From an uncultured Clostridia bacterium (GTDB taxonomy: Bacteria > Acidobacteriota > Aminicenantia > UBA2199), in assembly GCA_964400545.1 (NCBI GenBank), contig CAYNUG010000002.1, positions 2,671 to 66,670 on the forward strand: a stretch of DNA of 64,000 nt, written 5' to 3'. The position numbers and the translations under genes are program-made. This document shows positions 1 to 64,000 of this stretch, in pieces. The notes beneath the pieces are model-generated. The model worked only from the letters and a program-made list of their open reading frames with translations. It was not told the DNA's origin and did no database searches. Every line of letters begins with the position of its first letter. Positions within the stretch are counted from its first letter, which is position 1.

Positions 1-215
1 AAGCCCGCCTGAACTGCACCTGCATAACCCATATTGAATGGCAGATCAAGATGCTTCACATTTAATTCCTCAAGTTTTTCAGCTGTCCTGTCACTGGATT
101 TATCATTTACGGCAATAAGGTCTGCTGAATTAAAATTTTTATGAATGTCAGCTATCACACCGGAGATATTCTTCTCCTCGTTGTACACCGGAATAACTAT
201 TAAGATTCTGTCCAT
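1..215 (-). CDS. Glycosyltransferase family 2, DPM1/ArnC-like polyprenyl-phosphate sugar transferase; N-terminal part only, 3' end truncated by the window edge.
   Basis: Reverse-strand translation from ATG at 213-215 gives MDRILIVIPVYNEEKNISGVIADIHKNFNSADLIAVNDKSSDRTAEKLEELNVKHLDLPFNMGYAGAVQAG. This is the typical GT2 N-terminus (IPvYNEe...DD.S.D.T motif). Confidence 0.7.
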   Translation of the reverse strand, partial: MDRILIVIPVYNEEKNISGVIADIHKNFNSADLIAVNDKSSDRTAEKLEELNVKHLDLPFNMGYAGAVQAG

Positions 216-295
216 TGATTTCCTGTTTTCAAATATAAGAGTTTATATCATCTAAATTTCGGAGTGTCAATTTTAGATGGAGATTGATATTAAGT

Positions 296-1165
296 TCAGA
301 GCCTGATCTTTTCTATCAGATCAATAAAGTTCTGTTCTGTATATCCAAGAGATTCCAGATGGGAGGGGATGGATATTTTGCTGTTCCATTTAAGACCTTT
401 CAAATTTCCTGTATCGATATCAATTCCCGGGATTTTCATTATTTCGATCAATTTTACGATTGGATAAACAAGGTAATAGGGGACAGGAATAAAAAGGGTC
501 CCTCTCTTCATTTTCTTTTTCAATAATATAAGGATCTCCCTGAGAGGAGTTCCATTTTTATACTGCAGATTTAATAATTTTCCTTGATGCCTGATAGTAT
601 CGCCATGAAGAATTTTGTAAACAAGATCATAGATCGTTTCCGGATCTGTAGGGAATACCAGGAATTTTCCGTTGCTGATAAGTGGAATCACAGGAGATGT
701 TTGTATCGATTTGACCAGCCTCCCGAACATTCCTCCGTTTGCAATGACCAGCCCAAGCCTGAAAACAAAATAATTTTTCTTTAAGAACCATGTCTCGAGA
801 TCTTTCTTACTTTTTCCGTAAGGAGAGAGAAATTCCGATTGTGAAGATATTGAGCTTAAGAATATATGATTTTTTATCCCCGCTTTTTCAGCATCCCCGG
901 CCCACTGGATCGTCCCTTTTGTGTTAAGTTCGTTGGATTTGTCATCTTTATCGAATGCACAATGGACGATCAGATCGAATTTTTTATCCGGTATGGAGAG
1001 AGTTTCTCCGAATCGTTTTATGATAACATGATCAAAATTATCTATTTTAGCCATCTCCGGTGAAACACCGGTGATCTCAATATCCTGATCCTTTTTTTTC
1101 AAATATGCGACTATACCATTGCTGATCAGTCCGTTTGCACCTGTTATTAATATTCTTTTTTTCAT
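296..1165 (-). CDS. NAD(P)-dependent epimerase/dehydratase family protein (Rossmann fold).
   Basis: N-terminal ILITGANGLISNGIV glycine-rich dinucleotide-binding motif. 289 aa. Lies between the GT2 and GMC oxidoreductase genes. Confidence 0.55.
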   Translation of the reverse strand: MKKRILITGANGLISNGIVAYLKKKDQDIEITGVSPEMAKIDNFDHVIIKRFGETLSIPDKKFDLIVHCAFDKDDKSNELNTKGTIQWAGDAEKAGIKNHIFLSSISSQSEFLSPYGKSKKDLETWFLKKNYFVFRLGLVIANGGMFGRLVKSIQTSPVIPLISNGKFLVFPTDPETIYDLVYKILHGDTIRHQGKLLNLQYKNGTPLREILILLKKKMKRGTLFIPVPYYLVYPIVKLIEIMKIPGIDIDTGNLKGLKWNSKISIPSHLESLGYTEQNFIDLIEKIRL

Positions 1166-1166
1166 T

Positions 1167-2750
1167 TTATTTTTTTCTTGAAATATTGTCGGCGATCCTC
1201 ATTGCGTTAGACATTATTGTAAATGAGAGGTTTTTAGATGATATATTGGAGAATGGAGCACCGTCTGCAATGTATACTCCAGGTTCTTTGTGAAGTTCTC
1301 CGTTAATTGAGGATTCATATTCGGAGGTCGTAATGGTTTTCATCGGGATCGTTCCCGCATAATGGATGGCATATCCGGGTTTCGATTGTTGTATCAGCAG
1401 TGAGTGGGTCCATGCCCCCATCCGGTAAAGTGCCCTGACGATCTTTTTTACAGGTTCTCTCTCAGTTACATAATCTTTTTGCTCGATCTCGAGTTTATTA
1501 TTATCCGTAAGACGGATTGAGCCGGCCTCATCTTGAGAGGATGGATAATAGAGAAACATAGCAAGAAGAGAAGGAGAGATCATCTTGATCATTTTTAAAT
1601 TGAGTCTGGAGCATACCGGGAATCTTTCAAAAAACACTGATCTTGGTGGTGAGGTCAGTTCAATTATACTTCCCTGAAGAGTTTTATTCATACCGGAAGG
1701 TTTGTATAACAAATTAAGATTTGTCATTCCGAAAGCTGATTGGTCCAGAGGTGCTCCGAAAAATGAAGGCAAGATCAGCGGGATCTGAAGCAAAGGGTTA
1801 TCCAGAATGCTAAGTTTGCTTTTTGTATCTTTTTTTGATCTCAGAACTATTTTTGTGGTGTTGAGTGTCCCGGCAGCAATAACCAGCGTATCAACATTCT
1901 TCCTGAAAGGAGAACCGTTCAGAACATTTTTCCCCTCAATTATTATTTCTCCATTTTTTCTACTCCAGGAATCAATATAAATTCCGGGTAAATATTCAAC
2001 CTTGTTCTCTTTGATAAGTCTGTCAAGTGAATAAGCCGGATTGTATATCCAGGGTATATCGTTTAACCATGTTTCAAAATTAGAGTAATCACATTTTTTC
2101 CGCCCATTGTGATCACGGGTCAGAACTCCGAGGCGTGGATAACCAACGAACACTCCTTTTCTATTGAGTTTTTTTCTTTTTTTCTGATAATTCGCATAAA
2201 GATGTTCTGCTTTTTTAGATAAATGGAATGGCGGGAGAAGAGTTCTGTCATTACCGAAAAATTGAGAGAGGTCATCGTTCTTACCAGAAATCCCGATCTC
2301 TTCAGAAAGATGATCATAATATGGTTCAAGTAATCGTGATCTTAACGGAAGAGTCCCGAGATCTTCATCATTATATCTGTAAAGGCCTGCACCCCATGCT
2401 GCAGCGAGGCCTCCTGAAGCAAAACTTTGAACAGCACTGAAATTGGGAGATCGGATAGGAGAAAGTTTTTCTGCCCCGGAAATAATATAACTGTTCATCG
2501 GTGTGGTTAATTTGGGTGGCAAACTTGTTCCGTTCATAACATTTGACAACCCATCAAGTTCACTTCCTATCATCAGATCGTAAATGTCATTTTCTTTTCT
2601 ATGATCATACTGGTTTCCAACTGCATGATGCTTATTCTCCGGTCTCATTCCGACATCTATTATCGTGGGCACTATCCCGTTTTTAACAAACCCGAGAGCT
2701 GCTGAGACCCCCGAAGCACCCCCTCCGATTATGACTATCCTTTTTTTCAT
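1167..2750 (-). CDS. FAD-dependent oxidoreductase, GMC family-like.
   Basis: N-terminal IVIIGGGASGVSAAL FAD-binding motif. C-terminal region with conserved HxxG-type motif (AIHYAGTIPM). 527 aa. Confidence 0.6.
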   Translation of the reverse strand: MKKRIVIIGGGASGVSAALGFVKNGIVPTIIDVGMRPENKHHAVGNQYDHRKENDIYDLMIGSELDGLSNVMNGTSLPPKLTTPMNSYIISGAEKLSPIRSPNFSAVQSFASGGLAAAWGAGLYRYNDEDLGTLPLRSRLLEPYYDHLSEEIGISGKNDDLSQFFGNDRTLLPPFHLSKKAEHLYANYQKKRKKLNRKGVFVGYPRLGVLTRDHNGRKKCDYSNFETWLNDIPWIYNPAYSLDRLIKENKVEYLPGIYIDSWSRKNGEIIIEGKNVLNGSPFRKNVDTLVIAAGTLNTTKIVLRSKKDTKSKLSILDNPLLQIPLILPSFFGAPLDQSAFGMTNLNLLYKPSGMNKTLQGSIIELTSPPRSVFFERFPVCSRLNLKMIKMISPSLLAMFLYYPSSQDEAGSIRLTDNNKLEIEQKDYVTEREPVKKIVRALYRMGAWTHSLLIQQSKPGYAIHYAGTIPMKTITTSEYESSINGELHKEPGVYIADGAPFSNISSKNLSFTIMSNAMRIADNISRKK

Positions 2751-3145
2751 TTTATTTTGATCTTTAGGGATAAAAATCCCTTAATAAATTTATAAACCGA
2801 ATTAAATGGAATTATTAACAACAATAATAAGGTTCTGCAAAGTCTCCGTTTCTCATTTATGAAAACATCAAAGTTCTCCGGCATACATTCACCCAGATAG
2901 GTCATGACCTGAAATTTTTTTATCAGTAATTGATTGGTTCCCATTATCCTCGATGCATATTCTGCCGCAGCGAGATCAGATATTCTGTCAATTATCATTC
3001 TGTAATTTATAAGGTCGCTTTCTAAGAATGTCGATTCCAATTTTGCTGATGCGTTCTCAAACCTCTGCAGAACTATGTCAGGGATATCCTTCCTGAATAT
3101 TGATCGGTATATATTTATAGCTTCCCCGTTTTTCATTTTTATCAT
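2747..3145 (-). CDS. Hypothetical protein (132 aa); its start overlaps the upstream GMC gene stop by 4 nt.
   Basis: ORF only. Overlap suggests co-transcription. Confidence 0.35.
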   Translation of the reverse strand: MIKMKNGEAINIYRSIFRKDIPDIVLQRFENASAKLESTFLESDLINYRMIIDRISDLAAAEYASRIMGTNQLLIKKFQVMTYLGECMPENFDVFINEKRRLCRTLLLLLIIPFNSVYKFIKGFLSLKIKIK

Positions 3146-3196
3146 TATATAATATTTTCCGTGTGTTTGAAATTCCGGAAGCAGGTTCAGCTCAGA

Positions 3197-4240
3197 TCAA
3201 TAAGAAAATTTTTTTATATACCATCTGACCGTGGATTCAAGTCCACTATTGAAACTCACTGATGGCTCCCATCCGAGCTCTTTTTTTATTTTTTCGCAAT
3301 TAATTGCATATCTCTTGTCGTGTCCCGGCCTGTCTGTAACAAATTTTATCAGTTCGGAATAGCTTTTTTTGCAGAAGGATCCCGGATTTTTACTGACCGG
3401 ATATACTCTGTCCATAATGTCACATATTCCCCTGACAACTTCAATATTCTTCATTTCGGAGTTCCCTCCAATGTTGTAGGTCTCCCCTGATCTCCCGTTA
3501 GATAAGATTTTCCAGATGGCAGAGCAATGATCTTTCACATAAAGCCAGTCCCTAATATTTGCTCCATCACCATAAACGGGGAGTGCTTCTCCTTCTATAG
3601 CCTGATGAATTATCAGCGGGATCAATTTCTCAGGATATTGATACGGGCCGTAATTATTGGAGCAATTGGAGAGCGTGACAGGGAGTTTGTATGTGTTTGC
3701 GTATGCTCGAACAAGATGATCGGAAGATGCTTTTGATGCTGAATAAGGGCTCTTCGGATCGTAAGGGGTTGTTTCAAGAAAGTATCCTTCTGTCCCCAGA
3801 CTGCCGTAAACCTCGTCTGTGGAAATGTGATGAAACAGATTTTTTTTGCCAGGTGTCCAAAATTCTCTTGCGGCTTCAAGAAGCACAAAAGTCCCTACAA
3901 TGTTTGTACGGATAAAATCTTCAGGTCCTGCGATAGATCTGTCAACATGAGATTCAGCTGCGAAATGAACAACAGTGTCTATTTTGAATTTTTTAAAGAT
4001 CTTATTTATATCTTCCCGGATACATATATCCGTTTTGCTGAAAAAATATCTCTCTCCTCCATATTTTTTTTCTATATCATTCAGATTGCTTTTATCTCCT
4101 GCATATGTGAGTTTGTCCGCATTTACAATTTTTCCCCGGAATCCCGTTTCTTCAAACATATAGCGGATGAAATTGCTTCCTATGAACCCGGCCCCACCTG
4201 TAACGAGAATATTGTTTAAGGCTCTTTTTTCAGTGGGCAT
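3197..4240 (-). CDS. rfbB: dTDP-glucose 4,6-dehydratase.
   Basis: ILVTGGAGFIGSNF Rossmann motif. Catalytic region STDEVYG and YSASKASSDHLVRAY (YxxxK) are typical RfbB. 347 aa. Confidence 0.9.
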   Translation of the reverse strand: MPTEKRALNNILVTGGAGFIGSNFIRYMFEETGFRGKIVNADKLTYAGDKSNLNDIEKKYGGERYFFSKTDICIREDINKIFKKFKIDTVVHFAAESHVDRSIAGPEDFIRTNIVGTFVLLEAAREFWTPGKKNLFHHISTDEVYGSLGTEGYFLETTPYDPKSPYSASKASSDHLVRAYANTYKLPVTLSNCSNNYGPYQYPEKLIPLIIHQAIEGEALPVYGDGANIRDWLYVKDHCSAIWKILSNGRSGETYNIGGNSEMKNIEVVRGICDIMDRVYPVSKNPGSFCKKSYSELIKFVTDRPGHDKRYAINCEKIKKELGWEPSVSFNSGLESTVRWYIKKFSY

Positions 4241-5110
4241 TTATTCCTCTTCAAGAATACTTATAAGATATTTCCCGTAATCACTGGGTGACAATCTGTC
4301 TGCCAGATATTTGAGTTCAGGTCTGCTTATATAGTTTCTTCTGAATGCAATTTCTTCAGGGCAGGATATTTTCAATCCCTGTCTGTCTTCTATTGTCTTA
4401 ACGAACATTGATGCATCGAGAAGGGAGCTGTTCGTTCCAGTATCAAGCCAGGCAAATCCCCGCCCCATCAGTTCCACTTTCATTTCGCCCCTCTTCAGGT
4501 ATTCGTTGTTGATATCTGTTATCTCGATCTCACCCCTTGCTGACGGTTTTATTGTGTGAGCCAGTTCAACCACGCTGTTATCATAAAAATACAATCCAAC
4601 TACTGCATAGTTTGATTTGGGCTCAGATGGTTTTTCCTCGATCGAAATAACTTTTTTATTCTTATCGAATTCTACTACACCGTATCTTTCAGGGTTTTTC
4701 ACATAATAACCGAAAACAATAGCACCTTTCTCTATTCTTCTGCTCTTCTCCAGCATTGAGATCAGATCATGGCCGTAAAAAATATTATCTCCCAGAATAA
4801 GGCATACACTGTCTGAGCCAATGAAATCTTTTCCTACTATGAATGCATCTGCTATTCCACGGGGCTCTGCCTGCTCTTTGTATTCTATTCTCAACCCCAG
4901 TTGTTTCCCGTTTCCCAACAATTTTTTAAACCTCGGGAGTTCTTCAGGTGTCGAAATTATCAGTATTTCTCTGATTCCTGCAAGCATAAGTGTGGAAAGG
5001 GGATAATAGACCATCGGTTTGTCGTAGACCGGTAAAAGTTGTTTTGATACAGGCAATGTCATTGGGTATAGCCTTGTCCCGTGTCCGCCTGCAAGAATTA
5101 TACCTTTCAA
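4241..5110 (-). CDS. rfbA: Glucose-1-phosphate thymidylyltransferase.
   Basis: [18 protein letters not shown]...[17 protein letters not shown] is the canonical RfbA N-terminus. 289 aa. Adjacent to rfbB. Confidence 0.9.
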
Positions 5111-5179
5111 ATATCGCCTCCGTTAATATTCAGATTATCTCAATTAACCGGAAGATAATCAATAGATGCGAATTGCTTT

Positions 5180-6145
5180 TCATTGCTCATCGTACATATC
5201 TTTCATCATTTGAATTTTTTCAATAATGATGTTTCTTAATTCTGGTGGTTCGATCACTTTTACTCCGGGACCGAGCGCCAGGATATCTTTGGTTATCTCT
5301 CTATAATCGGATACCCGGAATGTAATGGTAATGTGACTATCATCCGATCCTTCAACTATTTGGTCGTCCGACCATACTTGTTCCATTGCGATCTTTGCTG
5401 CATCATCCGAAAATCTGAGGACAATCACTTTCTTTTCGCCCTCCAGAAAAATACCGTAATTTTCATAAACTTTTTTCCTCAGATCCTTTTTTCTCAATTT
5501 GCCCGGTATCGGCATCTTGGTAATCTCCGATTCGGTGATCCTTGACAGGACAAAATCTCTTACTTCCTTTTTCTCATCACAAAAGGCAAACATGTGCCAG
5601 TTCCCCATATACAGAAGGAGGTGCATCGGATTTACGATCCTTTCTCCCGGATCTTCTTTGTACGGAGATTTGTAAGTTATTTTAAGTTTCATGCCGGAGT
5701 TCAATGATCTGATTACCGATTCGAAAATAGCAGGAGTGACTTTGTAATATCGGATGTTCTTTATTGAAATCTTTTTTTCAAGAGCAGAAATATCAATTCC
5801 TGTCTCTCTTAAAAATTTTTTTATAAATAGATCGAATCTTTTTTTCCTCTTTTTATGAGGAATTGTTGAGGCAAGCCGTTTTGCAATTATCAGAGTAATG
5901 ATCTCCTCTTCGGATGCCCAGATTCCGGGGAGTTCGAACTTATCATCAGAATAAAAGTATCCGGTTTCGTTATTGGAGTATTCAATAGGAGCATCGAAAA
6001 ACAGCCTCATGAACTCGATCTCTCTTGATGCCTGCCGCTGTGATATCTCGAATTTTTCAGACAGATCGGATAATTTCGGATATTTCCCTGCCTTCAGTCT
6101 GGAATGAAACCACAGATAACGTTCGTAAGCCAGTTTCCCTGCCAT
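5180..6145 (-). CDS. WYL domain-containing transcriptional regulator (HTH-WYL-WCX architecture, YafY/PafBC-like).
   Basis: Start placed at internal Met MAGKLAYERYLWFH (ATG rev at 6143-6145) rather than the track ORF start at 6256. N-terminal HTH (KLSDLSEKFEISQRQASREI). Central WYL-type motif GNWHMFAFCDEKKEVRDFVLSRI. C-terminal WCX-like extension. Confidence 0.7.
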   Translation of the reverse strand: MAGKLAYERYLWFHSRLKAGKYPKLSDLSEKFEISQRQASREIEFMRLFFDAPIEYSNNETGYFYSDDKFELPGIWASEEEIITLIIAKRLASTIPHKKRKKRFDLFIKKFLRETGIDISALEKKISIKNIRYYKVTPAIFESVIRSLNSGMKLKITYKSPYKEDPGERIVNPMHLLLYMGNWHMFAFCDEKKEVRDFVLSRITESEITKMPIPGKLRKKDLRKKVYENYGIFLEGEKKVIVLRFSDDAAKIAMEQVWSDDQIVEGSDDSHITITFRVSDYREITKDILALGPGVKVIEPPELRNIIIEKIQMMKDMYDEQ

Positions 6146-6189
6146 ACAGAATTTATAACAGAAAAAGCAAAAAATTTCACGGCCTACTG

Positions 6190-6303
6190 TTTGAACTCTG
6201 ATTCGCTTGACTTTCTTGATGGGTTTTTTGTAGGGGCAGGCCTTGCGTCTGCCCAACTCACCGATATTTCAAGAGATGGGCGAATCGCCATTCGCCCCTA
6301 CAA
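6190..6303. repeat. Mosaic intergenic repeat, copy A. Module M1 (degenerate, ttgaactctgattcgcttgac) plus module M3 (ttttttgtaggggca) with nested hairpins: gggcag-N9-ctgccc, gggcgaat-cgcc-attcgccc, and outer tgtaggggc/gcccctaca.
   Basis: Seen directly. Shares the ctgattcgc and ttttttgtaggggca cores with the copies at 13049 and 17653. Lies in the divergent region between the WYL regulator and the first island gene. Confidence 0.7.
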
Positions 6304-6593
6304 TTCCATTTTCTGTTTGTTTATAATCTATATATTTCTCAGCATAAGGGTAGACGCGAGGCCTACCCCTACGTTAAATGATGGTTCTGACAAAAGGCTG
6401 GATATCTCCTGTGAAATTCCAGGAAGATAAATTGATTTAGAATTTAGAATTAAAAGTCATGGAAATTATAGTTTAAATAAATATTTGAATTGACGTGTCC
6501 GTATTAAAATATAGATCAAATGAAATTGTATAAAAAGTATTTCTTGGTTAGCATAATTATTAGCGATATCTTTTTTACTCAAATGGAGAAAAA

Positions 6594-8108
6594 ATGAAAA
6601 AGTATATATTGCTTTTCTTTCTTATAATGACATTTTTAATAATTACCGGATGTTCGGGGATTAATCAGAATAAGATTAGAACTGACAAGGAGATCATTGA
6701 AGAGGCACGTTTTCTGGAGATGGTTAAAAAAGGAAATAAAGAGTTTGAGAAAATGCACTGGGTGGGATGGACGAATGCGATCAGGATCTACAAGTCAGCT
6801 TTAAAGTTAATGGATTCCTTCGAAATTAGAAAGAAACTCTTTTTCTCTCTGCTGCTTCGTGCCGGGAGATCAAGTTTTCTTGCCCTTTCGGGGGTTGAGG
6901 ACATAAAAGCTGCTGAGAGTTTATTGCCGGAATTAGTAAAGAAAGAAAAGAATCTGCAACTGTATTATCAATTCGTAAAAGGAACAATATGTTCTACCAA
7001 ATCTTTTTCTCTCAAAAGAAGAGATTTGATTACTCTAAAACCTGACCTCAAAAAAGATTATGAGTATTTTTTATATATAACATTTCTCGGTAGATATTGT
7101 GACCTTAAGGAATACAGGGAAAATAGCGACAATATGATTAAAATTTTTCCCGAGTCCAATTTTAAATATTTTCTTCGTGATATTTTTATTGAAATAGATG
7201 TGGGTTTAAGAAAATATCCTGATTTTATTGAATTATTGTTGAGAAAGGGTGAGAGGTTTTTTAATACGGGAAAATTGAGAAAAGCCGAGGAATATTATTT
7301 GAAAGTTCTTGGATTCAATAAAAATGTTCCGTATGCTTTAACAGGATTGGGAGGGGTATATCTTAGTTACGAGCTGTATTCAAAAGCTCTTGATTTCTAT
7401 AATAGATCGGGAAAGAAAATTTCGCATTACTATAAAAATCTGTTCGGTAAAGCGGTCTGTTTATCTCAAATGGGAGAATATTTACGTTCGATTGAGGCTC
7501 TTGACATTATGCTGGAAAACAAACTCCCGTATCTTGGGGAGGCATATTATTACAGGGCATTTAATAATTTCTTATTGAAGGAATATGCAAAGGTAGAGCC
7601 TGATCTGAAAGCTTCCGAAGAATATATCGGGGATTCATTGGAATTAAACACTTTGTTCGGGATGTTTTATTATCAAACCGGAAGAGAAAAAGAATCGGTT
7701 AAATACTTCAAAAAAGCCATTCAAATTAATCCGGAATATCCGCGTCCTTATTATTATCTCGGATTTTTAGACGCAAACAAGAATAATATCAATGGATCAA
7801 TTATGCACTTCTCCCTCGCAGGGAAATTTTATCTGAAAATGATAAAAGGCAAAATCAAAAATATTAAGAATTTGAAGGATAGAGATTTGTCATCCGTTAG
7901 AAAAAAAGAAATTCGGGAAAAGAGGATTAAAAGGGTCAAGCAGAAGATCAAAGAAATAATCCGAAAATTAAACAAGGTAATATTGATGTTTAAAAAACTT
8001 CACCGAGAGAAGATCGAATTTTTATTTCATGTGATTGAGGAATTAAAAGTGTTAATGAAACCTGATTTTCTTGATGGCCATGATGTTATAGATATATTAC
8101 GGAGATGA
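6594..8108 (+). CDS. TPR-repeat lipoprotein with a basic coiled-coil C-terminal region.
   Basis: Signal peptide plus lipobox (LIITGCSG). Multiple TPR-like repeats (YYYRAFNNF, AIQINPEYPRPYYYLGF). Lys/Arg-rich C-terminal segment. Confidence 0.6.
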   Translation: MKKYILLFFLIMTFLIITGCSGINQNKIRTDKEIIEEARFLEMVKKGNKEFEKMHWVGWTNAIRIYKSALKLMDSFEIRKKLFFSLLLRAGRSSFLALSGVEDIKAAESLLPELVKKEKNLQLYYQFVKGTICSTKSFSLKRRDLITLKPDLKKDYEYFLYITFLGRYCDLKEYRENSDNMIKIFPESNFKYFLRDIFIEIDVGLRKYPDFIELLLRKGERFFNTGKLRKAEEYYLKVLGFNKNVPYALTGLGGVYLSYELYSKALDFYNRSGKKISHYYKNLFGKAVCLSQMGEYLRSIEALDIMLENKLPYLGEAYYYRAFNNFLLKEYAKVEPDLKASEEYIGDSLELNTLFGMFYYQTGREKESVKYFKKAIQINPEYPRPYYYLGFLDANKNNINGSIMHFSLAGKFYLKMIKGKIKNIKNLKDRDLSSVRKKEIREKRIKRVKQKIKEIIRKLNKVILMFKKLHREKIEFLFHVIEELKVLMKPDFLDGHDVIDILRR

Positions 8109-8165
8109 GCTCTGTGAACAATCATGGTAATCCTTTAATCGTGTAAATCATGGTTTAGACAATTA
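8058..8165. repeat. Mosaic intergenic repeat copy (modules M1+M2). It overlaps the last ~50 nt of the upstream CDS and continues into the intergenic region.
   Basis: About 75-80 percent identical over ~105 bp to copy B at 10726-10836 (cctgatt..cttgatggccatgatg..tatagat....aatcatggtaatc..gtaaatcatggtttagacaa). Confidence 0.7.
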
Positions 8166-8305
8166 AATGAACCATTTTTGAAAAAAGTTGTGACAATTTA
8201 GGGACAATATTCAAGGTACAGGACTAGAATCCATGGAAATTTACTTGCTAATAGTTATATGTTTAACAAAAGTGTGAACAACTCATTTGAGAGATGGGAG
8301 CGAGC

Positions 8306-9148
8306 ATGAAATATTTGTCAATTTTTTTATATATTTTGTTATTTGTTGTTTTAAGCGGAGAGGTTGATTATGAAAAAAAAAGTGAGGATCAATTAAACAA
8401 ATACCTCGCTGGATCTGCTGAATACTGCAAAAAGCTTAAGGGTGAAGCCTTTCATTTTTATTGCAAGGAAAAAATCTTGTTCGAAAGGGATGAGTTTGTT
8501 CTTGGATCAACTCGCAGGGGTAATCTTAAAAGGAGAAGATCAAGTACAAAATCATATTTTGACTATCAACTAATTCAGGAGGGCGGAAAGCTTAAAGAGA
8601 GGCGAAGGCGGATCTCAGATAAAGTAGCTGATGTAGAGATGGATCCATCTGAACTATTGCTGTCATTTTTAAGTGAAAAAGCAGTTTTCGGACCAAATTC
8701 TATTCTTGATCAGGCAAGGCAGAGTAATTTTAATTATAAAATATTTAAGAATAAAAAGACAAAAGAAAATGATATCGTTATTATTAAAGCGATTCCAAAA
8801 ATACCGGGGAGAACATTTTTTTTAGCAGCAGAGGTTTATATTGATAAGAAAAATTTCTCAGTAAGAAAGATCGTTGCTACTCCTGTATTCATCAAAGGAT
8901 ATGAGAATATGAAAAGGACTGCATCATATTTTAAGACCAGACTATTTCTTGATTGTGAGATCCTATTTGATCAGTCATACAAAGGTTTATTCTTCCCGAC
9001 ACTCATTACAATTACCGAGAAATATAAAGGAGGTCCTGTTGTAAATCGTAATACAAGATCTAAGGAGTGGGTAAAGAGTAAAACCACATTTAAGTACTAT
9101 GAATACAGATTCTTCGATGTGGATACTGAAGTTAAAGTTCAGGACTAA
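8306..9148 (+). CDS. Hypothetical secreted protein.
   Basis: Start taken at second Met (MKYLSIFLYILLFVVLSGE is a signal peptide) with GGAG 5 nt upstream. No recognisable domain. Confidence 0.45.
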   Translation: MKYLSIFLYILLFVVLSGEVDYEKKSEDQLNKYLAGSAEYCKKLKGEAFHFYCKEKILFERDEFVLGSTRRGNLKRRRSSTKSYFDYQLIQEGGKLKERRRRISDKVADVEMDPSELLLSFLSEKAVFGPNSILDQARQSNFNYKIFKNKKTKENDIVIIKAIPKIPGRTFFLAAEVYIDKKNFSVRKIVATPVFIKGYENMKRTASYFKTRLFLDCEILFDQSYKGLFFPTLITITEKYKGGPVVNRNTRSKEWVKSKTTFKYYEYRFFDVDTEVKVQD

Positions 9149-9160
9149 AAAGGAGTTGGG

Positions 9161-10711
9161 ATGAAGAATTTAACAGTTATTTTACTACTTGTTTTTTGTT
9201 TGTTTTCTATTGGATTGTTTGCTCAGGAGAAGGAGATCCGGGAGGATATGGTTGTTATCAATGTTGAGGTTCCTGTTCGGGTAATGCATAAGGGGAAGCC
9301 TGTTGATAATTTGAAAAAATCAGATTTCAGATTATTTGAGAACGGGAAAGAAATTGATATAAACGGATTCAATATTGTCAGGAAAAAAATATCAAGCCAG
9401 AGTATTGAACTTGATTCAGAGAGAAAACAATTCTATGAGCCGAGGTTATTTGTATTGGCATTCAGTGTCACAAATTTCAATAAATTCTATGAAAAAGGGG
9501 TCAGGTACTTTTTTAATACAGTATTGAGAAAAGAAGATAAATTGTTGATTTTTGTGAATAATGCGACCTTAACTTATAACAATTTGAATTCTAAACAGAA
9601 GATCCTTGAGGAAATAATTCTTAGATTGAATAAAGAAGGCAAAGAAGCAAGAAAAAATCTAAGACTTGTGATGATGAGAACGGACAGTGGAGTGAGAAAT
9701 TTAGTTGCAAAATTGAAATCACCACCAAACAGAGGAGCAAAATCTGTATTGCAAAGCGAAGTGTTATCATTTTTCATGCAATATCACTCTGCCTGGAAGA
9801 TGTATAAACAGAGTTATCTGACACTGGATATTTATACACTTTATAATTTTGCGGCATTTTTAAAAAGGATAACTCTGGAAAAATGGGTGATAAGCTTTTA
9901 TCAATATGAAAGGTTTTCCGTGATAAATTTCAATTCTTCCGGAGGTCAATTAATTAGAAAATATATGGGGCCGGAAAGTGGAAGAATTGCCGGTGCCGTT
10001 TCCCGGGAATTCACAGCCGGAAGGACTTTCCCGTATGAAGAGGTCAGCAAAATGTATTATAACCTTGGTGCGACATTTAATCTTGTTGTGATACCGACCA
10101 GAATTGAGACAGATTCTGAAGCAACAAAAACTGCTAACCTTTCAACGGCAGCAGAGATCACATTGAGAGAGATTGCCAAAAGGACAGGCGGATCTGTTTC
10201 ATTCTCTACAGATCTCACAAAATCACTCGAAAAAATTATTGAGAAGGAAGATATCAGCTATATTCTTACTTATGCACCGGAGGATAGTTCGAGAAGAGGG
10301 AGACTGAAGATCAAGCTCAAAGGTATGAGTTACAAACTTCTATATGATAATAATCAGAGAGCAGGTTTTATTAAAAGGAAAATGAAAAAATATACTGCTA
10401 AAGAGAAGATGGTGAAAGTTGAGAATCTTCAATTCCTGGATAAAAAACTCTTTTTTAGGATGATTAATTTCAAACAGAAAAAATACAAGAAGATAAAAGC
10501 AGGAAAGATCCAGGTCAATGTAATAATAAAAAATGATTTTGGTAAGATCCTGTTTGATGAAAATAAAATATTAAATCCTGAAAAAAAATCGACTGAAATG
10601 TCGATAGGTTTCAACTGGCTGAAGTCCGGCAAGTATGATCTGATAATTGATGTCAGAGATATGCTGACCAACCACAAAGCATTCGAATATTTGAAGATCG
10701 AGGTTAAGTGA
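9161..10711 (+). CDS. Hypothetical secreted protein (516 aa), possibly with a VWA-like fold.
   Basis: Signal peptide MKNLTVILLLVFCLFSIGLFAQE. Weak resemblance to VWA-like beta-alpha-beta pattern (LFVLAFSV.., KLLIFVNNATL, TGGSVSF). Function unknown. Confidence 0.4.
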   Translation: MKNLTVILLLVFCLFSIGLFAQEKEIREDMVVINVEVPVRVMHKGKPVDNLKKSDFRLFENGKEIDINGFNIVRKKISSQSIELDSERKQFYEPRLFVLAFSVTNFNKFYEKGVRYFFNTVLRKEDKLLIFVNNATLTYNNLNSKQKILEEIILRLNKEGKEARKNLRLVMMRTDSGVRNLVAKLKSPPNRGAKSVLQSEVLSFFMQYHSAWKMYKQSYLTLDIYTLYNFAAFLKRITLEKWVISFYQYERFSVINFNSSGGQLIRKYMGPESGRIAGAVSREFTAGRTFPYEEVSKMYYNLGATFNLVVIPTRIETDSEATKTANLSTAAEITLREIAKRTGGSVSFSTDLTKSLEKIIEKEDISYILTYAPEDSSRRGRLKIKLKGMSYKLLYDNNQRAGFIKRKMKKYTAKEKMVKVENLQFLDKKLFFRMINFKQKKYKKIKAGKIQVNVIIKNDFGKILFDENKILNPEKKSTEMSIGFNWLKSGKYDLIIDVRDMLTNHKAFEYLKIEVK

Positions 10712-10725
10712 TCTCAGGTATATTA

Positions 10726-10836
10726 TCTGAACCCTGATTCGCCTGATGGGCATGATGCCTATAGATTTATCCCGAAAATGAGTACTTTGAGTAATCATAG
10801 AAATCTTTTAATCAAGTAAATCATGGTTCGGACAAA
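10726..10836. repeat. Mosaic intergenic repeat, copy B (modules M1+M2): tctgaaccctgattcgcctgatgggcatgatgcctatagatttatcccg ... gtaaatcatggttcggacaa.
   Basis: Seen directly. Shares M1 with copies at 8058, 13049, 17653 and M2 with the copy at 8058. Confidence 0.75.
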
Positions 10837-10971
10837 AATTACTGTGAAGATTATTTAAGATTCTTCGGATAATTATTTTTAAGCTTCCAGAAATTAATTT
10901 CTTACAAAATAATTTGATTATGTCACAATTATCAATTGCAAACGTCATAGGGTATTGATATTAGAAAAGCT

Positions 10972-11487
10972 ATGAGAAATGAATATACGATGGATAATAA
11001 AAATATGATAGATCAATTGTTCACCCGGTATAACAAAAAAATATTCAACTTTGTTTTTCGCCTGACCGGAGATAGTGATCAGTCAAAAGATATAGTTCAG
11101 GAAACATTTATCAGAGTTTACAAAATACTAATGTCAGGATCGATTATCCAGAACCAGAAGGCAATAATCTTTAAGATCGCTTATAACCTTTTCATTGATA
11201 AATTCAGAAAGAACAAAAACACTATTAATAATAATTCCCTTCTTGAGCAAAGACAACATGAAATATTGAACCCTGAAGAGAATTACTTAAATACTGAAAA
11301 CAGAGAACTATTAACAAAAGGAATTAAAAGAATGAAGAGAAAAGAGCAGATATTGCTCGATTTGTATGCAGAGAATTTCTCATATAAAGAGATGGCAGAG
11401 ATCATAGACATGAACCAGAACTCTGTCGGGAAGACATTGTCGAGAACCATCGATAAGCTTTTCAAAAATGTAAATATCGGAGAATAA
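10972..11487 (+). CDS. RNA polymerase sigma-70 factor, ECF subfamily.
   Basis: Region 2 (IVQETFIRVYK...KIAYNLFIDKFRK) and region 4 (FSYKEMAEIIDMNQNSVGKTLSRTIDKL) signatures. 171 aa. Start could be the downstream Met at 10990. Confidence 0.8.
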   Translation: MRNEYTMDNKNMIDQLFTRYNKKIFNFVFRLTGDSDQSKDIVQETFIRVYKILMSGSIIQNQKAIIFKIAYNLFIDKFRKNKNTINNNSLLEQRQHEILNPEENYLNTENRELLTKGIKRMKRKEQILLDLYAENFSYKEMAEIIDMNQNSVGKTLSRTIDKLFKNVNIGE

Positions 11488-11488
11488 A

Positions 11489-11989
11489 ATGAAACATTTA
11501 AAAAGATTTAAAATACAGCTGTTTATAGATAATGAGTTGTCAAATGAAGAATGTAAAATAGCAGAAACTCATCTGGCAGAGTGCAAAGAGTGTAAATCAG
11601 TTGAAACTAATATTAGAAAAAAGATTTCTTTTCTGAAGAATGTAATAGCTGAATCAGGCGTAGAGAGAACCCCGGAAATGAAATTTGTTCCTGAGATTCC
11701 CAAAGAAATCTCTAGGAAAAAGAAATATATAAGATTACCTGTCCCGGTATTTGCAGCAATGATTGGAATAATTGTGTTTATGGGATTAATGCTGTTGTTT
11801 AATGGAAATCAGGCAAAAGGATCTATTCCTGAGATCGAAGGAAAATCTATTGTTAATTATGTAAGAGTTGAGTCGGAGAGTTCGAGAGAGATAAGTTCTA
11901 TAAACTTGGATCTGTCTGAATATTCAGCAATAAAAAAGCCCAAAATCAGGGTGATAAAGAGAGGAAAAACAAAAAATGAAAAAATTTAA
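11489..11989 (+). CDS. Anti-sigma factor, zinc-finger (ZAS-like HxxxCxxC) with a single transmembrane helix.
   Basis: Starts 2 nt after the sigma gene stop. HLAECKECK motif. TM segment VPVFAAMIGIIVFMGLMLLF. Confidence 0.65.
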   Translation: MKHLKRFKIQLFIDNELSNEECKIAETHLAECKECKSVETNIRKKISFLKNVIAESGVERTPEMKFVPEIPKEISRKKKYIRLPVPVFAAMIGIIVFMGLMLLFNGNQAKGSIPEIEGKSIVNYVRVESESSREISSINLDLSEYSAIKKPKIRVIKRGKTKNEKI

Positions 11990-13034
11990 AATTTTATTTC
12001 TATTAATGTCAGTTATTTTTTTTCCTGGTAAAGGTTTTCCGGCAGGATCAGAAATGGTTAAAAACAATGATACCGGGGATACCGAAAAGGTCACTTTTTC
12101 CCAGCAGGAAGAATTCATATCTGTAACTGACAAGAATCCGGATTATAAGTCGAAAACTTTTATCAAACTGTCAATTAAGATAATTGAGATTAAATCATCA
12201 AAATCGATCCTTAAATCTGAATTAGCAATAAAAGTGATTGATGGTGAAGAAGGTAGTGTAAGGATAGGTTCTGGTCCTCCTGTGAAGAAACCTATAAATT
12301 ATAAATCAAAAATAAAACGTGAAATGATGGTTATAAATATCTCTCCCAAGATAATTAAGGATAAAGGCATTCGACTGAGTATTAAAACCTCATATTTTGT
12401 AACTGATGATGCTTATGCTAAGTTCAATAATCGAAAGGACCAATCTCAGAGTGCAAATTCATCGAGTGATGTATTAACGGCGAATTTAGAAGAGGTAATG
12501 ATTGATTTGCTTGAAAACAAGAAAAAAAAATCAAAAATAGTAATGAAGGTGACACCTTTCATTGAAACAATCTCAGGTGCTAAAGTTTATCCAGGGATAG
12601 TTAAATTCAAACTGATGACACCTATTCTTATAATGAATGATGAATTAATATACAAAAATACGAGTTCCCCGGATTTTATGTCCGGAGTATCATCAGATAA
12701 GACAATTAAATCGAGTTGTTTTATTGAATGCATAGTTAGAAAAAAGAATACAGGTTCTTTTCTTCTATCGGTTAAACCGTTCAAGGGATTAAAAAAAGTC
12801 GGAGTTGTAAACAATAAGATCATGAAATTCAGGTTTGAGAAAGACAAATTTGAATTAATATCACTCGAACAAATTCTTCCGCTTGAAGGGAAGTGGATTA
12901 TTTATGGGATGCATATTCCTGTAAAAAAGTTTGGTGGAGATCCTCTTGACAGAAATCCTTTCATTAAGGGTAAGGGTGGAGTTTATGTGTTATGTGTGGG
13001 TGATGTGGAAGAATATCTAAAAGATCTTTTGTGA
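11976..13034 (+). CDS. Hypothetical secreted protein co-transcribed with the sigma/anti-sigma pair.
   Basis: Signal peptide MKKFKILFLLMSVIFFPG. 14-nt overlap with the anti-sigma gene. Confidence 0.45.
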   Translation: MKKFKILFLLMSVIFFPGKGFPAGSEMVKNNDTGDTEKVTFSQQEEFISVTDKNPDYKSKTFIKLSIKIIEIKSSKSILKSELAIKVIDGEEGSVRIGSGPPVKKPINYKSKIKREMMVINISPKIIKDKGIRLSIKTSYFVTDDAYAKFNNRKDQSQSANSSSDVLTANLEEVMIDLLENKKKKSKIVMKVTPFIETISGAKVYPGIVKFKLMTPILIMNDELIYKNTSSPDFMSGVSSDKTIKSSCFIECIVRKKNTGSFLLSVKPFKGLKKVGVVNNKIMKFRFEKDKFELISLEQILPLEGKWIIYGMHIPVKKFGGDPLDRNPFIKGKGGVYVLCVGDVEEYLKDLL

Positions 13035-13048
13035 TTTTGAGGGACATT

Positions 13049-13181
13049 ATCTGAGCCCTGATTCGCCTGATTAATCTGATGGCATGTTGGTGTAGTTCTA
13101 TCCCGGAGATATTTTTTTGTAGGGGCAAATGGCAATTTGTCCGGATTTGGACAAGATAAATCGGTGAATTGCCATTCACTC
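13049..13181. repeat. Mosaic intergenic repeat, copy C (modules M1+M3). Contains ttttttgtaggggcaaatggcaatttgtccggatttggac and hairpin ggtgaat-tgcc-attcact followed by a T-rich tract.
   Basis: Seen directly. M1 matches copy B over the first ~50 bp. M3 matches copies A and D. Confidence 0.75.
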
Positions 13182-13331
13182 CTTGTATATTAGATTATTA
13201 AATTAGTTTTATTGATTTAATTGCTTAAGGCAATAAATATGTTGTGCTTTGGTATCGTTTTATAGTTAGTTTGAAAATTAACTTTGAATTTTATATGATC
13301 TTGCTAAGGTTTTTTAAGAGATGGAGGGATT

Positions 13332-14129
13332 ATGAAAAAAGGTATTGTGCTATTGCTAATTGTTTTTTCCATGTCACTGTTCAGTGATGAATTTACAAGA
13401 TATGATATTCAGAATTCTTATTCCAAACTCTTTTCGATTGAGGCGATGGAATATAAGGGGAAAAAGTATATCAGTGTTCGGGTAAGTAAAAATGAGGATG
13501 CGGTTTTTTCAGAATTAACCGAGTCCTATTATTTTTTCCTTACATATCTGATAACTAACGGGAGTAAATATGATTTCGAAGAAATAAAAAAAGAGACTGA
13601 TAAGAATAAGATGAATGAACTTTTCGTAAATCAGCTGAAAAAAAATGATAGGTTCAACAACCTGGTGGTTCCTGTAATTTCCCGTTATCTGATCTCAAAA
13701 GGGCATTTGGTGCCATTCTTTAAGCCTGAAGAGGATAAACCGGTCACAATAACTGAGATACAAAGAACAGCTGTCAGGTTCTTTTATCCCCATTTAGGCA
13801 GGAATGGGAAAATGCAATTTTACATTTGTGCAGGGATAAACGGTTTTAAAGATTTTGGCGGAAAGAGAAATTTACTTGTCGAGGCATTTGCGTATGCGGC
13901 AATATTTAATGATCTAGGAACTGATTCGAAAGTTAACCTGTCAACAATATTTTCAAAACTCCTCGGGAAGATCATGAAGCTGGGAATGTCAAATGATAAA
14001 GATGTAAATGTCCATCGTATTCAGGGAGCCGCCTGGTTTGAGATGAGTAAAGACAAAAAACTGGAAAAGGTTTTGATCAATTCATTTAGAGTTCACAAGT
14101 CTCTATTGCCATTCAAACTGGAAATGTGA
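13332..14129 (+). CDS. Hypothetical secreted protein.
   Basis: Signal peptide MKKGIVLLLIVFSMSLFSDE. 265 aa. Confidence 0.45.
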   Translation: MKKGIVLLLIVFSMSLFSDEFTRYDIQNSYSKLFSIEAMEYKGKKYISVRVSKNEDAVFSELTESYYFFLTYLITNGSKYDFEEIKKETDKNKMNELFVNQLKKNDRFNNLVVPVISRYLISKGHLVPFFKPEEDKPVTITEIQRTAVRFFYPHLGRNGKMQFYICAGINGFKDFGGKRNLLVEAFAYAAIFNDLGTDSKVNLSTIFSKLLGKIMKLGMSNDKDVNVHRIQGAAWFEMSKDKKLEKVLINSFRVHKSLLPFKLEM

Positions 14130-14220
14130 AAACACAATCAAAGAAGTGTTTTAAAATTTTGGAATAATTTTATTTAAAATTATATAATTCTTTTAATAGA
14201 GTTTTTCCGGGGGAAAAGGA

Positions 14221-15222
14221 ATGAGAAAGTTTATATTGTTCATATTGCTGGGTTTGATTGTACTTAATATTCCTGCAAAGAAGCTGGCCGAGTTTGATGA
14301 TATCTATAAGCCCTGGCAAATTGAAATCTCTGGTGATGATCTGTATGTGGTTGATGACTATTCTATCAAACTTTTTTCATTGAAAAATGCAAAGCTTATT
14401 GCCCAGTTTGGGAAAAAAGGGGAAGGGCCGGGGGAATTTAAAATGTCTCCTTCAATATCTGTTTTTCCTGATTATATCTTTGTCAGTGATTACGGTAAGA
14501 TACTTTTTTTCAAGAGAGATGGCAAGTATATTAGGGAAAAGAAAATTCCTGCTGAAATTGATCTTACGAAGGTAGGGAAGAATTACCTTGCCAGAGAATA
14601 TAGCTTTGATGCAAAAGAAAGAAAAAGCAAATTCGGAGTTAAAGTTGTAGATAGTGAATTAAAAAAAATTAAAGATATATATACATTTACGAGAAAGTTT
14701 CCTAGACGCAATATCAATAGCAAAAAAAAGAACATATTTGACCGTGAAATGTTTCAAAAGAGAAAGAGAATTACTACTGATGGTAATTTTATTTATCTAT
14801 ATGATACAAGCAAAGGGTTCCATATAGAAATTTTTGATCCTATGGGAGAAAAGATCAGAACTATTACAAAAAAAACAGAATTAGTAAAAATCAGTAATAA
14901 GTTTAAGAAAAAATATGCTGAAAATTTGGAGAAGAACAGAAAGAAAAATATAGGAGGAATATCATTCGGGTTTAATTATATTTTCCCAGAGTATTTCCCT
15001 CCAATAATTTATTTATCTGCGGATAACAAAAAGATTTATGTTACTACCTATGAAAATGATGCGGATAAAAGAACTCTTATTATTCTTGATCATAATGGTG
15101 TAATACAAAAAAAAATCTCGATATTAACTCAAAATATGTCAACTATACATAATGATAAACTTTATTATCTCATCGACAATGAAGATGAAGAGGTGTGGGA
15201 ACTTCATGCTGAGGATCTATAA
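14221..15222 (+). CDS. Secreted 6-bladed beta-propeller (NHL-like) family protein, paralog 1.
   Basis: Signal peptide. Repeated blade motif with GKKGEGPGEF (NHL-type G.G.G.F signature). Paralogous to the two following genes. Confidence 0.6.
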   Translation: MRKFILFILLGLIVLNIPAKKLAEFDDIYKPWQIEISGDDLYVVDDYSIKLFSLKNAKLIAQFGKKGEGPGEFKMSPSISVFPDYIFVSDYGKILFFKRDGKYIREKKIPAEIDLTKVGKNYLAREYSFDAKERKSKFGVKVVDSELKKIKDIYTFTRKFPRRNINSKKKNIFDREMFQKRKRITTDGNFIYLYDTSKGFHIEIFDPMGEKIRTITKKTELVKISNKFKKKYAENLEKNRKKNIGGISFGFNYIFPEYFPPIIYLSADNKKIYVTTYENDADKRTLIILDHNGVIQKKISILTQNMSTIHNDKLYYLIDNEDEEVWELHAEDL

Positions 15223-15270
15223 TTTATAAATAGTCATAGTGGGATGTATTACTTCTGAACAGGGGGTTGG

Positions 15271-16266
15271 ATGAAATTCTTTATAATTTTTAATTTATTA
15301 TTTATTTCACTCTTTTCTGTTGTTCTTAACAGTAAAGTATTGTGGAAAAGTTCTATTGTTATAGGAATGCCCGTCAAAGTAGTAGTAAATAAGGAAGGGA
15401 TTTTTATTGGGGACAGTAAGCAAATAAAAATATTTCATCTTGATCTTAATGGGAAAATGATCTCTGAGATCGGTAAGCCGGGTGAAGGCCCGAATGAATT
15501 TACAAGTCTGCAGGATTTTGCAATTCATAAAGAAAAAATATATGTAAAAAGTAACTCCCGAATAAAATGCTTGAATTTAAAAGGGGAATTCATAAATAAG
15601 TGGAACTTTACAATGAAATATACCGTGCACCACTTTTTTGTAAACGAATCTGGTTTTATCCTGGTGGGGAAAAAATTCGAGACAGACCCAAAAGCTTATT
15701 CAAAACCGGAAACATCTCCCTATAATTTTTTTCATAATATTTCATTTAGTGGAGAGCTGATAAAAAGTTTCGGACCATCTTTCCCTGAGCTGGAAAAACT
15801 GAACGTGTGGGATAATCTTCTAATCCTTGCAGGTATGACTCCTTCCGTTATTAATAATGAAATATTTTATGCTAATCATCTGAATTACCAGATCTGGAAA
15901 GCATCAATACGTAGTGGGGAGAGTGTTAAATTAATCGATGAAGATGTCTTATACTTTATTCCATTCTTATCCAAACTTAATCAGTTTTCCGGAAAAGGAG
16001 GAACAATAACCAGGGGAGATATCAGGGGAACATATATAAGGTTTTTCAAGGATGGGGAAAAATTAGTAGTGTATTTAAAGGGTGGCAGCTGGAGTAAAGG
16101 ATACAAATCCACATACTTAAGAGTATACGCTCTTCAACCTCATGTTAGATTCATAAAGGAAACAAAGCTTGATAACAACCTGAATGTTTTTTCCTATTAT
16201 AATGGTGTGTTTTATGGATTTGATGATGAAGGAGATTTTCTGGCAATGAAGATTGATTCGAACTGA
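15271..16266 (+). CDS. Secreted 6-bladed beta-propeller (NHL-like) family protein, paralog 2.
   Basis: Signal peptide. GKPGEGPNEF blade motif aligns with GKKGEGPGEF of the neighbours. Confidence 0.6.
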   Translation: MKFFIIFNLLFISLFSVVLNSKVLWKSSIVIGMPVKVVVNKEGIFIGDSKQIKIFHLDLNGKMISEIGKPGEGPNEFTSLQDFAIHKEKIYVKSNSRIKCLNLKGEFINKWNFTMKYTVHHFFVNESGFILVGKKFETDPKAYSKPETSPYNFFHNISFSGELIKSFGPSFPELEKLNVWDNLLILAGMTPSVINNEIFYANHLNYQIWKASIRSGESVKLIDEDVLYFIPFLSKLNQFSGKGGTITRGDIRGTYIRFFKDGEKLVVYLKGGSWSKGYKSTYLRVYALQPHVRFIKETKLDNNLNVFSYYNGVFYGFDDEGDFLAMKIDSN

Positions 16267-16405
16267 GGGATAATCAGATATGGGAGAATTCGGAGTAGGA
16301 AATTTCAACATGGGATTTGATAGTTCCAAATGAATGTGAAGTTATTTTTCTTGAAATGTTAGTTCGATAGATATTTGTAATATCTTAAATATATAGGAGG
16401 TACAA

Positions 16406-17554
16406 TTGAAAAAATTATTTATTCTATTGTCATTGCTATTCATCATGGTTTGTTTCAATAATTTGCTTCCCCGGGATAAAGATACTTTTAAAAGTAATTC
16501 CGGATCTTCCATTCTTAATAAAAATGAGAGAGTGTTGATGTTGAAAAAAGTCTTTTCTCTTGAGGGGAATTCAGATGAATATCAGTTTAAAGATCCTATC
16601 AGGTTTGATATCGGAGAGGATGGTTCAATCTTTATCATGGACCGGAACAGGGCTCTTTACAAATTTTCAGAAGAAGGAATATTTCAGAAGAATCTGCTAA
16701 TAAAAGGAGAGGGTCCGGGGGAGTTGAAACGCCTGTTCAGGTTCTTTATAGATAATAACAGAGTCATTCTGTTTGATCACTTTCCAAACAAAATTGTTGA
16801 AAAAGATTTTAAGGGAAAGTTTATAAATAACTTCTCAATTCCAGAAAGAAAACTTAAGGTCGTAATTCTTCTGGGGATTGAAAGTGGATTGTTCTTTTTC
16901 TCTATAGCAGAAGATGGGAACATCCCGAAAAAACTTTCAAAAGAATATAGAGAATTTTCCAGAAAAATTTTTTTTCACACTTGGAAAAATGGAGAAAAAA
17001 ATATAAAAAAGGGTGAGTCTTTCTACATAGATCATTCCAGGTGGAAAAGAAAACAAAAATATATTATCGGCGGCACATCACCGCTAAATGCATTTGAGAT
17101 CAGCAATGTAAAAAATGGTTCTGCATATTTTATAAATAGCTTTGATTATAAGATTAAAAAACTTGATGTTCATGACCTGAAGATTAAAAATGAGTTTGGC
17201 AGGCCTTATGTTAGAGTCAAATATTTCCATCCTCCCGAATATCTTGAAGAGATGAGAAGGGAAAAGAAATCTGTCGAAGATCCGGAAAAAAAACATTTTC
17301 AGGCAGTTCAGAAATTGATCAATAGAGGAACTGAGGTGTGGGCGGTTACTTCAACGTTTAAAAAGGATAAAGGCATTTTAGTCGATGTGTTTTCTCCGGA
17401 TGGAACGTATATGGATAAATTCTACTTACCCCTTCCTGAGATAACATCTTCTCACTTGCCTGAATTTAATATTGTAGATAATAAAATCGTCATTCTTGGA
17501 AAAGATGAAGATGAGAACCACATCATAAATATTTATGAAATAGTAGATTTGTAA
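16406..17554 (+). CDS. Secreted 6-bladed beta-propeller (NHL-like) family protein, paralog 3 (TTG start).
   Basis: AGGAGG RBS 6 nt upstream of TTG at 16406. Signal peptide. IKGEGPGELKRLF blade motif. Confidence 0.6.
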   Translation: MKKLFILLSLLFIMVCFNNLLPRDKDTFKSNSGSSILNKNERVLMLKKVFSLEGNSDEYQFKDPIRFDIGEDGSIFIMDRNRALYKFSEEGIFQKNLLIKGEGPGELKRLFRFFIDNNRVILFDHFPNKIVEKDFKGKFINNFSIPERKLKVVILLGIESGLFFFSIAEDGNIPKKLSKEYREFSRKIFFHTWKNGEKNIKKGESFYIDHSRWKRKQKYIIGGTSPLNAFEISNVKNGSAYFINSFDYKIKKLDVHDLKIKNEFGRPYVRVKYFHPPEYLEEMRREKKSVEDPEKKHFQAVQKLINRGTEVWAVTSTFKKDKGILVDVFSPDGTYMDKFYLPLPEITSSHLPEFNIVDNKIVILGKDEDENHIINIYEIVDL

Positions 17555-17652
17555 CTTTGCGAGGCTGGGATGAATCGGTGTGAGAACTTCATGTTGTTTA
17601 TTTGTAGGGAGCGAGAGAGGATTGATTTTAATGAGTGGACAAATTAAAAAAT

Positions 17653-17775
17653 GTCTGAACCCTGATTCCATTTGTTATCCTGATTTACATAGATGGAGAT
17701 TAGTGTAGGGGCAAATGGCCATTTGCCCGGATTTGAACTGAAATATCAAAAGCGGTTACACTATGTCCCCTAGTT
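17653..17775. repeat. Mosaic intergenic repeat, copy D (modules M1+M3). Contains a perfect 20-bp palindrome GGGCAAATGGCCATTTGCCC at 17708-17727.
   Basis: Seen directly. tctgaaccctgattcc ... gtgtaggggcaaatggccatttgcccggatttgaac. Confidence 0.75.
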
Positions 17776-17814
17776 GAGTTTGATATTCCCCAAGTGTCAT
17801 TGTAGAATTGTCTG

Positions 17815-18414
17815 ATGGGTGAAATAAAGAGTATTTGTCTTTTCTGCGGGTCGAGCAAAGGAAATAACTCTGAATATCTTGATTCTGCATACGAAACAGG
17901 GAAATTATTGGCTGAAAAAGGTATTGGAATGGTCTATGGTGGCGGCAATGTCGGACTGATGGGAATGGCTGCGAAAGGGGCACTTGAGAACGGCGGGAAG
18001 GTGACAGGTGTTATCACTGAAAAACTTATGGATATGGAGGTCGGGCATACCGGACTTACAGAGATGAAAGTTACATCTTCGATGCATGAAAGAAAAGCGA
18101 TGATGAATAAACTTTCTGATGGATTTTTGGTTCTTCCTGGCGGAATCGGCACAATAGAGGAAACATTCGAGATGTTCACATGGTATCAACTGGGAGATAT
18201 TGAGAAACCGATAGGACTTCTTAATGTGAATGGTTATTATTCCGGGTTGATCGAATTCCTCAAGAATGTTGTTGCAAATGGGTTCCTGAGAGAAGAGCAT
18301 CTTGAATACCTGATCGTAGAGAAGAAGCCGGTCGAGTTGATCAAAAGAATTACAAATTCAAATGTAAAGCATTTGGAAAAGTGGTTTGACAGAGATAAAA
18401 ATATAATAAAATAG
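17815..18414 (+). CDS. LOG family protein (cytokinin riboside 5'-monophosphate phosphoribohydrolase-like, TIGR00730 type).
   Basis: GGGNVGLMG and PGGIGTIEE motifs. 199 aa. Confidence 0.8.
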   Translation: MGEIKSICLFCGSSKGNNSEYLDSAYETGKLLAEKGIGMVYGGGNVGLMGMAAKGALENGGKVTGVITEKLMDMEVGHTGLTEMKVTSSMHERKAMMNKLSDGFLVLPGGIGTIEETFEMFTWYQLGDIEKPIGLLNVNGYYSGLIEFLKNVVANGFLREEHLEYLIVEKKPVELIKRITNSNVKHLEKWFDRDKNIIK

Positions 18415-18417
18415 AAG

Positions 18418-19794
18418 TTATCTTTTTCGGTAAATATAATTACCCTGGGCCCGTGTGAGATCGAAATTGCCATCCTCAAAAACAACTTTACCTCCGGCTA
18501 TAACTTTAGACGGGGCACCGGTAATTTTGAAGTCTTCATATACTGAGGAGTCACAATTTTGAAATTGTGTTTTTGCAGTGATCTTTGATCTTTTATCGGG
18601 ATCCCAGATAACCAGATCTGCATCCGACCCTTTCAAGATCGCCCCTTTTTGAGGATAAAGCCCGAATATCTTGGCCGGCCTTGTCGAAACAAGATTAACG
18701 AATCGGTGAATACTTATTTTTCCCTCTGCCACCCCTTTCGAATATATCAGGCTCATTCTGTGATCGACCCCCCCTACACCCTTGGGTATGACAGAAAAAT
18801 CATCCGGCCCGGAGTAATTATCCCCTTTTGAATTGAAAGGGCAATGGTCGGTACTTATGACCTCAAGTGTACCCTCATTTAAACCATCCCATAACCGGGA
18901 GATATCATGGATTTTTCTCAGAGGCGGGCTCATTAGATATTTTGCCCCTTTTTTCCCTTTTTCATAGACAGAGTCATCGAGGGTCAGATAATGCGGACAG
19001 GTTTCTGCAAAAACCGGGATCCCATTCTTTTTTGCTTTCAATACACTATCAATACCCTGCTCAGTAGTCATATGTACAATATACAGAGGGCACCTTGTGA
19101 TTCCCGAAAATAAAATTGCCCGGTTAATTGCATCTATTTCCATTTCCGGTGGTCTGCTCTCCGGATAGTTCCGGATACCGATTTTTCCTGAAGAGACCAT
19201 TTTTTCCTTGAGGAAACTTTCAATATCTCCATTCTCACAATGTATCATTGAAATTCCACCGGCTTTCTTTATTATCTCCATCGTTTTGAGTATCTCAGGG
19301 TCATTCATCCCTATCGAATTTTTATATGCCATATAAAGTTTGAATGAAGTGATCCCTTCATTTTTTACCATTTCAAATATTTCTTTCTCTGTTTCGGGCC
19401 CGATTGAAGTGACAGACATATGGAGCGAATAATCACATAATGAATTTTCAGCTTCTTTCTTCCTTTTCGAAAGGGCCGAATGGAGTGATTCCCCTTTTGC
19501 GGGTGTTACGAAATCTATTAAGGTTGTTGTCCCTCCGGAAAGGGCTGCAATTGAACCGGACTCAAAATCATCTGATGATCTCCCATTTTCTGTTGGGAGA
19601 GACATGTGAACATGCGGGTCAACACCTCCGGGAAGGATAATGTATCCCGATGCATCTATAATGCGGATGTTCTTTCCCTCCGGAATCAGCTCATTTCCTA
19701 TGTCTTTGATCTTCCCACCGGAGATCAGTATATCGTTCTTGTATTGTCTGTTATGGGTGGTTATCAGTCCTTCCCTGACAAGAATATCTTCCAT
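18418..19794 (-). CDS. Cyclic amidohydrolase: D-hydantoinase/dihydropyrimidinase (HyuA-like).
   Basis: PGGVDPHVHMSLP metal-binding motif. About 458 aa, typical length. Neighbourhood with ssnA and xdhD-like genes as in the E. coli hyuA locus. Confidence 0.75.
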   Translation of the reverse strand: MEDILVREGLITTHNRQYKNDILISGGKIKDIGNELIPEGKNIRIIDASGYIILPGGVDPHVHMSLPTENGRSSDDFESGSIAALSGGTTTLIDFVTPAKGESLHSALSKRKKEAENSLCDYSLHMSVTSIGPETEKEIFEMVKNEGITSFKLYMAYKNSIGMNDPEILKTMEIIKKAGGISMIHCENGDIESFLKEKMVSSGKIGIRNYPESRPPEMEIDAINRAILFSGITRCPLYIVHMTTEQGIDSVLKAKKNGIPVFAETCPHYLTLDDSVYEKGKKGAKYLMSPPLRKIHDISRLWDGLNEGTLEVISTDHCPFNSKGDNYSGPDDFSVIPKGVGGVDHRMSLIYSKGVAEGKISIHRFVNLVSTRPAKIFGLYPQKGAILKGSDADLVIWDPDKRSKITAKTQFQNCDSSVYEDFKITGAPSKVIAGGKVVFEDGNFDLTRAQGNYIYRKR

Positions 19795-19803
19795 ATTCGG
19801 TTT

Positions 19804-21279
19804 TCAGGACTTCAACAATCCTGTCCTCTCGTTAAATGCCCTGATCAGATCATCCCACTTCTCGGGCTGGCTGAACATTTTGTCCCAGATCTTCCGGTCA
19901 TACCATAGTTGGTTCAGATCTTCAACTTTCTTCTGCTGCTGCTCCACCCATGTAAAATATTTAAGGTTATGGATAGCTTTTTTATCCTGATAAGTCAATT
20001 CTTTCAGATTGTCTGTCCCTGCTCCGAAGATCACCCGCTCAAGATCTTTATGAGCGTTAATCTCTGTATATTTCCCATTCGCTTCGTTCAATTCAGTTAT
20101 TCTTGACTGATACAACTCGGCTGAGTCTGTTGCAACAGTGAGGATCACATCATCTGAAGTAAACTCATAATATTTAGCTGTTTTTATGGCAGTAATAAGA
20201 TTTGATATTGATGAAATTCCTAAAAGGTCAAGCTGATTTATAATTTCAACCGGTACACCTTCATCAGCGAGGGCCTTCTTCCCGCTCTCTTCATTAAAAA
20301 GCCTGAGCATTTTCATACAATCCTCATCATCTATTGCAATAACCATATCTGTGTTTTTTGAATTATGGATCCAGGGAACATGTTTGTCCCCGATACCTTC
20401 TATCCTGTGTCCGCCGAATCCGTTCCTTAGAAGAGTAGGGCATTGGAGAGCTTCAGATGCTACAACTTTCATTAGTGGATATTTTTTTCTCAGATAATCT
20501 CCTGCAGCGATGGTCCCGGCAGATCCGGTAGCTGAAACATATGCTGCAAAATTCCCTTTTCCTTTCAGATCTTTAGTGAAAACTTCTTCCAGTGCATCCC
20601 CGGTCACAGTGTAATGCCACACGCTGTTGCCGAATTCATCAAACTGGTTGAAGATCATTACATCATTGCGCGTATCTCTCAACTCCCAGCATTTGTCATA
20701 TATCTCTTTTACATTTGATTCACATCCGGGTGTAGCAATTACCTCCGATCCAATATCTTCAAGCCATTCAAATCTTTCTCGGCTCATCTCTTCGGGAAGA
20801 ATTGAAATAGATTCACATCCCATCAGGTAAGAATCAAATGCACCGCCTCTGCAATAATTTCCTGTAGAAGGCCATACGGCTTTGTGAAATGTAGGGTCAA
20901 ACTCACCGGTAATTATTTTCGGGGCGAGGCATCCGTAAGCCGCTCCGACCTTGTGCGCACCTGTAGGAAAGTATTTTCCCACAAGGAGAACAATCCTTGC
21001 ATCTACTCCGGTTATCTCCTTTGGCAGTTCAATGTAATTTACTCCACCATACAAACCTCCGGTCTTTTTGGGTTCATTCTTCCATGTTATTCTGAAAAGG
21101 TTCAGCGGATGGAGATCCCAGAGTCCTATATTCCGTAGTTCGTTCTTGATCGAATCAGGGATCAGTTCCGGATTCTTCATCTGTTCAAATGTAGGTAGAA
21201 TTATCTTCTTCTCTCTGAATCTCTGAACAGACTTCTCAACTATTTCTTCGTTTATTATTTTGTCGGTTACACTTAACAT
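19804..21279 (-). CDS. PLP-dependent enzyme of the tryptophan synthase beta superfamily (fold type II), TrpB-like. Specific reaction unknown.
   Basis: PTGAHKVGAAYG resembles the TrpB PLP-lysine motif HTGAHKINN. 491 aa. 9 nt from the hydantoinase gene. Confidence 0.5.
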   Translation of the reverse strand: MLSVTDKIINEEIVEKSVQRFREKKIILPTFEQMKNPELIPDSIKNELRNIGLWDLHPLNLFRITWKNEPKKTGGLYGGVNYIELPKEITGVDARIVLLVGKYFPTGAHKVGAAYGCLAPKIITGEFDPTFHKAVWPSTGNYCRGGAFDSYLMGCESISILPEEMSRERFEWLEDIGSEVIATPGCESNVKEIYDKCWELRDTRNDVMIFNQFDEFGNSVWHYTVTGDALEEVFTKDLKGKGNFAAYVSATGSAGTIAAGDYLRKKYPLMKVVASEALQCPTLLRNGFGGHRIEGIGDKHVPWIHNSKNTDMVIAIDDEDCMKMLRLFNEESGKKALADEGVPVEIINQLDLLGISSISNLITAIKTAKYYEFTSDDVILTVATDSAELYQSRITELNEANGKYTEINAHKDLERVIFGAGTDNLKELTYQDKKAIHNLKYFTWVEQQQKKVEDLNQLWYDRKIWDKMFSQPEKWDDLIRAFNERTGLLKS

Positions 21280-21366
21280 TCCTTCTCCTGTAATTAATCG
21301 GGGTATAGAAACAATATAGCTTTTTTCATGGTTTTGTCAAGAGTTACGGATCAGGAACGGGTTTGT

Positions 21367-22644
21367 TCAGATCTCTTTCATCCTGTTCCAGAGAATGTTG
21401 CTTAATTCAGAAGAATGTTCCAGAATTGAGGATTCATCCACGTGCAGGATCTTTTTCTCTTTCATTACAATGTCTCCGCCGGAAATGACGGAATCGATAT
21501 CATTACCGGATATTCCGTAGATGAAATGTGAATAAAAATTATCTTTATTAAAATCTGTTCCCGGTCTGTAGTCGAGGATAATAAGATTGTTATCTCCATC
21601 ACCTGAAAAATTATTGCTCTCAAGATAATTATGACCGTTCCTTAATCTATTGTAAATGTCGGCAGGACTGTTCCCCCCGGAAAGGTTGCCGGTCAGGAAA
21701 GCGGATCTTGCGCTACCTAACATATTGCTGTTCATACCGTCAGTACCCAGGAGGGTTCTTTTGCCGAGTTTTTCAGGATCGAAGATTCCCACGCCATTGT
21801 TAAGATTGCTTTCCGGATTCTGCACGATCCATGATCCTGCGTTGGCGAGGATATTTCTTTCGGTACTATCAATATGAATGCAGTGAGCAAGGATAGATCT
21901 TTTTAGAGAAAGAGCTCCTGAATTGGACAGCCTTTCAATAACGCTTTTCCCGTATTTATTTTGTGTGATTTCCTGATCAACCTGATCTTCTGCAGCATGA
22001 ATGTGGATGCCTGTTCCATATTGTTCTGCTATTGAGACTGCTTTACCAAGAAGTTTTTCCGAAACGGTGAAGGAAGCATGAAGTCCTACAAGACCATGTT
22101 TTCCACTCTTGAGGTATTCTTCTGTCTCATCGAGGGCTTCGCTTGTGTGGCTCTCACCATCCCTGTCAGAAAGTTCATAACACAGAAGAGATGAAACTTT
22201 ACATTTCGAAAGTGATCTTTCAATTGTGTCAAGTGAACCGTTTATGGAAAAAGGTGATGAATGGTGGTCAACAACAAATGTAACTCCATTTCTGATGGAT
22301 GCAATAGCAGTAGTTAATGCACTGAATTCGATCATCTCATTTGTGAGTGATCTGTCAAGTTTCCACCAGATATATTTCAGTATTTCATAGAAATCGGTCG
22401 GCTGTTTTTCCGGAGCCGGCATTCCAAGGGCCAGTGCAGAATATATGTGATGGTGGGAATTAACAAAGGATCTTGTTATGAATTTCCCTGAGCAATCGAG
22501 TATTTCCGAGTTGTCGGGTATAAATTCTACAGGTCTGATCTTGCCTTTTGATCCTTTTTCTACCAGGAAATCCCCTTTAGAAAAATCGAGTGTTTTATAA
22601 TTTATATAGGTCCCGTTCTTTAAGTAAAGAGGTTTGTTGGTCAC
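21367..22644 (-). CDS. Putative aminohydrolase SsnA (amidohydrolase superfamily, chlorohydrolase/cytosine deaminase-like).
   Basis: Motifs FVNSHHHIYSA, YIWWKLDR, VDHHSSP, GIHIHAAED match the SsnA family. 4-nt overlap with the upstream sensor kinase gene. Confidence 0.7.
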   Translation of the reverse strand: MTNKPLYLKNGTYINYKTLDFSKGDFLVEKGSKGKIRPVEFIPDNSEILDCSGKFITRSFVNSHHHIYSALALGMPAPEKQPTDFYEILKYIWWKLDRSLTNEMIEFSALTTAIASIRNGVTFVVDHHSSPFSINGSLDTIERSLSKCKVSSLLCYELSDRDGESHTSEALDETEEYLKSGKHGLVGLHASFTVSEKLLGKAVSIAEQYGTGIHIHAAEDQVDQEITQNKYGKSVIERLSNSGALSLKRSILAHCIHIDSTERNILANAGSWIVQNPESNLNNGVGIFDPEKLGKRTLLGTDGMNSNMLGSARSAFLTGNLSGGNSPADIYNRLRNGHNYLESNNFSGDGDNNLIILDYRPGTDFNKDNFYSHFIYGISGNDIDSVISGGDIVMKEKKILHVDESSILEHSSELSNILWNRMKEI

Positions 22645-25073
22645 ATAAGTTCCTTCTTTACTGCCAATCCGAATTCTCTGAAAGAATAAGGTTTTTTAAG
22701 ATAACTTCCGGCCCCCATTCGTTGTGCACTCTTTACTCTTTCTGTCTCTGAATATCCGCTTACAATTATTGCTTTAACGTTCGGGTCTATTTCAAAAAGT
22801 TTTTTGAAGGTATCAAACCCGTCCATACCATTCTCCAAAAGCATATCCAGGATTACAAGGTCATGTTTTTTTCTTTTATATAATTTAACTGCATCTTCTC
22901 CGCTGGAAACCTTGTCAATTCTGTAATTCAGTTGAGTCAGATATTCTCCTGCAATCTCACGGGGGGATTCCTCGTCGTCAACGATTAATATTTTTTCTTT
23001 ATTTCCAGTAAATTCGGAAAAAGGAATGCTTTCCTTAGGCTGGGGCACTTTTCCGGAAGTCGCAGGGAAGTCGAGTTCGACTATTGTTCCCTGGCCCTTT
23101 CTGCTTGTTACATTTATTGATCCTTTGTGGTCCTTGACAGTTCCCCACACCACGGACATTCCGAGGCCTGTCCCACTCCTTCCTTTAAGTTTTTTTGTAT
23201 AAAAAGGCTCAAAGATCTTCTCTTTTTCCTCTTTGGACATTCCGACGCCTTCATCCCTGATAGTGATCCGGACCCTTTTCCCTTTTATTGATTTCTCCCC
23301 TGTGATGTTCTGTGATTTGATATGTATCGCACCTTTATTTTTCATGGCTTCAGCACTGTTTAATATCAGGTTCATAAACATTGCGGTAAGATGAATTTTT
23401 GATCCTTTAACATTAAAAAGATTGTTCTGTAGTTCGATATTGAATTTTATCTCAGGATAGTCCTTATTGATCTTCTCGAACTCGGATGAATTGAGGAGAT
23501 CTTTAATAATGATATTTATGTTTTCCGGTTGAAAATTTGTAATACTTCTCCTTGCAAGAGTGAGGAGGTCTTCGACTATGGCAGCAGCTTTCTGCCCTGA
23601 ATTTTTAAGTTTTCCAACATATTCTTTTACTTTTTTTTTGTCTGAGATATTCATCATGATAAGATCGGGATAGCTGACAATGGAGGTCAATACATTATTG
23701 AGGTCATGAGCTACCCCGCCGGCGAGTCTTCCGAGAGCTTCCATCTTTTCTGCTCTGTTCAGCTTTTCCTGGAGGATATTCTTTTCTTTTTCGTAAGCTT
23801 TCAGAGAAGATATATTGTTAAAGGTTGCGACCTTGATGTTGCCTGATCCCAGATCGAAATTACGTACTGTGCTCATACAGAATACAACATCAAAGTGTTT
23901 TGTCAGAAGAATGACCTCGATGGGAGTTTTTGAGCCGGAGAGATCCTTTTTTTTCAGAGCAATATAAGAATCCTCATGAAATAATTTTGATATTTTTTGG
24001 TCTTTCAGCTCCTGGAAGGTGTACCCGGTCATGTTAAGAAAGGCTTTGTTAATATCAATTATCTGTTCGTCCTTATCATAGAATAGGAGGCCTTCATCTG
24101 CAGCATCTGAAAGTTTTTTAAATCTTCGTTCACTTTCTTTAAGAGATTGTTCCCCCTTTTTCTGAACGATGGATGATGCAATTGTTGTAGAAATCGTCAT
24201 CAATACATCCTTATCCTTTTCGGAGTAAGCGCTGGGATCTGTATAGCTTTGAATGGCAAGGACTCCGATAATCCCATGGCCCTGTGATTTTAACGGAACT
24301 CCCAACCACGATTCGCTATCTGATCCGATCAATTCCACCTTCTCGTTTTTGAAAAGCCGATCCATATCCAGTTTGTTAGCCAGTAGAGGACGTTGGTGCC
24401 TGATCACATAATCTGTAAAACCGTTTTTCAGACATATGACTTCATCGTCAAAATCAACTTCCCCCGGATTCTCATCAATTCCGTATGGGATCATAAAAAG
24501 ATTTTTTTCCTTATCAACGATGAGTGCAACATAAAAGTTTTTTGCATCCATTAATTTGTTGATCTCTGTACGGACAGCTGACAAAAGCTGTACGAGCGTT
24601 TCGGATTCACCGGTAGCTTTTGAGATGTTAAATAAGACCGAATTGATCTTTTCCGCCTTTTTTCGTCTTGTTATATCTCTTACTACAGCTATAAGGTTCT
24701 TATTCCCATCGATCATGATTATATTCAGACTGACCTCTGTATCAAATGGCTCTCCGTTTAGTTTCGTGTGCTTCCACTCAAAGAGTTGGGGGTTCCCCTC
24801 AAGTGCAAAACGGACTTTTTTTATAGCTGAATTTTTGGATAATTCTCCACTGGGTTGATATTCCGGAGAAAATTCATCCGGTTTTGCGTTAAGAAGTTCT
24901 TCTCTTGACTTACACCCAAAAAGTTCGAGAGCTTTTTTGTTGCAATCCTTGAAAACCATGCCATCCATAAGAAGAATGGCATCATTGACAGAGTTAAGTA
25001 GTGTCGTGTCATTTTTAACGAAATTTGAAAAGCTTATATTGTCCGGATTGATCTTTTTTAATTTCTGTCCCAT
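22641..25073 (-). CDS. Hybrid sensor histidine kinase (PAS - GAF - PAS - HisKA - HATPase - receiver).
   Basis: HisKA H-box GGVAHDLNNVL. ATPase G-boxes (DEGVGM, GTGLGMS). C-terminal REC domain (ILIVDDE...DLVILDM...K). 810 aa. Confidence 0.85.
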   Translation of the reverse strand: MGQKLKKINPDNISFSNFVKNDTTLLNSVNDAILLMDGMVFKDCNKKALELFGCKSREELLNAKPDEFSPEYQPSGELSKNSAIKKVRFALEGNPQLFEWKHTKLNGEPFDTEVSLNIIMIDGNKNLIAVVRDITRRKKAEKINSVLFNISKATGESETLVQLLSAVRTEINKLMDAKNFYVALIVDKEKNLFMIPYGIDENPGEVDFDDEVICLKNGFTDYVIRHQRPLLANKLDMDRLFKNEKVELIGSDSESWLGVPLKSQGHGIIGVLAIQSYTDPSAYSEKDKDVLMTISTTIASSIVQKKGEQSLKESERRFKKLSDAADEGLLFYDKDEQIIDINKAFLNMTGYTFQELKDQKISKLFHEDSYIALKKKDLSGSKTPIEVILLTKHFDVVFCMSTVRNFDLGSGNIKVATFNNISSLKAYEKEKNILQEKLNRAEKMEALGRLAGGVAHDLNNVLTSIVSYPDLIMMNISDKKKVKEYVGKLKNSGQKAAAIVEDLLTLARRSITNFQPENINIIIKDLLNSSEFEKINKDYPEIKFNIELQNNLFNVKGSKIHLTAMFMNLILNSAEAMKNKGAIHIKSQNITGEKSIKGKRVRITIRDEGVGMSKEEKEKIFEPFYTKKLKGRSGTGLGMSVVWGTVKDHKGSINVTSRKGQGTIVELDFPATSGKVPQPKESIPFSEFTGNKEKILIVDDEESPREIAGEYLTQLNYRIDKVSSGEDAVKLYKRKKHDLVILDMLLENGMDGFDTFKKLFEIDPNVKAIIVSGYSETERVKSAQRMGAGSYLKKPYSFREFGLAVKKELM

Positions 25074-25134
25074 TTAGGTTCAATAAAATTATAGCACATG
25101 GATGTAAGAATTTATAAGGTTTTTGCCCATATGT

Positions 25135-27690
25135 TCATTTGTAAGGTTTTGTTAAAGGGAGTTTTTTCTGTCTTACGCCATTGAAGGTAAAGAAAGCATT
25201 TGCAACTGCTGCTGCAGTAGGAACAAGACCAATCTCTCCGATCCCCTTCGCCCCGTAGGGTCCTACCGGATCTTTTACTTCTACACCTCTGACCACTATT
25301 TCCGGAACATCACTTATTCGTGGGAGTCCCAGGTCTCTGAGTTTTCCACTGACAGGAACTCCATCTTTCATTTTCATTTCTTCAGAAACAGCGTATCCAA
25401 TCCCCATTAGAACAGCACCTTCGATCTGTCCTTCAAAAAGGATGGGGTTTATTATTTTCCCACCGTCATGTGCGGCAATTACTTTCTTTATATTTCCGGT
25501 ATCGTCCAGTGAAACAAGTTGTGTTGCGTAACTGTATGAATAGTGAGTGATCACTTCGCCGGGGGCCCCGGGTTTTGTTGAATTCTCAAAGCTCCATCTT
25601 CCACTGTATGTTCTCCCGGCCAATTGCGAAAGAGATTTGTTTTTCAGGTCTTTTTTAAGATCCTTACAGGCTTCGATAATTCCATTGCCAATCAATATTG
25701 TACCCCGGCTTGATGTGGTCATTCCTGCAACGGCACCATCTTTTGTCATGACTCTCACTTCGATCAAATTCGGATCAATTCCTGTTTCTGTACTTAGGAC
25801 CTGGACTGCCACAGTATTTACTCCCTGCCCCATCTCTGTCCATCCATGACAAAGTGTAACTTTCATTCCGGAGACGATCTCGATCTTTATTTCCGAGAAA
25901 TCTATCATTCCATTTCCTATCCCGGAGTTTTTTATTCCACAGGCGAGACCGCTGTACTTTTCCATATAGAAATCATCTCTTACCGATAAAAGAGTTTCTC
26001 TTACTCCGACTCCTTCTCCAAGTATTTGTCCGGTGGCAGTTAATGAACCTTCAACCAGTGAATTGTCATATCGGATCTGCCATCTGTCAAATCCACCCAA
26101 TTTACAGAGTTCGTCTATACAACTTTCTATCGCAAATGTAACCTGATTAACTCCGAAACCTCTCATAGCTCCTGACGGAATATTATTTGTGTATAATGTT
26201 TTTGCTTCAATATCGACCGCAGGGAAATTATAGGCTCCGGTTGCATGTCCGGCAGCTCTTTCCAGAACTTTGGCGCCTACCGATGCATAAGCTCCTGTAT
26301 CGCCAATGATCTTTGCTTTAAGAATGGTGAACTTACCGTCCATGTCACATCCCACTTCGTAATCCATTATTAGAGGATGTCTTTTCGGATGCATTCTGAT
26401 GGATTCTTCACGGTTGAATTTCAGTTTTACAGGAAGTTTTGTTAACCATGAGAATAAAGCGGCATGTCCCTGTACGGTCATATCCTCTTTTCCTCCAAAA
26501 CCACCACCGTTCTCAAGAAGATGGACGGAGATCTTATCTTCCGGCAATGCCAGGATGCGGGCGATTTGTCTTCTGTCTTCATAGATCCCCTGACTCTGTG
26601 AATAGATTTCGATCCCATTATTTTCGGTGGTCATAGCAACAGCAGCTTCAACTTCAAGGAATGCATGTTCTATTCTCTGGGTCTCATATCTCCCTTTTAC
26701 CGTATATCTTGATCTGTTAAGTATCTCATCTGCATTTCCTCCCCTTCTCAATTTTGTAGTTTCCAGGAGGTTGCCTTCAGGATGAATTTTTATTTTGCTG
26801 TTCTCTGCTTTCTCCATATCAGTGATCGGTTCATATACTTCATATTCAACATCAATGAGTTCAACGGCTCTTCTCGCATCGGATTCGGTGGAAGCGACAA
26901 CTCCGGCAATGACATCGCCGATATATCTTGTGATTTCTCCTTCTGATATCATTAATGGCCAGTCATTCCGAATAAGTCCGAAATATCTTTCTCCGGGAAT
27001 ATCCACAGCAGTGATGACCCTGATGACGCCTTTTAGCTCTTCGGCTTTTTGTGTATTGATCCTGACAACTTTTGCTCTCGGATGGTCTGAAAATCTAAGA
27101 GCTGAATATACCATATTGTCAAATTCCAGATCATCAACATATGGAGATGTCCCAATGGCCTTTTCATAAGCTTTGTACTTTGGAAAGCTTGTGCCGATCA
27201 GGCCACTCTTTTCTGAGGTTTCTTGCTGGCCGTTCCCGAGAATTTTTATTGCTTCCGCGGATGCATCGATTATTTTCTTATATCCGGTACATCTGCAATA
27301 ATTCCCTCTTAATGTTTTTTTTATTTTGTCACGTGAAGGAGATGGGTCGGTATCATGAAGTATTTTAATTCTGGTTATAAACCCGGGAGTGCAGAAGCCG
27401 CATTGAACGGCACCTTTTCTGACAAAAGCATTTGCAATAATATCTATGGTTTTTTTAGGGAATCCTTCCATTGTAAATATTTCAGAGTTTTTAACCTTTG
27501 CCATTTTTGTGATGCATGAAAGAATGGCCTTCCCATTCATCTCGACCGTACAGGCTCCACAGAACGCCTGTCCGGAGCAACCATCTCTTACACTCTTTAT
27601 ATTTTCAAAATTTCTTAAATATTCAAGAAGTGTTACATCCTTGTCACCGGTATAAATTTTTTCTTTTCCGTTTAGTTTAAATCTGATCAT
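25135..27690 (-). CDS. Fused [2Fe-2S]/molybdopterin hydroxylase subunit of the xanthine dehydrogenase family (XdhD-like; selenium-dependent molybdenum hydroxylase-like architecture). No FAD subunit gene adjacent.
   Basis: N-terminal CSGQAFCGACTV and QCGFCTPG cysteine motifs of the two 2Fe-2S domains. Large Mo-cofactor-binding aldehyde oxidase/xanthine dehydrogenase body follows. 851 aa. Confidence 0.75.
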   Translation of the reverse strand: MIRFKLNGKEKIYTGDKDVTLLEYLRNFENIKSVRDGCSGQAFCGACTVEMNGKAILSCITKMAKVKNSEIFTMEGFPKKTIDIIANAFVRKGAVQCGFCTPGFITRIKILHDTDPSPSRDKIKKTLRGNYCRCTGYKKIIDASAEAIKILGNGQQETSEKSGLIGTSFPKYKAYEKAIGTSPYVDDLEFDNMVYSALRFSDHPRAKVVRINTQKAEELKGVIRVITAVDIPGERYFGLIRNDWPLMISEGEITRYIGDVIAGVVASTESDARRAVELIDVEYEVYEPITDMEKAENSKIKIHPEGNLLETTKLRRGGNADEILNRSRYTVKGRYETQRIEHAFLEVEAAVAMTTENNGIEIYSQSQGIYEDRRQIARILALPEDKISVHLLENGGGFGGKEDMTVQGHAALFSWLTKLPVKLKFNREESIRMHPKRHPLIMDYEVGCDMDGKFTILKAKIIGDTGAYASVGAKVLERAAGHATGAYNFPAVDIEAKTLYTNNIPSGAMRGFGVNQVTFAIESCIDELCKLGGFDRWQIRYDNSLVEGSLTATGQILGEGVGVRETLLSVRDDFYMEKYSGLACGIKNSGIGNGMIDFSEIKIEIVSGMKVTLCHGWTEMGQGVNTVAVQVLSTETGIDPNLIEVRVMTKDGAVAGMTTSSRGTILIGNGIIEACKDLKKDLKNKSLSQLAGRTYSGRWSFENSTKPGAPGEVITHYSYSYATQLVSLDDTGNIKKVIAAHDGGKIINPILFEGQIEGAVLMGIGYAVSEEMKMKDGVPVSGKLRDLGLPRISDVPEIVVRGVEVKDPVGPYGAKGIGEIGLVPTAAAVANAFFTFNGVRQKKLPLTKPYK

Positions 27691-27796
27691 TTATATGCTC
27701 AGAATAATTATACATTATCATGGTATATTTTTATATCTTTACAAAATTCAGTTAATTCTCTAAAATTTAAACTATAATAAAACATAAGGAGAAGAT

Positions 27797-28408
27797 ATGA
27801 ATAAAAAATTAGGAATAGGCTGCGGAACATTTCTTATAATCGTTCTTGTGATTGGTGTGGTTCTTATTGGATGGGGTATTAAGGTTAACAACAATATGGT
27901 AAAACATGATGAAAATGTTAAAGAGAAGTGGGGTCAGGTTGAGAATGTTTATCAGAGGAGATTTGATCTGATACCTAATCTTGTTGCTACTGTAAAGGGA
28001 TATGCAGCACACGAGAAGGAAACATTTATTGCCGTTACTGAGGCCAGATCTAAGGTTGGAGGACAGATAAATATCAGTGATAAGGTTCTGAACAATCCTC
28101 AGGCATTTAATCAGTTCCAGCAGGCACAAAGCAGTCTTACAAGTGCACTTCAGAGATTAATGGTAGTTGTAGAGAAATATCCTGATCTAAAAGCTAATGA
28201 AAATTTTCTAAATCTTCAGAACCAGTTGGAAGGAACGGAGAATAGGATAGCTGTTGAGAGAAGAAGATTTAATGAAGCAGCTCGCGAGTTTAATACATAC
28301 ATTAAAGTATTCCCCAATTCTATTATCGCATCTTTTAGAAATTTCAAAGAGAAGGCTTATTTTCTGTCAACTGAGGGGGCCAAGACAGCTCCGAAAGTAG
28401 AATTCTAA
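27797..28408 (+). CDS. lemA: LemA family protein.
   Basis: N-terminal TM helix then conserved LemA body (WGQVENVYQRRFDLIPNLV...YPDLKANENFLNLQNQLEGTENRIAVERRRFNEAAREFN). Confidence 0.85.
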   Translation: MNKKLGIGCGTFLIIVLVIGVVLIGWGIKVNNNMVKHDENVKEKWGQVENVYQRRFDLIPNLVATVKGYAAHEKETFIAVTEARSKVGGQINISDKVLNNPQAFNQFQQAQSSLTSALQRLMVVVEKYPDLKANENFLNLQNQLEGTENRIAVERRRFNEAAREFNTYIKVFPNSIIASFRNFKEKAYFLSTEGAKTAPKVEF

Positions 28409-28414
28409 AATAAA

Positions 28415-29095
28415 ATGAAAAAATTGAAATTCTCCGATTCTGATTTAAAAAGAATAGGGGAAGCAGTTAAAGAAGCAGAACAGAAAACCTCCGGTGAGAT
28501 TAAAATTGCTTTTATAAGGGAAAGTTATGATTATGCAAAGTATGAACTTTTCTTTGCAGTTGTAATTGGTTTTATTTATACAGCAATTCTTCTCATGTTC
28601 CCGGGATCGGTTGACTCTTTTATAAAGAACATGTTCTGGGGATATTTGCCGTTGTATACAATTGTGTTTTATGGGATCTCTCCTTTTTTTGTAATTACAA
28701 TGTTCTATATCCTTGCAAATCTTTCTTTTGTTGACAGAATGATTGTTCCGGAATCGGTGATGAATGCGAGGGTACATGAAAGAGCAATGAGATATTTTGC
28801 GGAATCGGGGGTTTTTAATACTCGAGACAGGACTGGAATACTTATTTTCCTTTCATTTATGGAGAGGAGAGTTGTCCTTATGGCTGACTCCGGCATTGCT
28901 TTAAAAATTCCTCAGGAGAACTGGGATGGTATTGTAGGTCATATAACCGAAGGAATTCAGAAGGGAAAGACGGTAGATTATCTTATCGATTCCATAGGAG
29001 AATGTGGGAAGCTTCTTGCCGAAGCAGATAAGTTCCCAATAAAATCGGATGACACAAATGAGCTTAGAGATGAAGTGTCAATCCTGGAGAGCTGA
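28415..29095 (+). CDS. Membrane protein of the LemA-associated TPM/DUF477-like family (two central TM helices).
   Basis: Position directly after lemA. SGEIKIAF motif. Hydrophobic segments FFAVVIGFIYTAILLMF and ISPFFVITMFYILANL. Confidence 0.5.
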   Translation: MKKLKFSDSDLKRIGEAVKEAEQKTSGEIKIAFIRESYDYAKYELFFAVVIGFIYTAILLMFPGSVDSFIKNMFWGYLPLYTIVFYGISPFFVITMFYILANLSFVDRMIVPESVMNARVHERAMRYFAESGVFNTRDRTGILIFLSFMERRVVLMADSGIALKIPQENWDGIVGHITEGIQKGKTVDYLIDSIGECGKLLAEADKFPIKSDDTNELRDEVSILES

Positions 29096-29096
29096 T

Positions 29097-29828
29097 ATGA
29101 GAAGATCGATAATAGTTCTATTAGCATTGCTTATTGCTTCATCCCTGTTTCCGATCAGCTTTCCGAAATTGAAAGGCAGAATAAATGATTATGCCGGAAT
29201 TCTGGAACCAGCGGAGGAAAATGTTCTGGAAGAGATGTTCGCGAATTTTGAAAAGAAAACTTCATCCCAGCTTGTTTTATTGACGATCAAAAGTCTTGAG
29301 GGTGAAACGATCGAGGATTATTCTATAAGATTGACCGAACAAAAAGACTGGAAAATAGGCCAGAAAGGGCTTGATAATGGTGTGATCCTGTTGATTTCAA
29401 TGAAGGAGAGGAAACTAAGAATTGAAGTAGGGTATGGTCTTGAAGGAGCTCTCACTGACCTGAAGTCGAGTTATATCATCAGAAAATTGATCGTCCCAAG
29501 TTTCAAGAAAGGAGAATACTACAAAGGTGTTCTGAGAGGAGTTACGACAATCATTGGTATTGTTTCAAAGGAATATGATATATCTCCCGAAGAACTTAAA
29601 AAATTCAAAAAGAAAAAAAATGAAAATCAAATGAGTTCTTTGATCGTATTTTTAATTATTTTCTTTGTTTTTGTTCTTCCTGCCCTTACAGGGAAAAGAG
29701 GAAAGGGGGGAAGATCAGTATTCTGGGGCGGTGGTCTTGGAGGTGGTGGATCTTCAGGAGGCGGTTTCGGGGGATTCTCCGGAGGAGGAGGAAGTTTTGG
29801 AGGCGGTGGATCTTCGGGAGGTTGGTGA
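29097..29828 (+). CDS. TPM domain-containing protein (YgcG-like) with a glycine-rich C-terminal tail.
   Basis: Start at ATG 29097 overlapping upstream stop (TGATATG). DYAGILEP...VLLTIKSL.G..IEDYS...NGVILLIS..ERKLRIEVGYGLEG is the TPM signature. TM helix then GGGSSGGGFGGFSGGGG tail. Confidence 0.8.
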   Translation: MRRSIIVLLALLIASSLFPISFPKLKGRINDYAGILEPAEENVLEEMFANFEKKTSSQLVLLTIKSLEGETIEDYSIRLTEQKDWKIGQKGLDNGVILLISMKERKLRIEVGYGLEGALTDLKSSYIIRKLIVPSFKKGEYYKGVLRGVTTIIGIVSKEYDISPEELKKFKKKKNENQMSSLIVFLIIFFVFVLPALTGKRGKGGRSVFWGGGLGGGGSSGGGFGGFSGGGGSFGGGGSSGGW

Positions 29829-30559
29829 TCGTTGAAGTGAGGGAAAACCATGAACTGAATACTAATGCCAGTTTGCTCTTTTCGTTAGTATTTTTTAGTA
29901 TTGCTTTTATCTTCTGGTTTATACCCGGACTTGAAAAAAGTATTCTCGTTTATCACAATCCGATTTATTATAATAAATTTCTTCTCAGTTCTCTGAAATT
30001 CCTTACTGATGCAGGAATACCTTTTTCACTTATTGTCTGTTCGGTTCTGGTTTATTTCAATACTGGAAAACAAGATGAAAGAGGAGAAAATATAAAGTTT
30101 TTTTTAGTTGTTGTTTTCTCTTTGTTCATTGCTGGAATAATGGGTGATATACTAAAATTGATCATCGGGCGTGAAAGGCCGGCTATTGAACTTGCCGGAT
30201 TGATAGAAAGTACTGCATCTCACAGAACCCTCTCTTTTCCTTCGGGGCATACTGCAAAGATAATGGGGCTGGTAATCCCTTTTGTCACATTGTCTTTTAT
30301 AAAGATAAAATATCTGAATGTTTATAAAGGTGTTGTCCTCCTTGCAGGTATTATAGTAGCATATTCAAGGGTCGCGCTTCAGGCTCATTTCCCGAGTGAT
30401 GTGCTGGGGGGAGTTGCAGTCGCATTTCTTTTCTTCCCCTTATCTGCTTTATTGGCTGAAAAATATAGCAAAAAGTACGGGATTCGTAAATCCAGAAACT
30501 TTGTGATTATCTTGCTTTATTTAGCTTTTTTTCTGGCATTTCTGGAAATGAGTTTGTAA
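29822..30559 (+). CDS. PAP2 family phosphatase (phosphatidic acid phosphatase type 2 / undecaprenyl-diphosphatase-like).
   Basis: KLIIGRERP, PSGH and SRVALQAHFPSD motifs (KxxxxxxRP / PSGH / SRxxxxxHxxxD). Multiple TM helices. Confidence 0.8.
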   Translation: MVIVEVRENHELNTNASLLFSLVFFSIAFIFWFIPGLEKSILVYHNPIYYNKFLLSSLKFLTDAGIPFSLIVCSVLVYFNTGKQDERGENIKFFLVVVFSLFIAGIMGDILKLIIGRERPAIELAGLIESTASHRTLSFPSGHTAKIMGLVIPFVTLSFIKIKYLNVYKGVVLLAGIIVAYSRVALQAHFPSDVLGGVAVAFLFFPLSALLAEKYSKKYGIRKSRNFVIILLYLAFFLAFLEMSL

Positions 30560-30567
30560 CATTTCAA

Positions 30568-30582
30568 GGAACCGTCCCCAAA
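30568..30582. promoter_or_regulatory. Exact 15-nt motif GGAACCGTCCCCAAA (copy 1) in a 232-bp convergent intergenic region.
   Basis: Identical 15-mer recurs at 35514-35528 upstream of deoB. Confidence 0.35.
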
Positions 30583-30791
30583 TAATGTTACAGAAATTAT
30601 TGATTTAAGATGTCGAAACTATTACTTCTGTTCCCGGGGATCAGATCTCAAATTACATGGGATCTCAGAAAAATTTCAACCTTCCTTGACGAGATGATCA
30701 ACATGTAAAATGTTGATTATTAACTGTTCCTATCAGTTTTTTAATATCTGTTTGTAACGAAAGGTTTGTTAAAATGTGATATTAATTTATT

Positions 30792-31250
30792 TTAGAGCTT
30801 TGCCCACCCATATTTTGAGGTGTACTTGATGAAGGGACCATTCAGAACCCTTACTTTTACATATTCTAAAGTTACTTCACAATTAGTAGCAAGATCTCTT
30901 GTATAGTCATTGACAGAACTTTTGTATGTGAACCATTTATGTTTAGAATAGTCGTATACAGAAATGTCATATAAACCGGCTGCAAGAGCAAAATTATTAT
31001 TAATTTGGTTTACATATCCTTCCACTTTACTCCGGGTAATTGTTCTCATTTTGTGAAATGTCCATCTTCTGAGCGAACTGTCATAGATAGAAGTTCCAAG
31101 AAAACCATATTTTAATGTCATAGTTCCCGAAGCATTACTGATAGCCTTAAATGCAGGACTTCCAACATATGAATAATCGTGTCCCGTGACCGGCATTGCC
31201 CCTATTACAATTATTAACATCAACAAAATAAAATTGCTCGTTTTTTTCAT
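30792..31250 (-). CDS. Small hypothetical secreted protein (152 aa).
   Basis: Signal peptide MKKTSNFILLMLIIVIGAMPVTG. Isolated gene with >230-bp AT-rich flanks on both sides. Confidence 0.4.
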   Translation of the reverse strand: MKKTSNFILLMLIIVIGAMPVTGHDYSYVGSPAFKAISNASGTMTLKYGFLGTSIYDSSLRRWTFHKMRTITRSKVEGYVNQINNNFALAAGLYDISVYDYSKHKWFTYKSSVNDYTRDLATNCEVTLEYVKVRVLNGPFIKYTSKYGWAKL

Positions 31251-31508
31251 TTCTCACTCTCCTATTGTTAAATAATAACACATTGTATCTCCAAATTTAA
31301 TAAATTAAAAGAAGTTAATAAATTTTTTAATTTCAATATAACATCTTCGTAAAATTCAATTATAAAAAGCTTCAAATTTTCAATATCTTTTTCACTCTAT
31401 CACAGGATGAACGGGTGCTTCCTTTACCATAGAACAAATCGGCATAACAAAGAATGAAAAAAAAGGAAATTTCTATTAAAGATGCGAAAAGGGACTTAAG
31501 CGATAGAA

Positions 31509-32681
31509 TCAATAAAGTTCAATGATCTTTTTGTAGTTTTCGGGATCGGTGTCCCCTTCGGTGTTTATCAGGATTATCTTGGAGTTTTGTCCGATACCTA
31601 TTCTCTCTTTTGCGTTTTTTAAGCTTTTGTCCTTCATCAGGGCGATTAGCCCGGCAAGCCCGGAAGCTCCCGATTCACCTGATATAATTCCTTCCGTTGC
31701 ATATTTTCTCATTGCATCTTTTGCATAAGAATCCGGAATTGATATAAAAAGGTCAGCAGAATCTCTCAATATCGGCCAGGCGACAATTGAGGGGACTCCA
31801 CAATTGAGTCCTGCCATGATGGTTTCCATCTTTCCTTTTGTCGCAGTTGCTTTCCCCTCAGTGATCGATTCCAGATAACATGATGCTTCCAGGGGTTCGA
31901 CAATGATTATCTTCGGTCTGTTCTCCCTGAATATTTCAACCAACCACGAAACTCCTGAAGCTGCAAACGCCCCTGCGCCTGCCTGGAGAAAAATCATATC
32001 GTTCTCACTTATCTTGATTTCTGAAAACAAACTTTCCATCTCACGAAAAAGAGTGGAATATCCGTTAAGGACCCAGGATGGTATATCTGTATATCCGGAA
32101 TATGCGGTATCTGCGATCTCATGCCATCTGTTCTTTTTTGCTTCTTCGGATGCTACCCTTACGCAATCGTCGTATGTTCCGTTAACTATTATGACTTTTC
32201 CGTTCTCACTCTCAATATTTTCTATTCTGGCTTTTACCGTTTCCGATGGCATGAATATTACTGAATTCTGTTTCAGCATCCTTGCTGTCCACGCTACTGC
32301 TCTTCCGTGATTACCGTCCGAAGCGGCGCAGAAAGTAAATTTCCCCAGTTTTTTCAGTTTTTCTTCATCCCCGAAGTTTTTAAAGTCAAATCCTGTCCCG
32401 TATTTTTGTTCCCAAATTTTCTTCATAACACGGAAAATGGCATAACTGGCACCAAGTGCTTTAAATGCTTTGATCCCGAATCTTTCCGATTCGTCTTTTA
32501 CATAAATATTGCCTGTTCCAAGTTCTGAAGAGACATTCTTTAATTTGACTGTGCGCGTAGGAGAGTATCCCGAAAGTGACCTGTGAAAATCCTGCATATC
32601 AATATTTTTCAGAAAAGCGAACTTATCTGTGCTCCATTCGGGCATATCCTTTCTGAAACGGTTGAAAGTGAATTTACCCAC
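31509..32681 (-). CDS. dpaL: Diaminopropionate ammonia-lyase (fold type II PLP enzyme).
   Basis: YVKDESERFGIKAFKALGASYAI matches the DpaL/YgeX PLP-lysine region (VKDESKRFGLNAFKMLGGAYAI). 390 aa. Confidence 0.8.
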   Translation of the reverse strand: MGKFTFNRFRKDMPEWSTDKFAFLKNIDMQDFHRSLSGYSPTRTVKLKNVSSELGTGNIYVKDESERFGIKAFKALGASYAIFRVMKKIWEQKYGTGFDFKNFGDEEKLKKLGKFTFCAASDGNHGRAVAWTARMLKQNSVIFMPSETVKARIENIESENGKVIIVNGTYDDCVRVASEEAKKNRWHEIADTAYSGYTDIPSWVLNGYSTLFREMESLFSEIKISENDMIFLQAGAGAFAASGVSWLVEIFRENRPKIIIVEPLEASCYLESITEGKATATKGKMETIMAGLNCGVPSIVAWPILRDSADLFISIPDSYAKDAMRKYATEGIISGESGASGLAGLIALMKDKSLKNAKERIGIGQNSKIILINTEGDTDPENYKKIIELY

Positions 32682-32695
32682 TTTATTTTCTTCCT

Positions 32696-34135
32696 TTAGG
32701 CTCCTTTCCCTGCTAATTTGAATATATAACTTGCAACAGGATTGGCAACAAGTGAAGTGATCATTCCGATTGTTCCTGCTTCCGGAGGTGAATAGCCTGT
32801 GCTATACAGATAGAGGCAGACAAACAATCCGAAAACGCCTGAAAATATTGCCCCTGCCCGGTTGACCTTTTTTGAGAAAAGTCCCCAGACAAAGGGTCCG
32901 AGAAATACGGAACCGATAGCTCCCCACGAAATGCTCAATACGGAAACAATTGTATCTATGTTCAAAGCCGCAAGGATCACGGAAAGAAGAACAAAGAATC
33001 CGTTCATAAAACGCATAAGACGTGTAAGATTTTTATCGGAAATATTCTTGTTGATAAATCCTCCGTAAAAATCTTTCGAAAACGATGAACTTGAAATCAA
33101 TACAAGAGCCGCAAGAGTCGACATAGAAGCCGACAGAATAAGGAGAAGTATTATTACCGAAAGAGATTGGGGGATGATCTTGGCAAGTAGTTCGGGCATC
33201 AGAGTATCAAAAACCGGTTTGCCAGCCTTAAATGCAAGAGGGTTGCTTGCGGGGTTGAGAAATATCCTTGTTGTTGATCCGACGAAGTAAGCTACTCCAC
33301 CGATCAATATTGCGAAGATGGTTGATGCGATCATCCCGGTTCTTACAGATCTTTTGTCTTTAATTGCATAAAATTTTTGAACGAGTTGAGGCATCGCGAA
33401 CGGGGCAACACTTGTAAGGAAAATAAGAGAAAAGAGTGGCCAGATACCCGGAGGGCCGATTGGAGAGGCAAGCTTCGGGTTAATGTTTTTCAAACTCTCA
33501 ATTATTGAATCAAGGCCGTTCCCTGTGTTTAATGTACTTATAAAAAGCACAATAACACCAACAGTCATTATGATCCCGAAAATAGTGTCGATCATTGCCA
33601 TCGATTTGTATCCTCCGAGAACAATATAAATTGCTGTAAAGAGTCCTATAAAAACAAGTCCCTGCCAATATTCTATTCCGAAATTTGCTTTGAAAAGATA
33701 TGAAAGACCCATGAAGACCGCAGCGGAGTAAGGGATCAAAAATATGAAGATTGCAAAAGAAGAGAAAAGTTTTAAAAATTTACTGTTGTATCTCTTTTCA
33801 AGGAATTCGTTCATTGTTGAGATCTTGTATTCAACAGATATTTTTTTAATTTTCCAACCCATCAGCCACCAGACTCCGAGGACTCCTATAAAAGCGTTAA
33901 AAAGAGCTATCCATAACCCTGACAAACCGAACCCCCAGCCGATCTTGCCTGCAAATCCGATGAAGAGGACAGCGGAAAAATATGCTGTCCCATAAGAAAA
34001 TGCCGACATCCAAGGTCCTACTTTCCCCCCTCCAAGGAAAAAATCAGAGAAGGATTTGGTTTTCCGAAGACCTATCACTCCGATGGTTATGATCATTAAT
34101 GCATACAATCCTAATACAATTATTTTTATTGCCAT
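32696..34135 (-). CDS. Sodium:solute symporter family (SSS) transporter.
   Basis: Thirteen-helix-like hydrophobic profile. N-terminal pattern (IGLRKTKSFSDFFLGGGKVGPW) typical of SSF transporters. 14 nt downstream of the porin gene and upstream of dpaL. Confidence 0.7.
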   Translation of the reverse strand: MAIKIIVLGLYALMIITIGVIGLRKTKSFSDFFLGGGKVGPWMSAFSYGTAYFSAVLFIGFAGKIGWGFGLSGLWIALFNAFIGVLGVWWLMGWKIKKISVEYKISTMNEFLEKRYNSKFLKLFSSFAIFIFLIPYSAAVFMGLSYLFKANFGIEYWQGLVFIGLFTAIYIVLGGYKSMAMIDTIFGIIMTVGVIVLFISTLNTGNGLDSIIESLKNINPKLASPIGPPGIWPLFSLIFLTSVAPFAMPQLVQKFYAIKDKRSVRTGMIASTIFAILIGGVAYFVGSTTRIFLNPASNPLAFKAGKPVFDTLMPELLAKIIPQSLSVIILLLILSASMSTLAALVLISSSSFSKDFYGGFINKNISDKNLTRLMRFMNGFFVLLSVILAALNIDTIVSVLSISWGAIGSVFLGPFVWGLFSKKVNRAGAIFSGVFGLFVCLYLYSTGYSPPEAGTIGMITSLVANPVASYIFKLAGKGA

Positions 34136-34147
34136 TAAATCCTCCGG

Positions 34148-35431
34148 TTATTTTTTGTACATCAGTTCAAATCTAAACCAGTTGTACGGTTTTGCATTAT
34201 CGAAATAGAAATTGCCTGGTCTGAAATGTTCCCACAGGAAATGTCCAGAAAGTGTTTTTGAGATATTAAAATTTAATTTATTGGTCAATAGAAATCCCCT
34301 GAAACGGCCTGAACCTCCCGGGAAATTCGGAGAAAGATCTTTTTCCGGAGCACTCAAAAAATTGAAGGTTGTACTCAGATATCCATTTTTAAATAATTGT
34401 GCTAAAAATGTCATATAAACAGATGAAATATTGCTCCAATTTGCAATGCCGTTCTCGTTTATGAGAGTGTATATATAAGAATTGCTCCATTTAGGCCATT
34501 TCGAGAAAGGGGGGTCCCACCCTCTGGTGATTTTATCACCCGGAGAGTTTCCGGAGAGATATACGCCCCCTATTGTTGCTTTTTTCAGAGTTTTATTTTT
34601 AATTTTACGATCAAGATGGAAATGTCCTCCGAGTGTTTTCATCTTCTCATTGTCGAAGGAACCGTTCTGAATGGCTACTTCAGTTGTAAGATTAAAATCT
34701 TTTCTTATCCTTAATACAAGTTTTGTTCCCAGAGTATCTGTTGATCTAACCCATGATCTGTTGTCATTCACATCAGTTTTTTTCTTAATAAAGTAAATGT
34801 CGATCAGATTCCTGTCAAGTTTTCCCTGATAATAGAATCCGCATCCCTTGATATCATGCTCGTTCAATCTCTGATCTTTGTCGTTTAAGACAGGAAGAAC
34901 GTCATCGGTTCTTTGAGCATTCATCTTGAGCAGAGTAAGATTTCCTCCCTTCTTGAATTTTATATCTACTCTTACTGCATCAAAGTATGCAGATCTGGAT
35001 CCGTCATAGGTGTTTCCGTCAAGTACAATAAACCCTTCTCCGAGAAAAATATTCTGTCTGCCAAGGGTCAGTGTTACAGGAATTTTGAAAATATTTCTTA
35101 TTTTTAGATAGAGATTGTCTATAAATATTTCGTGAACATTGAAATCTTTCTTGGGCTTAAAATAGGTTCTGAACTCATTAGTTATCTTGAAATAAAATTC
35201 GGTGTTTTTTGACAAGTTCCAATTCAAACCCAGGGATGTTCTGTTGCGCGTAAACGTATTGCCGTTCTCTTTTGAACTGTCAAGTGTGATTGGATTGTCC
35301 CATGAAACAAACCTGAAACGTTCCGAGAAATCTATTGTAAGATTGTTTTTCTTTTTTGCAGGCAGAGAAGAAAACAGAAGAGTTAAAAATATAAGTGATA
35401 CCAACGATGATTTGAAATATTTCAATTGCAT
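34148..35431 (-). CDS. Outer-membrane beta-barrel protein (putative porin), first gene of the porin-symporter-dpaL operon.
   Basis: Signal peptide. Alternating amphipathic beta-strand pattern. Aromatic-rich C-terminus (NWFRFELMYKK). Confidence 0.5.
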   Translation of the reverse strand: MQLKYFKSSLVSLIFLTLLFSSLPAKKKNNLTIDFSERFRFVSWDNPITLDSSKENGNTFTRNRTSLGLNWNLSKNTEFYFKITNEFRTYFKPKKDFNVHEIFIDNLYLKIRNIFKIPVTLTLGRQNIFLGEGFIVLDGNTYDGSRSAYFDAVRVDIKFKKGGNLTLLKMNAQRTDDVLPVLNDKDQRLNEHDIKGCGFYYQGKLDRNLIDIYFIKKKTDVNDNRSWVRSTDTLGTKLVLRIRKDFNLTTEVAIQNGSFDNEKMKTLGGHFHLDRKIKNKTLKKATIGGVYLSGNSPGDKITRGWDPPFSKWPKWSNSYIYTLINENGIANWSNISSVYMTFLAQLFKNGYLSTTFNFLSAPEKDLSPNFPGGSGRFRGFLLTNKLNFNISKTLSGHFLWEHFRPGNFYFDNAKPYNWFRFELMYKK

Positions 35432-35513
35432 TTTTGATTATAACTGATTAAGTAATTATCATCAATTAATAATTACTGATGGCAAAATCCGGGGAAAACT
35501 GTCAACAACTTTT

Positions 35514-35528
35514 GGAACCGTCCCCAAA
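35514..35528. promoter_or_regulatory. Exact 15-nt motif GGAACCGTCCCCAAA (copy 2), ~55 nt upstream of the deoB start in a divergent promoter region.
   Basis: Identical to 30568-30582. Confidence 0.35.
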
Positions 35529-35582
35529 AAAGGTTTCATTTTTTGACATTAGGATATGTGTGTGATAATTATTTTCTACATA

Positions 35583-36740
35583 ATGGGGAAGAGAGCAATA
35601 ATAATTGTTTTGGACAGTGTCGGTGCCGGCTATATGGAGGACGCTGCTGATTTTGGAGATGTCGGTGCTAACACCCTTGCTAATACGGCAAAGGCTGTAG
35701 GCGGAGTTTCTCTCCCCACTCTGGAAAAACTCGGGCTCGGCAATATCATTGATATAAAGGGGGTCGACCCGGTAAGTGATCCCATCGGAAAATTTGGAAA
35801 AATCAGGGAAGTATCTAAAGGAAAAGATACTATGACCGGTCACTGGGAAATGATGGGGATAATCAGCAGGGAACCCTTCCCGTTATATCCGGATGGGTTT
35901 CCCGAAGAAATAATCAGCAATTTTATTGAGCGGACAGGTGTTAAAGGAATTCTTGGGAATATTGCTGCCTCCGGGACAAAGATCATTAAGGACCTTGGAA
36001 AAGAGCATATGAGGACAGGTTTTCCAATTATTTATACTTCGGGAGATTCTGTTTTTCAGATAGCGGCACATAATGATACGATCCCACTGGACAAACTTTA
36101 TGAGCATTGTGTTCAGGCAAGGGAAATGTGTGATAAGTATAAGATCGGCAGAGTGATTGCCCGTCCTTTTATTGGTAATGAAGGATCATTCAGTCGTACT
36201 ACCGACAGGAGAGACTATCCAATGATCCCCCCGAAAGATACTATTCTTGATCTGATAGAGAAGAACGGGTTTGTCGTATCCGGGATAGGGAAAATAGAAG
36301 ATATATATGCACGGAAGGGAGTTGGCAGAGCGATCCATACAAAGAACAACAAGGATGGAATGGATGTTATAACGAAAGAAATGTCTATAACTAAAGAGGG
36401 GCTGATCTTTGCAAACCTTGTTGATTTTGATATGCTCTACGGCCACAGACGTAATCCATCCGGGTATGCTTTGGCACTGGAAAAATTTGATGAAATGTTG
36501 GGAGATTTTTTTGATCTGATGGAAGAGGATGATGTTTTAATAATAACAGCAGACCATGGTTGCGATCCGACCTTTAAAGGGACTGATCATACGAGGGAGT
36601 TTGTTCCACTGCTTGTATATGGAAGAACAATATCTCCAGGTAATCTCGGGATAAGGAAAACTTTTGCAGATATCGGCATTTCCGTGCTTCATCATTTAGG
36701 GATCGAAGGCCGGGAGTTCCCGGGTGAAAGTTTTATATAA
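35583..36740 (+). CDS. deoB: Phosphopentomutase.
   Basis: Start at internal Met MGKRAIIIVLDSVGAGY (ATG 35583). Conserved DeoB motifs (ITADHGCDPT, GKIEDIYARKGV). Confidence 0.85.
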   Translation: MGKRAIIIVLDSVGAGYMEDAADFGDVGANTLANTAKAVGGVSLPTLEKLGLGNIIDIKGVDPVSDPIGKFGKIREVSKGKDTMTGHWEMMGIISREPFPLYPDGFPEEIISNFIERTGVKGILGNIAASGTKIIKDLGKEHMRTGFPIIYTSGDSVFQIAAHNDTIPLDKLYEHCVQAREMCDKYKIGRVIARPFIGNEGSFSRTTDRRDYPMIPPKDTILDLIEKNGFVVSGIGKIEDIYARKGVGRAIHTKNNKDGMDVITKEMSITKEGLIFANLVDFDMLYGHRRNPSGYALALEKFDEMLGDFFDLMEEDDVLIITADHGCDPTFKGTDHTREFVPLLVYGRTISPGNLGIRKTFADIGISVLHHLGIEGREFPGESFI

Positions 36741-36753
36741 TCGAGGAGAAGAT

Positions 36754-37572
36754 ATGGATATATTCGAAAATATTAATGATGCGGTTGTATTCATAAGGAA
36801 AAGAACAGAATTGATCCCCGAAACAGGAATAGTGCTGGGATCCGGACTCGGTGATTTTGCAAATGGTGTTAGTGATAGTATTTCCATTCCGTATAAAGAT
36901 ATTCCCCATTTCAAAAAAGTCAGGGTTAAAGGGCATGCCGGGAATCTTGTTATCGGGAAGGTGTCAGGGAAGATAGTTGCAGTATTACAGGGCAGGTATC
37001 ATTTTTATGAAGGGCATGACATTAAAGATGTTGTGTTTCCTGTAAGAGTATTGTGTTCGCTCGGAATAAAGAATCTGATAATAACCAATGCGGCAGGAGG
37101 GATTAATGCGGCTTTTGTTCCCGGAGATCTGATGGTAATAAATGATCACATTAATTTGATGGGAGAGAACCCTTTGACTGGTGATAATGATGAGAGGCTC
37201 GGTCCCCGTTTTCCTGATATGAGCATGATATATGACAGAGTTCTCTCTGAGAAAATAATTTCAACTGCAAGAGCTATGGGCATTTCTGTAAAATCAGGAG
37301 TGTATGCAGGTCTGAGAGGTCCATCTTATGAAACTCCGGCTGAGATCCGAATGTTAAAGACAATTGGTGCTGACAGTGTGGGAATGTCGACTGTTCCGGA
37401 AGGTATTGCAGCTAAACATATGGGGATGAAAATAGCAGGAATTTCGTGTATTACAAATTTTGCGGCAGGGATCAGAGATAAACCTCTTGATCATAAAGAG
37501 GTTACTGAAACTGCAGACAGAGTTAAAGAAGATTTTATATCACTGCTTTCAAGTGTAGTTAAAACATTCTGA
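36754..37572 (+). CDS. punA: Purine nucleoside phosphorylase, PNP-I (PunA/trimeric) family.
   Basis: Start ATG 36754 with GAGGAG RBS. GHAGNLVIGKVSGKIVAVLQGRYHFYEGHD closely matches the PNP-I active-site region. 14 nt after deoB. Confidence 0.8.
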   Translation: MDIFENINDAVVFIRKRTELIPETGIVLGSGLGDFANGVSDSISIPYKDIPHFKKVRVKGHAGNLVIGKVSGKIVAVLQGRYHFYEGHDIKDVVFPVRVLCSLGIKNLIITNAAGGINAAFVPGDLMVINDHINLMGENPLTGDNDERLGPRFPDMSMIYDRVLSEKIISTARAMGISVKSGVYAGLRGPSYETPAEIRMLKTIGADSVGMSTVPEGIAAKHMGMKIAGISCITNFAAGIRDKPLDHKEVTETADRVKEDFISLLSSVVKTF

Positions 37573-37636
37573 AATATGAGTCCCTCAATATTTGAAATTT
37601 TATTTCTCTCTGATAGAATACAATTAAGGAGTTTCC

Positions 37637-38401
37637 ATGGATAAGGAAGAGGTTAAAAGAATTATTGCCAGTGTTAACAGCTTCTATTTTGAAATAAAGG
37701 ACAGGGAACTCGATCATTTTGACTATCTCGGAATTTCAAAAAATGCCACCCAGAAAGAGATCGAGGAGAAATTTCAAAGCTTTTTGCATGAGTTCCCACC
37801 GGGGAGCGATTCTGTTATTTCAGATCCTGATGTAAAAGAAAGATTTGCTTATATATTGAATAAAGGGAGAAAAGCTTATAATGTAATTGCCGATTATGGG
37901 AAAAGAGCCGAGTATGAGAAGAACGGATTCAAAGAAAAAGCGGATATTCCGGAAGAAGAGGAGCCTGCAGAGAGGGCTAAGCTTTTGTATAGAAAGGGGA
38001 AAGCTCTCTATCAAAGGCAGCAATTCCTTCCGGCTATTTCTTTGCTGGAACAGTCTGTTGCAATAGACCCGAAGTCAGATGCATATCTTTTACTTGGAAT
38101 GATCCAGACCGGTTTCCCCGAATTGAGACGGAAAGCAGAACAGAATCTTTTGAAATCTGCAGAAATAGAGCCCTGGAATGCTGAGCCTTTTGCAGCCCTC
38201 GGACTCCTGTTCTACCATGAGAGACTTCTAAATAGGGCTGAAAGCTATTTCAGGAAGGCGTTGGGTCTCGATCCTACTCATGCATTGGCGAAGAGAAGAC
38301 TGGAGGAGATCGCTGGTCCTGAAAAAAGAGATATTATGGGTGAAGTTCAGGATAAACTGAAAAAAGCACTTCCTACGATATTCGGAAAAAAGAAAAAGTA
38401 A
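37637..38401 (+). CDS. TPR repeat-containing protein, possibly with a degenerate J-like N-terminal motif.
   Basis: C-terminal TPR-like repeats (AISLLEQSVAIDPKSDAYLLLG, AESYFRKALGLDPTHALA). Confidence 0.45.
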   Translation: MDKEEVKRIIASVNSFYFEIKDRELDHFDYLGISKNATQKEIEEKFQSFLHEFPPGSDSVISDPDVKERFAYILNKGRKAYNVIADYGKRAEYEKNGFKEKADIPEEEEPAERAKLLYRKGKALYQRQQFLPAISLLEQSVAIDPKSDAYLLLGMIQTGFPELRRKAEQNLLKSAEIEPWNAEPFAALGLLFYHERLLNRAESYFRKALGLDPTHALAKRRLEEIAGPEKRDIMGEVQDKLKKALPTIFGKKKK

Positions 38402-38524
38402 TCCTCCTACTTCCCCGTTCACCATGTTTGTGGTATAATTCTATCTACCAAATTAAGTTAATCAATTATTGGGGAAATCTAAAAGATATCTGAACAATGG
38501 TAAGATTTATAGTATAGGAAAAAT

Positions 38525-40600
38525 ATGGAAGATTCAATGATTAGAAAGATCAGGAACATAGGGATAGTTGCTCATATAGATGCGGGCAAGACCACCACCA
38601 GTGAAAGGATCCTTTTTTTTACGGGGCTTACACACAAGATAGGGGAAGTTCACGACGGAGAGGCCGTAATGGATTTCATGAAGCAGGAACAGGAGCGTGG
38701 GATCACAATTACTTCTGCTGCAATTACTGCCAAATGGAAAGATCATCAGATCAATGTGATAGATACTCCCGGTCATATAGATTTTACTCTGGAAGTTGAG
38801 AGATCGCTGCGTGTTCTTGACGGGATAGTCATGGTATTCTGTGCGGTTGGAGGTGTAGAACCCCAGAGCGAAACAGTGTGGCACCAGGCAGACAGATACA
38901 AGGTCCCGAGAATTGCTTTTGTAAATAAGATGGATCGACAGGGAGCAGATTTGCTTCAGACAGTGGATATGATGAATGAAATGCTTGGAGCTAATGCCAT
39001 ACCGTTTCAGATCCCGATCGGGTCGGAAGAAAATTTCGCCGGTGTTGTAGATCTTATTTCGATGAAAGCAATAACTTATGACGGGATCAAGCAGGTCGAA
39101 AGTGATATTCCGGAAGATCTGAAATTGCAAGCTGAAAAATCAAGAGATGCACTTGTTGAAAAACTGGCAGATTATGATGATAAATTGATGGAAAAATATC
39201 TTGAAAATGAGGAGATAACTCCGGATGATATTCTCATAGCAACAAGAGAAGCTGTTCTGAAACTTCTTATTACTCCGGTTTTTTGTGGAACTGCATTTAA
39301 GAACAAAGGTGTCAGGCTTCTATTAGATGCCATTGTGGATTACCTGCCGTCTCCGATAGACAGAGGTATTGTTCTCGGATTTGATGTGAACGATACTGAA
39401 AAAACTATCTCAAGAAAACCTTCCTGGAGGAGACCTTTTTCCGCTCTTGCTTTTAAGATAATCAACGATAATTTTGTTGGTCAACAGACATTTGTCAGGG
39501 TTTATTCCGGCGAATTGAAATCCGGAAGTTATATATATAATTCAACAAAGGAAAAAAGAGAGAGAATAGGAAGGATAATGAGGATCCACGCTAACAGCAG
39601 AGAGGATATAAACATCCTCAGGGCGGGAGACATTGGTGCATTGATAGGGACGAAATTTACCACGACTGGAGATACGATCTGTGACGAGGCGGATCCGATA
39701 TTGCTTGAGAACATTCATTATCCCGAAACAGTTGTTGATCTAAAGATAAATCCTGCGAATATCAAGGATAGAGATAAACTGGGTATTGCATTGAATAAAA
39801 TGTCTCTTGAAGATCCTTCTTTCAAGGTGAACTATGATCAGGAGACGGAAGAAACAGTGATATCCGGAATGGGTGAGCTCCATCTCGAGGTAATAGTTGA
39901 CAGATTGAAAAATGAACATAAAGTGGATGTTGAAGTAGGTGAGCCGGCTGTTGCTTTCAGAGAAACGGTTTCTTCCGAGGTTCGATATGAATATAAATAT
40001 AAAAAGCAGACGGGAGGACACGGGCAATTCGCTCATATTGATTTCAGGATAGAATCCAATCCCGGTAATGGTTTGGAATTTGTAAATATGATCAAAGGCG
40101 GTAATATCCCTAAAGAATATATACCGGCTGTCAGAAAAGGATTCGAACATACTATGAGCAAAGGGCTTTTAGCAGGATATCCAATGGTTGATATAAAATT
40201 TACATTAATAGATGGAAGTTTTCATCCTGTTGATTCAAGCGAGATGGCTTTTCGAACCTGTACAGAGCTTGCTTTGAAAAGTGTTGTCAGTAAAGCTTCC
40301 CCGGTTCTATTGGAACCTATAATGAAAATTGAGATTAACACACCGGATGATTATATGGGTGATGTTATCGGCGATGTTAACAGAAGGCGGGGACATATAG
40401 ATAACATGAGAAGATATAGAAAGGGATCTCAGAAACTGAACGGGATAGTACCCCTAAGGGAGATGTTCGGATATGCTTCTGTCTTAAGAACAATATCCAG
40501 TGGAAGGGCGAATTACTCGATAGAATTCCTGAAATATTCCAAACTTCCGGCTGCCATAGCTGATGAAGTTATAAAGGAATTCAAAGAGAAGGATAAATAA
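38525..40600 (+). CDS. Elongation factor G family translational GTPase (EF-G paralog, not in an S12-S7 str operon context).
   Basis: G1 [10 protein letters not shown]3 DTPGH, G4 NKMD. Full five-domain length of 691 aa. Confidence 0.85.
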
Positions 40601-40605
40601 GATCA

Positions 40606-41400
40606 TTATTTTCTGTAACTTTTCTCAAGAAAATACATGAGTGTTTTTTTTGGTAATATCCTTTTTAGTATCAATCCCGTTTTATAAACAAATCCGGGAA
40701 CACTTAGAAGTTTCCTCTTTTTAAAAGAACTGACAGCTTTTTCTGCAACTTTTTTAGCACTCCAATTAAAAAAATTGTCTGATCCTCTGAGTTTATCCAA
40801 CCCTGAATTGGAAAGCATTTCTGTCGCGATCCCTCCCGGTGCGAATGATGATATCGTAATGTTGCTGTTATTATTTTCTTTGCTGAGAATTTCCGTAAAT
40901 ACCTGAGCTGCATGTTTGGATGCTGTATAAACACCCTGGTAAACAAGAGGAAAGAAGGCTCCCATACTTGTTATATTCAGTATCGCTCCTTTATTTTTCT
41001 TTTTAAAATATTCGAGGAACAGTAAACTCAATTTCATTAGGGATTTAAAATTTACCTCTATAATTTGTTCGTATTTTTGATAATGCTTTATGTCGGCTGT
41101 ATTAAAATCTGTCATACCGGCGTTGTTGATTATTGCAAAAACATCTTTTTGTTTTATACTCTCATTAAAGAGGTTTTCTACGCTCAACGGATCAGAAAGA
41201 TCTGAACTGATCACCAGGACCTCACTTCCGAACTCTTTTTCGATTTTATTTTTAAGATTTATGAGTCTCTCTTTTCTCCTTGCAGTAATTATAAGATTTG
41301 CTTTTTCTTTTGAGGCAAGTTCTATTGCCAACGCTTCACCAAGACCGGAAGATGCACCGGTCACAACAACCCATTTGCCTTTAAAATCAATTTTTTTCAT
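40606..41400 (-). CDS. SDR family oxidoreductase.
   Basis: VVVTGASSGLGEALA cofactor motif. YTASK catalytic YxxxK. Confidence 0.8.
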   Translation of the reverse strand: MKKIDFKGKWVVVTGASSGLGEALAIELASKEKANLIITARRKERLINLKNKIEKEFGSEVLVISSDLSDPLSVENLFNESIKQKDVFAIINNAGMTDFNTADIKHYQKYEQIIEVNFKSLMKLSLLFLEYFKKKNKGAILNITSMGAFFPLVYQGVYTASKHAAQVFTEILSKENNNSNITISSFAPGGIATEMLSNSGLDKLRGSDNFFNWSAKKVAEKAVSSFKKRKLLSVPGFVYKTGLILKRILPKKTLMYFLEKSYRK

Positions 41401-41407
41401 TGCTCAA

Positions 41408-41926
41408 CTATCCCAGAAGGTCTGACAGTTTCCAGATGAACTGACCGACCCCCTTATGAATGCAAAGTCCGAACTGGGCTATCATTTCGTAAGCCGCACC
41501 GAATTGCGTAATGGCGTAACCTGCAATTGTGAATTGAGCCAGGCTGAACAGTCCCAGACCGAATTGAGAAATATTTATAACTCCTATTCCGAACTGGCCA
41601 ATTGCTATTATTCCTTTTGCCGGGACGGGAATTCCATTTGGTCTGTATTTAAAGGAGATATGAAGAACAGGCCATCCCATAAAAGTAGATCTTGATTTAT
41701 ATTCATAACCCCATCCGTCCCATTTTGCTTTTGCGGGATATGGAGCTCCACAACCCGGACAGGAAAAGGCCTGCTCGCTAATATCTTTTCCACACTCTCT
41801 ACATTTTTTCATGTCCATATTATATTTATTATCGGACTTACAAGCAACAGGAAATAAATTCCGGTAAAATAGTAATATATAACCTTCAAAATTGACTTTT
41901 GAATGAATCTTGAATAGAATCTTCAT
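41408..41926 (-). CDS. Zinc-ribbon protein with six tandem ~10-residue QFG-type repeats. Likely true start at internal MDMKKCRECG.
   Basis: CRECG...CPGCG zinc ribbon. Then GQFGIGVINISQFGLGLFSLAQFTIAGYAITQFGAAYEMIAQFGLCIHKGVGQF periodic repeat, also visible as ~30-nt DNA periodicity (ccgaactgg / ccgaattg). Confidence 0.4.
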   Translation of the reverse strand: MKILFKIHSKVNFEGYILLFYRNLFPVACKSDNKYNMDMKKCRECGKDISEQAFSCPGCGAPYPAKAKWDGWGYEYKSRSTFMGWPVLHISFKYRPNGIPVPAKGIIAIGQFGIGVINISQFGLGLFSLAQFTIAGYAITQFGAAYEMIAQFGLCIHKGVGQFIWKLSDLLG

Positions 41927-41977
41927 ACAAAAAAATATTGAGTTTAGTTACTTTCATACTGAACAAGGAGAATCGAA

Positions 41978-42910
41978 ATGGAAAAAAGAGATGTTATAAT
42001 AATCGGATCTGGTCCGGCAGGTCTGACAGCAGCAATATATGCGTCACGGGCAAATTTAAAACCTCTTGTTATAGAGGGTTATGGAGCTGGTGGCCAGCTC
42101 ATGATCACGACTGAGGTGGAAAATTTCCCGGGCTTTAGAGAAGGGATAACAGGTCCTGATCTGATTGCAGAATTAAGAGCTCAGGCGGAACGGTTTGGGA
42201 CGGAATTTCTGACTGCAGATGTTACAAAAGTTGAACTCACCGGTGACAGAAAAATTGTATGGGAAGATGATAACGAATATGAGGCAAAAGCCGTAATAAT
42301 TGCAACAGGTGCTACTGCGAATCTTCTCGGAATTGAAAGTGAAAAGAAATTAATGGGAAGAGGAGTAAGTGCATGTGCAACATGTGACGGATTCTTCTTT
42401 AAAGATAAGGTAGTATGTGTTATAGGTGGCGGGGACAGCGCCATGGAAGAAGGTACTTTTCTCACAAAGTTTGCAGAAAAGGTATATATTATTCATAGAA
42501 GGGATGAGTTCCGCGCTTCAAAAATAATGGTTCAGAAAGCAGAAAAGAACCCGAAAGTTGAATTCATTATGAATGCGGTTCCCGTAGAAATGCTTGGAGA
42601 AGAAAGAGTGACAGGGATCAGGCTCAGAGATACAGTTTCCGGCAAGGAAAAAGATATAGATCTGGATGGGATATTTGTAGCGATAGGCCATACTCCAAGT
42701 ACAAAATTATTTAAGGATCAGATAACTACTGATAAAAAGGGGTATATAGTTACTTCTCAGGATAAGAATAAAACAACTTACACAAACATTCCCGGAGTAT
42801 TTGCCTGTGGCGATGTCCAGGATTCCTTATACAGGCAGGCAATCACGGCTGCAGGGAGTGGATGCCAGGCAGCACTGGATTGTGAAAAGTTTCTTGAGGA
42901 GAATGAATAG
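41978..42910 (+). CDS. trxB: Thioredoxin-disulfide reductase.
   Basis: GSGPAG FAD motif. Redox-active CATC. GGGDSAMEE NADPH motif. 310 aa. Confidence 0.9.
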   Translation: MEKRDVIIIGSGPAGLTAAIYASRANLKPLVIEGYGAGGQLMITTEVENFPGFREGITGPDLIAELRAQAERFGTEFLTADVTKVELTGDRKIVWEDDNEYEAKAVIIATGATANLLGIESEKKLMGRGVSACATCDGFFFKDKVVCVIGGGDSAMEEGTFLTKFAEKVYIIHRRDEFRASKIMVQKAEKNPKVEFIMNAVPVEMLGEERVTGIRLRDTVSGKEKDIDLDGIFVAIGHTPSTKLFKDQITTDKKGYIVTSQDKNKTTYTNIPGVFACGDVQDSLYRQAITAAGSGCQAALDCEKFLEENE

Positions 42911-42946
42911 CTGAATTTATTTGTTTTTTATAAACGGGGCTGATAA

Positions 42947-45745
42947 TTGAATTTCAAAAGAGTCTCTCTTCTTGTGATTCTGTTTTTTTTGATCGGGGGA
43001 ATACTTCAGCCAAAATATCATCCGGAGATAAAATGGAATGAGATATCTCATGGAAAATTTATAATAATTTATCCTGAAGATCTAAAAAAGAAAGCTCTTT
43101 ATTCTTTGAATATTGCGGAGAAATTATATGTTGAGATCAAAGAGTTCTGGAAAAATGATATTAACGGGAGAGTAAGGATACTGATCCATGATTCATCGGA
43201 TAGTTTTAATGAAAAATCCACCTTTTTTCCGTTTAACAGGATCATTATCTCGATATGTCCTCCGGAGCCCTATTCTTTGTTCGGGAATTATGCCGACCAC
43301 ATCAAAAATGTAATAAGACATGGTCTGAACAGAATATTTGTTCTCAACAAAGGATCAAGGGTTTTAAACTTTTTCAGGAAGTATTTCGGATCCAACTCTG
43401 TGTTTTTCCCAACCATTTCTATTCCCGAATGGACAAGGTCGGGCTTAGCCGCTTTCGAGGAGATCGGTTCGGGAACAGGTACCCGATTTAGTTCTCCGGA
43501 GTTTGAACTTATTTTAAATAAGATAGCTTCTGAAAACAAATTTCCACCTTCGGGATCGTTGAAAAGCAGAAGTGCGAAATGGCCAGGACCAGTTACTTCA
43601 GATGTTTTTGGTTCCGGTTTGATCAAATTTCTTTTTGAAAGTGAAAAAAAAGATAAAATAATAAAATTCGTACAGAACTACGCTTCTAATCCCCTTCCTG
43701 TTGAATTCAGGGGATTGTTCAAGCTAAGTTTTTTGCCTATGTCAAAGCGATTTAAAATGGTATTCGGGAAAAGTCTGACAAATGTCTTGAGTGAAATTGA
43801 ATCCAGGTCAGGGAAAAGAGATAGGATCAATAATAATTATAAAAAACTAACTGATTCCGGTTTTGTTAAACAGTTTGTGACATATCTTTCGAATGGCAGT
43901 TTGGTTTTTTTTGCAGAAGATTATAAAAGCTATCCGGGGGTTTTTATTATGAAGAAGTCTGACGGGAAAGTATCGTCCCTCTTCAGAAAGAAATCCGTGA
44001 TTGGTATCAGTTATTTCAAGGATGAGAATATTCTCTATTTTTCAGCGATTGATTCTTTTAGGAAGTATTTTGATTTTGCAGATATTTACAGTTTTAATCT
44101 TAATGAGAAAAGGATTGTGAGATTATCAAGAGGAGAAAGGCTTTCATATCCTGTAAGATCAGGCAATAAGATATATTGTATAAAAAATGATAGTGAAGGA
44201 TCGTATCTGGTGTATTTAAAGACAGGTGACTCGAAAGTACATAAAATATCAGACAGATTCACATCTTTGTCCGGTTTATCGGTTTCACCGGATGGAAGAC
44301 GTATCGCTGTTTCGGTCAAAGGGGATAACCACAATTGGAAGATAGGTGTTTTCAATATAGAGGGTAATATTCAGGGTTTTATCGACTACAAAGGGAACAG
44401 ATCTTTTTCACCGGTTTGGAAGAGTAGTGATGACCTGATGTTTGTAACTGCTCTTGAGAAGAGATTCGGATTGATTTTGTTTAATATGAGATCCGGAAAA
44501 ACGAAAATGTATAATTCAGATGATCTACCTTCATTTAAATTTTTCTGTATCACAGGTACGGATAGTATCGTTGCTCCGGTTCTGACCGGGAAGGGTTATG
44601 ATTTGATGAAGATCGATCTGAATACTATGGCATCTGAGTGTTTTTCCTGTTCTCTGTCTGAATCGGAAATGAAACCAGGTAATGGATCATCATCTGTTCC
44701 TGTTGAAAATAATTATAGATCTTTCAGAGATTTTACACCAAAATATTTTACTTTGACCTTTAGAGAAGGGGGGGATGAGCTGCAAGCGGGCCTTCTTGCA
44801 TCCGGTTTCGATTTGTTGAAGAAGCACTACTTTAAAGTAAAGTATCTTTCGGGAGTGGTAAGCGGAAGATCAAATTATTACCTTAATTATATTTACAACG
44901 GACTTCCCGGGGAATTCAATTTGAAATACTCAAATTTTTCTGATTTGAACAGAAGTGATGAAATGGGAAAGTTTTTTCATGTATCAAAAAAATTCACTGC
45001 TTCTTATACTTTCCCGCTCTCAATTACTTCCGATGGTGTTTTTTCAATATTTACGGATATTCATCTTGAAAGTAATGTTGACAGGTTCAATAAATCATTT
45101 GATGATATTAATACAGTTTTCAATGGAGTTAGAGCGGGAGTGAGTATTCGCTCGACAGAGATTTATTATAATTCCATATCGGAAAATGACGGTTTTAATT
45201 TTAATGTGATCTATTCACAGGAAATGAAGTCACTTGGCAGTTTTTCCGATTCAAGAATGTTTTCACTGGAATATTCACAATTTCTTCCCATTTCAGATAT
45301 TAATGTTTTAGCTTTGAGATTTGCTTTTGCAGAATCATGGGGACAATACAGGAGAAAGTTCCGTTTGGGAGGGATCACTGGAGGTACTGGGCAGAGTTAT
45401 TCAAATGAAAGATTGTTCGGGCTTTTGAGAGGATATCCGTCCGGATATTTCAGTGGTACAACCGGATTTTCCTTGAATTTAGAATACAGAATGCTAATAA
45501 CAAGAATAGAGAGACCTTTCCTTATCTTTAAAAGTATCGAAAGTATTTATGCGTCACTATTTCTTGACTCAGGCCAGGTGTGTGGAGAGAGGATGGGGCT
45601 TGATCCTGTAATTTCAGCTGGTGGAGAACTTAACCTGGTGTTGTATCTTGGTTCCTTGAAATATGTGGTAACAGGTGGTGTTGCCTTTGGGATCAATCCG
45701 GAAAGGTCCCCGGTTTTTTATTTCAGGATCGGAAGTTCATTCTGA
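42947..45745 (+). CDS. Large outer-membrane-associated protein with TolB-like beta-propeller repeats and a C-terminal beta-barrel-like region ending in Phe.
   Basis: Signal/anchor MNFKRVSLLVILFFLIGG. VSPDGRRIAVSV propeller-type repeats. C-terminal GINPERSPVFYFRIGSSF resembles an Omp85-type terminal strand. 932 aa. Confidence 0.45.
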   Translation: MNFKRVSLLVILFFLIGGILQPKYHPEIKWNEISHGKFIIIYPEDLKKKALYSLNIAEKLYVEIKEFWKNDINGRVRILIHDSSDSFNEKSTFFPFNRIIISICPPEPYSLFGNYADHIKNVIRHGLNRIFVLNKGSRVLNFFRKYFGSNSVFFPTISIPEWTRSGLAAFEEIGSGTGTRFSSPEFELILNKIASENKFPPSGSLKSRSAKWPGPVTSDVFGSGLIKFLFESEKKDKIIKFVQNYASNPLPVEFRGLFKLSFLPMSKRFKMVFGKSLTNVLSEIESRSGKRDRINNNYKKLTDSGFVKQFVTYLSNGSLVFFAEDYKSYPGVFIMKKSDGKVSSLFRKKSVIGISYFKDENILYFSAIDSFRKYFDFADIYSFNLNEKRIVRLSRGERLSYPVRSGNKIYCIKNDSEGSYLVYLKTGDSKVHKISDRFTSLSGLSVSPDGRRIAVSVKGDNHNWKIGVFNIEGNIQGFIDYKGNRSFSPVWKSSDDLMFVTALEKRFGLILFNMRSGKTKMYNSDDLPSFKFFCITGTDSIVAPVLTGKGYDLMKIDLNTMASECFSCSLSESEMKPGNGSSSVPVENNYRSFRDFTPKYFTLTFREGGDELQAGLLASGFDLLKKHYFKVKYLSGVVSGRSNYYLNYIYNGLPGEFNLKYSNFSDLNRSDEMGKFFHVSKKFTASYTFPLSITSDGVFSIFTDIHLESNVDRFNKSFDDINTVFNGVRAGVSIRSTEIYYNSISENDGFNFNVIYSQEMKSLGSFSDSRMFSLEYSQFLPISDINVLALRFAFAESWGQYRRKFRLGGITGGTGQSYSNERLFGLLRGYPSGYFSGTTGFSLNLEYRMLITRIERPFLIFKSIESIYASLFLDSGQVCGERMGLDPVISAGGELNLVLYLGSLKYVVTGGVAFGINPERSPVFYFRIGSSF

Positions 45746-45747
45746 GA

Positions 45748-46539
45748 TCAAGTATGATCTGCAAGCAGGTATTCTCGCTTTTTGAAAACATATACTGACA
45801 CGGCAAAGAATATGGCAGAGAAGATGAGAAGGGTTATCAGTGCTTTTGCATAACCCGGTTGTACAACACCTATGTTCAATATCCCTTTCTCTTTAGGTAT
45901 CCTGATCGGTGACAAAGAATTGAAGTAGAAAAAGATTGTCAACTTCTGAGCAGTTCCGGGTAGTATTTGAGCGATTGTTTCCCATCCGAATATATATATT
46001 AATCCTATAATAGTTGATTTCTTTAGTAAAACGCCAAACAGTAGAAAAAGGGAACTGTATGCAATAATAGCGACCAGTCCGGTAAATTGAAGCTGAAGAA
46101 GGGTTGCTATGCTTTTAGTTGTAAAAATTTTTTTGAAGTGAGTCATAATATATAAAATTGTTGATCCGATCGAGAAACTGAGAAAGGATACGGAAAGATA
46201 TGCGGAAAATTTTCCGCTTAAAATAGAAAATTTTGAAACCGGGGATGTGTTCAGATAGATCAGGGTTTTGCTGTCGATCTCATCACTTAGGACTGCGGCA
46301 CCGAAAAGGAGTGAGATCAATTGGATATAAAATTGGAAATAGAAAGGCATTCCTCCGTTTTTAAAAAAATCACTCCCGGCTAACAGGTTGTCATGATAGA
46401 TTAATTTGAGGCCGTTAATGATCAGAAAGATCAGTAACGGAGTAAGGGAGAACAAAATAAAGAATTTCGTTTTCTTAGATCGCATAAGGATCTTTACAAA
46501 AAAACCGTAGATCACTTTTATTTTATTAAGATTGGCCAT
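45748..46539 (-). CDS. ABC-2 type transporter permease.
   Basis: Six hydrophobic helices. Adjacent to ABC ATPase gene. Confidence 0.6.
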   Translation of the reverse strand: MANLNKIKVIYGFFVKILMRSKKTKFFILFSLTPLLIFLIINGLKLIYHDNLLAGSDFFKNGGMPFYFQFYIQLISLLFGAAVLSDEIDSKTLIYLNTSPVSKFSILSGKFSAYLSVSFLSFSIGSTILYIMTHFKKIFTTKSIATLLQLQFTGLVAIIAYSSLFLLFGVLLKKSTIIGLIYIFGWETIAQILPGTAQKLTIFFYFNSLSPIRIPKEKGILNIGVVQPGYAKALITLLIFSAIFFAVSVYVFKKREYLLADHT

Positions 46540-46541
46540 TG

Positions 46542-47468
46542 TTACCTTCCAATTAGATAGTCAAAAACAGATTGGAGATTATCATCAGGAGAAGTTATTT
46601 CACTGACGTTGATAGTAGAATTGCTTATGGCATTAGTAAGTGTATCGAAGAATCTGTCCCTTTTATCTGTTTCAAATATCACTTTCTTTTCGTTGTCCAG
46701 AAATTGAATGTTCAACAGCAGATCATCCTTCATCATTTTCATGGCAAGATCTCTGCTATTGTCACAAATTACTGAGATCTTGTGGGGATGTGATCCGATA
46801 AGGTCTCTGATCTCCTGAATATCCCCATGAGCGAAGATTTTCCCCTGATGAATTAGAATTACATTGTTTGTCATTGACTCGATCTCGGAGAGAATATGTG
46901 AGGAAACTATAATAGTCCTTCCTTCTTCTTCGAACTCTTTCAACATCTTTATGATCCTGATTCGCCAAAGTGGGTCAACTCCTCTCAATGGTTCGTCAAG
47001 GATAAGCAGATCAGAGTCATTTATTATACTTGAGGCAAATTTAAGCCTTTGTCTCATCCCAAGGCTATATGCAGTTATCTTTCTATCTTTACTGTCAGTC
47101 AGGCCTACTTTCTCAATAGCAGTAAGAGCTCGCTGATCAGTCTCTTTTTTACTATAACCGAAAAGTGCAGATTTGAACCGGATAAATTCCCAACCTGTAA
47201 CCTCACGATAGTAAGCATCGAATTCAGGACAATACCCGATCCTCTGAAACAGTTCCTGATTGTCGAAAACCGGCTCATCAAATATTTTGATCTCGCCGAT
47301 ATTCGGTTTCAATTGTCCTGTCAGGATCTTTAGGAAAGTTGATTTTCCGGCTCCGTTCGGTCCCAGCAGTCCTTGAATTCCTTTTGAGATCTCTACTGAT
47401 ATTTCACTCAGCCCGAGAACATTTCCATACCATTTTGAAAGGTTTTCACCTTTTATGACCGTACTCAT
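46542..47468 (-). CDS. ABC transporter ATP-binding protein.
   Basis: Walker A GPNGAGKST. Signature and Walker B (LILDEP). 308 aa. Confidence 0.85.
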   Translation of the reverse strand: MSTVIKGENLSKWYGNVLGLSEISVEISKGIQGLLGPNGAGKSTFLKILTGQLKPNIGEIKIFDEPVFDNQELFQRIGYCPEFDAYYREVTGWEFIRFKSALFGYSKKETDQRALTAIEKVGLTDSKDRKITAYSLGMRQRLKFASSIINDSDLLILDEPLRGVDPLWRIRIIKMLKEFEEEGRTIIVSSHILSEIESMTNNVILIHQGKIFAHGDIQEIRDLIGSHPHKISVICDNSRDLAMKMMKDDLLLNIQFLDNEKKVIFETDKRDRFFDTLTNAISNSTINVSEITSPDDNLQSVFDYLIGR

Positions 47469-47469
47469 T

Positions 47470-48318
47470 CTATATCTCCACCTTTTTGAGCCTGTATGAG
47501 AGGACTAGCAGGAATACAGCTGTCAGTCCGAGGAGAATTGCACCCGATATCCACCCAGGGGCACTAAATTCGAGTTGTGTACCAAACACAAAGGATCCAA
47601 ACTGCTGTATGTTTTTTTCAATTGAGATATACATGAAATTATCGTTTTTGAATATTCCCCAGAACATCCCTGCGATCATCTGGCTCATAAAGAAGGCAAC
47701 AAAGAAAATTATCTTTACAAATCTTCCGTTCTCACTTAACGATGAGAGCATAAGCATCAGAGATGACCAGAAGAGAGAAATGACGACCGGGAATATAATT
47801 GATTTGGTTAATAAAGTAATTCCTGCAGAAAAATCTCCGGTAAAAATTACTTTGAAAATCACGAGAAGTATACCCGGGACAAGTGTGAACATGAGAAGGT
47901 AGAAGAGTATAATGGAAAATTTTCCTGTAATATAGTCAAGTTTACTAAGGGGTCTTGCAAGATAGAGAGAGATAGATCTATGTTTAAGGTCATTTGATAT
48001 CAGTTCGGATCCTGCAAAGACGGAAAGTATGGCACTCATGAAAACAAGAAATCCGTTTGTATAATATGTCCTGAAAAGCTGAGCATCTGAAGATATCATC
48101 TTAACAAGCTTTGACATCATTTTAAGTTCGGGTTTTGATGATATATAAAGTGCTATAAGAAAAATAAAGAATAGTGAAGATGTTGTTGCAAATAGAAGTT
48201 TTGAGAATCTTTTTTTGTAGACACCCTTAATACCTGTTGTAAATATAGGGAACCACTTTGTTTTTGATCTGTTCAGATCTCCTTCCCAATTGTAATAACC
48301 GCCTTCTCTAATCGGCAC
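47470..48318 (-). CDS. ABC-2 type transporter permease.
   Basis: Multi-helix hydrophobic protein between the two ABC ATPase genes. Confidence 0.6.
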   Translation of the reverse strand: MPIREGGYYNWEGDLNRSKTKWFPIFTTGIKGVYKKRFSKLLFATTSSLFFIFLIALYISSKPELKMMSKLVKMISSDAQLFRTYYTNGFLVFMSAILSVFAGSELISNDLKHRSISLYLARPLSKLDYITGKFSIILFYLLMFTLVPGILLVIFKVIFTGDFSAGITLLTKSIIFPVVISLFWSSLMLMLSSLSENGRFVKIIFFVAFFMSQMIAGMFWGIFKNDNFMYISIEKNIQQFGSFVFGTQLEFSAPGWISGAILLGLTAVFLLVLSYRLKKVEI

Positions 48319-49228
48319 TGTTCTCTCCTATTGCATTCATGAACGTATCCTCCAGTGTCGATCTTTTTCTAAGGAAATGGCGGATGTGAGTCCCGGATTT
48401 GAGTGCAGCATCAAAGATCTTCTTTGTGGAAAAATCAGATGGGAGTTGTATTTTGATCATACCACGGCCGGCTTCTTCGTATTTGAATTCTTTGAATATA
48501 TTTAAGAACCCGGAAATGTTCCCTCCGAGTTTGATCTCGAAGATATCAACATTTTTTGAGGTTATGACAGATATTTTTTCGTTAGCAATGATCTTCCCTT
48601 TGTCCATTATGATCACATCTTCACATGTGGCTTCGATGTCTGTAAGAATATGAGAAGATATTATTATGCTCATTGTTCCTTTTCTTGATATATCATTGAT
48701 CAGTTCGATCATTTCTTTCCTGGAACCGGGGTCCATTCCTGATGTAGGTTCATCAAGGAAGAGCAGGACCGGATCGTGAACTATGGAAGAAGCAAGCTTG
48801 AGCCTCTGCATCATTCCCGAGGAATATGTTTCGACCTTTCTGTATCTTGATTCTTCAAGTCCGACATAATAGAGTACTTCATGAGCTCTTTTAATGGCTT
48901 CCTGCTTAGGCATTCCGCTCAACCGACCGAGGTAAGAAGTGAAATCAACTGCATCCATCCCGGGGATGATCGAATCTCTCTCTGACATATATCCGACTTG
49001 CTCTCTTAACTCTCTTCTGTTTTCTTCAATGTTATAACCGAGTATTTTTCCGTGTCCCGCCGAGGCTTTCAAAAATCCGAGGATCAGTTTCATGAGAGTA
49101 GTCTTGCCGGCACCGTTAGGTCCGAGAAGACCATATATCCCTTTTTTGGTGATCAGGCTGACATTGTCAACTGCTTTTATGTTGCCGTAGCTGAAGGTCA
49201 GCCCGTTCAATTCGATTGTTGTTCCCAC
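48308..49228 (-). CDS. ABC transporter ATP-binding protein.
   Basis: Walker A GPNGAGKTT. Signature SSGMMQRL. Walker B LFLDEPTSGMD. Confidence 0.85.
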   Translation of the reverse strand: MGTTIELNGLTFSYGNIKAVDNVSLITKKGIYGLLGPNGAGKTTLMKLILGFLKASAGHGKILGYNIEENRRELREQVGYMSERDSIIPGMDAVDFTSYLGRLSGMPKQEAIKRAHEVLYYVGLEESRYRKVETYSSGMMQRLKLASSIVHDPVLLFLDEPTSGMDPGSRKEMIELINDISRKGTMSIIISSHILTDIEATCEDVIIMDKGKIIANEKISVITSKNVDIFEIKLGGNISGFLNIFKEFKYEEAGRGMIKIQLPSDFSTKKIFDAALKSGTHIRHFLRKRSTLEDTFMNAIGENSAD

Positions 49229-49301
49229 AATTTAAGTATACGATTTTTTTTTGATATTGTTTCTTTTATGGATTATCATACTAAATTCAGAAGGAGGTAG
49301 G

Positions 49302-50054
49302 ATGAAGAAAAATATTTTTAATATAATCCTTCTTAACGGAAGACCGGCAGCTGGGAAATCAGAAGTAATTGATTACTTGAAGAATGTTCCCGTCGAAGAG
49401 AGGATAGAGAAGTTTCATATTGGAGAATTTGAAGAAATTGATGACTTTCCAATTCTGTGGGAACAATTTGAAGATGATGACATTCTTGAAAAGATGGGAT
49501 TGCCCAGGTTGATCTCCAATCCTTTTTTTGAATACAAAGGTAAGAAATACGAAGGATATGTATTCAAAGAAAAATGGTACTGGAATTTTCTTATAGAAAA
49601 AATTAATTTTATTTATTGGAAAAAATTGAAAGAAGATCCTGGATATCACGACAACAGAACTGCTATCATAGAATTTTCGCGCGGTTCGGAGCATGGTGGA
49701 TTTAATACTGCGTATGACCATATTTCAGATCAGATACTTAAAGAAAGTGCAACTCTTTACATAGATGTTAGCTGGGAAGAGTCATTGAAAAAGAACAGAA
49801 GACGGTATAATCCTGATAAACCCGATTCGATACTCGAACATGCACTTGAGGATATTAAAATTGAAAAGCTTTATAAAGGGTCAGATTGGAAGGATTTTGT
49901 ATCGGGAGACAAAAATTTTATTCACGTCAAAGACTGGAAGATCCCTTATGTAATATTTGAGAATATGCCGGAAAAAACTGATGATCCGGAAAAGATCGGG
50001 CCTCATCTTGAGGATGTGCTTAACAGATTGTGGAAAAATTATTCAAAGAGGTGA
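49302..50054 (+). CDS. P-loop NTPase, predicted small-molecule kinase (AAA_33/PFK2-like Walker A).
   Basis: Start ATG 49302 with AGGAGG RBS. LLNGRPAAGKSE Walker A. Stop overlaps the start region of the downstream MFS gene. Confidence 0.45.
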   Translation: MKKNIFNIILLNGRPAAGKSEVIDYLKNVPVEERIEKFHIGEFEEIDDFPILWEQFEDDDILEKMGLPRLISNPFFEYKGKKYEGYVFKEKWYWNFLIEKINFIYWKKLKEDPGYHDNRTAIIEFSRGSEHGGFNTAYDHISDQILKESATLYIDVSWEESLKKNRRRYNPDKPDSILEHALEDIKIEKLYKGSDWKDFVSGDKNFIHVKDWKIPYVIFENMPEKTDDPEKIGPHLEDVLNRLWKNYSKR

Positions 50055-50056
50055 AT

Positions 50057-51382
50057 ATGCATACAAGCGAGTACAGAAAGAGAAGGTTTTTAAACTGGTT
50101 CCCCATGGGGATGACATACGCTTTGTTGTATATGGGAAGATACAACCTTACCGTTTCGAAGAATGCTCTTGGGAATCTTATGAGCAAGCAGGATTTTGGC
50201 TTAATATTTGGTATAGGAGCTGTTGTTTATGCTCTCTCATTTCTTGTGAACGGTCCGCTGGTTGACAGGATCGGAGGAAAGAAAGGTATACTGATAGCCG
50301 CTTTGGGAGCAGGAAGCATGAATCTTGTGATGGGACTTTATCTGAAACATATCCTTTCATCAGGGAATCCGGATCCAGGTAACCTTTTTTTTGTGTTCTC
50401 TATTCTTTACGGGGCTAATATGTATTTTCAGAGTTACGGAGCGGTTTCGATAGTTAAGGTTAACGCACATTGGTTCCATATTAACGAGAGGGGGACTTTC
50501 TCCGGGATATTCGGGATAATGATCTCGTCAGGTATTTTTCTTGCGTTTGATGTGACCAGTCGGATCCTGGATTCTTCACTTGTAAAGGGGAAAGGGTTTT
50601 CTGGTGGTGACGCATTATGGTGGGCCTTTTTTTCCCCCGCACTTCTTCTTTTTCTATTTTTTCTGATAGAAATATTCTTATTACGTGATACTCCGGGAAA
50701 AGCAGGATTCAAAGATTTTGAGACAGGAGATGCTTCTGAGGGTGAGGACCTTGAAGAGAGAGTTCCGGCATTCAAACTTATAAAAAGAATACTGACCCAT
50801 CCGGTCATATTAACGGTTGCAGCTATCGAATTCTGCACTGGTGTGCTCAGAAATGGTGTGATGCACTGGTTCCCTATCTATGCGAACGAACAATTGTCGG
50901 CTGGTCTTAAGGGAGGTTGGGCTTTTACTCTTAAGAATTGGGGGCTGATATTAATGGTTGCGGGAATTCTCGGAGGAAATATTGCAGGAATTGTAAGTGA
51001 TAAATTGTTCCAGTCTCGAAGAGCACCATCCGCATCTTTATTGTATGGGATACTTATTGTAAGCGCCATTCTTATGATCCCGTTCCTGAACAACGGATGG
51101 GTGCTTGCTGCTATTATTTTTGTCATGTCTTTGTCGGTCATCGGGACCCATGGTCTCTTGTCGGGAACTGCAACAATGGATTTCGGAGGCAGAAAGGGGG
51201 CGGCAACGGCAGTTGGAGTTATTGATGGGTTTGTCTATCTTGGAACAGCTGTTCAATCTTTTTCTTTAGGATTTCTGACCTCGAAGAGCTGGTCATACTG
51301 GCCGATCTTTCTCATCCCTTTCGGTTTTGTCGGATTTCTGCTTTTACTGAAGATATGGAATGCAAAACCCGGGAATAAATAG
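50057..51382 (+). CDS. MFS transporter, organophosphate:Pi antiporter (GlpT/UhpT-like) family.
   Basis: Start ATG 50057 immediately after upstream stop. 12-TM profile. N-terminal MGRYNLTVSKNALGNL...GPLVDRIGGKK pattern typical of the OPA family. Confidence 0.65.
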   Translation: MHTSEYRKRRFLNWFPMGMTYALLYMGRYNLTVSKNALGNLMSKQDFGLIFGIGAVVYALSFLVNGPLVDRIGGKKGILIAALGAGSMNLVMGLYLKHILSSGNPDPGNLFFVFSILYGANMYFQSYGAVSIVKVNAHWFHINERGTFSGIFGIMISSGIFLAFDVTSRILDSSLVKGKGFSGGDALWWAFFSPALLLFLFFLIEIFLLRDTPGKAGFKDFETGDASEGEDLEERVPAFKLIKRILTHPVILTVAAIEFCTGVLRNGVMHWFPIYANEQLSAGLKGGWAFTLKNWGLILMVAGILGGNIAGIVSDKLFQSRRAPSASLLYGILIVSAILMIPFLNNGWVLAAIIFVMSLSVIGTHGLLSGTATMDFGGRKGAATAVGVIDGFVYLGTAVQSFSLGFLTSKSWSYWPIFLIPFGFVGFLLLLKIWNAKPGNK

Positions 51383-51399
51383 TTTTTTTTTATTTTATT

Positions 51400-51429
51400 A
51401 ATGGAAAATTAACATTTTAATTTTCCATT
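51400..51429. promoter_or_regulatory. Perfect 12-bp inverted repeat AATGGAAAATTA-N6-TAATTTTCCATT. Candidate operator for the TonB-dependent receptor gene, or an AU-rich terminator hairpin for the MFS gene.
   Basis: Seen directly. Lies 18 bp after the MFS stop and 47 bp before the receptor start. Followed by a T-rich stretch. Confidence 0.4.
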
Positions 51430-51475
51430 TATGATATAATTTTTTTACAAATCAATTAAATTAAAAAAGGAGGAT

Positions 51476-54400
51476 TTGATGAGAAAAAGCCTTTTCTTCA
51501 AAGTAATGCTTCTGTTAATATTACCTGCATTTATTGTAGCTCAAAGTGCTACTACAGGTGCTATTACCGGAGTTGTCGTTAATAACGACGGAACACCTCT
51601 TCCGGGAGTTGCAGTAACAGCTGTCCATATGCCTACAGGGACAACTTTTAATGTAATATCCAGAACAGGTGGGTTGTATCTGATACCTGCGGTTAAAGCT
51701 GGAGGTCCTTACTCTGTAACTGCTGTTATAACAGGATTCAGGACAGAGAAAAAAACAGGTATAATTGTAAAATTGGGTGAGAAAGCTCAGGTTAATTTTG
51801 CTCTTCAACTGGCAACGGTTGATGCAGGTGAAGTTGTTGTAACCGGAGTGGAAGAGATCATTAACAAATCAAGGACCGGTGCTACGCAGAATGTTGGTCA
51901 GAATGTTATTGAAGATCTTCCCACGATCTCACGTACATTGAGTGACTTTACACGTCTTGCTCCGCAATTTGCAAGTGGTGAGGATGCAGGTTCATTTGTT
52001 GCAGCCGGAAGAAACTCAAAATACAACAATATTCAGATCGATGGTGCTCAGAACAATGACCTTTTTGGTCTTGACCTGAGTGGAACTCCTGGTGGTCAGG
52101 CAGAATCTACTCCGATCTCGCTTGATGTTGTTCAGGAATTCCAGATCGTACTTGCCCCGTATGATGTCCGTCACGGCGGATTCACGGGTGGTGGGATCAA
52201 CGTTATTACCAAGAGTGGTACGAATGACTTTCACGGATCTGTATATTATGAAGGAAGAAATGAAAGCCTGGTAGGAGATGGACCGTCTGATTATAAATTC
52301 GATAAATTTTCCGATTCTACATACGGTGTATCTCTTGGTGGACCGATCATAAAGAACAAATTGTTTTTCTTCTTTAACGCGGAACAGACTGTCAAAAAGA
52401 CTCCTGAAGATATTTATATCGATGGATCTGGAGCTGATTATGATTTCGGACATAAAGATGAAGCAGACAGGATAATTTCTATTCTGAAAGGATATGGATA
52501 TGATGCTGGTGGTTATGATCAGGTTTCAAATGAGACCAAAAGTACCAAGATCTTCTTCAGATTGGACTGGAACATAAATGATAAACACAGGTTGACTCTT
52601 CGTAACAACTATGTTGATTCAAGCCATGAGCGTCTTGACAGAACAAGCCATTCACAATTGTGGTTAGGTAATGCCGGAAGGATTTATTATAACACTAACA
52701 ATTCAACAGTTTTACAGTTGAACAGTAATTTTTCCGAGAAATTATTCAACGAACTTATCATTAATGTAACTTCAATACATGATAATCCGACATATATGGG
52801 AAAGCCTTTCCCCAATATTACGATCAACACGAAAACAGGTGTTTCCTTTAAAGCAGGTTCTGAAGAATACAGAATGAGAAATGATCTGAAACAGGATCTG
52901 ATCGAAATTACAGATAATTTGACACTGTATTCAGGAAAGCACACATATATCTTTGGTACACATAATGAATTCTTCAGTTTTTACAATGTTTTTATTCAGA
53001 GAGAATTCGGAAAGTATTCATTTAAAAGTATCGATGATCTGGAGAATGGGAATCCCTCATATTATGACAGATATTATTCCATTACAGATGATCCGAACCA
53101 GCCTGCAGAGTTTGATGTTGCTCAGCTTGGTTTTTATGCAGGGGATGAATGGGGTGTAAATGATAAATTGACCCTTACATACGGTTTGAGAGCAGATGTT
53201 CCATTGATGAGTGATACTCCTCCTGAGAATGCTGCAGTTAAAGCTTCTTTTGGTATAGCTACAAACCAGAATGCAGGTGGAAATATGCTGTGGTCTCCGA
53301 GATTCGGATTCAATTTTGATGTGAAGGGTGATAATTCTCTTCAGATCAGAGGCGGACTGGGTGTTTTTTCCGGTAGAGCTCCTTATGTGTGGATCTCCAA
53401 CCAGTTCTCAAATACTGCAACACAGATCGCAAGGTACAAAGATTATAGCCCCGATTTCTTTATCGTGGATCCTTATAATCAGCCTACCAACCCGTTTGCA
53501 AGAATATCAGGTGACATTAATCTGATCGAAAAGAATTTCAAGTTTCCTCAGGTTTTCAGAATGAATTTTGCAGTTGATAAAAAAATATTCGGTGGTTTCA
53601 CTGGAACTTTTGAAGCTATATATTCAAAGAATATCAATGATGTTATGTTTCAGAATATCAATATTGCGCAGAAGCCGGGAGTCACTCTTTTCGACGGCAG
53701 ACCTGTATTCGGAACTCCTTCGACATCTAAATACGTATATGGAAGAGCGGATTATGTTGATCCGAACTTTGGAAATGTTATCAAGCTGAGCAATACGAAC
53801 CAGGGATATGAGTATTCACTTACTTTCCAGGTCCAGAAGCTATGGGGCGGTAATATGATCAATGCTGCTTATACCTATGGCCAGGCAAAATCATTGTTCG
53901 GAGGAACTTCATCCAGAGCAATATCCAATTGGAAATATAATGTTACAACAGATGATCCTAACAATCCGAAGTTAAGCTGGTCACCTCATGATACACGTCA
54001 CAGACTTATGTTTGCATTGACAAAACAGTTTCATTTCATCAAGAAAGCTGCAACTTCATTCTCTCTTTTCTATAATGGAAGATCCGGTCGCCCTTACAGC
54101 ACTCGCTACTATAATGATGCTAATGGTGATGGATTTACTAATGATGCAGTTTGGCTTCCGAAAACTGCAGATGATGTTATCCTTACCAAGGGTACATGGG
54201 AAGAATTTGATCAGTATATGAAGGATGATCCTGATGGTCTTAATAAATACAGAGGAAAGATTGTTCCGAGAAATTCAAGTAGAGATCCATGGTCAAATTT
54301 TGTAGATATCAAAATAATCCAGAATATTCCTTTACCAATGAAAGGTAAAAAGCTTCAATTCTCTTTCACGGTAGAGAATTTCCTTAATATGCTGAACAAG

Positions 54401-54583
54401 GACTGGGGCGTCTACAAATACCTTGCTTATGATGACCGTCCTTTGGTATATGCCGGTGTTGATGCGGCAACAGGAAAACCCAAGATGGAATTCATAGGGA
54501 AATCTGAGACTGATGCAAGATATACCATTAACCAGATCCTTTCAAGATGGAAAGGAATGTTTGGTATTCGTTTCTCATTCTAG
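51476..54583 (+). CDS. TonB-dependent receptor with N-terminal carboxypeptidase-regulatory-like domain.
   Basis: Signal peptide. CarboxypepD_reg-like (GVVVNNDGTPLPGVAVTAV). Plug and 22-strand barrel length. C-terminal FGIRFSF aromatic terminus. 1035 aa. Confidence 0.8.
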   Translation: MMRKSLFFKVMLLLILPAFIVAQSATTGAITGVVVNNDGTPLPGVAVTAVHMPTGTTFNVISRTGGLYLIPAVKAGGPYSVTAVITGFRTEKKTGIIVKLGEKAQVNFALQLATVDAGEVVVTGVEEIINKSRTGATQNVGQNVIEDLPTISRTLSDFTRLAPQFASGEDAGSFVAAGRNSKYNNIQIDGAQNNDLFGLDLSGTPGGQAESTPISLDVVQEFQIVLAPYDVRHGGFTGGGINVITKSGTNDFHGSVYYEGRNESLVGDGPSDYKFDKFSDSTYGVSLGGPIIKNKLFFFFNAEQTVKKTPEDIYIDGSGADYDFGHKDEADRIISILKGYGYDAGGYDQVSNETKSTKIFFRLDWNINDKHRLTLRNNYVDSSHERLDRTSHSQLWLGNAGRIYYNTNNSTVLQLNSNFSEKLFNELIINVTSIHDNPTYMGKPFPNITINTKTGVSFKAGSEEYRMRNDLKQDLIEITDNLTLYSGKHTYIFGTHNEFFSFYNVFIQREFGKYSFKSIDDLENGNPSYYDRYYSITDDPNQPAEFDVAQLGFYAGDEWGVNDKLTLTYGLRADVPLMSDTPPENAAVKASFGIATNQNAGGNMLWSPRFGFNFDVKGDNSLQIRGGLGVFSGRAPYVWISNQFSNTATQIARYKDYSPDFFIVDPYNQPTNPFARISGDINLIEKNFKFPQVFRMNFAVDKKIFGGFTGTFEAIYSKNINDVMFQNINIAQKPGVTLFDGRPVFGTPSTSKYVYGRADYVDPNFGNVIKLSNTNQGYEYSLTFQVQKLWGGNMINAAYTYGQAKSLFGGTSSRAISNWKYNVTTDDPNNPKLSWSPHDTRHRLMFALTKQFHFIKKAATSFSLFYNGRSGRPYSTRYYNDANGDGFTNDAVWLPKTADDVILTKGTWEEFDQYMKDDPDGLNKYRGKIVPRNSSRDPWSNFVDIKIIQNIPLPMKGKKLQFSFTVENFLNMLNKDWGVYKYLAYDDRPLVYAGVDAATGKPKMEFIGKSETDARYTINQILSRWKGMFGIRFSF

Positions 54584-54610
54584 TTTATTAGTAAATTAGA
54601 AAATAAAATG

Positions 54611-54641
54611 GCCTCCCGGGAAACCGGGGGGCTTTTTTTTT
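54611..54641. terminator. Rho-independent terminator, bidirectional between convergent genes.
   Basis: GCCTCCCGG-GAAA-CCGGGGGGC stem-loop (GNRA loop) followed by TTTTTTTTT. Confidence 0.8.
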
Positions 54642-54648
54642 GATTTTT

Positions 54649-55620
54649 TTATTCCTTTAAAAAAGATCTGAGTATTTTTGAGATCTTGTAGACACCTTTT
54701 CCATCCGCAAGGAGTTTGCCGGCTTGTCCGATCTCTTTCCTTTTTTCAAATGAAAAGAATTTCAGCAGTTCGGAAATCTCGGAATAATCTTCTCTTTTCC
54801 ATCTTCTGAATAAAAGGCCTGCACCGTTCTCCTCGAAGTATTGTGCAGTGAGCTCGTCATTACCGGTTCCTTGCAAATAAATAGCTGGAGTACCGGTGAC
54901 AGCAGCTTTAACGGAAGATATATCAGGATCAATTATAGCAAGATCTGTTTCGAAATATGTTCTGGCGTAACTTTCGGGCGTACCTGATATCTTCAGTGAA
55001 GGATACAATCTTTTAAGTGTTTTTCTGTTAAATTTTTCAAAATCTTTTCCTGGGATGATCTTAACTCTGTATCCTCTATTCAGCAGGAGCTCGGTAAGTT
55101 TCCTTAGCTCTCTGTAGGGTAATCTGTTACCCGGATCTAAAAGTATGTTCCTTAATTTTTTTTTGTACTTTCTGTCCAGATTGTGGAAATGGATATATTT
55201 ATGATGCAATATTGTATATTCCGGTCCGGATAAAATTGATCTTTCTTCGGTCTGTCCATCATATTCAAAAGGGGACGGATCAACAATAACATCGATGTCT
55301 TCGGGGCTCTGACCAAAGTATGAATATTTCACGGTTGGGATCCCTTTTTTCTTTGCTTGGGATAGAATTTTTTTGTCTATCTCTGAGAAAATATCTTTAA
55401 AGAATAAAACAACTGAGACCTTTTCTTTGAATATCTTAAGGAGTTCGGTATTTCCTAAATATTTGTAACCCCTTCCCTTGAAATAGGGGGAGAGATCTAT
55501 GTTTCCTTCAATACTGAAAAGGATGTTCTCTTTTTTGCAGGTTAGTGATGCTAACTGGAAAGCTTTCTCTAAACTGAAAAATCCGATCTTCGGGATAATT
55601 TCAGTTACAATTAGAAGCAT
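54649..55620 (-). CDS. Glycosyltransferase family 28 C-terminal domain protein (PseG/SpsG/MurG-like).
   Basis: C-terminal TPAIYLQGTGNDELTAQYFEENGAG resembles the MurG/PseG nucleotide-sugar binding loop. Start codon abuts the upstream aminotransferase stop. Confidence 0.4.
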   Translation of the reverse strand: MLLIVTEIIPKIGFFSLEKAFQLASLTCKKENILFSIEGNIDLSPYFKGRGYKYLGNTELLKIFKEKVSVVLFFKDIFSEIDKKILSQAKKKGIPTVKYSYFGQSPEDIDVIVDPSPFEYDGQTEERSILSGPEYTILHHKYIHFHNLDRKYKKKLRNILLDPGNRLPYRELRKLTELLLNRGYRVKIIPGKDFEKFNRKTLKRLYPSLKISGTPESYARTYFETDLAIIDPDISSVKAAVTGTPAIYLQGTGNDELTAQYFEENGAGLLFRRWKREDYSEISELLKFFSFEKRKEIGQAGKLLADGKGVYKISKILRSFLKE

Positions 55621-56826
55621 TTACCCCAGGACTTCTCTGATACTCTTCATTGCATGATCGATCTCTTCTCTGGTTATTATCAGAGGAGGTGCGAACCTGA
55701 TGATCCAGTCGTGTGTTTCTTTACAAAGGAGTCCTTTTTCCTTAAGCTTTGTTGTATAAGTTCTTGCTTTTCCGGCCGATTTTTTCAATACAACACCTAT
55801 AAGTAATCCTTTGCCTCTGATGATATCGATCTTATCTGAATTCATTGCCTCAAGTTGCTCTCTGAAATATTTACCGAGTTCAAAAGATTGTGCAGCAAGA
55901 TTCTCATCGAGAAGAACTTCGATCGAGGCGATTGCTACTGCGCATCCCAAAGGATTTCCACCGAAAGTTGATCCGTGGCTTCCGGGTTCAAAAACTCCGA
56001 GTATATCATTGTCAGCTGCAACTGCACTTACAGGGAAGACTCCTCCTCCGAGGGCTTTCCCCATGATTATGATGTCAGGGATAATGTTGTCGTACATGAA
56101 CGCAAACATTTTTCCCGTTCTTGCAAATCCGGTCTGTATCTCATCAACTGCAAGAAGAATATTATTTTCTTTCGAAATATCGCTGAGCCCTTTGAGAAAA
56201 CCTTCGTCCGGCACAACGACGCCTGCTTCACCCTGAATGGGTTCAACCATAATTCCGGCTGTATTTTCGTTAACGGCATTTTTAACCGCTTCGAGGTCGT
56301 TATATGGAACGATCTTAAATCCCGGAGTAAAAGGCCCGTAATCGTTTTTTGCTACTGGATCAGTTGAAAATGAAACAATAGAAATTGTTCTTCCGTGAAA
56401 GTTATCTGCAAAGACTATGATCTCTGCTTTATTCTGTTCTATACCCTTTTGCTTGTATCCCCATTTCCTCATGGTCTTTAAGGCTGTTTCAACCGCTTCT
56501 GCCCCGGTGTTCATCGGAAGGATCATATCTTTCTCTGTAAGTTCTGCAAGTTTTTTTGCAAATTGAGGCCATTTGTCATTAAAGAAGGCTCTTGATGTAA
56601 GTGTGAGTTTGTCAGCCTGATTTTTTAGTGCTTTTATTATTGCAGGATGCCTGTGCCCCTGGTTCACTGCGGAATATGCAGACAGCATGTCCATATATTT
56701 TCTACCTTCGGGGTCTTCAACCCATATTCCCTCTGCTTTAGAGATCACAACTTCAAGAGGATGATAGTTGTGAGCTCCATATTTGTGCTCCATTTCCATA
56801 AATTGATCAGAATTTAAATTAGTCAT
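55621..56826 (-). CDS. Ornithine aminotransferase (class III PLP aminotransferase).
   Basis: MLSAYSAVNQGHRHP motif and overall match to OAT/RocD. 401 aa. Confidence 0.8.
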   Translation of the reverse strand: MTNLNSDQFMEMEHKYGAHNYHPLEVVISKAEGIWVEDPEGRKYMDMLSAYSAVNQGHRHPAIIKALKNQADKLTLTSRAFFNDKWPQFAKKLAELTEKDMILPMNTGAEAVETALKTMRKWGYKQKGIEQNKAEIIVFADNFHGRTISIVSFSTDPVAKNDYGPFTPGFKIVPYNDLEAVKNAVNENTAGIMVEPIQGEAGVVVPDEGFLKGLSDISKENNILLAVDEIQTGFARTGKMFAFMYDNIIPDIIIMGKALGGGVFPVSAVAADNDILGVFEPGSHGSTFGGNPLGCAVAIASIEVLLDENLAAQSFELGKYFREQLEAMNSDKIDIIRGKGLLIGVVLKKSAGKARTYTTKLKEKGLLCKETHDWIIRFAPPLIITREEIDHAMKSIREVLG

Positions 56827-57040
56827 ATTTCACCTCAAATAAGTAATTTTATTTTTATATTCTATCAGTTTAAAATTTTACGTCAACCCGCTTTTTCCAG
56901 GATTCTGAAGAATTATGAGAAGCCGATTTGTTGTTAAATACAAACAAAATATCCCTCTGAAATACAAGTGAAACGGATGCTTTATATTGACAGGTGCAGA
57001 GAAATATGAGAAAATTAAGCTTGAATTTTAAGAGGAGAAT

Positions 57041-57292
57041 ATGGGGACTGATCCAAGAGTTGTTGTTTTTTCAACACCATCATGTTCATGGTGCAGGAGT
57101 CTGAAACAGTATTTGAAAAAGCATAAGATCAGATTTAGAGATATTGATGTTTCAAGAGATCAGTCAGCCGCAAAGGATATGGTTAGAAGGACGGGACAGC
57201 AGGGTGTTCCTGTCATATTGATAAATAACAGACCGATCGTAGGTTTTAACAAGACAGAAATAAATAAATATTTAAATATTAAAGGAGGCTAA
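57041..57292 (+). CDS. Glutaredoxin-like protein (YruB-type, CxxC = CSWC).
   Basis: VVVFSTPSCSWCRSLKQYL thioredoxin-fold active site. 83 aa. Confidence 0.75.
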   Translation: MGTDPRVVVFSTPSCSWCRSLKQYLKKHKIRFRDIDVSRDQSAAKDMVRRTGQQGVPVILINNRPIVGFNKTEINKYLNIKGG

Positions 57293-57293
57293 G

Positions 57294-57560
57294 ATGAAAG
57301 TAAAACCATTAGATGACAGAGTACTGGTATTGCCATTGGAAAAAGAAGAGCAAACGGGATCTATTATAATTCCTGACACAGCTAAGGAAAAACCTGTTGT
57401 TGGAACAGTTAAAGCAGTTGGAACGGATGATGATCTGAAAGAGTTGATCAAAGTTGGAGATAATGTTGTATATGGAAAATATGCAGGTGAAGAATTAAAG
57501 GTAGATGGTGAGAAACATCTTCTTATTTCCCGGTCGGATCTTCTTGCGATAGTAGAGTAG
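57294..57560 (+). CDS. groS: Co-chaperonin GroES.
   Basis: MKVKPLDDRVLV...IIIPDTAKEKP..G.V.AVG is classical GroES. 88 aa. Starts 2 nt after the glutaredoxin gene. Confidence 0.9.
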   Translation: MKVKPLDDRVLVLPLEKEEQTGSIIIPDTAKEKPVVGTVKAVGTDDDLKELIKVGDNVVYGKYAGEELKVDGEKHLLISRSDLLAIVE

Positions 57561-57571
57561 ACCATACTATA

Positions 57572-57621
57572 AAATGACCGGATGATTTTAAAGGTAGTCC
57601 GGTCATTTTGTTTTCAATCAC
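57572..57621. terminator. Rho-independent terminator after groES, shared with the convergent methyltransferase gene.
   Basis: AATGACCGGA-N15-TCCGGTCATT 10-bp stem followed by TTTGTTTT. Confidence 0.65.
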
Positions 57622-57629
57622 GCCCCTTT

Positions 57630-58349
57630 TTAACCATTCAAGGTTCTCTGTCTGAGAGCTTCAAACAATATTACAGCAGTAGCGGCCGATACATTTAGTG
57701 ATTCGATCTTTTTTGAGTGAGGAATAGTAATAAACTGATCTGTATATTTTTTAACTATAGTCGAGATGCCTCTGCTTTCACTTCCGATAACTAGTGCTGT
57801 GGGGATGTCAAAACTGTATTCATGGTAGGGCATTCCATGCTTGACATCTGTTGAAATTATCCAATATCCTTTTTCCCTAAGAATTTTCATTTCTCTTGAT
57901 ATATTTTTTGAGGGGATTATCTTTGCATTCATTAAAGCTCCTGCTGAAGATTTTAATACAGTTTCATTCAGAGGAGCTGAATTTCTTCTGGACAGAATTA
58001 TTCCGTCTACTCCGGCTGCAACACCTGTCCTTATTATTGCACCGAGATTTCCTGCATCGGTAACAGAATCAAGTATCAGAATAAATCCTTTTCCTTCAGT
58101 CGGCAGGATTTCTTCGAGTGAATAGAAACGGACTGGAGACACTTCAGCGAATACTCCCTGGTTGTCATTTCCGGCTTTTCTGTTTAAGGCGACTTGAGGA
58201 ACGAGCATAAAAGGTATTCCTTTTTCTTTACATAGATCAATGATTTTTTTTATCCTGTTGTCACGTCTTCTCTCGTTTATAAATACTTTATTTACAGGTG
58301 CATCAGAGAGCAAAGCCTCACTCAGCGAATTTATTGATGTGATCTTCAT
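57630..58349 (-). CDS. SpoU/TrmH family RNA 2'-O-methyltransferase (RlmB-like).
   Basis: GNLGAIIRTGVAAGVDGIIL and C-terminal SLNVSAATAVILFE motifs of the SPOUT class. Confidence 0.75.
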   Translation of the reverse strand: MKITSINSLSEALLSDAPVNKVFINERRRDNRIKKIIDLCKEKGIPFMLVPQVALNRKAGNDNQGVFAEVSPVRFYSLEEILPTEGKGFILILDSVTDAGNLGAIIRTGVAAGVDGIILSRRNSAPLNETVLKSSAGALMNAKIIPSKNISREMKILREKGYWIISTDVKHGMPYHEYSFDIPTALVIGSESRGISTIVKKYTDQFITIPHSKKIESLNVSAATAVILFEALRQRTLNG

Positions 58350-58494
58350 TTAGTTAATTATACGTTAAATTGTTTCAAATGAATATAAGTAAGCAAAAGG
58401 TGCCTGTCCCCTTTTTGGATATTTTTGAAATAAATGTCGTAATGCAAGATCTGACCCTCTTTTTGTAAGGATCATTCTATGTTATAAAATAGTC

Positions 58495-59235
58495 ATGATC
58501 AAATTTAAGAGACATTTTATCTATATAAAGGATGTAATGGTATCTGTTTTTTTATATCTGATAGGAGGGGTCAATTTTCTTGTGGGTGCAATTTTGATCT
58601 TTATTGTGGGTATATTCACTACGGGTTGGTTATTCGAGAAACTTATTAAAATATTCTCGAAGTTGATAGTGATCCTGGCAGGTGTAAGGGTTGAAATTGA
58701 AGGGCGTGAAAATCTGGATCCTGAAGGAAAATATATACTTATGATGAACCATGTCAACATATTTGACGGATTTGTTTTTAATTGGTCCTTCCCGGGGAAA
58801 TTGAGGGGTATCGAAGAGGAAAGTCATATGAGTTGGCCGGTTTACGGACCACTCATGAAAAGGATCGGTATGATCCCGATAAACAGGAAAAGTGCAAGAA
58901 AGGCAATAGATTCATTGAAAAAGGCAGCGGAAGCTTTGAATGATCAAAAGAACCTGTCAATAGGCGTTATGCCTGAGGGTACAAGAACCCTGACCGGAGA
59001 ACTCGGAGAATTTAAGAAAGGAGGATTTCTACTTGCAATAGAGGCGGGTCTTGATATAATTCCAGTTATACAGACAGGAAGTTTTAAGGTCAAACGGAAG
59101 ACCGGGTGGATCATAAGACCGGGAAAGATCAGGTTGATCTATGAGAAAGCAATATCAACAAAAGATTTTACTCGGGAAAATGTGAGAGGGTTGATGGACC
59201 GGGTAAGAAATGTGATGCTTAAGTATACAGACTAA
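58495..59235 (+). CDS. plsC: 1-acyl-sn-glycerol-3-phosphate acyltransferase.
   Basis: NHVNIFD (HxxxxD) and MPEGTRT motifs. N-terminal TM helix. Confidence 0.8.
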   Translation: MIKFKRHFIYIKDVMVSVFLYLIGGVNFLVGAILIFIVGIFTTGWLFEKLIKIFSKLIVILAGVRVEIEGRENLDPEGKYILMMNHVNIFDGFVFNWSFPGKLRGIEEESHMSWPVYGPLMKRIGMIPINRKSARKAIDSLKKAAEALNDQKNLSIGVMPEGTRTLTGELGEFKKGGFLLAIEAGLDIIPVIQTGSFKVKRKTGWIIRPGKIRLIYEKAISTKDFTRENVRGLMDRVRNVMLKYTD

Positions 59236-59269
59236 CTCAATTTAATTGTTTTAGTTTGAAGGTAATAAT

Positions 59270-61171
59270 ATGAACAAGTATAAAGTTTCAGAAAAATGTA
59301 TTGGATGTGGTGCATGTGTTGAAGTGGCAGGTGATAATTTTGAAATTGGCGTTAACAATATTGCTTATCTCAAAAAGCAACCTGAGAATAATGATGAAGA
59401 GATAAAAAGTCGGGAAGCACTGGATGTTTGTCCTGTTGCGGCAATTTCTGCCAACGACAAAGGGGAAAAGGGTTTATTAAATGCAGTTATGGCTACTTCT
59501 AACATCAAGGAGACGCTGGATAAACACCCGGAATTAAAACAAGTATTGACCGGCTTATCACCAAAATTTAAGAGAATGCAAAACCCGGCATTGTATAATA
59601 CTCTTGCCCGATTTGCTAATTTCAATGATGCCGCAAAAATTACAGGGTTGTCAGTGTGCGAAATCTTACATACGATCAATAAATTTTTAGGAACTGAAGA
59701 TGAGTTGTTAAAGAATATGCCTGAATGTATCAAGAGGACCAGTTCGGGGATCGAAGAAAAAAGTGTAGAGATCGTTTGGGAAGAAAATCCGGAACGGCAT
59801 ATTTATAACAATAATACATTTGAAGAATTGATCAAGAGAGTTTCTGAGTTACAACCGAAGGAAAACATTGTTGTTATCTCGATTGAGGAACCAACTGGAT
59901 TGTTGAAGGTTGCAAACGGGTTGAATTTCAACTTTAATATTGAAAAAAACAGAGAATACAGAATCTCGATTTTCAATCCCAATGAAGCAACACAGCTTCC
60001 GTGGAAAGATAGGAAAGAAGAATTCGAAGTACTTGATGTCAAGATGATGCTCTCTGACCCGTTTGATATTATCCTGAAAAAGGCATACGAAATAGAAGAA
60101 AACAATGGATTTGTTTTGCTTCAACGTTTTGAACCTCATCCATTAATAAGCATGCTTTCTGAAATGGGTTTTGAACATTTGACTGAACAGAAAGCCGAAG
60201 GTGATTTTAAAATTTATTTTTACAAAAAGATCAGCAAAAAAGATAAGACTGAAACTTCAACAACAAAAGTTGATGCGGTTATTCAGTCGGCCACGCCTGT
60301 TGCTTATCCTGTTATTATGAGATTGCTTCAATCCGAGAAAATAAGAAAGCATATAAAAATAAAGGAACTAAAGGTCTGGGAAGAGACAGAGAAGCATTTG
60401 GCCTGGATCACGAATGGGAAAGCTGATATCAGTTTTTCGGCGTTAATTACTTCTGTTAAATTAAAAAAAAGTGATATTAAAATTCCTGCTCTATTCGTTT
60501 GGGATAATTTCGTGTTGTTAAGTCGTTCAAAGGTCGAAAAATTTGAAGATATTAAGGGTAAAGAAATATATACTCCTCTGTTTGAAGAAGCTCCTCCTGC
60601 AAAGATCACGAAATATTTAATTAAAGCAAGCGGTTTAAATCCTGATGATTTCAAATTTAAATATGGCAAACCTTTTGGCAGGCCTGAAGAAATTTACAGA
60701 GATTTTGTCATGGGTAAAGCTGATACTGTGGTCCTGCGTGAGCCGGAAGCGAGTTATGCCATAAAAATAATGCAGGATAGAAATGAAGAAATATCGGTAT
60801 TGTCGTTCAATAAGATCTGGAATGATATTAATAAGGGTTTCGGGAGTTTCCCGAATGCAGGATTAGTATTAAAAGGTGAATTTGCACGAAAATATCCCAA
60901 ACAGACAAAAATACTATTAGAGGAATTGAAATTAGCGATCCAGTGGGTAAATGATAATAAAAAAGCTTCTGCGGAGCTTTCATTTGATATGATGCGACAA
61001 CCGGTTGACCGAATAGAGTTATTTTTGGAACGTGTGAATTTTGAATTTGTTGAAGGTGAGAAACTTGCCTTCAAAGTAAAACAATACTTTGATATTCTTA
61101 ATAAAAACGGTGTAGTAGATATGGAAATAGATGATGATTTTTTAAATATTTTTAAGATGGATGAATTATAG
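59270..61171 (+). CDS. Hypothetical protein with N-terminal 4Fe-4S ferredoxin-like domain.
   Basis: CIGCGACV ... CPVAAI cysteine motifs. Remainder unassigned. 633 aa. Confidence 0.45.
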   Translation: MNKYKVSEKCIGCGACVEVAGDNFEIGVNNIAYLKKQPENNDEEIKSREALDVCPVAAISANDKGEKGLLNAVMATSNIKETLDKHPELKQVLTGLSPKFKRMQNPALYNTLARFANFNDAAKITGLSVCEILHTINKFLGTEDELLKNMPECIKRTSSGIEEKSVEIVWEENPERHIYNNNTFEELIKRVSELQPKENIVVISIEEPTGLLKVANGLNFNFNIEKNREYRISIFNPNEATQLPWKDRKEEFEVLDVKMMLSDPFDIILKKAYEIEENNGFVLLQRFEPHPLISMLSEMGFEHLTEQKAEGDFKIYFYKKISKKDKTETSTTKVDAVIQSATPVAYPVIMRLLQSEKIRKHIKIKELKVWEETEKHLAWITNGKADISFSALITSVKLKKSDIKIPALFVWDNFVLLSRSKVEKFEDIKGKEIYTPLFEEAPPAKITKYLIKASGLNPDDFKFKYGKPFGRPEEIYRDFVMGKADTVVLREPEASYAIKIMQDRNEEISVLSFNKIWNDINKGFGSFPNAGLVLKGEFARKYPKQTKILLEELKLAIQWVNDNKKASAELSFDMMRQPVDRIELFLERVNFEFVEGEKLAFKVKQYFDILNKNGVVDMEIDDDFLNIFKMDEL

Positions 61172-61233
61172 TTATTGTTGAGATCCGGCAACATTCAAAG
61201 GGTAACTGCAAATGTAATTATTCCAGAAAATTA

Positions 61234-62097
61234 TTATCTGTATGATCCAAGAAATTTTACTAATCCATTTTCCCAGTGGCTCATGATATTGAGTCCCTGG
61301 TCTTTGAGGTGTTTGTTCTCCAGGACCGAATATAGAGGGCGTTGGACTCCGGAGCTGAATTCTCCGGGCAAGGCTTTATGAACCTTTACTCCGGGATTTT
61401 TTATTTGAAATATCTTTTCAGCAAATTCGAACCAGGAGCATTGTCCTTCAGCCGAAATGTGATAGATCCCGTATTCTGCTTCTTCTTTGATCATAAGGAG
61501 TATCTGCTCAGCGATCTCCTCCGTAAAAGTTGGTGTTAAAAATTCATTATCAACAACTTTTACTTCTCCTTTTTCTTTTCCTATGCTTAGTATTTTATCA
61601 ACAAAATTGTATCCTTTTTCAATGCAAATATTTTTTCCATATATTCCTGATAGGCGTAGGATATAGAATCTGTCCATTATTGAGCTGATAAAATATTCGC
61701 CAGTTAATTTGGAATTCCCATATATGTTAACAGGATTCGGAATATCTGACTCAACGTATGGTTCTCTCTTTATACCGTCAAACACGTAGTCGGTGCTGAT
61801 ATGCATAAGTGGTATTCCTGTTTTGCGGCAGGCATATGCGATATTTGCAACACCTGAACCGTTTACTTTAAATGATGTAACAGGATCTTGTTCACATTTC
61901 TCGACATGATGAAATGCTGCAGTATTAATAACCAGTTCGGAATTAAGATTATTGTTAATGACAGAATTAACTGAGTCTCTGTCTGATATCTCAATCTTAT
62001 CACGTGTGAGACGGGAAATATTATGCCCTCCATTTATTAACACTTCAACTATATCACTTCCGAGCTGTCCGTCTGCACCAATTATTGCAATATTCAT
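61234..62097 (-). CDS. rfbD: dTDP-4-dehydrorhamnose reductase.
   Basis: Start at internal Met MNIAIIGADGQLG (ATG rev 62095-62097). YxxxK region and overall RfbD match. Adjacent to rfbC. Confidence 0.85.
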   Translation of the reverse strand: MNIAIIGADGQLGSDIVEVLINGGHNISRLTRDKIEISDRDSVNSVINNNLNSELVINTAAFHHVEKCEQDPVTSFKVNGSGVANIAYACRKTGIPLMHISTDYVFDGIKREPYVESDIPNPVNIYGNSKLTGEYFISSIMDRFYILRLSGIYGKNICIEKGYNFVDKILSIGKEKGEVKVVDNEFLTPTFTEEIAEQILLMIKEEAEYGIYHISAEGQCSWFEFAEKIFQIKNPGVKVHKALPGEFSSGVQRPLYSVLENKHLKDQGLNIMSHWENGLVKFLGSYR

Positions 62098-62098
62098 T

Positions 62099-62665
62099 TC
62101 AAATTGAAAAAAGTTCTGAATCAGGGTTGTTTGCCCATTCTTCAAGGCTTCGGGCATCTCTGTCCTTTTTGGACAGAACAGGATTGTTGACCGGCCAGTC
62201 TATGTTCAAACTTTTATCATCCCATCTGATCCCGGATTCAGATTCAGGGTTATATATCCCGGTACACAGGTATTGTATTTCAAGAGAATCTGAGAGTGCA
62301 CAGAAGCCTCGTGCAAATCCGGGCGGGGCCCATACCTGAAGCCTTTCGTCATGAGATGTCTCAAGACCGTACCATTTCCCGAAAGAGGGGGAGTTTTTCC
62401 TGATATCGGCAGCGACAAGAAATGCCCGGCCTGATAAAACTCTCATGAGTTTACCCATCATGGGTTCCCATTGAAAGTGCAGACCTCGGATCACACCTTT
62501 TTTTGAAAATGAATAGTTTTCCTGTACAAATGGCTGGGTAATGCCGAATTTGTTAAAAAGGTCGGATCTGTACATCTCCATAAAGGAGCCCCTTTCATCG
62601 AAGAATTCTTTTGTTCTCAGAACCACGATCCCGTTCAAATGTTCCGTTATTTTTTCAAAGGGCAT
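62099..62665 (-). CDS. rfbC: dTDP-4-dehydrorhamnose 3,5-epimerase.
   Basis: GSFMEMYR, GVIRGLHFQ cupin motifs. 188 aa. Confidence 0.9.
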   Translation of the reverse strand: MPFEKITEHLNGIVVLRTKEFFDERGSFMEMYRSDLFNKFGITQPFVQENYSFSKKGVIRGLHFQWEPMMGKLMRVLSGRAFLVAADIRKNSPSFGKWYGLETSHDERLQVWAPPGFARGFCALSDSLEIQYLCTGIYNPESESGIRWDDKSLNIDWPVNNPVLSKKDRDARSLEEWANNPDSELFSI

Positions 62666-62782
62666 TCTACTGTCACCTCACGATGTTTAAATTTTCTGAA
62701 TTCCTAATCATCAGATAAATTCTATTTTACATCATAACGGGAAATATTCAATACCGGCAGTAGCATTCAGATTAACAACAAT

Positions 62783-63544
62783 TTAGAATGTTGATTTTTT
62801 ACATATATCTTTATAATCACAAAAATTACATATATAGCTTTCGGTCTTCTGAAAAAATTCTTTTTCAATATTCTCTATTACAAAATTTATTATATCGAAC
62901 ACTTCTTCCATATTCACGTCTTCAGCAGGGAGTGATTGTTCCTGATGTCTTATCCCGGTGGCTTTCTTTGAATAAATAATTTTGAACTTCAACTCTTTAA
63001 CAAAACCGCCGATACTTTCTTCGAAAAGAAATTTATATATGAACATCTGAAGAAATGATTTTTTGACTCTTCCTTTTGACCACTTAGTGGTAGTTGTTTT
63101 AAAATCTGTTAAGGAGAAGTCCTCTTCAACCAGATCTATGATCCCTCTTAATTTTATTTCTGAATTCGGTAAATCACACTCGATCTCTTTTTCAGTCATC
63201 ATCGGTTTTATTCCCGGAGCGATCTCTCTAACGAAATATTTGATAAATGCAAGTCCACGGTTGAATGCTTTTTCTCTTCCATCACTCCAGATTATTTCCG
63301 ATTCTTCAGCCATTCTGTTGAAGGTATCGCTGAAATATTCAGAAGTATCCTTAATATCCGGTGTTAAACCCTTCATCTTTTTTTTTAAGTGGAAATCGGC
63401 GGCATCATGAAAGATCACCCCAAGAAAAACCTTATCGTTCAGAGCTGTTCTAATATTCTCAATGTAACTAAAATAGTATTGTCTGGGGCAGTTCCTGTAT
63501 GTCCTTATTTGGTTATACGAAATATACTTTTTCGGTAGAGGCAT
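62783..63544 (-). CDS. PD-(D/E)XK nuclease, Cas4/RecB-like with Fe-S cluster cysteines (solo, no cas genes nearby).
   Basis: N-terminal YRNCPRQYYF. Nuclease core IIDLVEED...DFK. QMFIY (QxxxY). C-terminal CNFCDYKDIC. Confidence 0.65.
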   Translation of the reverse strand: MPLPKKYISYNQIRTYRNCPRQYYFSYIENIRTALNDKVFLGVIFHDAADFHLKKKMKGLTPDIKDTSEYFSDTFNRMAEESEIIWSDGREKAFNRGLAFIKYFVREIAPGIKPMMTEKEIECDLPNSEIKLRGIIDLVEEDFSLTDFKTTTTKWSKGRVKKSFLQMFIYKFLFEESIGGFVKELKFKIIYSKKATGIRHQEQSLPAEDVNMEEVFDIINFVIENIEKEFFQKTESYICNFCDYKDICKKSTF

Positions 63545-63576
63545 AAAAAAGCCTACTGGAGGAATCTATTAAGTTT

Positions 63577-63843
63577 TTATGATCCTGCTTTGTTAAGAAG
63601 ATCTGTTAATCTGGCCTTGTATCTTGAAGCTGTTTTCTTATGAATAGTACCCTTGGTATTTGATTTATCAATTATTGAAATGACTTTTGGAAACAGGGAT
63701 TTTGCTTCTTCAAATTTACCTTCTTCAATTTCCTTCTTGAATTTCTTTATTTTATTTTTCATCTTGGTCTTATTCATTTTATTTATCAGTCTTTTCTTTT
63801 CATCCCGTCTATACTTCTTAACTGCAGATTTGTGATTTGCCAT
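63577..63843 (-). CDS. rpsT: 30S ribosomal protein S20.
   Basis: Start at MANHKSAVKKYRRDEKKR (ATG rev 63841-63843) with GGAGGA RBS. Classical S20 N-terminus. 88 aa. Confidence 0.9.
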   Translation of the reverse strand: MANHKSAVKKYRRDEKKRLINKMNKTKMKNKIKKFKKEIEEGKFEEAKSLFPKVISIIDKSNTKGTIHKKTASRYKARLTDLLNKAGS

Positions 63844-64000
63844 ACTTTCCTCCGAATTAGTGGATATGATACAAAAAAAAGCTGTTTTTGTCAATCTATC
63901 GGGTTATATGGAATTGCCATTGTATTCAGTATCAGTCTATTTGACAGGAAAACTGAAAATCTCTATTATATGGACATGGGTGGTCATTCAATAATCATAA

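Follow-up and report, generated by a model that had tools for sequence, protein, structure and literature searches.

Gene content of the locus

The window, a 64-kb stretch of DNA from the MAG of an uncultured Aminicenantes bacterium (Acidobacteriota), carries ten genes between positions 6594 and 17554, all co-oriented on the plus strand (Table 1). Checking the ORF coordinates bore out the gene positions and orientation proposed in the first-pass annotation, although its count of 11 signal-peptide proteins has to be lowered to ten plus-strand genes. Nine of the ten products have N-terminal hydrophobic segments, compared to none of the five flanking products, and for this reason the enrichment in export signals goes beyond chance. 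The claim that every product has a signal peptide or TM anchor thus holds for all but the sigma factor, which is cytoplasmic (no signal peptide and no TM segment). Profile searches matched none of the plus-strand products from 6594 to 17554 to an enzymatic family, as had been anticipated, and PADLOC matched no cargo protein of the island to a defence family.

Table 1. Features of the variable slot and its flanks (positions in the 64-kb window).
Feature	Position	Strand	Details
rmlB	3197-4240		co-directional with WYL and rmlA
rmlA	4241-5110		co-directional with WYL, 69 nt downstream of it
WYL-WCX transcription regulator (left flank, core gene)	5180-6145	-	Pfam WYL 2.6e-15, WCX 5e-13
Variable slot	6146-17814		between core blocks WYL-rmlA-rmlB and LOG-amidohydrolase
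Left slot junction, repeat cluster	6180-6400		three REP-like elements plus MITE-end motifs
Left-junction MITE-end motifs	6191-6204; 6377-6393
Left-junction REP-like elements (GTAG + GC-rich palindrome)	6230-6254; 6278-6301; 6348-6372	+; -; -
TPR lipoprotein (module 1)	6594-8108	+	Pfam TPR_1/2/8; lipobox LIITGC
Half copy of MITE-like repeat	8087-8162	+	78% identical to 10760-10835
Portable conserved leader	8152-8344	+	promoter, 5' UTR, SD, start codon; nucleotide identity 76-85% to L004, L005, L088
U284 (module 2)	8294-9148	+
516-aa MIDAS-less VWFA-related secreted protein (module 2)	9161-10711	+	TIGR03436 1.2e-16
MITE-like element, ~113 nt, junction of modules 2/3	10716-10835	+	imperfect terminal inverted repeats TCTGAACCCTGATT ... 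AATCATGGTTCGGA
Putative autoregulatory ECF promoter	10921-10946	+	TGTCACAA-N14-CGTC, 25 nt upstream of the sigma start codon
ECF sigma factor, 171 aa (module 3)	10972-11487	+	Sigma70_r2, r4_2, TIGR02937
ZAS single-pass anti-sigma factor (module 3)	11489-11989	+	zf-HC2
Orphan secreted protein U352, 352 aa (module 3)	11976-13034	+
Junction of modules 3/4	13040-13152	+	left-end MITE repeat 13040-13071 (91% identical to 10716-10747) and REP-like element 13119-13142
U265 (module 4)	13332-14129	+
Propeller BP1 (module 4)	14221-15222	+	NHL-type, six-bladed; TolB_like 23.8 vs cut-off 29.2
Propeller BP2 (module 4)	15271-16266	+	NHL-type, six-bladed; DUF5128 1e-11, 45.1 vs 22.9 bits
Propeller BP3 (module 4)	16406-17554	+	NHL-type, six-bladed; DUF5128 9e-9, 35.4 vs 22.9 bits
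Right slot junction	17651-17738	+	MITE-end motif 17655-17668 and perfect REP-like palindrome 17705-17728
LOG-family (Lysine_decarbox) core gene (right flank)	17815-18414	+	Pfam 1.3e-42; syntenic in L004, L005, L087, L089

A variable slot between conserved flanks

The window is collinear with L004 and L005 over positions 1-6200 and 17780-26000, at 71-79% DNA identity, and its interior is mostly missing there. The number of genes between WYL and LOG across the relatives and the window is 0, 1, 2, 2, at least 7 and 10; as all the comparison genomes are MAGs or contigs, some of these absences could in principle be assembly artefacts, although in L004, L005, and L089 a single contig covers both flanks. 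L089 has an empty slot (228 nt). The slot contains a single U284-like gene in L087, a 194-aa ORF and a VWA gene in L004, and a VWA gene with an erythromycin-esterase-family protein in L005. The slot of L088 holds TPR, VWA46, U284-like, U284, VWA72, methylpurine glycosylase and U265, without the sigma module. Its TPR lipoprotein is 60% identical to that of the window, and no copy is present in the slots of L004, L005, L087, and L089. The ECF/propeller part is missing from the slots of all five relatives with readable content. Modules were also found independently, in other combinations, in L002, L003, and L088, and the cargo families are all Aminicenantes-specific paralog families.

The WYL regulator

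Translation of the WYL regulator almost certainly begins with the ATG at 6145 (MAGKLAYERYLW) and not at the start of the longer ORF 5180-6256, since the orthologs start likewise (their start reads MSMAGKLSYERYLW); the 37-codon TTG extension of the longer ORF reaches into repeat DNA. The gene does diverge from the slot, as first described. WYL-rmlA-rmlB synteny is kept in L004, L005, L086, L088, and L089, the five relatives with enough downstream contig, and LOG/amidohydrolase is kept near the WYL ortholog in L004, L005, L087, and L089. Orthologs at 71-77% identity share these core neighbours in most relatives, L090 having neither rml nor LOG/amidohydrolase next to its ortholog; none of these neighbours was found beside those at ≤51% identity.

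The regulator shares its HTH-WYL-WCX architecture with PafBC, BrxR, CapW, and CRISPR-associated WYL proteins (PADLOC WYL models, 4e-30). Unlike these, it adjoins no recognisable defence or DNA-damage system, and its conserved neighbours are genes of the dTDP-rhamnose pathway. Co-conservation with an adjacent controlled system was not found either, since the slot may hold anything from 0 to 10 genes while WYL stays the same. On our reading, WYL adjoins the slot without being a regulator devoted to it.

A narrower role of WYL is conceivable but rather unlikely, namely that it represses or activates the leader-driven first cargo gene (VWA/U284), its own gene or rmlAB, the leader of this genome having been displaced by 2 kb through insertion of the TPR gene. 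In L004 and L005 the leader diverges from the WYL start at a distance of 90-215 nt, and in six genomes WYL, rmlA, and rmlB form a compact co-directional block, both of which speak for such a role. However, the leader also lies away from WYL in L003, L089 has no leader altogether, no operator motif was identified, and the WYL-rml link is lost at ≤51% identity and in L090.

The leader and the VWFA-related protein

The leader preceding module 2 carries an invariant 17-mer (ATGGAAATTTACTTGCT, 8233-8249) and stands before different cargo genes in different genomes; the same 17-mer is also present in L003, outside the slot. The U284-VWA pair downstream was found as well in L003, L011, L072, and L088.

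One of the four secreted proteins initially left unassigned, the 516-aa product, can be placed: it is related to the expanded VWFA family of the Acidobacteriota but is MIDAS-less. Its match to TIGR03436 stays below the curated cut-off (61.1 vs 81.25 bits), with the best stretch covering model positions 9-136 of 324. The MIDAS motif DxSxS is absent: LIDISSS of the canonical neighbour aligns to LAFSVTN, and the family consensus at this position, FVLVFxxTxFN, has no invariant Asp or Ser. We found 301 relatives, with several paralogs per Aminicenantes genome. The AF2 model (pLDDT 81) displays alternating beta-alpha elements, and the best Foldseek matches of the 516-aa multidomain model were Sec23/24 chains (TM-scores 0.22-0.24) together with Ig-like domains, all below 0.25; the trunk domain of Sec23/24 is VWA-like. 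The protein shares with the TIGR03436 family secretion, restriction to Acidobacteriota and massive expansion with several paralogs per genome; in the AF2 model an N-terminal beta-sandwich precedes a putative VWA-like alpha/beta core. In contrast to that family, it adds in the model a long helical insertion (145-235) and, at the C-terminus, a further Ig-like domain. In 13 loci it adjoins a canonical MIDAS-bearing member. VWA paralogs are also the neighbours of an ECF/propeller unit at three loci (window, L002, and L066), which might point to some looser functional tie of module 2 to module 3.

The ECF sigma factor unit

The assignments of an ECF sigma factor and a ZAS-type anti-sigma factor were confirmed. 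The sigma factor is above the cut-offs of Sigma70_r2 (38.7 vs 24 bits), Sigma70_r4_2 (26.5 vs 25.7), and TIGR02937 (85 vs 42.9), consists of sigma2 and sigma4 domains only and passes the threshold of the ECF (sigma-70 group 4) family, reaching no equivalog or subfamily cut-off (SigM_subfam, 92 vs 148 bits). The anti-sigma factor scores 29.1 bits with zf-HC2 (cut-off 22.2) and 23 bits with the RsrA equivalog model (cut-off 62.5), and it has the HxxxCxxC zinc motif (HLAECKEC, residues 28-35), one TM helix near residue 85 and ~60 extracytoplasmic residues. The genes of module 3 abut or overlap, the anti-sigma gene starting 1 nt beyond the sigma stop codon and overlapping U352 by 14 nt. The family of U352 has four members in 5.8e9 proteins, and a REP-containing gap of 297 nt separates this gene from U265.

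The three propellers are tandem paralogs, as had been noted, though judging from their sequences the relationship is old and very divergent (BP1/BP2, 31% over 104 aa; BP2/BP3, 25%, E=0.03). BP1 hits BP2 at 3.8e-8 and, at 5e-89, the family HMM, to whose building it contributed. Among solved structures, the NHL domains 6d69 and TRIM2/3/71 come closest, together with 4raa. Propellers have a background of ~1% of the ORFs in 1.2 Mb of Aminicenantes loci.

Away from WYL, the ECF/propeller unit was found again in at least five further genomic contexts. In L002 it comprises sigma, anti-sigma, U352, and three propellers; L080 has a DUF5128 gene, sigma (43%), anti-sigma (36%), a U352-like gene (43%) and then two DUF5128 genes; in L083 and L084, sigma (38 and 36%, respectively) and anti-sigma are followed 21 nt downstream by DUF5128; and L066 carries a distant sigma together with a TM protein, a 191-aa secreted protein and a propeller, the gaps between them measuring 0-10 nt. 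The sigma/anti-sigma pair is kept in L085, as in L002 and L080, with L083, L084, and L066 being more distant, while L081, a 2.1-kb contig, contains only the last 80 anti-sigma codons and a U352 homolog and lacks a sigma gene. ECF sigma factor, ZAS anti-sigma factor and DUF5128 propeller(s), accompanied by U352 in the closest copies, are a conserved unit that is predicted to be envelope-directed. What had been proposed as an uncharacterised envelope module survives in this unit, but not for the whole island nor for the link with WYL.

SigW-RsiW, SigE-ChrR, and SigR-RsrA are ECF (group 4) sigma factors with ZAS-type single-pass anti-sigma factors. The pair described here has in common with them the sigma2/sigma4 architecture, an adjacent, translationally coupled anti-sigma factor with HxxxCxxC and one TM helix, and, ahead of the sigma gene, a predicted two-part promoter whose -10 box is CGTC. 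It differs from the classic ECF/ZAS pairs in its conserved operon partners, the NHL/DUF5128 propeller and (in the closest relatives) the orphan U352, neither of which is, to our knowledge, a described ECF accessory component.

The boxes and the spacing of the putative promoter are kept in the window, L002, L080, and L085 with a diverged spacer, a phylogenetic footprint that reaches a total of six loci with L083 and L084, where TGTC is the -10 box. The motif TGTCACAA-N14-CGTC occurs once in the 64 kb and no second copy was found upstream of any other island gene; therefore, a wider regulon within the island is unsupported. By analogy with established ECF/ZAS systems, the single-pass anti-sigma factor would hold the sigma factor at the membrane until an envelope cue released it, and the secreted U352 or the propellers may help to sense this cue. 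The free sigma factor would then transcribe from its own promoter, raising the expression of sigma, anti-sigma, and U352 and, by read-through, that of the secreted NHL propellers, which might be output or sensor components of the unit.

Repeats at the module junctions

The intergenic mosaic repeats reported for the island are real, and both REP-like and MITE-like sequences are present. Collinearity with L004, L005, and L088 ends at 6174-6200 and that of the core restarts at about 17780, and the synteny breaks coincide with these repeats. All five GTAG-palindromes of the 64-kb window are intergenic and located in gaps of the slot. Most MITE-end motifs likewise cluster in these gaps, the exceptions being a few weak matches (1-3 mismatches) at 21152, 42523, and 53889, and they are found as well at homologous junctions in L002, L005, L087, and L088. 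A homologous copy of the MITE-like element adjoins LOG in L005 (9495-9598), and L002 has REP-like elements at places equivalent to the junction of modules 3 and 4.

The palindromes resemble REP/BIME elements in that GTAG is followed by a GC-rich imperfect palindrome and in forming mosaic clusters in the gaps after convergent or co-directional genes, although with just five copies in 64 kb, all in the slot, their REP membership is by form only. The ~113-nt element shares terminal inverted repeats with MITEs. No RAYT-like ORF was noted in the 64-kb window, and no transposase gene was seen among the ORFs scanned. The junction repeats likely serve as substrates for, or arise as by-products of, the recombination by which modules are gained or lost, although they could also be passive passengers.

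Repeats at both ends of the slot, its variable presence among relatives and a GC content about 6 points below that of the flanks (0.331 vs 0.39) would also fit a horizontally acquired mobile genomic island, i.e., the cargo of an integrative element or transposon that entered as one piece. We regard this as improbable. No integrase, transposase, or recombinase domain was matched with Pfam/NCBIfam among the ORFs of 150 aa or longer from 296 to 22644 (a set that excludes the 108-aa ORF at 6104-6430), and there is no tRNA gene in the 64-kb window. The low GC is common to the small slots of L004 and L005, which show the same offset, and the independent occurrence of the modules in L002, L003, and L088 points to piecemeal gain and loss. 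Foreign origin is not indicated because all cargo families are specific to the Aminicenantes. A mobile genomic island or integron is accordingly not supported, the ORFs scanned giving no recombinase match, the window having no tRNA gene and the modules being multi-gene and independent of one another.

A probable accessory-gene hotspot with an ECF module

Our reading is that the region 6146-17814 is probably a strain-variable accessory-gene slot, or plasticity hotspot, with at least four separable modules, inside which the ECF unit is the one coherent machine, WYL being merely a neighbour. The modules would be the TPR lipoprotein; the leader with U284 and the VWFA-related protein; sigma, anti-sigma, and U352; and U265 with the three propellers. 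The slot shares with plasticity regions and integration hotspots its fixed core flanks, a number and identity of genes that vary between close relatives, lower GC and enrichment in surface or secreted proteins. In contrast to these, it shows no integrase match, tRNA gene, or phage remnants, and its cargo is made of lineage-specific paralog families, not foreign DNA. Our verdict is an ordinary accessory-gene hotspot together with an uncharacterised ECF module.

The earlier interpretation is only partly supported because neither the whole island nor the WYL-ECF-propeller combination is co-conserved in the gene neighbourhoods of other genomes. A single uncharacterised envelope-stress or surface-remodelling system, with WYL in control of ten envelope genes and the ECF pair as internal relay, would suit the co-orientation of the ten genes, the export signals on nine products, the divergence of WYL from the first slot gene and, in L004 and L005, directly from a leader driving a VWA or small OMP-like gene, but it is highly improbable and already largely refuted by synteny, as in relatives with an unchanged WYL the contents of the slot range from nothing to at least 7 different genes (WYL is present even beside the empty slot of L089), the sigma/propeller unit stands in five other contexts without WYL, the leader and U284-VWA lie away from it in L003, and no such neighbours accompany the distant WYL orthologs.

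Beyond the hotspot reading, it is unlikely, though conceivable, that the slot is a repeat-bounded cassette-exchange site, in which REP/MITE repeats and a portable leader, with its invariant ATGGAAATTTACTTGCT and its conserved SD and start codon, would swap secreted-protein modules in an expression-ready position, and that sigma, anti-sigma, and NHL propeller would form a new three-component ECF group with a secreted propeller as receptor. If the cassette-exchange reading were true, the slot would give rise to population-level variation of the Aminicenantes cell surface.

Gene Content of the Locus

The ORF map agrees with the first-pass annotation on the gene positions and plus-strand orientation of the island diverging from the WYL regulator, with a run of ten genes instead of the eleven signal-peptide proteins originally counted. 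They form at least four modules: a TPR lipoprotein; U284 and a 516-aa VWFA-related (VWA) protein; an ECF sigma factor, its anti-sigma factor and U352; and U265 with three propellers (U284, U352, and U265 being unassigned secreted proteins named by length in aa). A hydrophobic N-terminal signal or anchor segment was found in nine out of the ten plus-strand products versus none of the five flanking ones. The TM helix of the anti-sigma factor is internal, and the sigma factor has neither a signal or anchor segment nor a TM helix, being the exception to the claim that every product carries one or the other. As had been proposed, no island product matched any enzymatic family in the domain searches. 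The propellers are NHL-like (closest solved structures 6d69, TRIM2/3/71, and 4raa) and, with pairs matching at 31% identity over 104 aa and at 25% with E = 0.03, are, judging from their sequences, old paralogs.

The orthologs of the WYL regulator begin at MS-MAGKLSYERYLW, and therefore its true start is almost certainly the ATG at 6145. An overlapping 108-aa ORF, which lies wholly inside a REP cluster, is almost certainly not a gene. On the other side, rmlA and rmlB belong to a run of dTDP-sugar pathway genes. Its other members are an epimerase/RmlD-like gene and one for a protein of 527 aa, whose only match, to a pyridine-nucleotide-disulphide oxidoreductase family, is sub-threshold (E = 0.004).

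Features of the locus (window positions unless a related locus is named)
Feature	Position	Strand	Remarks
dTDP-sugar gene run	296-5110	-	
rmlB	3197-4240	-	co-directional with WYL and rmlA
rmlA	4241-5110	-	co-directional with WYL, 69-nt gap
WYL+WCX regulator	5180-6256	-	longest ORF; domain matches
108-aa ORF	6104-6430	+	overlaps 5' extension of WYL ORF
TPR lipoprotein	6594-8108	+	
Leader	8152-8344		
Leader 17-mer ATGGAAATTTACTTGCT	8233-8249; L003 9071-9087; L004 9337-9353; L005 6404-6420; L088 7999-8015		
U284	8294-9148	+	
516-aa protein	9161-10711	+	
ECF sigma factor	10972-11487	+	
Anti-sigma factor	11489-11989	+	zf-HC2/ZAS, one TM helix
U352	11976-13034	+	14-nt overlap with anti-sigma stop
U265	13332-14129	+	
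DUF5128/TolB-like propellers	14221-15222, 15271-16266, 16406-17554	+	
REP-like elements	6230-6254, 6278-6301, 6348-6372, 13119-13142, 17705-17728		GTAG + GC-rich palindrome
MITE-like element, full copy	10716-10835		~113 nt; imperfect terminal inverted repeats TCTGAACCCTGATT / AATCATGGTTCGGA
MITE-like partial copies	8087-8162, 13040-13071, 17651-17668		
MITE-like copy in L005	9495-9598		
Repeat-bearing slot gaps	6180-6400, 8087-8162, 10716-10835, 13040-13152, 17651-17738		

A Variable Slot Between Conserved Blocks

Positions 1-6200 and 17780-26000 of the window are collinear at the DNA level (71-79% identity) with two related Aminicenantes loci, L004 (HOU_bin.0035) and L005 (UBA647), both of which lack most of the interior. 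The genes compared individually, WYL, rmlA, and rmlB, are kept as a block in the closest relatives, and the stretch between WYL and the LOG gene varies from one relative to another. It is empty (228 nt) in L089 and holds a single U284-like gene in L087, a 194-aa weakly OMP-like ORF and a VWA gene (69%) in L004, a VWA paralog (46%) and an erythromycin-esterase-family protein in L005, and ten genes in the window. The corresponding slot of L088 contains TPR (60%), VWA (46%), U284-like, U284 (86%), VWA (72%), methylpurine-DNA glycosylase, and U265 (63%) genes, and lacks the sigma module. WYL orthologs at ≤51% identity have none of these neighbours, the rmlA/rmlB block included. Relative to its flanks, the slot is lower in GC by 5-6 points; this holds for the window, L004, and L005.

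Since slot content differs between relatives, the combination of WYL, ECF, and propeller genes is not co-conserved, an outcome that the first-pass annotation had itself named as refuting its proposal. Its reading as a single WYL-governed module is not supported, the sigma module also recurring without WYL (see below). A defence-system reading was discarded, PADLOC giving generic WYL models only and no match for the cargo. The region 6146-17814 is an accessory-gene hotspot filled by lineage-specific secreted-protein families.

Repeats and a Portable Leader

The mosaic repeats described as interrupting the island were confirmed as REP-like and MITE-like copies in the slot gaps. All five REP-like elements of the 64-kb window (GTAG head and GC-rich palindrome, e.g., GTAGGGGCAAATGGCCATTTGCCC) as well as almost every copy of the MITE-end motif lie inside intergenic gaps of the slot, and the repeat-bearing gaps coincide with module boundaries and synteny breakpoints. 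Homologous copies occupy matching junctions in L002, L005, L087, and L088, those of L002 and L087 including REP-like ones. MITE half copies are joined with REP-like elements in a mosaic resembling a BIME arrangement. No RAYT gene was noticed in the 64-kb window, the domain searches of the locus revealed no integrase or transposase domain, and no tRNA gene was found. We infer that modules have been gained and lost piecemeal, in association with repeats, rather than as a single mobile element.

A leader of ~150 nt, containing an invariant 17-mer, an SD and a start codon (MGA[SG]MKY), is 76-85% conserved in five loci with differing cargo. It precedes U284 in the window and L003, a VWA paralog in both L005 and L088, and the OMP-like ORF in L004, and may act as a promoter, an operator, or a 5' UTR element. 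One of the five, L003, lies outside the WYL/LOG slot and carries leader, U284, and VWA (84%) in another chromosomal context. No RNA family was matched in an Rfam search of 5000-18500, leader included.

The ECF Sigma Factor Unit

What endures of the proposed uncharacterised envelope module is a narrower ECF/propeller envelope-signalling unit, not the whole WYL-led island. The sigma module was found without WYL in six loci. L002 has sigma (85%), anti-sigma (64%), and U352 (40%) followed by three propellers, and L080 has DUF5128, sigma (43%), anti-sigma (36%), and a U352-like gene (43%) followed by two DUF5128. Sigma (38 and 36%) and anti-sigma precede a DUF5128 gene 21 nt downstream in L083 and L084, the short contig L085 carries sigma (47%) and anti-sigma, and L066 has a distant ECF sigma closely packed with genes for a TM protein, a secreted protein of 191 aa, and a propeller. 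The association is not due to chance, because propellers make up only ~1% of the ORFs in 1.2 Mb of Aminicenantes loci. Inspection by eye of the translations directly 3' of the L066 unit (15223-16356) identified a regulator of the Fur/PerR type and a peroxiredoxin-like gene, which might hint at oxidative stress as the setting. A RiPP-like link between DUF5128 and radical SAM, prompted by L083, was dropped, the radical SAM gene located after DUF5128 being an unrelated HydE.

The motif TGTCACAA-N14-CGTC precedes the sigma gene at a position kept among the relatives compared, with a diverged spacer; in L083 and L084 the -10 box reads TGTC. It occurs once in the window, only ahead of the sigma gene, and this uniqueness and conservation fit a predicted autoregulatory ECF promoter. 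An island-wide ECF regulon was rejected; the repeats common to three intergenic gaps are REP/MITE-like and not this motif. Scans for sigma-70 promoters and terminators gave background levels only. By analogy with established ECF/ZAS systems, the anti-sigma factor would hold the sigma factor until an envelope cue sets it free, and the freed sigma factor would induce the operon of sigma, anti-sigma, and U352, plus the propellers by read-through. Propellers or U352 may act as sensors or outputs of the unit. We found no useful literature on DUF5128, NVEALA, "VWFA-related" in Acidobacteria, or ECF sigma factors in Aminicenantes.

Secreted Protein Families

Among the four secreted proteins left unassigned in the first-pass annotation, the 516-aa protein turned out to be related to TIGR03436 (VWFA-related Acidobacterial domain; 1e-16, yet under the cut-off), while U352 remains without a Pfam family. 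Homologs of the former bear the names Candidatus Aminicenantes or Acidobacteriota, and a genome scan gave 301 relatives, which come as several paralogs per MAG and are spread over many unrelated contexts. In the AF2 model (pLDDT 81), a beta-sandwich at the N-terminus is followed by a VWA-like core, into which a long helical segment is inserted, and the C-terminus forms an Ig-like domain; Foldseek matched Sec23/24 chains and Ig-like domains, all with TM-scores <0.25. The DxSxS site is replaced, and proteins of this type come after a canonical MIDAS-bearing VWA protein in 13 loci. Across Aminicenantes MAGs, the genes upstream of the VWA match revealed a conserved trio (L014, L016, L022, L027, L040, L046, L048, L049, L052, L054, L064, and L078): a ~1026-aa annotation-less protein, a ~383-aa canonical MIDAS-bearing VWA, and one or two proteins of the 516-aa type that lack the MIDAS. 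This arrangement is probably ancestral for the family.

Among 5.8 × 10⁹ proteins, U352 has four relatives. Matches to the C-terminal extension of two homologs prevailed in a profile search of 1.84 × 10⁹ representatives, and the U352 domain itself accounted for only about six of them, none with a Pfam family. The longer homologs (529 and 571 aa) raised the idea that U352 is the detached C-terminus of an anti-sigma factor, discarded since they have the U352 domain N-terminal, with its own signal peptide, and a C-terminal extension unrelated to it. This helical extension of ~170 aa (residues ~345-529 in P0088 and ~345-571 in P0090), absent from the window U352, is very widespread (2157 representative clusters at E ≤ 1e-3) and in many cases forms a stand-alone protein of ~240 aa; no Pfam family covers the extension. 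The AF2 model of U352 is poor (pLDDT 47.6, built from only four sequences), and weak Foldseek matches to a secretin-like fold (E ≥ 4e-3, TM ~0.2) were not relied on.

Significance for Aminicenantes

To our knowledge, there is essentially no experimental genetics in Aminicenantes (OP8). The hotspot and the ECF unit belong to known kinds, and the locus opens no long-standing question. It also cautions that a neat run of co-oriented genes with export signals beside a WYL regulator does not amount to a conserved system. The locus shows where Aminicenantes genomes differ among close relatives, the varying families being lineage-specific secreted proteins such as VWFA-like proteins, NHL propellers, and TPR lipoproteins, and in the ECF signalling unit it offers something concrete to test, with a minimal regulon and a predicted promoter.

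Follow-up and report, generated by a model that had tools for sequence, protein, structure and literature searches.

Five repeats that punctuate a variable gene island of an Aminicenantes bacterium are probably of two kinds: an inverted-repeat element, made up of the modules that the initial annotation called M1 and M2, and REP-like GC-rich hairpins (M3) mixed with it. The overall explanation we favor, with moderate confidence, is that the M1/M2 repeats are gene-less, MITE-like copies of an element bearing a GxxExxY nuclease gene, and that these copies and the REP/REPIN-like hairpins lie at the joints of the island. The initial annotation was partly supported: its reading of the family as a REP/BIME- or MITE-like mosaic is essentially right, but its suggestion of island-specific regulation is not.

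The island lies in the window (the whole 64-kb stretch of DNA analyzed here) between a WYL regulator gene and a LOG gene, and contains 10 same-strand genes. The elements set off its blocks: a TPR gene; genes for proteins of 284 and 516 aa; genes for an ECF σ, an anti-σ, and a 352-aa protein; and a gene for a 265-aa protein with three DUF5128 propeller genes. Its GC content is 33.1%, versus 38.7% for the rest of the window. The five related repeats were found at the reported positions (6190, 8058, 10726, 13049, and 17653) and, as noted before, nowhere else in the window: word-size-7 blastn of each element gave significant partners at no other site, and an nhmmer profile, for which 33 elements from other phyla were used, matched the window only there. 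Chance similarity was excluded, because the M1 21-mer, the M2 tail, and the M3 25-mer gave 2 to 3 matches each at ≤3 mismatches versus 0.00 to 0.02 in shuffles. An element occupies 5 of 5 island gaps of ≥180 nt versus none of the ∼11 such gaps elsewhere in the window; clustering of the repeats inside the island is real. The module assignment (M1 plus M2 at 8058 and 10726, M1 plus M3 at 6190, 13049, and 17653) is correct, but the first element, previously ended at 6303, extends to ∼6393, where it has an M2-type tail (Table 1).

Table 1. Features of the island and its repeats (window coordinates)
Feature	Position	Strand	Basis
Variable island with all five elements	6146..17814	+	Gene families, GC, relatives
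Composite element 6190	6188..6393	+	Left arm, three GTAG-type palindromes, right-arm terminus
6190 left arm, degenerate, TTGAACTCTGATTCGCTTGA	~6188-6225	+	Weak profile match 6188-6212, E=0.23
REP-like unit A, TGTAGGGGCAGGCCTTGCGTCTGCCC	6229..6254	+	GTAG head, then GC-rich palindrome
REP-like unit B, TGTAGGGGCGAATGGCGATTCGCCC on minus strand	6278..6302	-	Recurs with linker in L210
REP-like unit A', inverted copy of unit A	6348..6373	-	Sequence, fold
6190 right-arm terminus, TTAAATGATGGTTCTGACAA	6374-6393	+	Tail match to M2
Element 8058, full-length, gene-less, M1+M2	8055..8162	+	Profile, fold
Element 10726, full-length, gene-less, M1+M2	10724..10835	+	Profile, fold
Element 13049, left half, M1 through TATCCCGGAGAT	13048..13108	+	Left-arm-only profile match
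REPIN-like doublet beside 13049	13118..13187		Forward unit and degenerate inverted unit
Element 17653, left-arm fragment, TGTCTGAACCCTGATTCC...	17652..17690	+	Profile match 17652-17670, E=0.018
REP-like unit TGTAGGGGCAAATGGCCATTTGCCC with degenerate inverted partner	17704..17773		Unit 17704-17728, perfect 20-nt palindrome

The two full-length inverted-repeat elements are 78% identical across 108 nt. Element 8058 matches positions 6 to 104 of the 104-position profile, which derives from other phyla only, at 8056 to 8161 (E=4.7e-11); GAT[TG] occurs in its left arm at 8064, 8073, and 8082, its right arm terminates in GGTTTAGACAA, and the final 17 codons of the TPR ORF (6594 to 8108), along with its stop codon, come from this copy. 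Element 10726 matches positions 2 to 104 at 10724 to 10834 (E=3.8e-15), with equal score on both strands; the stop codon of the 516-aa gene precedes it and the conserved promoter region of the ECF σ gene follows it, and the orthologous site also holds an element in three relatives (L208, L209, and L210). Element 13049 matches with its left arm only (E=7e-4), and its alignment with 10726 likewise shows that the right arm is missing.

Sites 6190, 13049, and 17653 also carry the M3 hairpins, whose palindromes were reported initially. The degenerate inverted partner (...GTCCCCTAG) of the 17704 unit lies at ∼17765 to 17773. The doublet beside 13049 consists of a forward unit (TGTAGGGGCAAATGGCAATTTGTCC, 13118 to 13142) and a degenerate inverted unit (∼13164 to 13187); in L208 the orthologous site holds just one unit, of different sequence and without M1. 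Element 6190 lies in the gap from which the WYL regulator gene (5180 to 6145, minus strand) and the TPR gene diverge, and in its predicted fold unit A pairs with unit A'. These two units differ by compensating changes (GGGGCAG..CTGCCC versus GGGGTAG..CTACCC). The string GTAGACGCGAGGCCTACCCCTAC of unit A' is identical in L209, where it lies ahead of the LOG gene, and the linker AACTCACCGATATTTCAAGAGAT plus unit B is found again ahead of the LOG gene in L210.

M1 and M2 had been described as independent modules; because the M2 tail is the reverse complement of the M1 head, they are instead the paired arms of a single element. Its ends, (ATT)GTCTGAAC...GTTCAGAC(AAT), are terminal inverted repeats, and each arm consists of three or four units that end in GATT and are spaced 8 to 9 nt apart (four units per arm in 21 of 33 elements). 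We found 243 paired elements of 60 to 240 nt. A distribution search found the M1 pattern in at least 120 stretches from at least 42 assemblies of about a dozen phyla. Carriers include Desulfobacterota (two Desulfatirhabdium MAGs have dozens of stretches each), Ignavibacteria/Chlorobiota, Omnitrophota, Latescibacterota, Chloroflexota, Spirochaetota, Fibrobacterota, Patescibacteria, Magnetococcales, Calditrichaceae, and Bacteroidota, among them the isolates Ginsengibacter hankyongi and Mucilaginibacter pedocola. Whole units of the element share 70 to 94% identity, whereas most of their flanks show no relationship. One unit, in the completed genome of Mucilaginibacter sp. 14171R-50, has unrelated genes on either side. 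The arms often occur in tandem arrays: L026 and L046 have head-to-tail arrays, and arrays in genomes other than that of the window reach 7 to 12 copies, with only 3 to 12 nt from one copy to the next. Sequence comparison places the window copies in a cross-phylum element family, whose units appear as discrete modules. No target-site duplication of 2 to 7 nt was detected in 66 solitary copies, and a search for a clean pair of empty and filled sites recovered none; mobility of the element is therefore suggested by its distribution.

The complete form of the element is ∼450 to 675 bp long and carries between its arms a single gene for a ∼125-aa GxxExxY (PDDEXK_3) nuclease that matches TIGR04256 (E=2e-38) and PF13366 (E=8e-37) and retains the D..ExK motif. 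Seven loci selected by their arms, from seven different lineages, hold this gene; D66, E76, and K78 are invariant in an alignment of seven GxxExxY proteins, and identity across phyla is 57 to 79%. The AlphaFold model (pLDDT 51) was too poor for use. In six of the seven loci an arm pair encloses the gene or an arm adjoins it (∼100 nt or less); L056, the seventh, has the strict arm pattern 1.3 kb away, but its gene is enclosed by the arm variant GTCTGAAT/ATTCAGAC. Gene-bearing and gene-less copies in Mucilaginibacter have a common arm variant (CCTTGATTCG...AATCAAGCGAATCAGGG). Reciprocally, both arms (GTCTGAA[CT] ≤150 nt upstream and [AG]TTCAGAC ≤200 nt downstream) flank 31 of 80 metagenomic GxxExxY genes, or 28 of the 65 with complete flanks, versus 5 of 80 with the orientation swapped and 0 of 1,460 random placements. 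By these counts, arms and gene are tightly coupled physically in many unrelated contexts, and the gene-bearing form looks like the autonomous element. The initial annotation had missed the inverted-repeat nature of M1/M2, their spread across phyla, and the link to the GxxExxY nuclease.

We propose that the nuclease would bind the phased GATT units of both arms and cut at the conserved termini; such cutting would move the unit, plus gene-less copies in trans, without a target-site duplication. In the window, 8058 and 10726 would be non-autonomous copies, and 6190, 13049, and 17653 decayed ones. No GxxExxY gene is present in the window or in ∼116 kb of the relatives' non-duplicate loci, and in the literature consulted no transposition or cleavage is recorded for any GxxExxY protein, the function of the family being given as unknown. 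That no more than 31 of the 80 genes of this GxxExxY subfamily are flanked by both arms counts against this proposal. PIN/VapC toxin-antitoxin modules are also found between arms, so GxxExxY could be cargo and not the enzyme behind mobility. At orthologous positions in genomes with flanks of no more than 75 to 87% identity, several units with the gene are found; four relatives, moreover, have an element after the 516-aa gene. Both observations point to long residence and perhaps to a benefit for the host.

Relatives share the genes that flank the island but differ greatly in what lies between them, which ranges from 2 to 10 genes (two in L126, L127, and L209; nine in L210); the repeats sit at the joints between the variable blocks of this hypervariable island. 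Element content differs as well: at orthologous gaps, relatives have other module mixtures or nothing. Same-orientation copies around gene blocks would serve as recombination substrates through which blocks are gained and lost. It is very unlikely that the repeats are instead attC-like sites of an integron-like cassette array (CALIN), with the blocks as cassettes inserted by a site-specific recombinase. Imperfect palindromes do punctuate same-strand blocks of variable content, but these blocks are operons of several genes, preceded by long promoter regions of their own, not promoterless single ORFs, and no integrase or other recombinase was seen among the scanned window ORFs. The termini (GTCTGAAC/GTTCAGAC) include AAC...GTT, reminiscent of the R''/R' cores of attC sites; however, the arms are symmetric, scoring equally on both strands, and conserved in sequence across phyla, whereas attC sites are asymmetric and taxon-specific. 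Toxin-antitoxin modules do occur between arms in other genomes, but the GxxExxY gene lies inside one split element rather than between two complete elements, and the head-to-tail arrays elsewhere have almost no spacer.

The proposal that the repeats are cis-regulatory or RNA elements specific to the secreted-protein genes fared poorly, since at least 42 assemblies have the same arms beside genes unrelated to these. The elements are extremely unlikely to encode a structured small RNA or cis-regulatory RNA (attenuator or sRNA precursor) dedicated to the island: they are intergenic, on the strand of the genes, and have stable folds, but their sequence is symmetric on both strands, they lie beside unrelated genes in many phyla, and no Rfam family matched, either at the gathering threshold or with E relaxed to 5. 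Apart from conservation of the inverted-repeat sequence itself, there was no pair covariation; a diverse alignment had 82.0% pairing versus 81.9% in column shuffles (239 of 500 shuffles were at least as high), and variable arm positions were often unpaired.

Another alternative, which we consider unlikely, is that the repeats are host-useful cis elements at operon ends, where transcribed hairpins would act as 3'-end stabilizers, RNase III sites, weak terminators, or insulators; such roles have been proposed for REP/BIME, ERIC, and Correia elements. All five repeats lie between transcription units, four directly after a stop codon, and in the window, L208, L209, and L210 there is an element after the 516-aa gene; yet module content at the same site varies between relatives, and L126 and L127 have no element after the orthologous gene. 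The full copies fold better than shuffles (z=−4.0 for 6190, −3.3 for 8058, and −3.7 for 10726), but the alignment pairing just described does not exceed its controls, no canonical terminator was found in any element (terminator-like sites from the scan were all outside), and no T-run follows the hairpins. REPs are mostly downstream of genes and plausibly transcribed (PMC3733652), whereas tandem arrays of up to 7 to 12 copies in other genomes speak against an operon-end function. A cis role could be secondary to a selfish element, and under the explanation we favor the repeats would be selfish or neutral residents, not dedicated regulators of secreted-protein genes.

Comparison with known systems separates the two kinds of repeat. 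A GTAG head, a GC-rich palindrome, and inverted pairs define REP/REPIN units (PMC3733652, PMC3116915), and GTAG-tagged REP, REPIN, and BIME elements are mobilized by RAYT transposases (PMC2817692, PMC3116915, PMC3733652). M3 supports the REP/BIME-like reading: it has a GTAG head followed by a ∼20-nt GC-rich palindrome, forms inverted doublets, is extragenic and mostly downstream of genes, and is uniform within a genome but different between genomes (GGGGCAAATGGCCATTTGCCC in the window, GGGGCGGAATCCAAATCCGCCCC in L208). Its units lie within or beside M1/M2 copies, much as GTAG REP dimers (GTAG-15) of Anabaena variabilis are nested in a longer palindrome (PMC3733652). Unlike GTAG REPs, M3 amounts to only ∼7 units in 64 kb, all inside the island, and neither the window nor the relatives' loci showed a RAYT gene. 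The initial annotation had likewise reported no RAYT or other transposase, and we found none among window ORFs that were scanned or had precomputed Pfam hits, the scan covering the whole set except some 12 ORFs in the 21- to 64-kb region. The M1/M2 arms lack a GTAG head and are not REPs.

The gene-bearing form resembles 23S rRNA intervening sequences, such as the 428-nt IVS of Coxiella burnetii with its S23p ORF (PMC4990558), in being a selfish element of ∼0.4 to 0.7 kb with complementary arms and one small ORF of unknown function. However, intervening sequences are embedded in 23S rRNA helices and excised from the RNA, whereas the elements described here occupy ordinary intergenic DNA, with no link to rRNA seen in this analysis, encode a protein of another family, and also occur as gene-less derivatives and in arrays.

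M1/M2 resembles bacterial MITEs and other small inverted-repeat intergenic elements (Correia/NEMIS, ERIC, and RUP), reviewed in PMC3184786 and PMC10969869; a 2024 review of prokaryotic MITEs does not mention it. Like these, it is short (85 to 130 nt), noncoding, intergenic, and bounded by terminal inverted repeats, has many copies in many genomes, can form a long hairpin and fuse with ORF 3' ends, and has a longer relative with a gene between the same ends, in line with the MITE-like reading. Unlike MITEs, it shows no detectable target-site duplication, its arms consist of phased 8- to 9-nt GATT units, and its long form encodes a 125-aa PD-(D/E)XK-type nuclease rather than a DDE or HUH transposase; and whereas described bacterial MITEs are restricted to a genus or family, its ends are nearly the same in about a dozen phyla.

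All five repeats described in the initial annotation, named here by their start positions (6190, 8058, 10726, 13049, and 17653), are present where it placed them and can be aligned with one another. The M1 21-mer, the M2 tail, and the M3 25-mer each gave 2 to 3 matches with ≤3 mismatches, compared with 0.00 to 0.02 in shuffled sequence. By eye, without an exhaustive scan, the family had not been seen in the rest of the 64 kb, and blastn (word size 7) of each element against the whole window bears this out: significant partners were found only among the five sites. Two details of the earlier description changed. The position of element 6190 holds, but its end does not: rather than stopping at 6303, it extends to ∼6393, closing with an M2-type tail, and contains three GTAG-headed palindromes, the first and third of which pair over ∼25 bp. 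Modules M1 and M2 likewise exist, but not as separate entities: the M2 end, AATCATGGTTCRGACAA, is the reverse complement of the M1 start, tCTGAACCCTGATT; M1 and M2 therefore make up a single inverted-repeat element, one arm each.

The repeats also intrude on predicted genes. The last 17 codons of a TPR lipoprotein ORF (window 8058-8108) come from the 8058 copy. Its homologue in L210, a relative that keeps the genes flanking the island, has another C terminus (L210 4990-5040), yet keeps the identical terminus-plus-flank string GGTTCAGACAATTAAATGAACCATTTTTGAAA. A 108-amino-acid (aa) ORF on the plus strand (6104-6430; ...GRIAIRPY...) reads through the 6190 cluster of repeats, overlapping the WYL regulator gene at its start; it is almost certainly spurious, created by the palindromes. 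Such spurious ORFs and artificial C termini are relevant to annotation of metagenome-assembled genomes (MAGs).

M1 and M2 belong to a cross-phylum inverted-repeat family that is physically coupled to GxxExxY nuclease genes. A search with the M1 pattern, limited to one genome for each species, yielded at least 120 stretches in at least 42 assemblies. Carriers include Desulfobacterales (two Desulfatirhabdium MAGs have dozens of stretches each), Ignavibacteria, Chlorobiota, Bacteroidota (among them the isolates Ginsengibacter hankyongi and Mucilaginibacter pedocola), Omnitrophota, Latescibacterota, Chloroflexota, Spirochaetota, Fibrobacterota, Patescibacteria, Magnetococcales, and Calditrichaceae. 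When left arms were matched with right arms in the loci selected by arm pattern, 243 elements of 60 to 240 nt resulted, frequently in head-to-tail arrays, with the consensus TGTCTGAACCCTGATT-CACCTGATT-AAAGGATT-TnCAGGATT...loop...AATCCTTTAATCAGGTGAATCAGGGTTCAGACAAT; each arm carries 3 to 4 GATT units spaced 8 to 9 nt apart. The ends of this ∼100-nt element are nearly unchanged across about a dozen phyla. An nhmmer profile built from 33 elements, each from a different locus outside Aminicenantes, matched the window sites as shown in the table, with similar scores on both strands; the arm profile found nothing else of note in the whole window beyond the five sites. Two window copies are thus intact members of this cross-phylum family; the other three are fragments.

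Window repeats, REP-like units, and gene content of the WYL-LOG interval
Feature	Position or locus	Value	Remark
Profile match	10724-10834	E = 3.8e-15	full length
Profile match	8056-8161	E = 4.7e-11	full length
Profile match	13048-13088	E = 7e-4	left arm only
Profile match	17652-17670	E = 0.018	left arm only
Profile match	6188-6212	E = 0.23	left arm only, weak
REP-like unit	6229-6254		
REP-like unit	6278-6302		
REP-like unit	6348-6373		
REP-like unit	13118-13142		
REP-like unit	17704-17728		
Inverted REP-like pair	6229-6254 with 6348-6373		
Inverted REP-like pair	13121-13137 with 13167-13183		
WYL-LOG interval	L126, L127, L209	2 genes	flanking genes kept
WYL-LOG interval	L210	9 genes (flanking genes kept)	
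WYL-LOG interval	window	10 genes	

A blastn search of plasmid and phage collections with a consensus element gave no match. In viral contigs, arms occur in only 7 stretches and a related GxxExxY gene only once, so phages are no obvious vector. In Ginsengibacter hankyongi (L050 3000-4300), GATT-arm elements alternate with a second GC-rich repeat of ∼150 nt (...acgtcaccccgggccgggtcttccgg...gggagagggggttgggggtgaggc...); the interleaved repeats make up a 1.2-kb intergenic mosaic that parallels the M1/M3 mix of the window.

We clustered all ORFs of 120 arm-selected loci, seeking a common neighboring enzyme. No transposase or integrase cluster was found among them; only GxxExxY and PIN toxins were both recurrent and element adjacent. 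A ∼125-aa protein is common to seven loci from seven lineages, with an arm ≤∼100 nt from the gene ends in six of the seven and, in several, the gene enclosed by a left and a right arm. At the remaining locus (L056), the strict pattern is 1.3 kb off, but a GTCTGAAT/ATTCAGAC arm variant encloses the gene. The protein is GxxExxY (TIGR04256, E = 2e-38; PF13366 [PDDEXK_3], E = 8e-37); the seven sequences are 57 to 63% identical and their D..ExK residues, D66, E76, and K78, are invariant. The reciprocal test, a metagenome scan with a GxxExxY protein alignment, returned 80 loci. Both arms (GTCTGAA[CT] ≤150 nt upstream and [AG]TTCAGAC ≤200 nt downstream) accompany 31 of these 80 genes, or 28 of the 65 with complete flanks, compared with 5 of 80 for the swapped arrangement and 0 of 1,460 for random placements in the same loci.

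Gene-bearing units span 450 to 675 bp: 0 to 90 nt separate the end of the left arm from the ATG, and the right arm begins just past the stop codon. They are 70 to 94% identical to each other, while their flanks are mostly unrelated, and the change that separates GGATT from GAATT subfamilies affects every unit in both arms at once. Mucilaginibacter sp. 14171R-50 has one unit in its complete genome, between unrelated genes; in Mucilaginibacter, the same arm variant occurs in gene-bearing and gene-less copies. The family is very large (all 8,000 scored candidates had E ≤1e-10), and a Leptospiraceae member is 79% identical to the Mucilaginibacter query. In the searchable literature the function of GxxExxY/PDDEXK_3 is listed solely as "unknown"; a PDB sequence search found no relative, PADLOC gave no match, and the AlphaFold model of the nuclease has a pLDDT of 51. 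We found no GxxExxY gene in the window or in ∼116 kb of nonduplicate loci from its relatives. The window does encode a 253-aa PDDEXK_1/Cas4-like nuclease (62783-63544, minus strand; E = 7e-28), which is unrelated to GxxExxY; no CRISPR array or cas genes were seen near it.

Arms can also bracket other cargo, since PIN/VapC toxin-antitoxin modules lie between a left and a right arm in three loci (L067 2822-3769, L071 4300-5393, and L073 1826-2794). GxxExxY units occupy orthologous positions in L153/L170, L168/L179/L189, and L133/L135/L144, where flanks are only 75 to 87% identical, which suggests that these units have persisted vertically for a long time instead of turning over rapidly.

The initial annotation had offered the alternative that the repeats are regulatory or structured-RNA elements specific to this island. 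The full 8058 and 10726 copies do fold better than shuffled sequences (z = −3.3 and −3.7, respectively), and an anchored count over 190 copies gave an apparent covariation signal. That signal, which stems from subfamilies and many near-identical copies, was lost in a one-per-locus alignment: over a 32-pair hairpin, 82.0% of cells were paired versus 81.9% in column shuffles (n = 500), 239 of which equaled or exceeded the observed value. RNAalifold reported mostly invariant pairs, and variable positions between GATT units were often unpaired. Given the shuffle result, we attribute the match between the arms to inverted-repeat identity and not to selection for pairing. Rfam 15, searched with gathering and E-value thresholds in the window and four carrier loci, returned nothing relevant, and a tRNA/tmRNA scan found none. 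The alternative is not supported. A subthreshold Rfam match to the archaeal C/D-box RNA sR2 (16219-16268, plus strand; 26.9 bits versus a gathering score of 42; E = 0.013) covers the stop codon of the propeller ORF at 15271-16266 and is most likely due to chance. The conserved feature is the inverted-repeat sequence, above all its termini and phased GATT units, and not pairing as such; conservation of this kind is more in keeping with recognition of duplex ends by a protein than with a structured RNA.

Two other hairpin types were considered and rejected. Rho-independent terminators are GC-rich stem-loops followed directly by a T-run on the transcribed strand; none of 10 terminator-like sites in 5900-18100 lies inside an element, and the sequence after the hairpins is A-rich or mixed. 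A host role at transcript ends is less likely but could coexist with the mobile-element reading. Integron attC sites are asymmetric R''-L''...L'-R' hairpins, one per promoterless cassette and in a single orientation, accompanied by an IntI integrase or found as CALINs. We rejected a cassette-array reading: the arms are symmetric and score equally on both strands, the blocks are multigene with their own promoter regions, and tandem arrays in other genomes have almost no spacers. The window ORFs scanned included no integrase.

M3 is REP-like. REPs typically number >100 copies per genome, dispersed and extragenic, and their cognate RAYT (Y1/HUH transposase) gene is flanked by the same REPs and is usually single copy. 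The window holds ∼7 M3 units in 64 kb, all in the island and only inside or beside M1/M2 elements. The initial annotation had reported no RAYT, and none was found among window ORFs that were Pfam scanned or have precomputed Pfam matches; since RAYTs are usually single copy, one may lie elsewhere in the host genome. REPs are defined as GC-rich imperfect palindromes of 20 to 40 nt, tagged at one end by an unpaired GTAG (PMC3733652), and GTAG-tagged REPs and REPINs share the GTAG head, the GC-rich palindrome, and inverted doublets (PMC3733652, PMC3116915). M3 units show the same build, a GTAG head and then a ∼20-nt GC-rich palindrome (window hairpins, GTAGGGGC), and pair in inverted orientation, as do REPINs and BIMEs, both in the window and in relatives L208 and L209. 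M3 sequence is uniform within a genome and different between genomes (window, GGGGCAAATGGCCATTTGCCC; L208, GGGGCGGAATCCAAATCCGCCCC twice); some units and one whole doublet with its linker are common to the window, L209, and L210, at other positions. GTAG dimers nested within a longer palindrome are already known from Anabaena variabilis (PMC3733652).

The island between the WYL regulator and LOG genes is hypervariable, with repeats at the joints of its blocks. The five elements delimit [TPR] [284 aa and 516 aa] [ECF sigma, anti-sigma, and 352 aa] [265 aa and three DUF5128 propellers]; homologues of the 516-aa protein bear Aminicenantes names. Relatives of the source MAG include GCA_023136725.1, GCA_039714475.1, and GCA_942492175.1. 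In the window, all five long intergenic gaps of the island hold an element, versus none of ∼11 elsewhere, and GC content is 33.1% in the island versus 38.7% in the rest. Among relatives, L208 has a REP pair and a right arm after the 516-aa gene and a single REP at the site equivalent to 13049; L209 has a left arm there; L210 has two full M1+M2 copies and a REP doublet with a right arm before the LOG gene; and the orthologous gaps of L126 are almost empty of modules. Upstream of the ECF sigma gene, tgtcacaattatcaattgcaaacgtcatagggtattgat (window ∼10918-10956; L208 ∼3500-3537) is unchanged in a relative with 86% protein identity, and is probably an autoregulated ECF-type promoter. Outside the island, a gene for a TPM-domain protein (29049-29828) has glycine-rich GGSGG-type direct repeats (29727-29821) at its C-terminal end.

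The secreted-protein genes should not be taken to be regulated by these repeats, which are generic sequences, selfish or neutral, that mark the joints of a fast-changing island. The GxxExxY nuclease may mobilize the element together with its gene-less derivatives. The window copies are probably nonautonomous or decayed, and repeats in the same orientation could promote gain and loss of gene blocks. It is possible, if somewhat doubtful, that GxxExxY proteins (TIGR04256/PF13366) are the mobility nucleases of unrecognized ∼0.5-kb inverted-repeat elements with phased-GATT recognition, no target duplication, and phylum crossing, whose gene-less hairpins and arrays seed recombination hot spots like the Aminicenantes island. 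Should the nuclease prove to move it, the element would represent a new type of minimal mobile DNA, and a family that has thousands of members but is assigned no function in the searchable literature would gain a testable one: the binding and cleavage of defined arms of GATT repeats. Isolates of Mucilaginibacter and Ginsengibacter provide cultured carriers.

MITEs are noncoding sequences of ∼50 to 500 bp with terminal inverted repeats; they are dispersed in multiple copies, produce a target-site duplication, and have a transposase-encoding autonomous relative with the same ends. The copies at 8055-8162 and 10724-10835 agree in size, lack of coding capacity, and inverted termini (CTGAAC..GTTCGGAC). 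Dispersal ranges from five copies in the 64-kb window, all in one island, to dozens per genome elsewhere, for example in Desulfatirhabdium MAGs. Target-site duplication was not apparent: 66 solitary copies showed no 2- to 7-nt direct repeat above shuffled expectation, and their flanks (ATT|GTCTGAA...TTCAGAC|AAT) prolong the palindrome. A joined-flank search for empty sites was uninformative, all matches being internal to arrays. The longer units with the same ends carry the GxxExxY/PDDEXK_3 nuclease gene, a family with no known transposase activity. Searches by sequence strings and family names found no description of the element in the searchable literature, whose journal coverage is partial; absent from it are the cross-phylum family, the phased-GATT arms, the lack of target duplication, and the association with a PD-(D/E)XK-type GxxExxY gene. 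The repeats themselves are nonetheless of a known kind, and the likeness to REP/BIME or MITE sequences first proposed for them applies on both counts: M1/M2 are MITE-like and M3 is REP-like.
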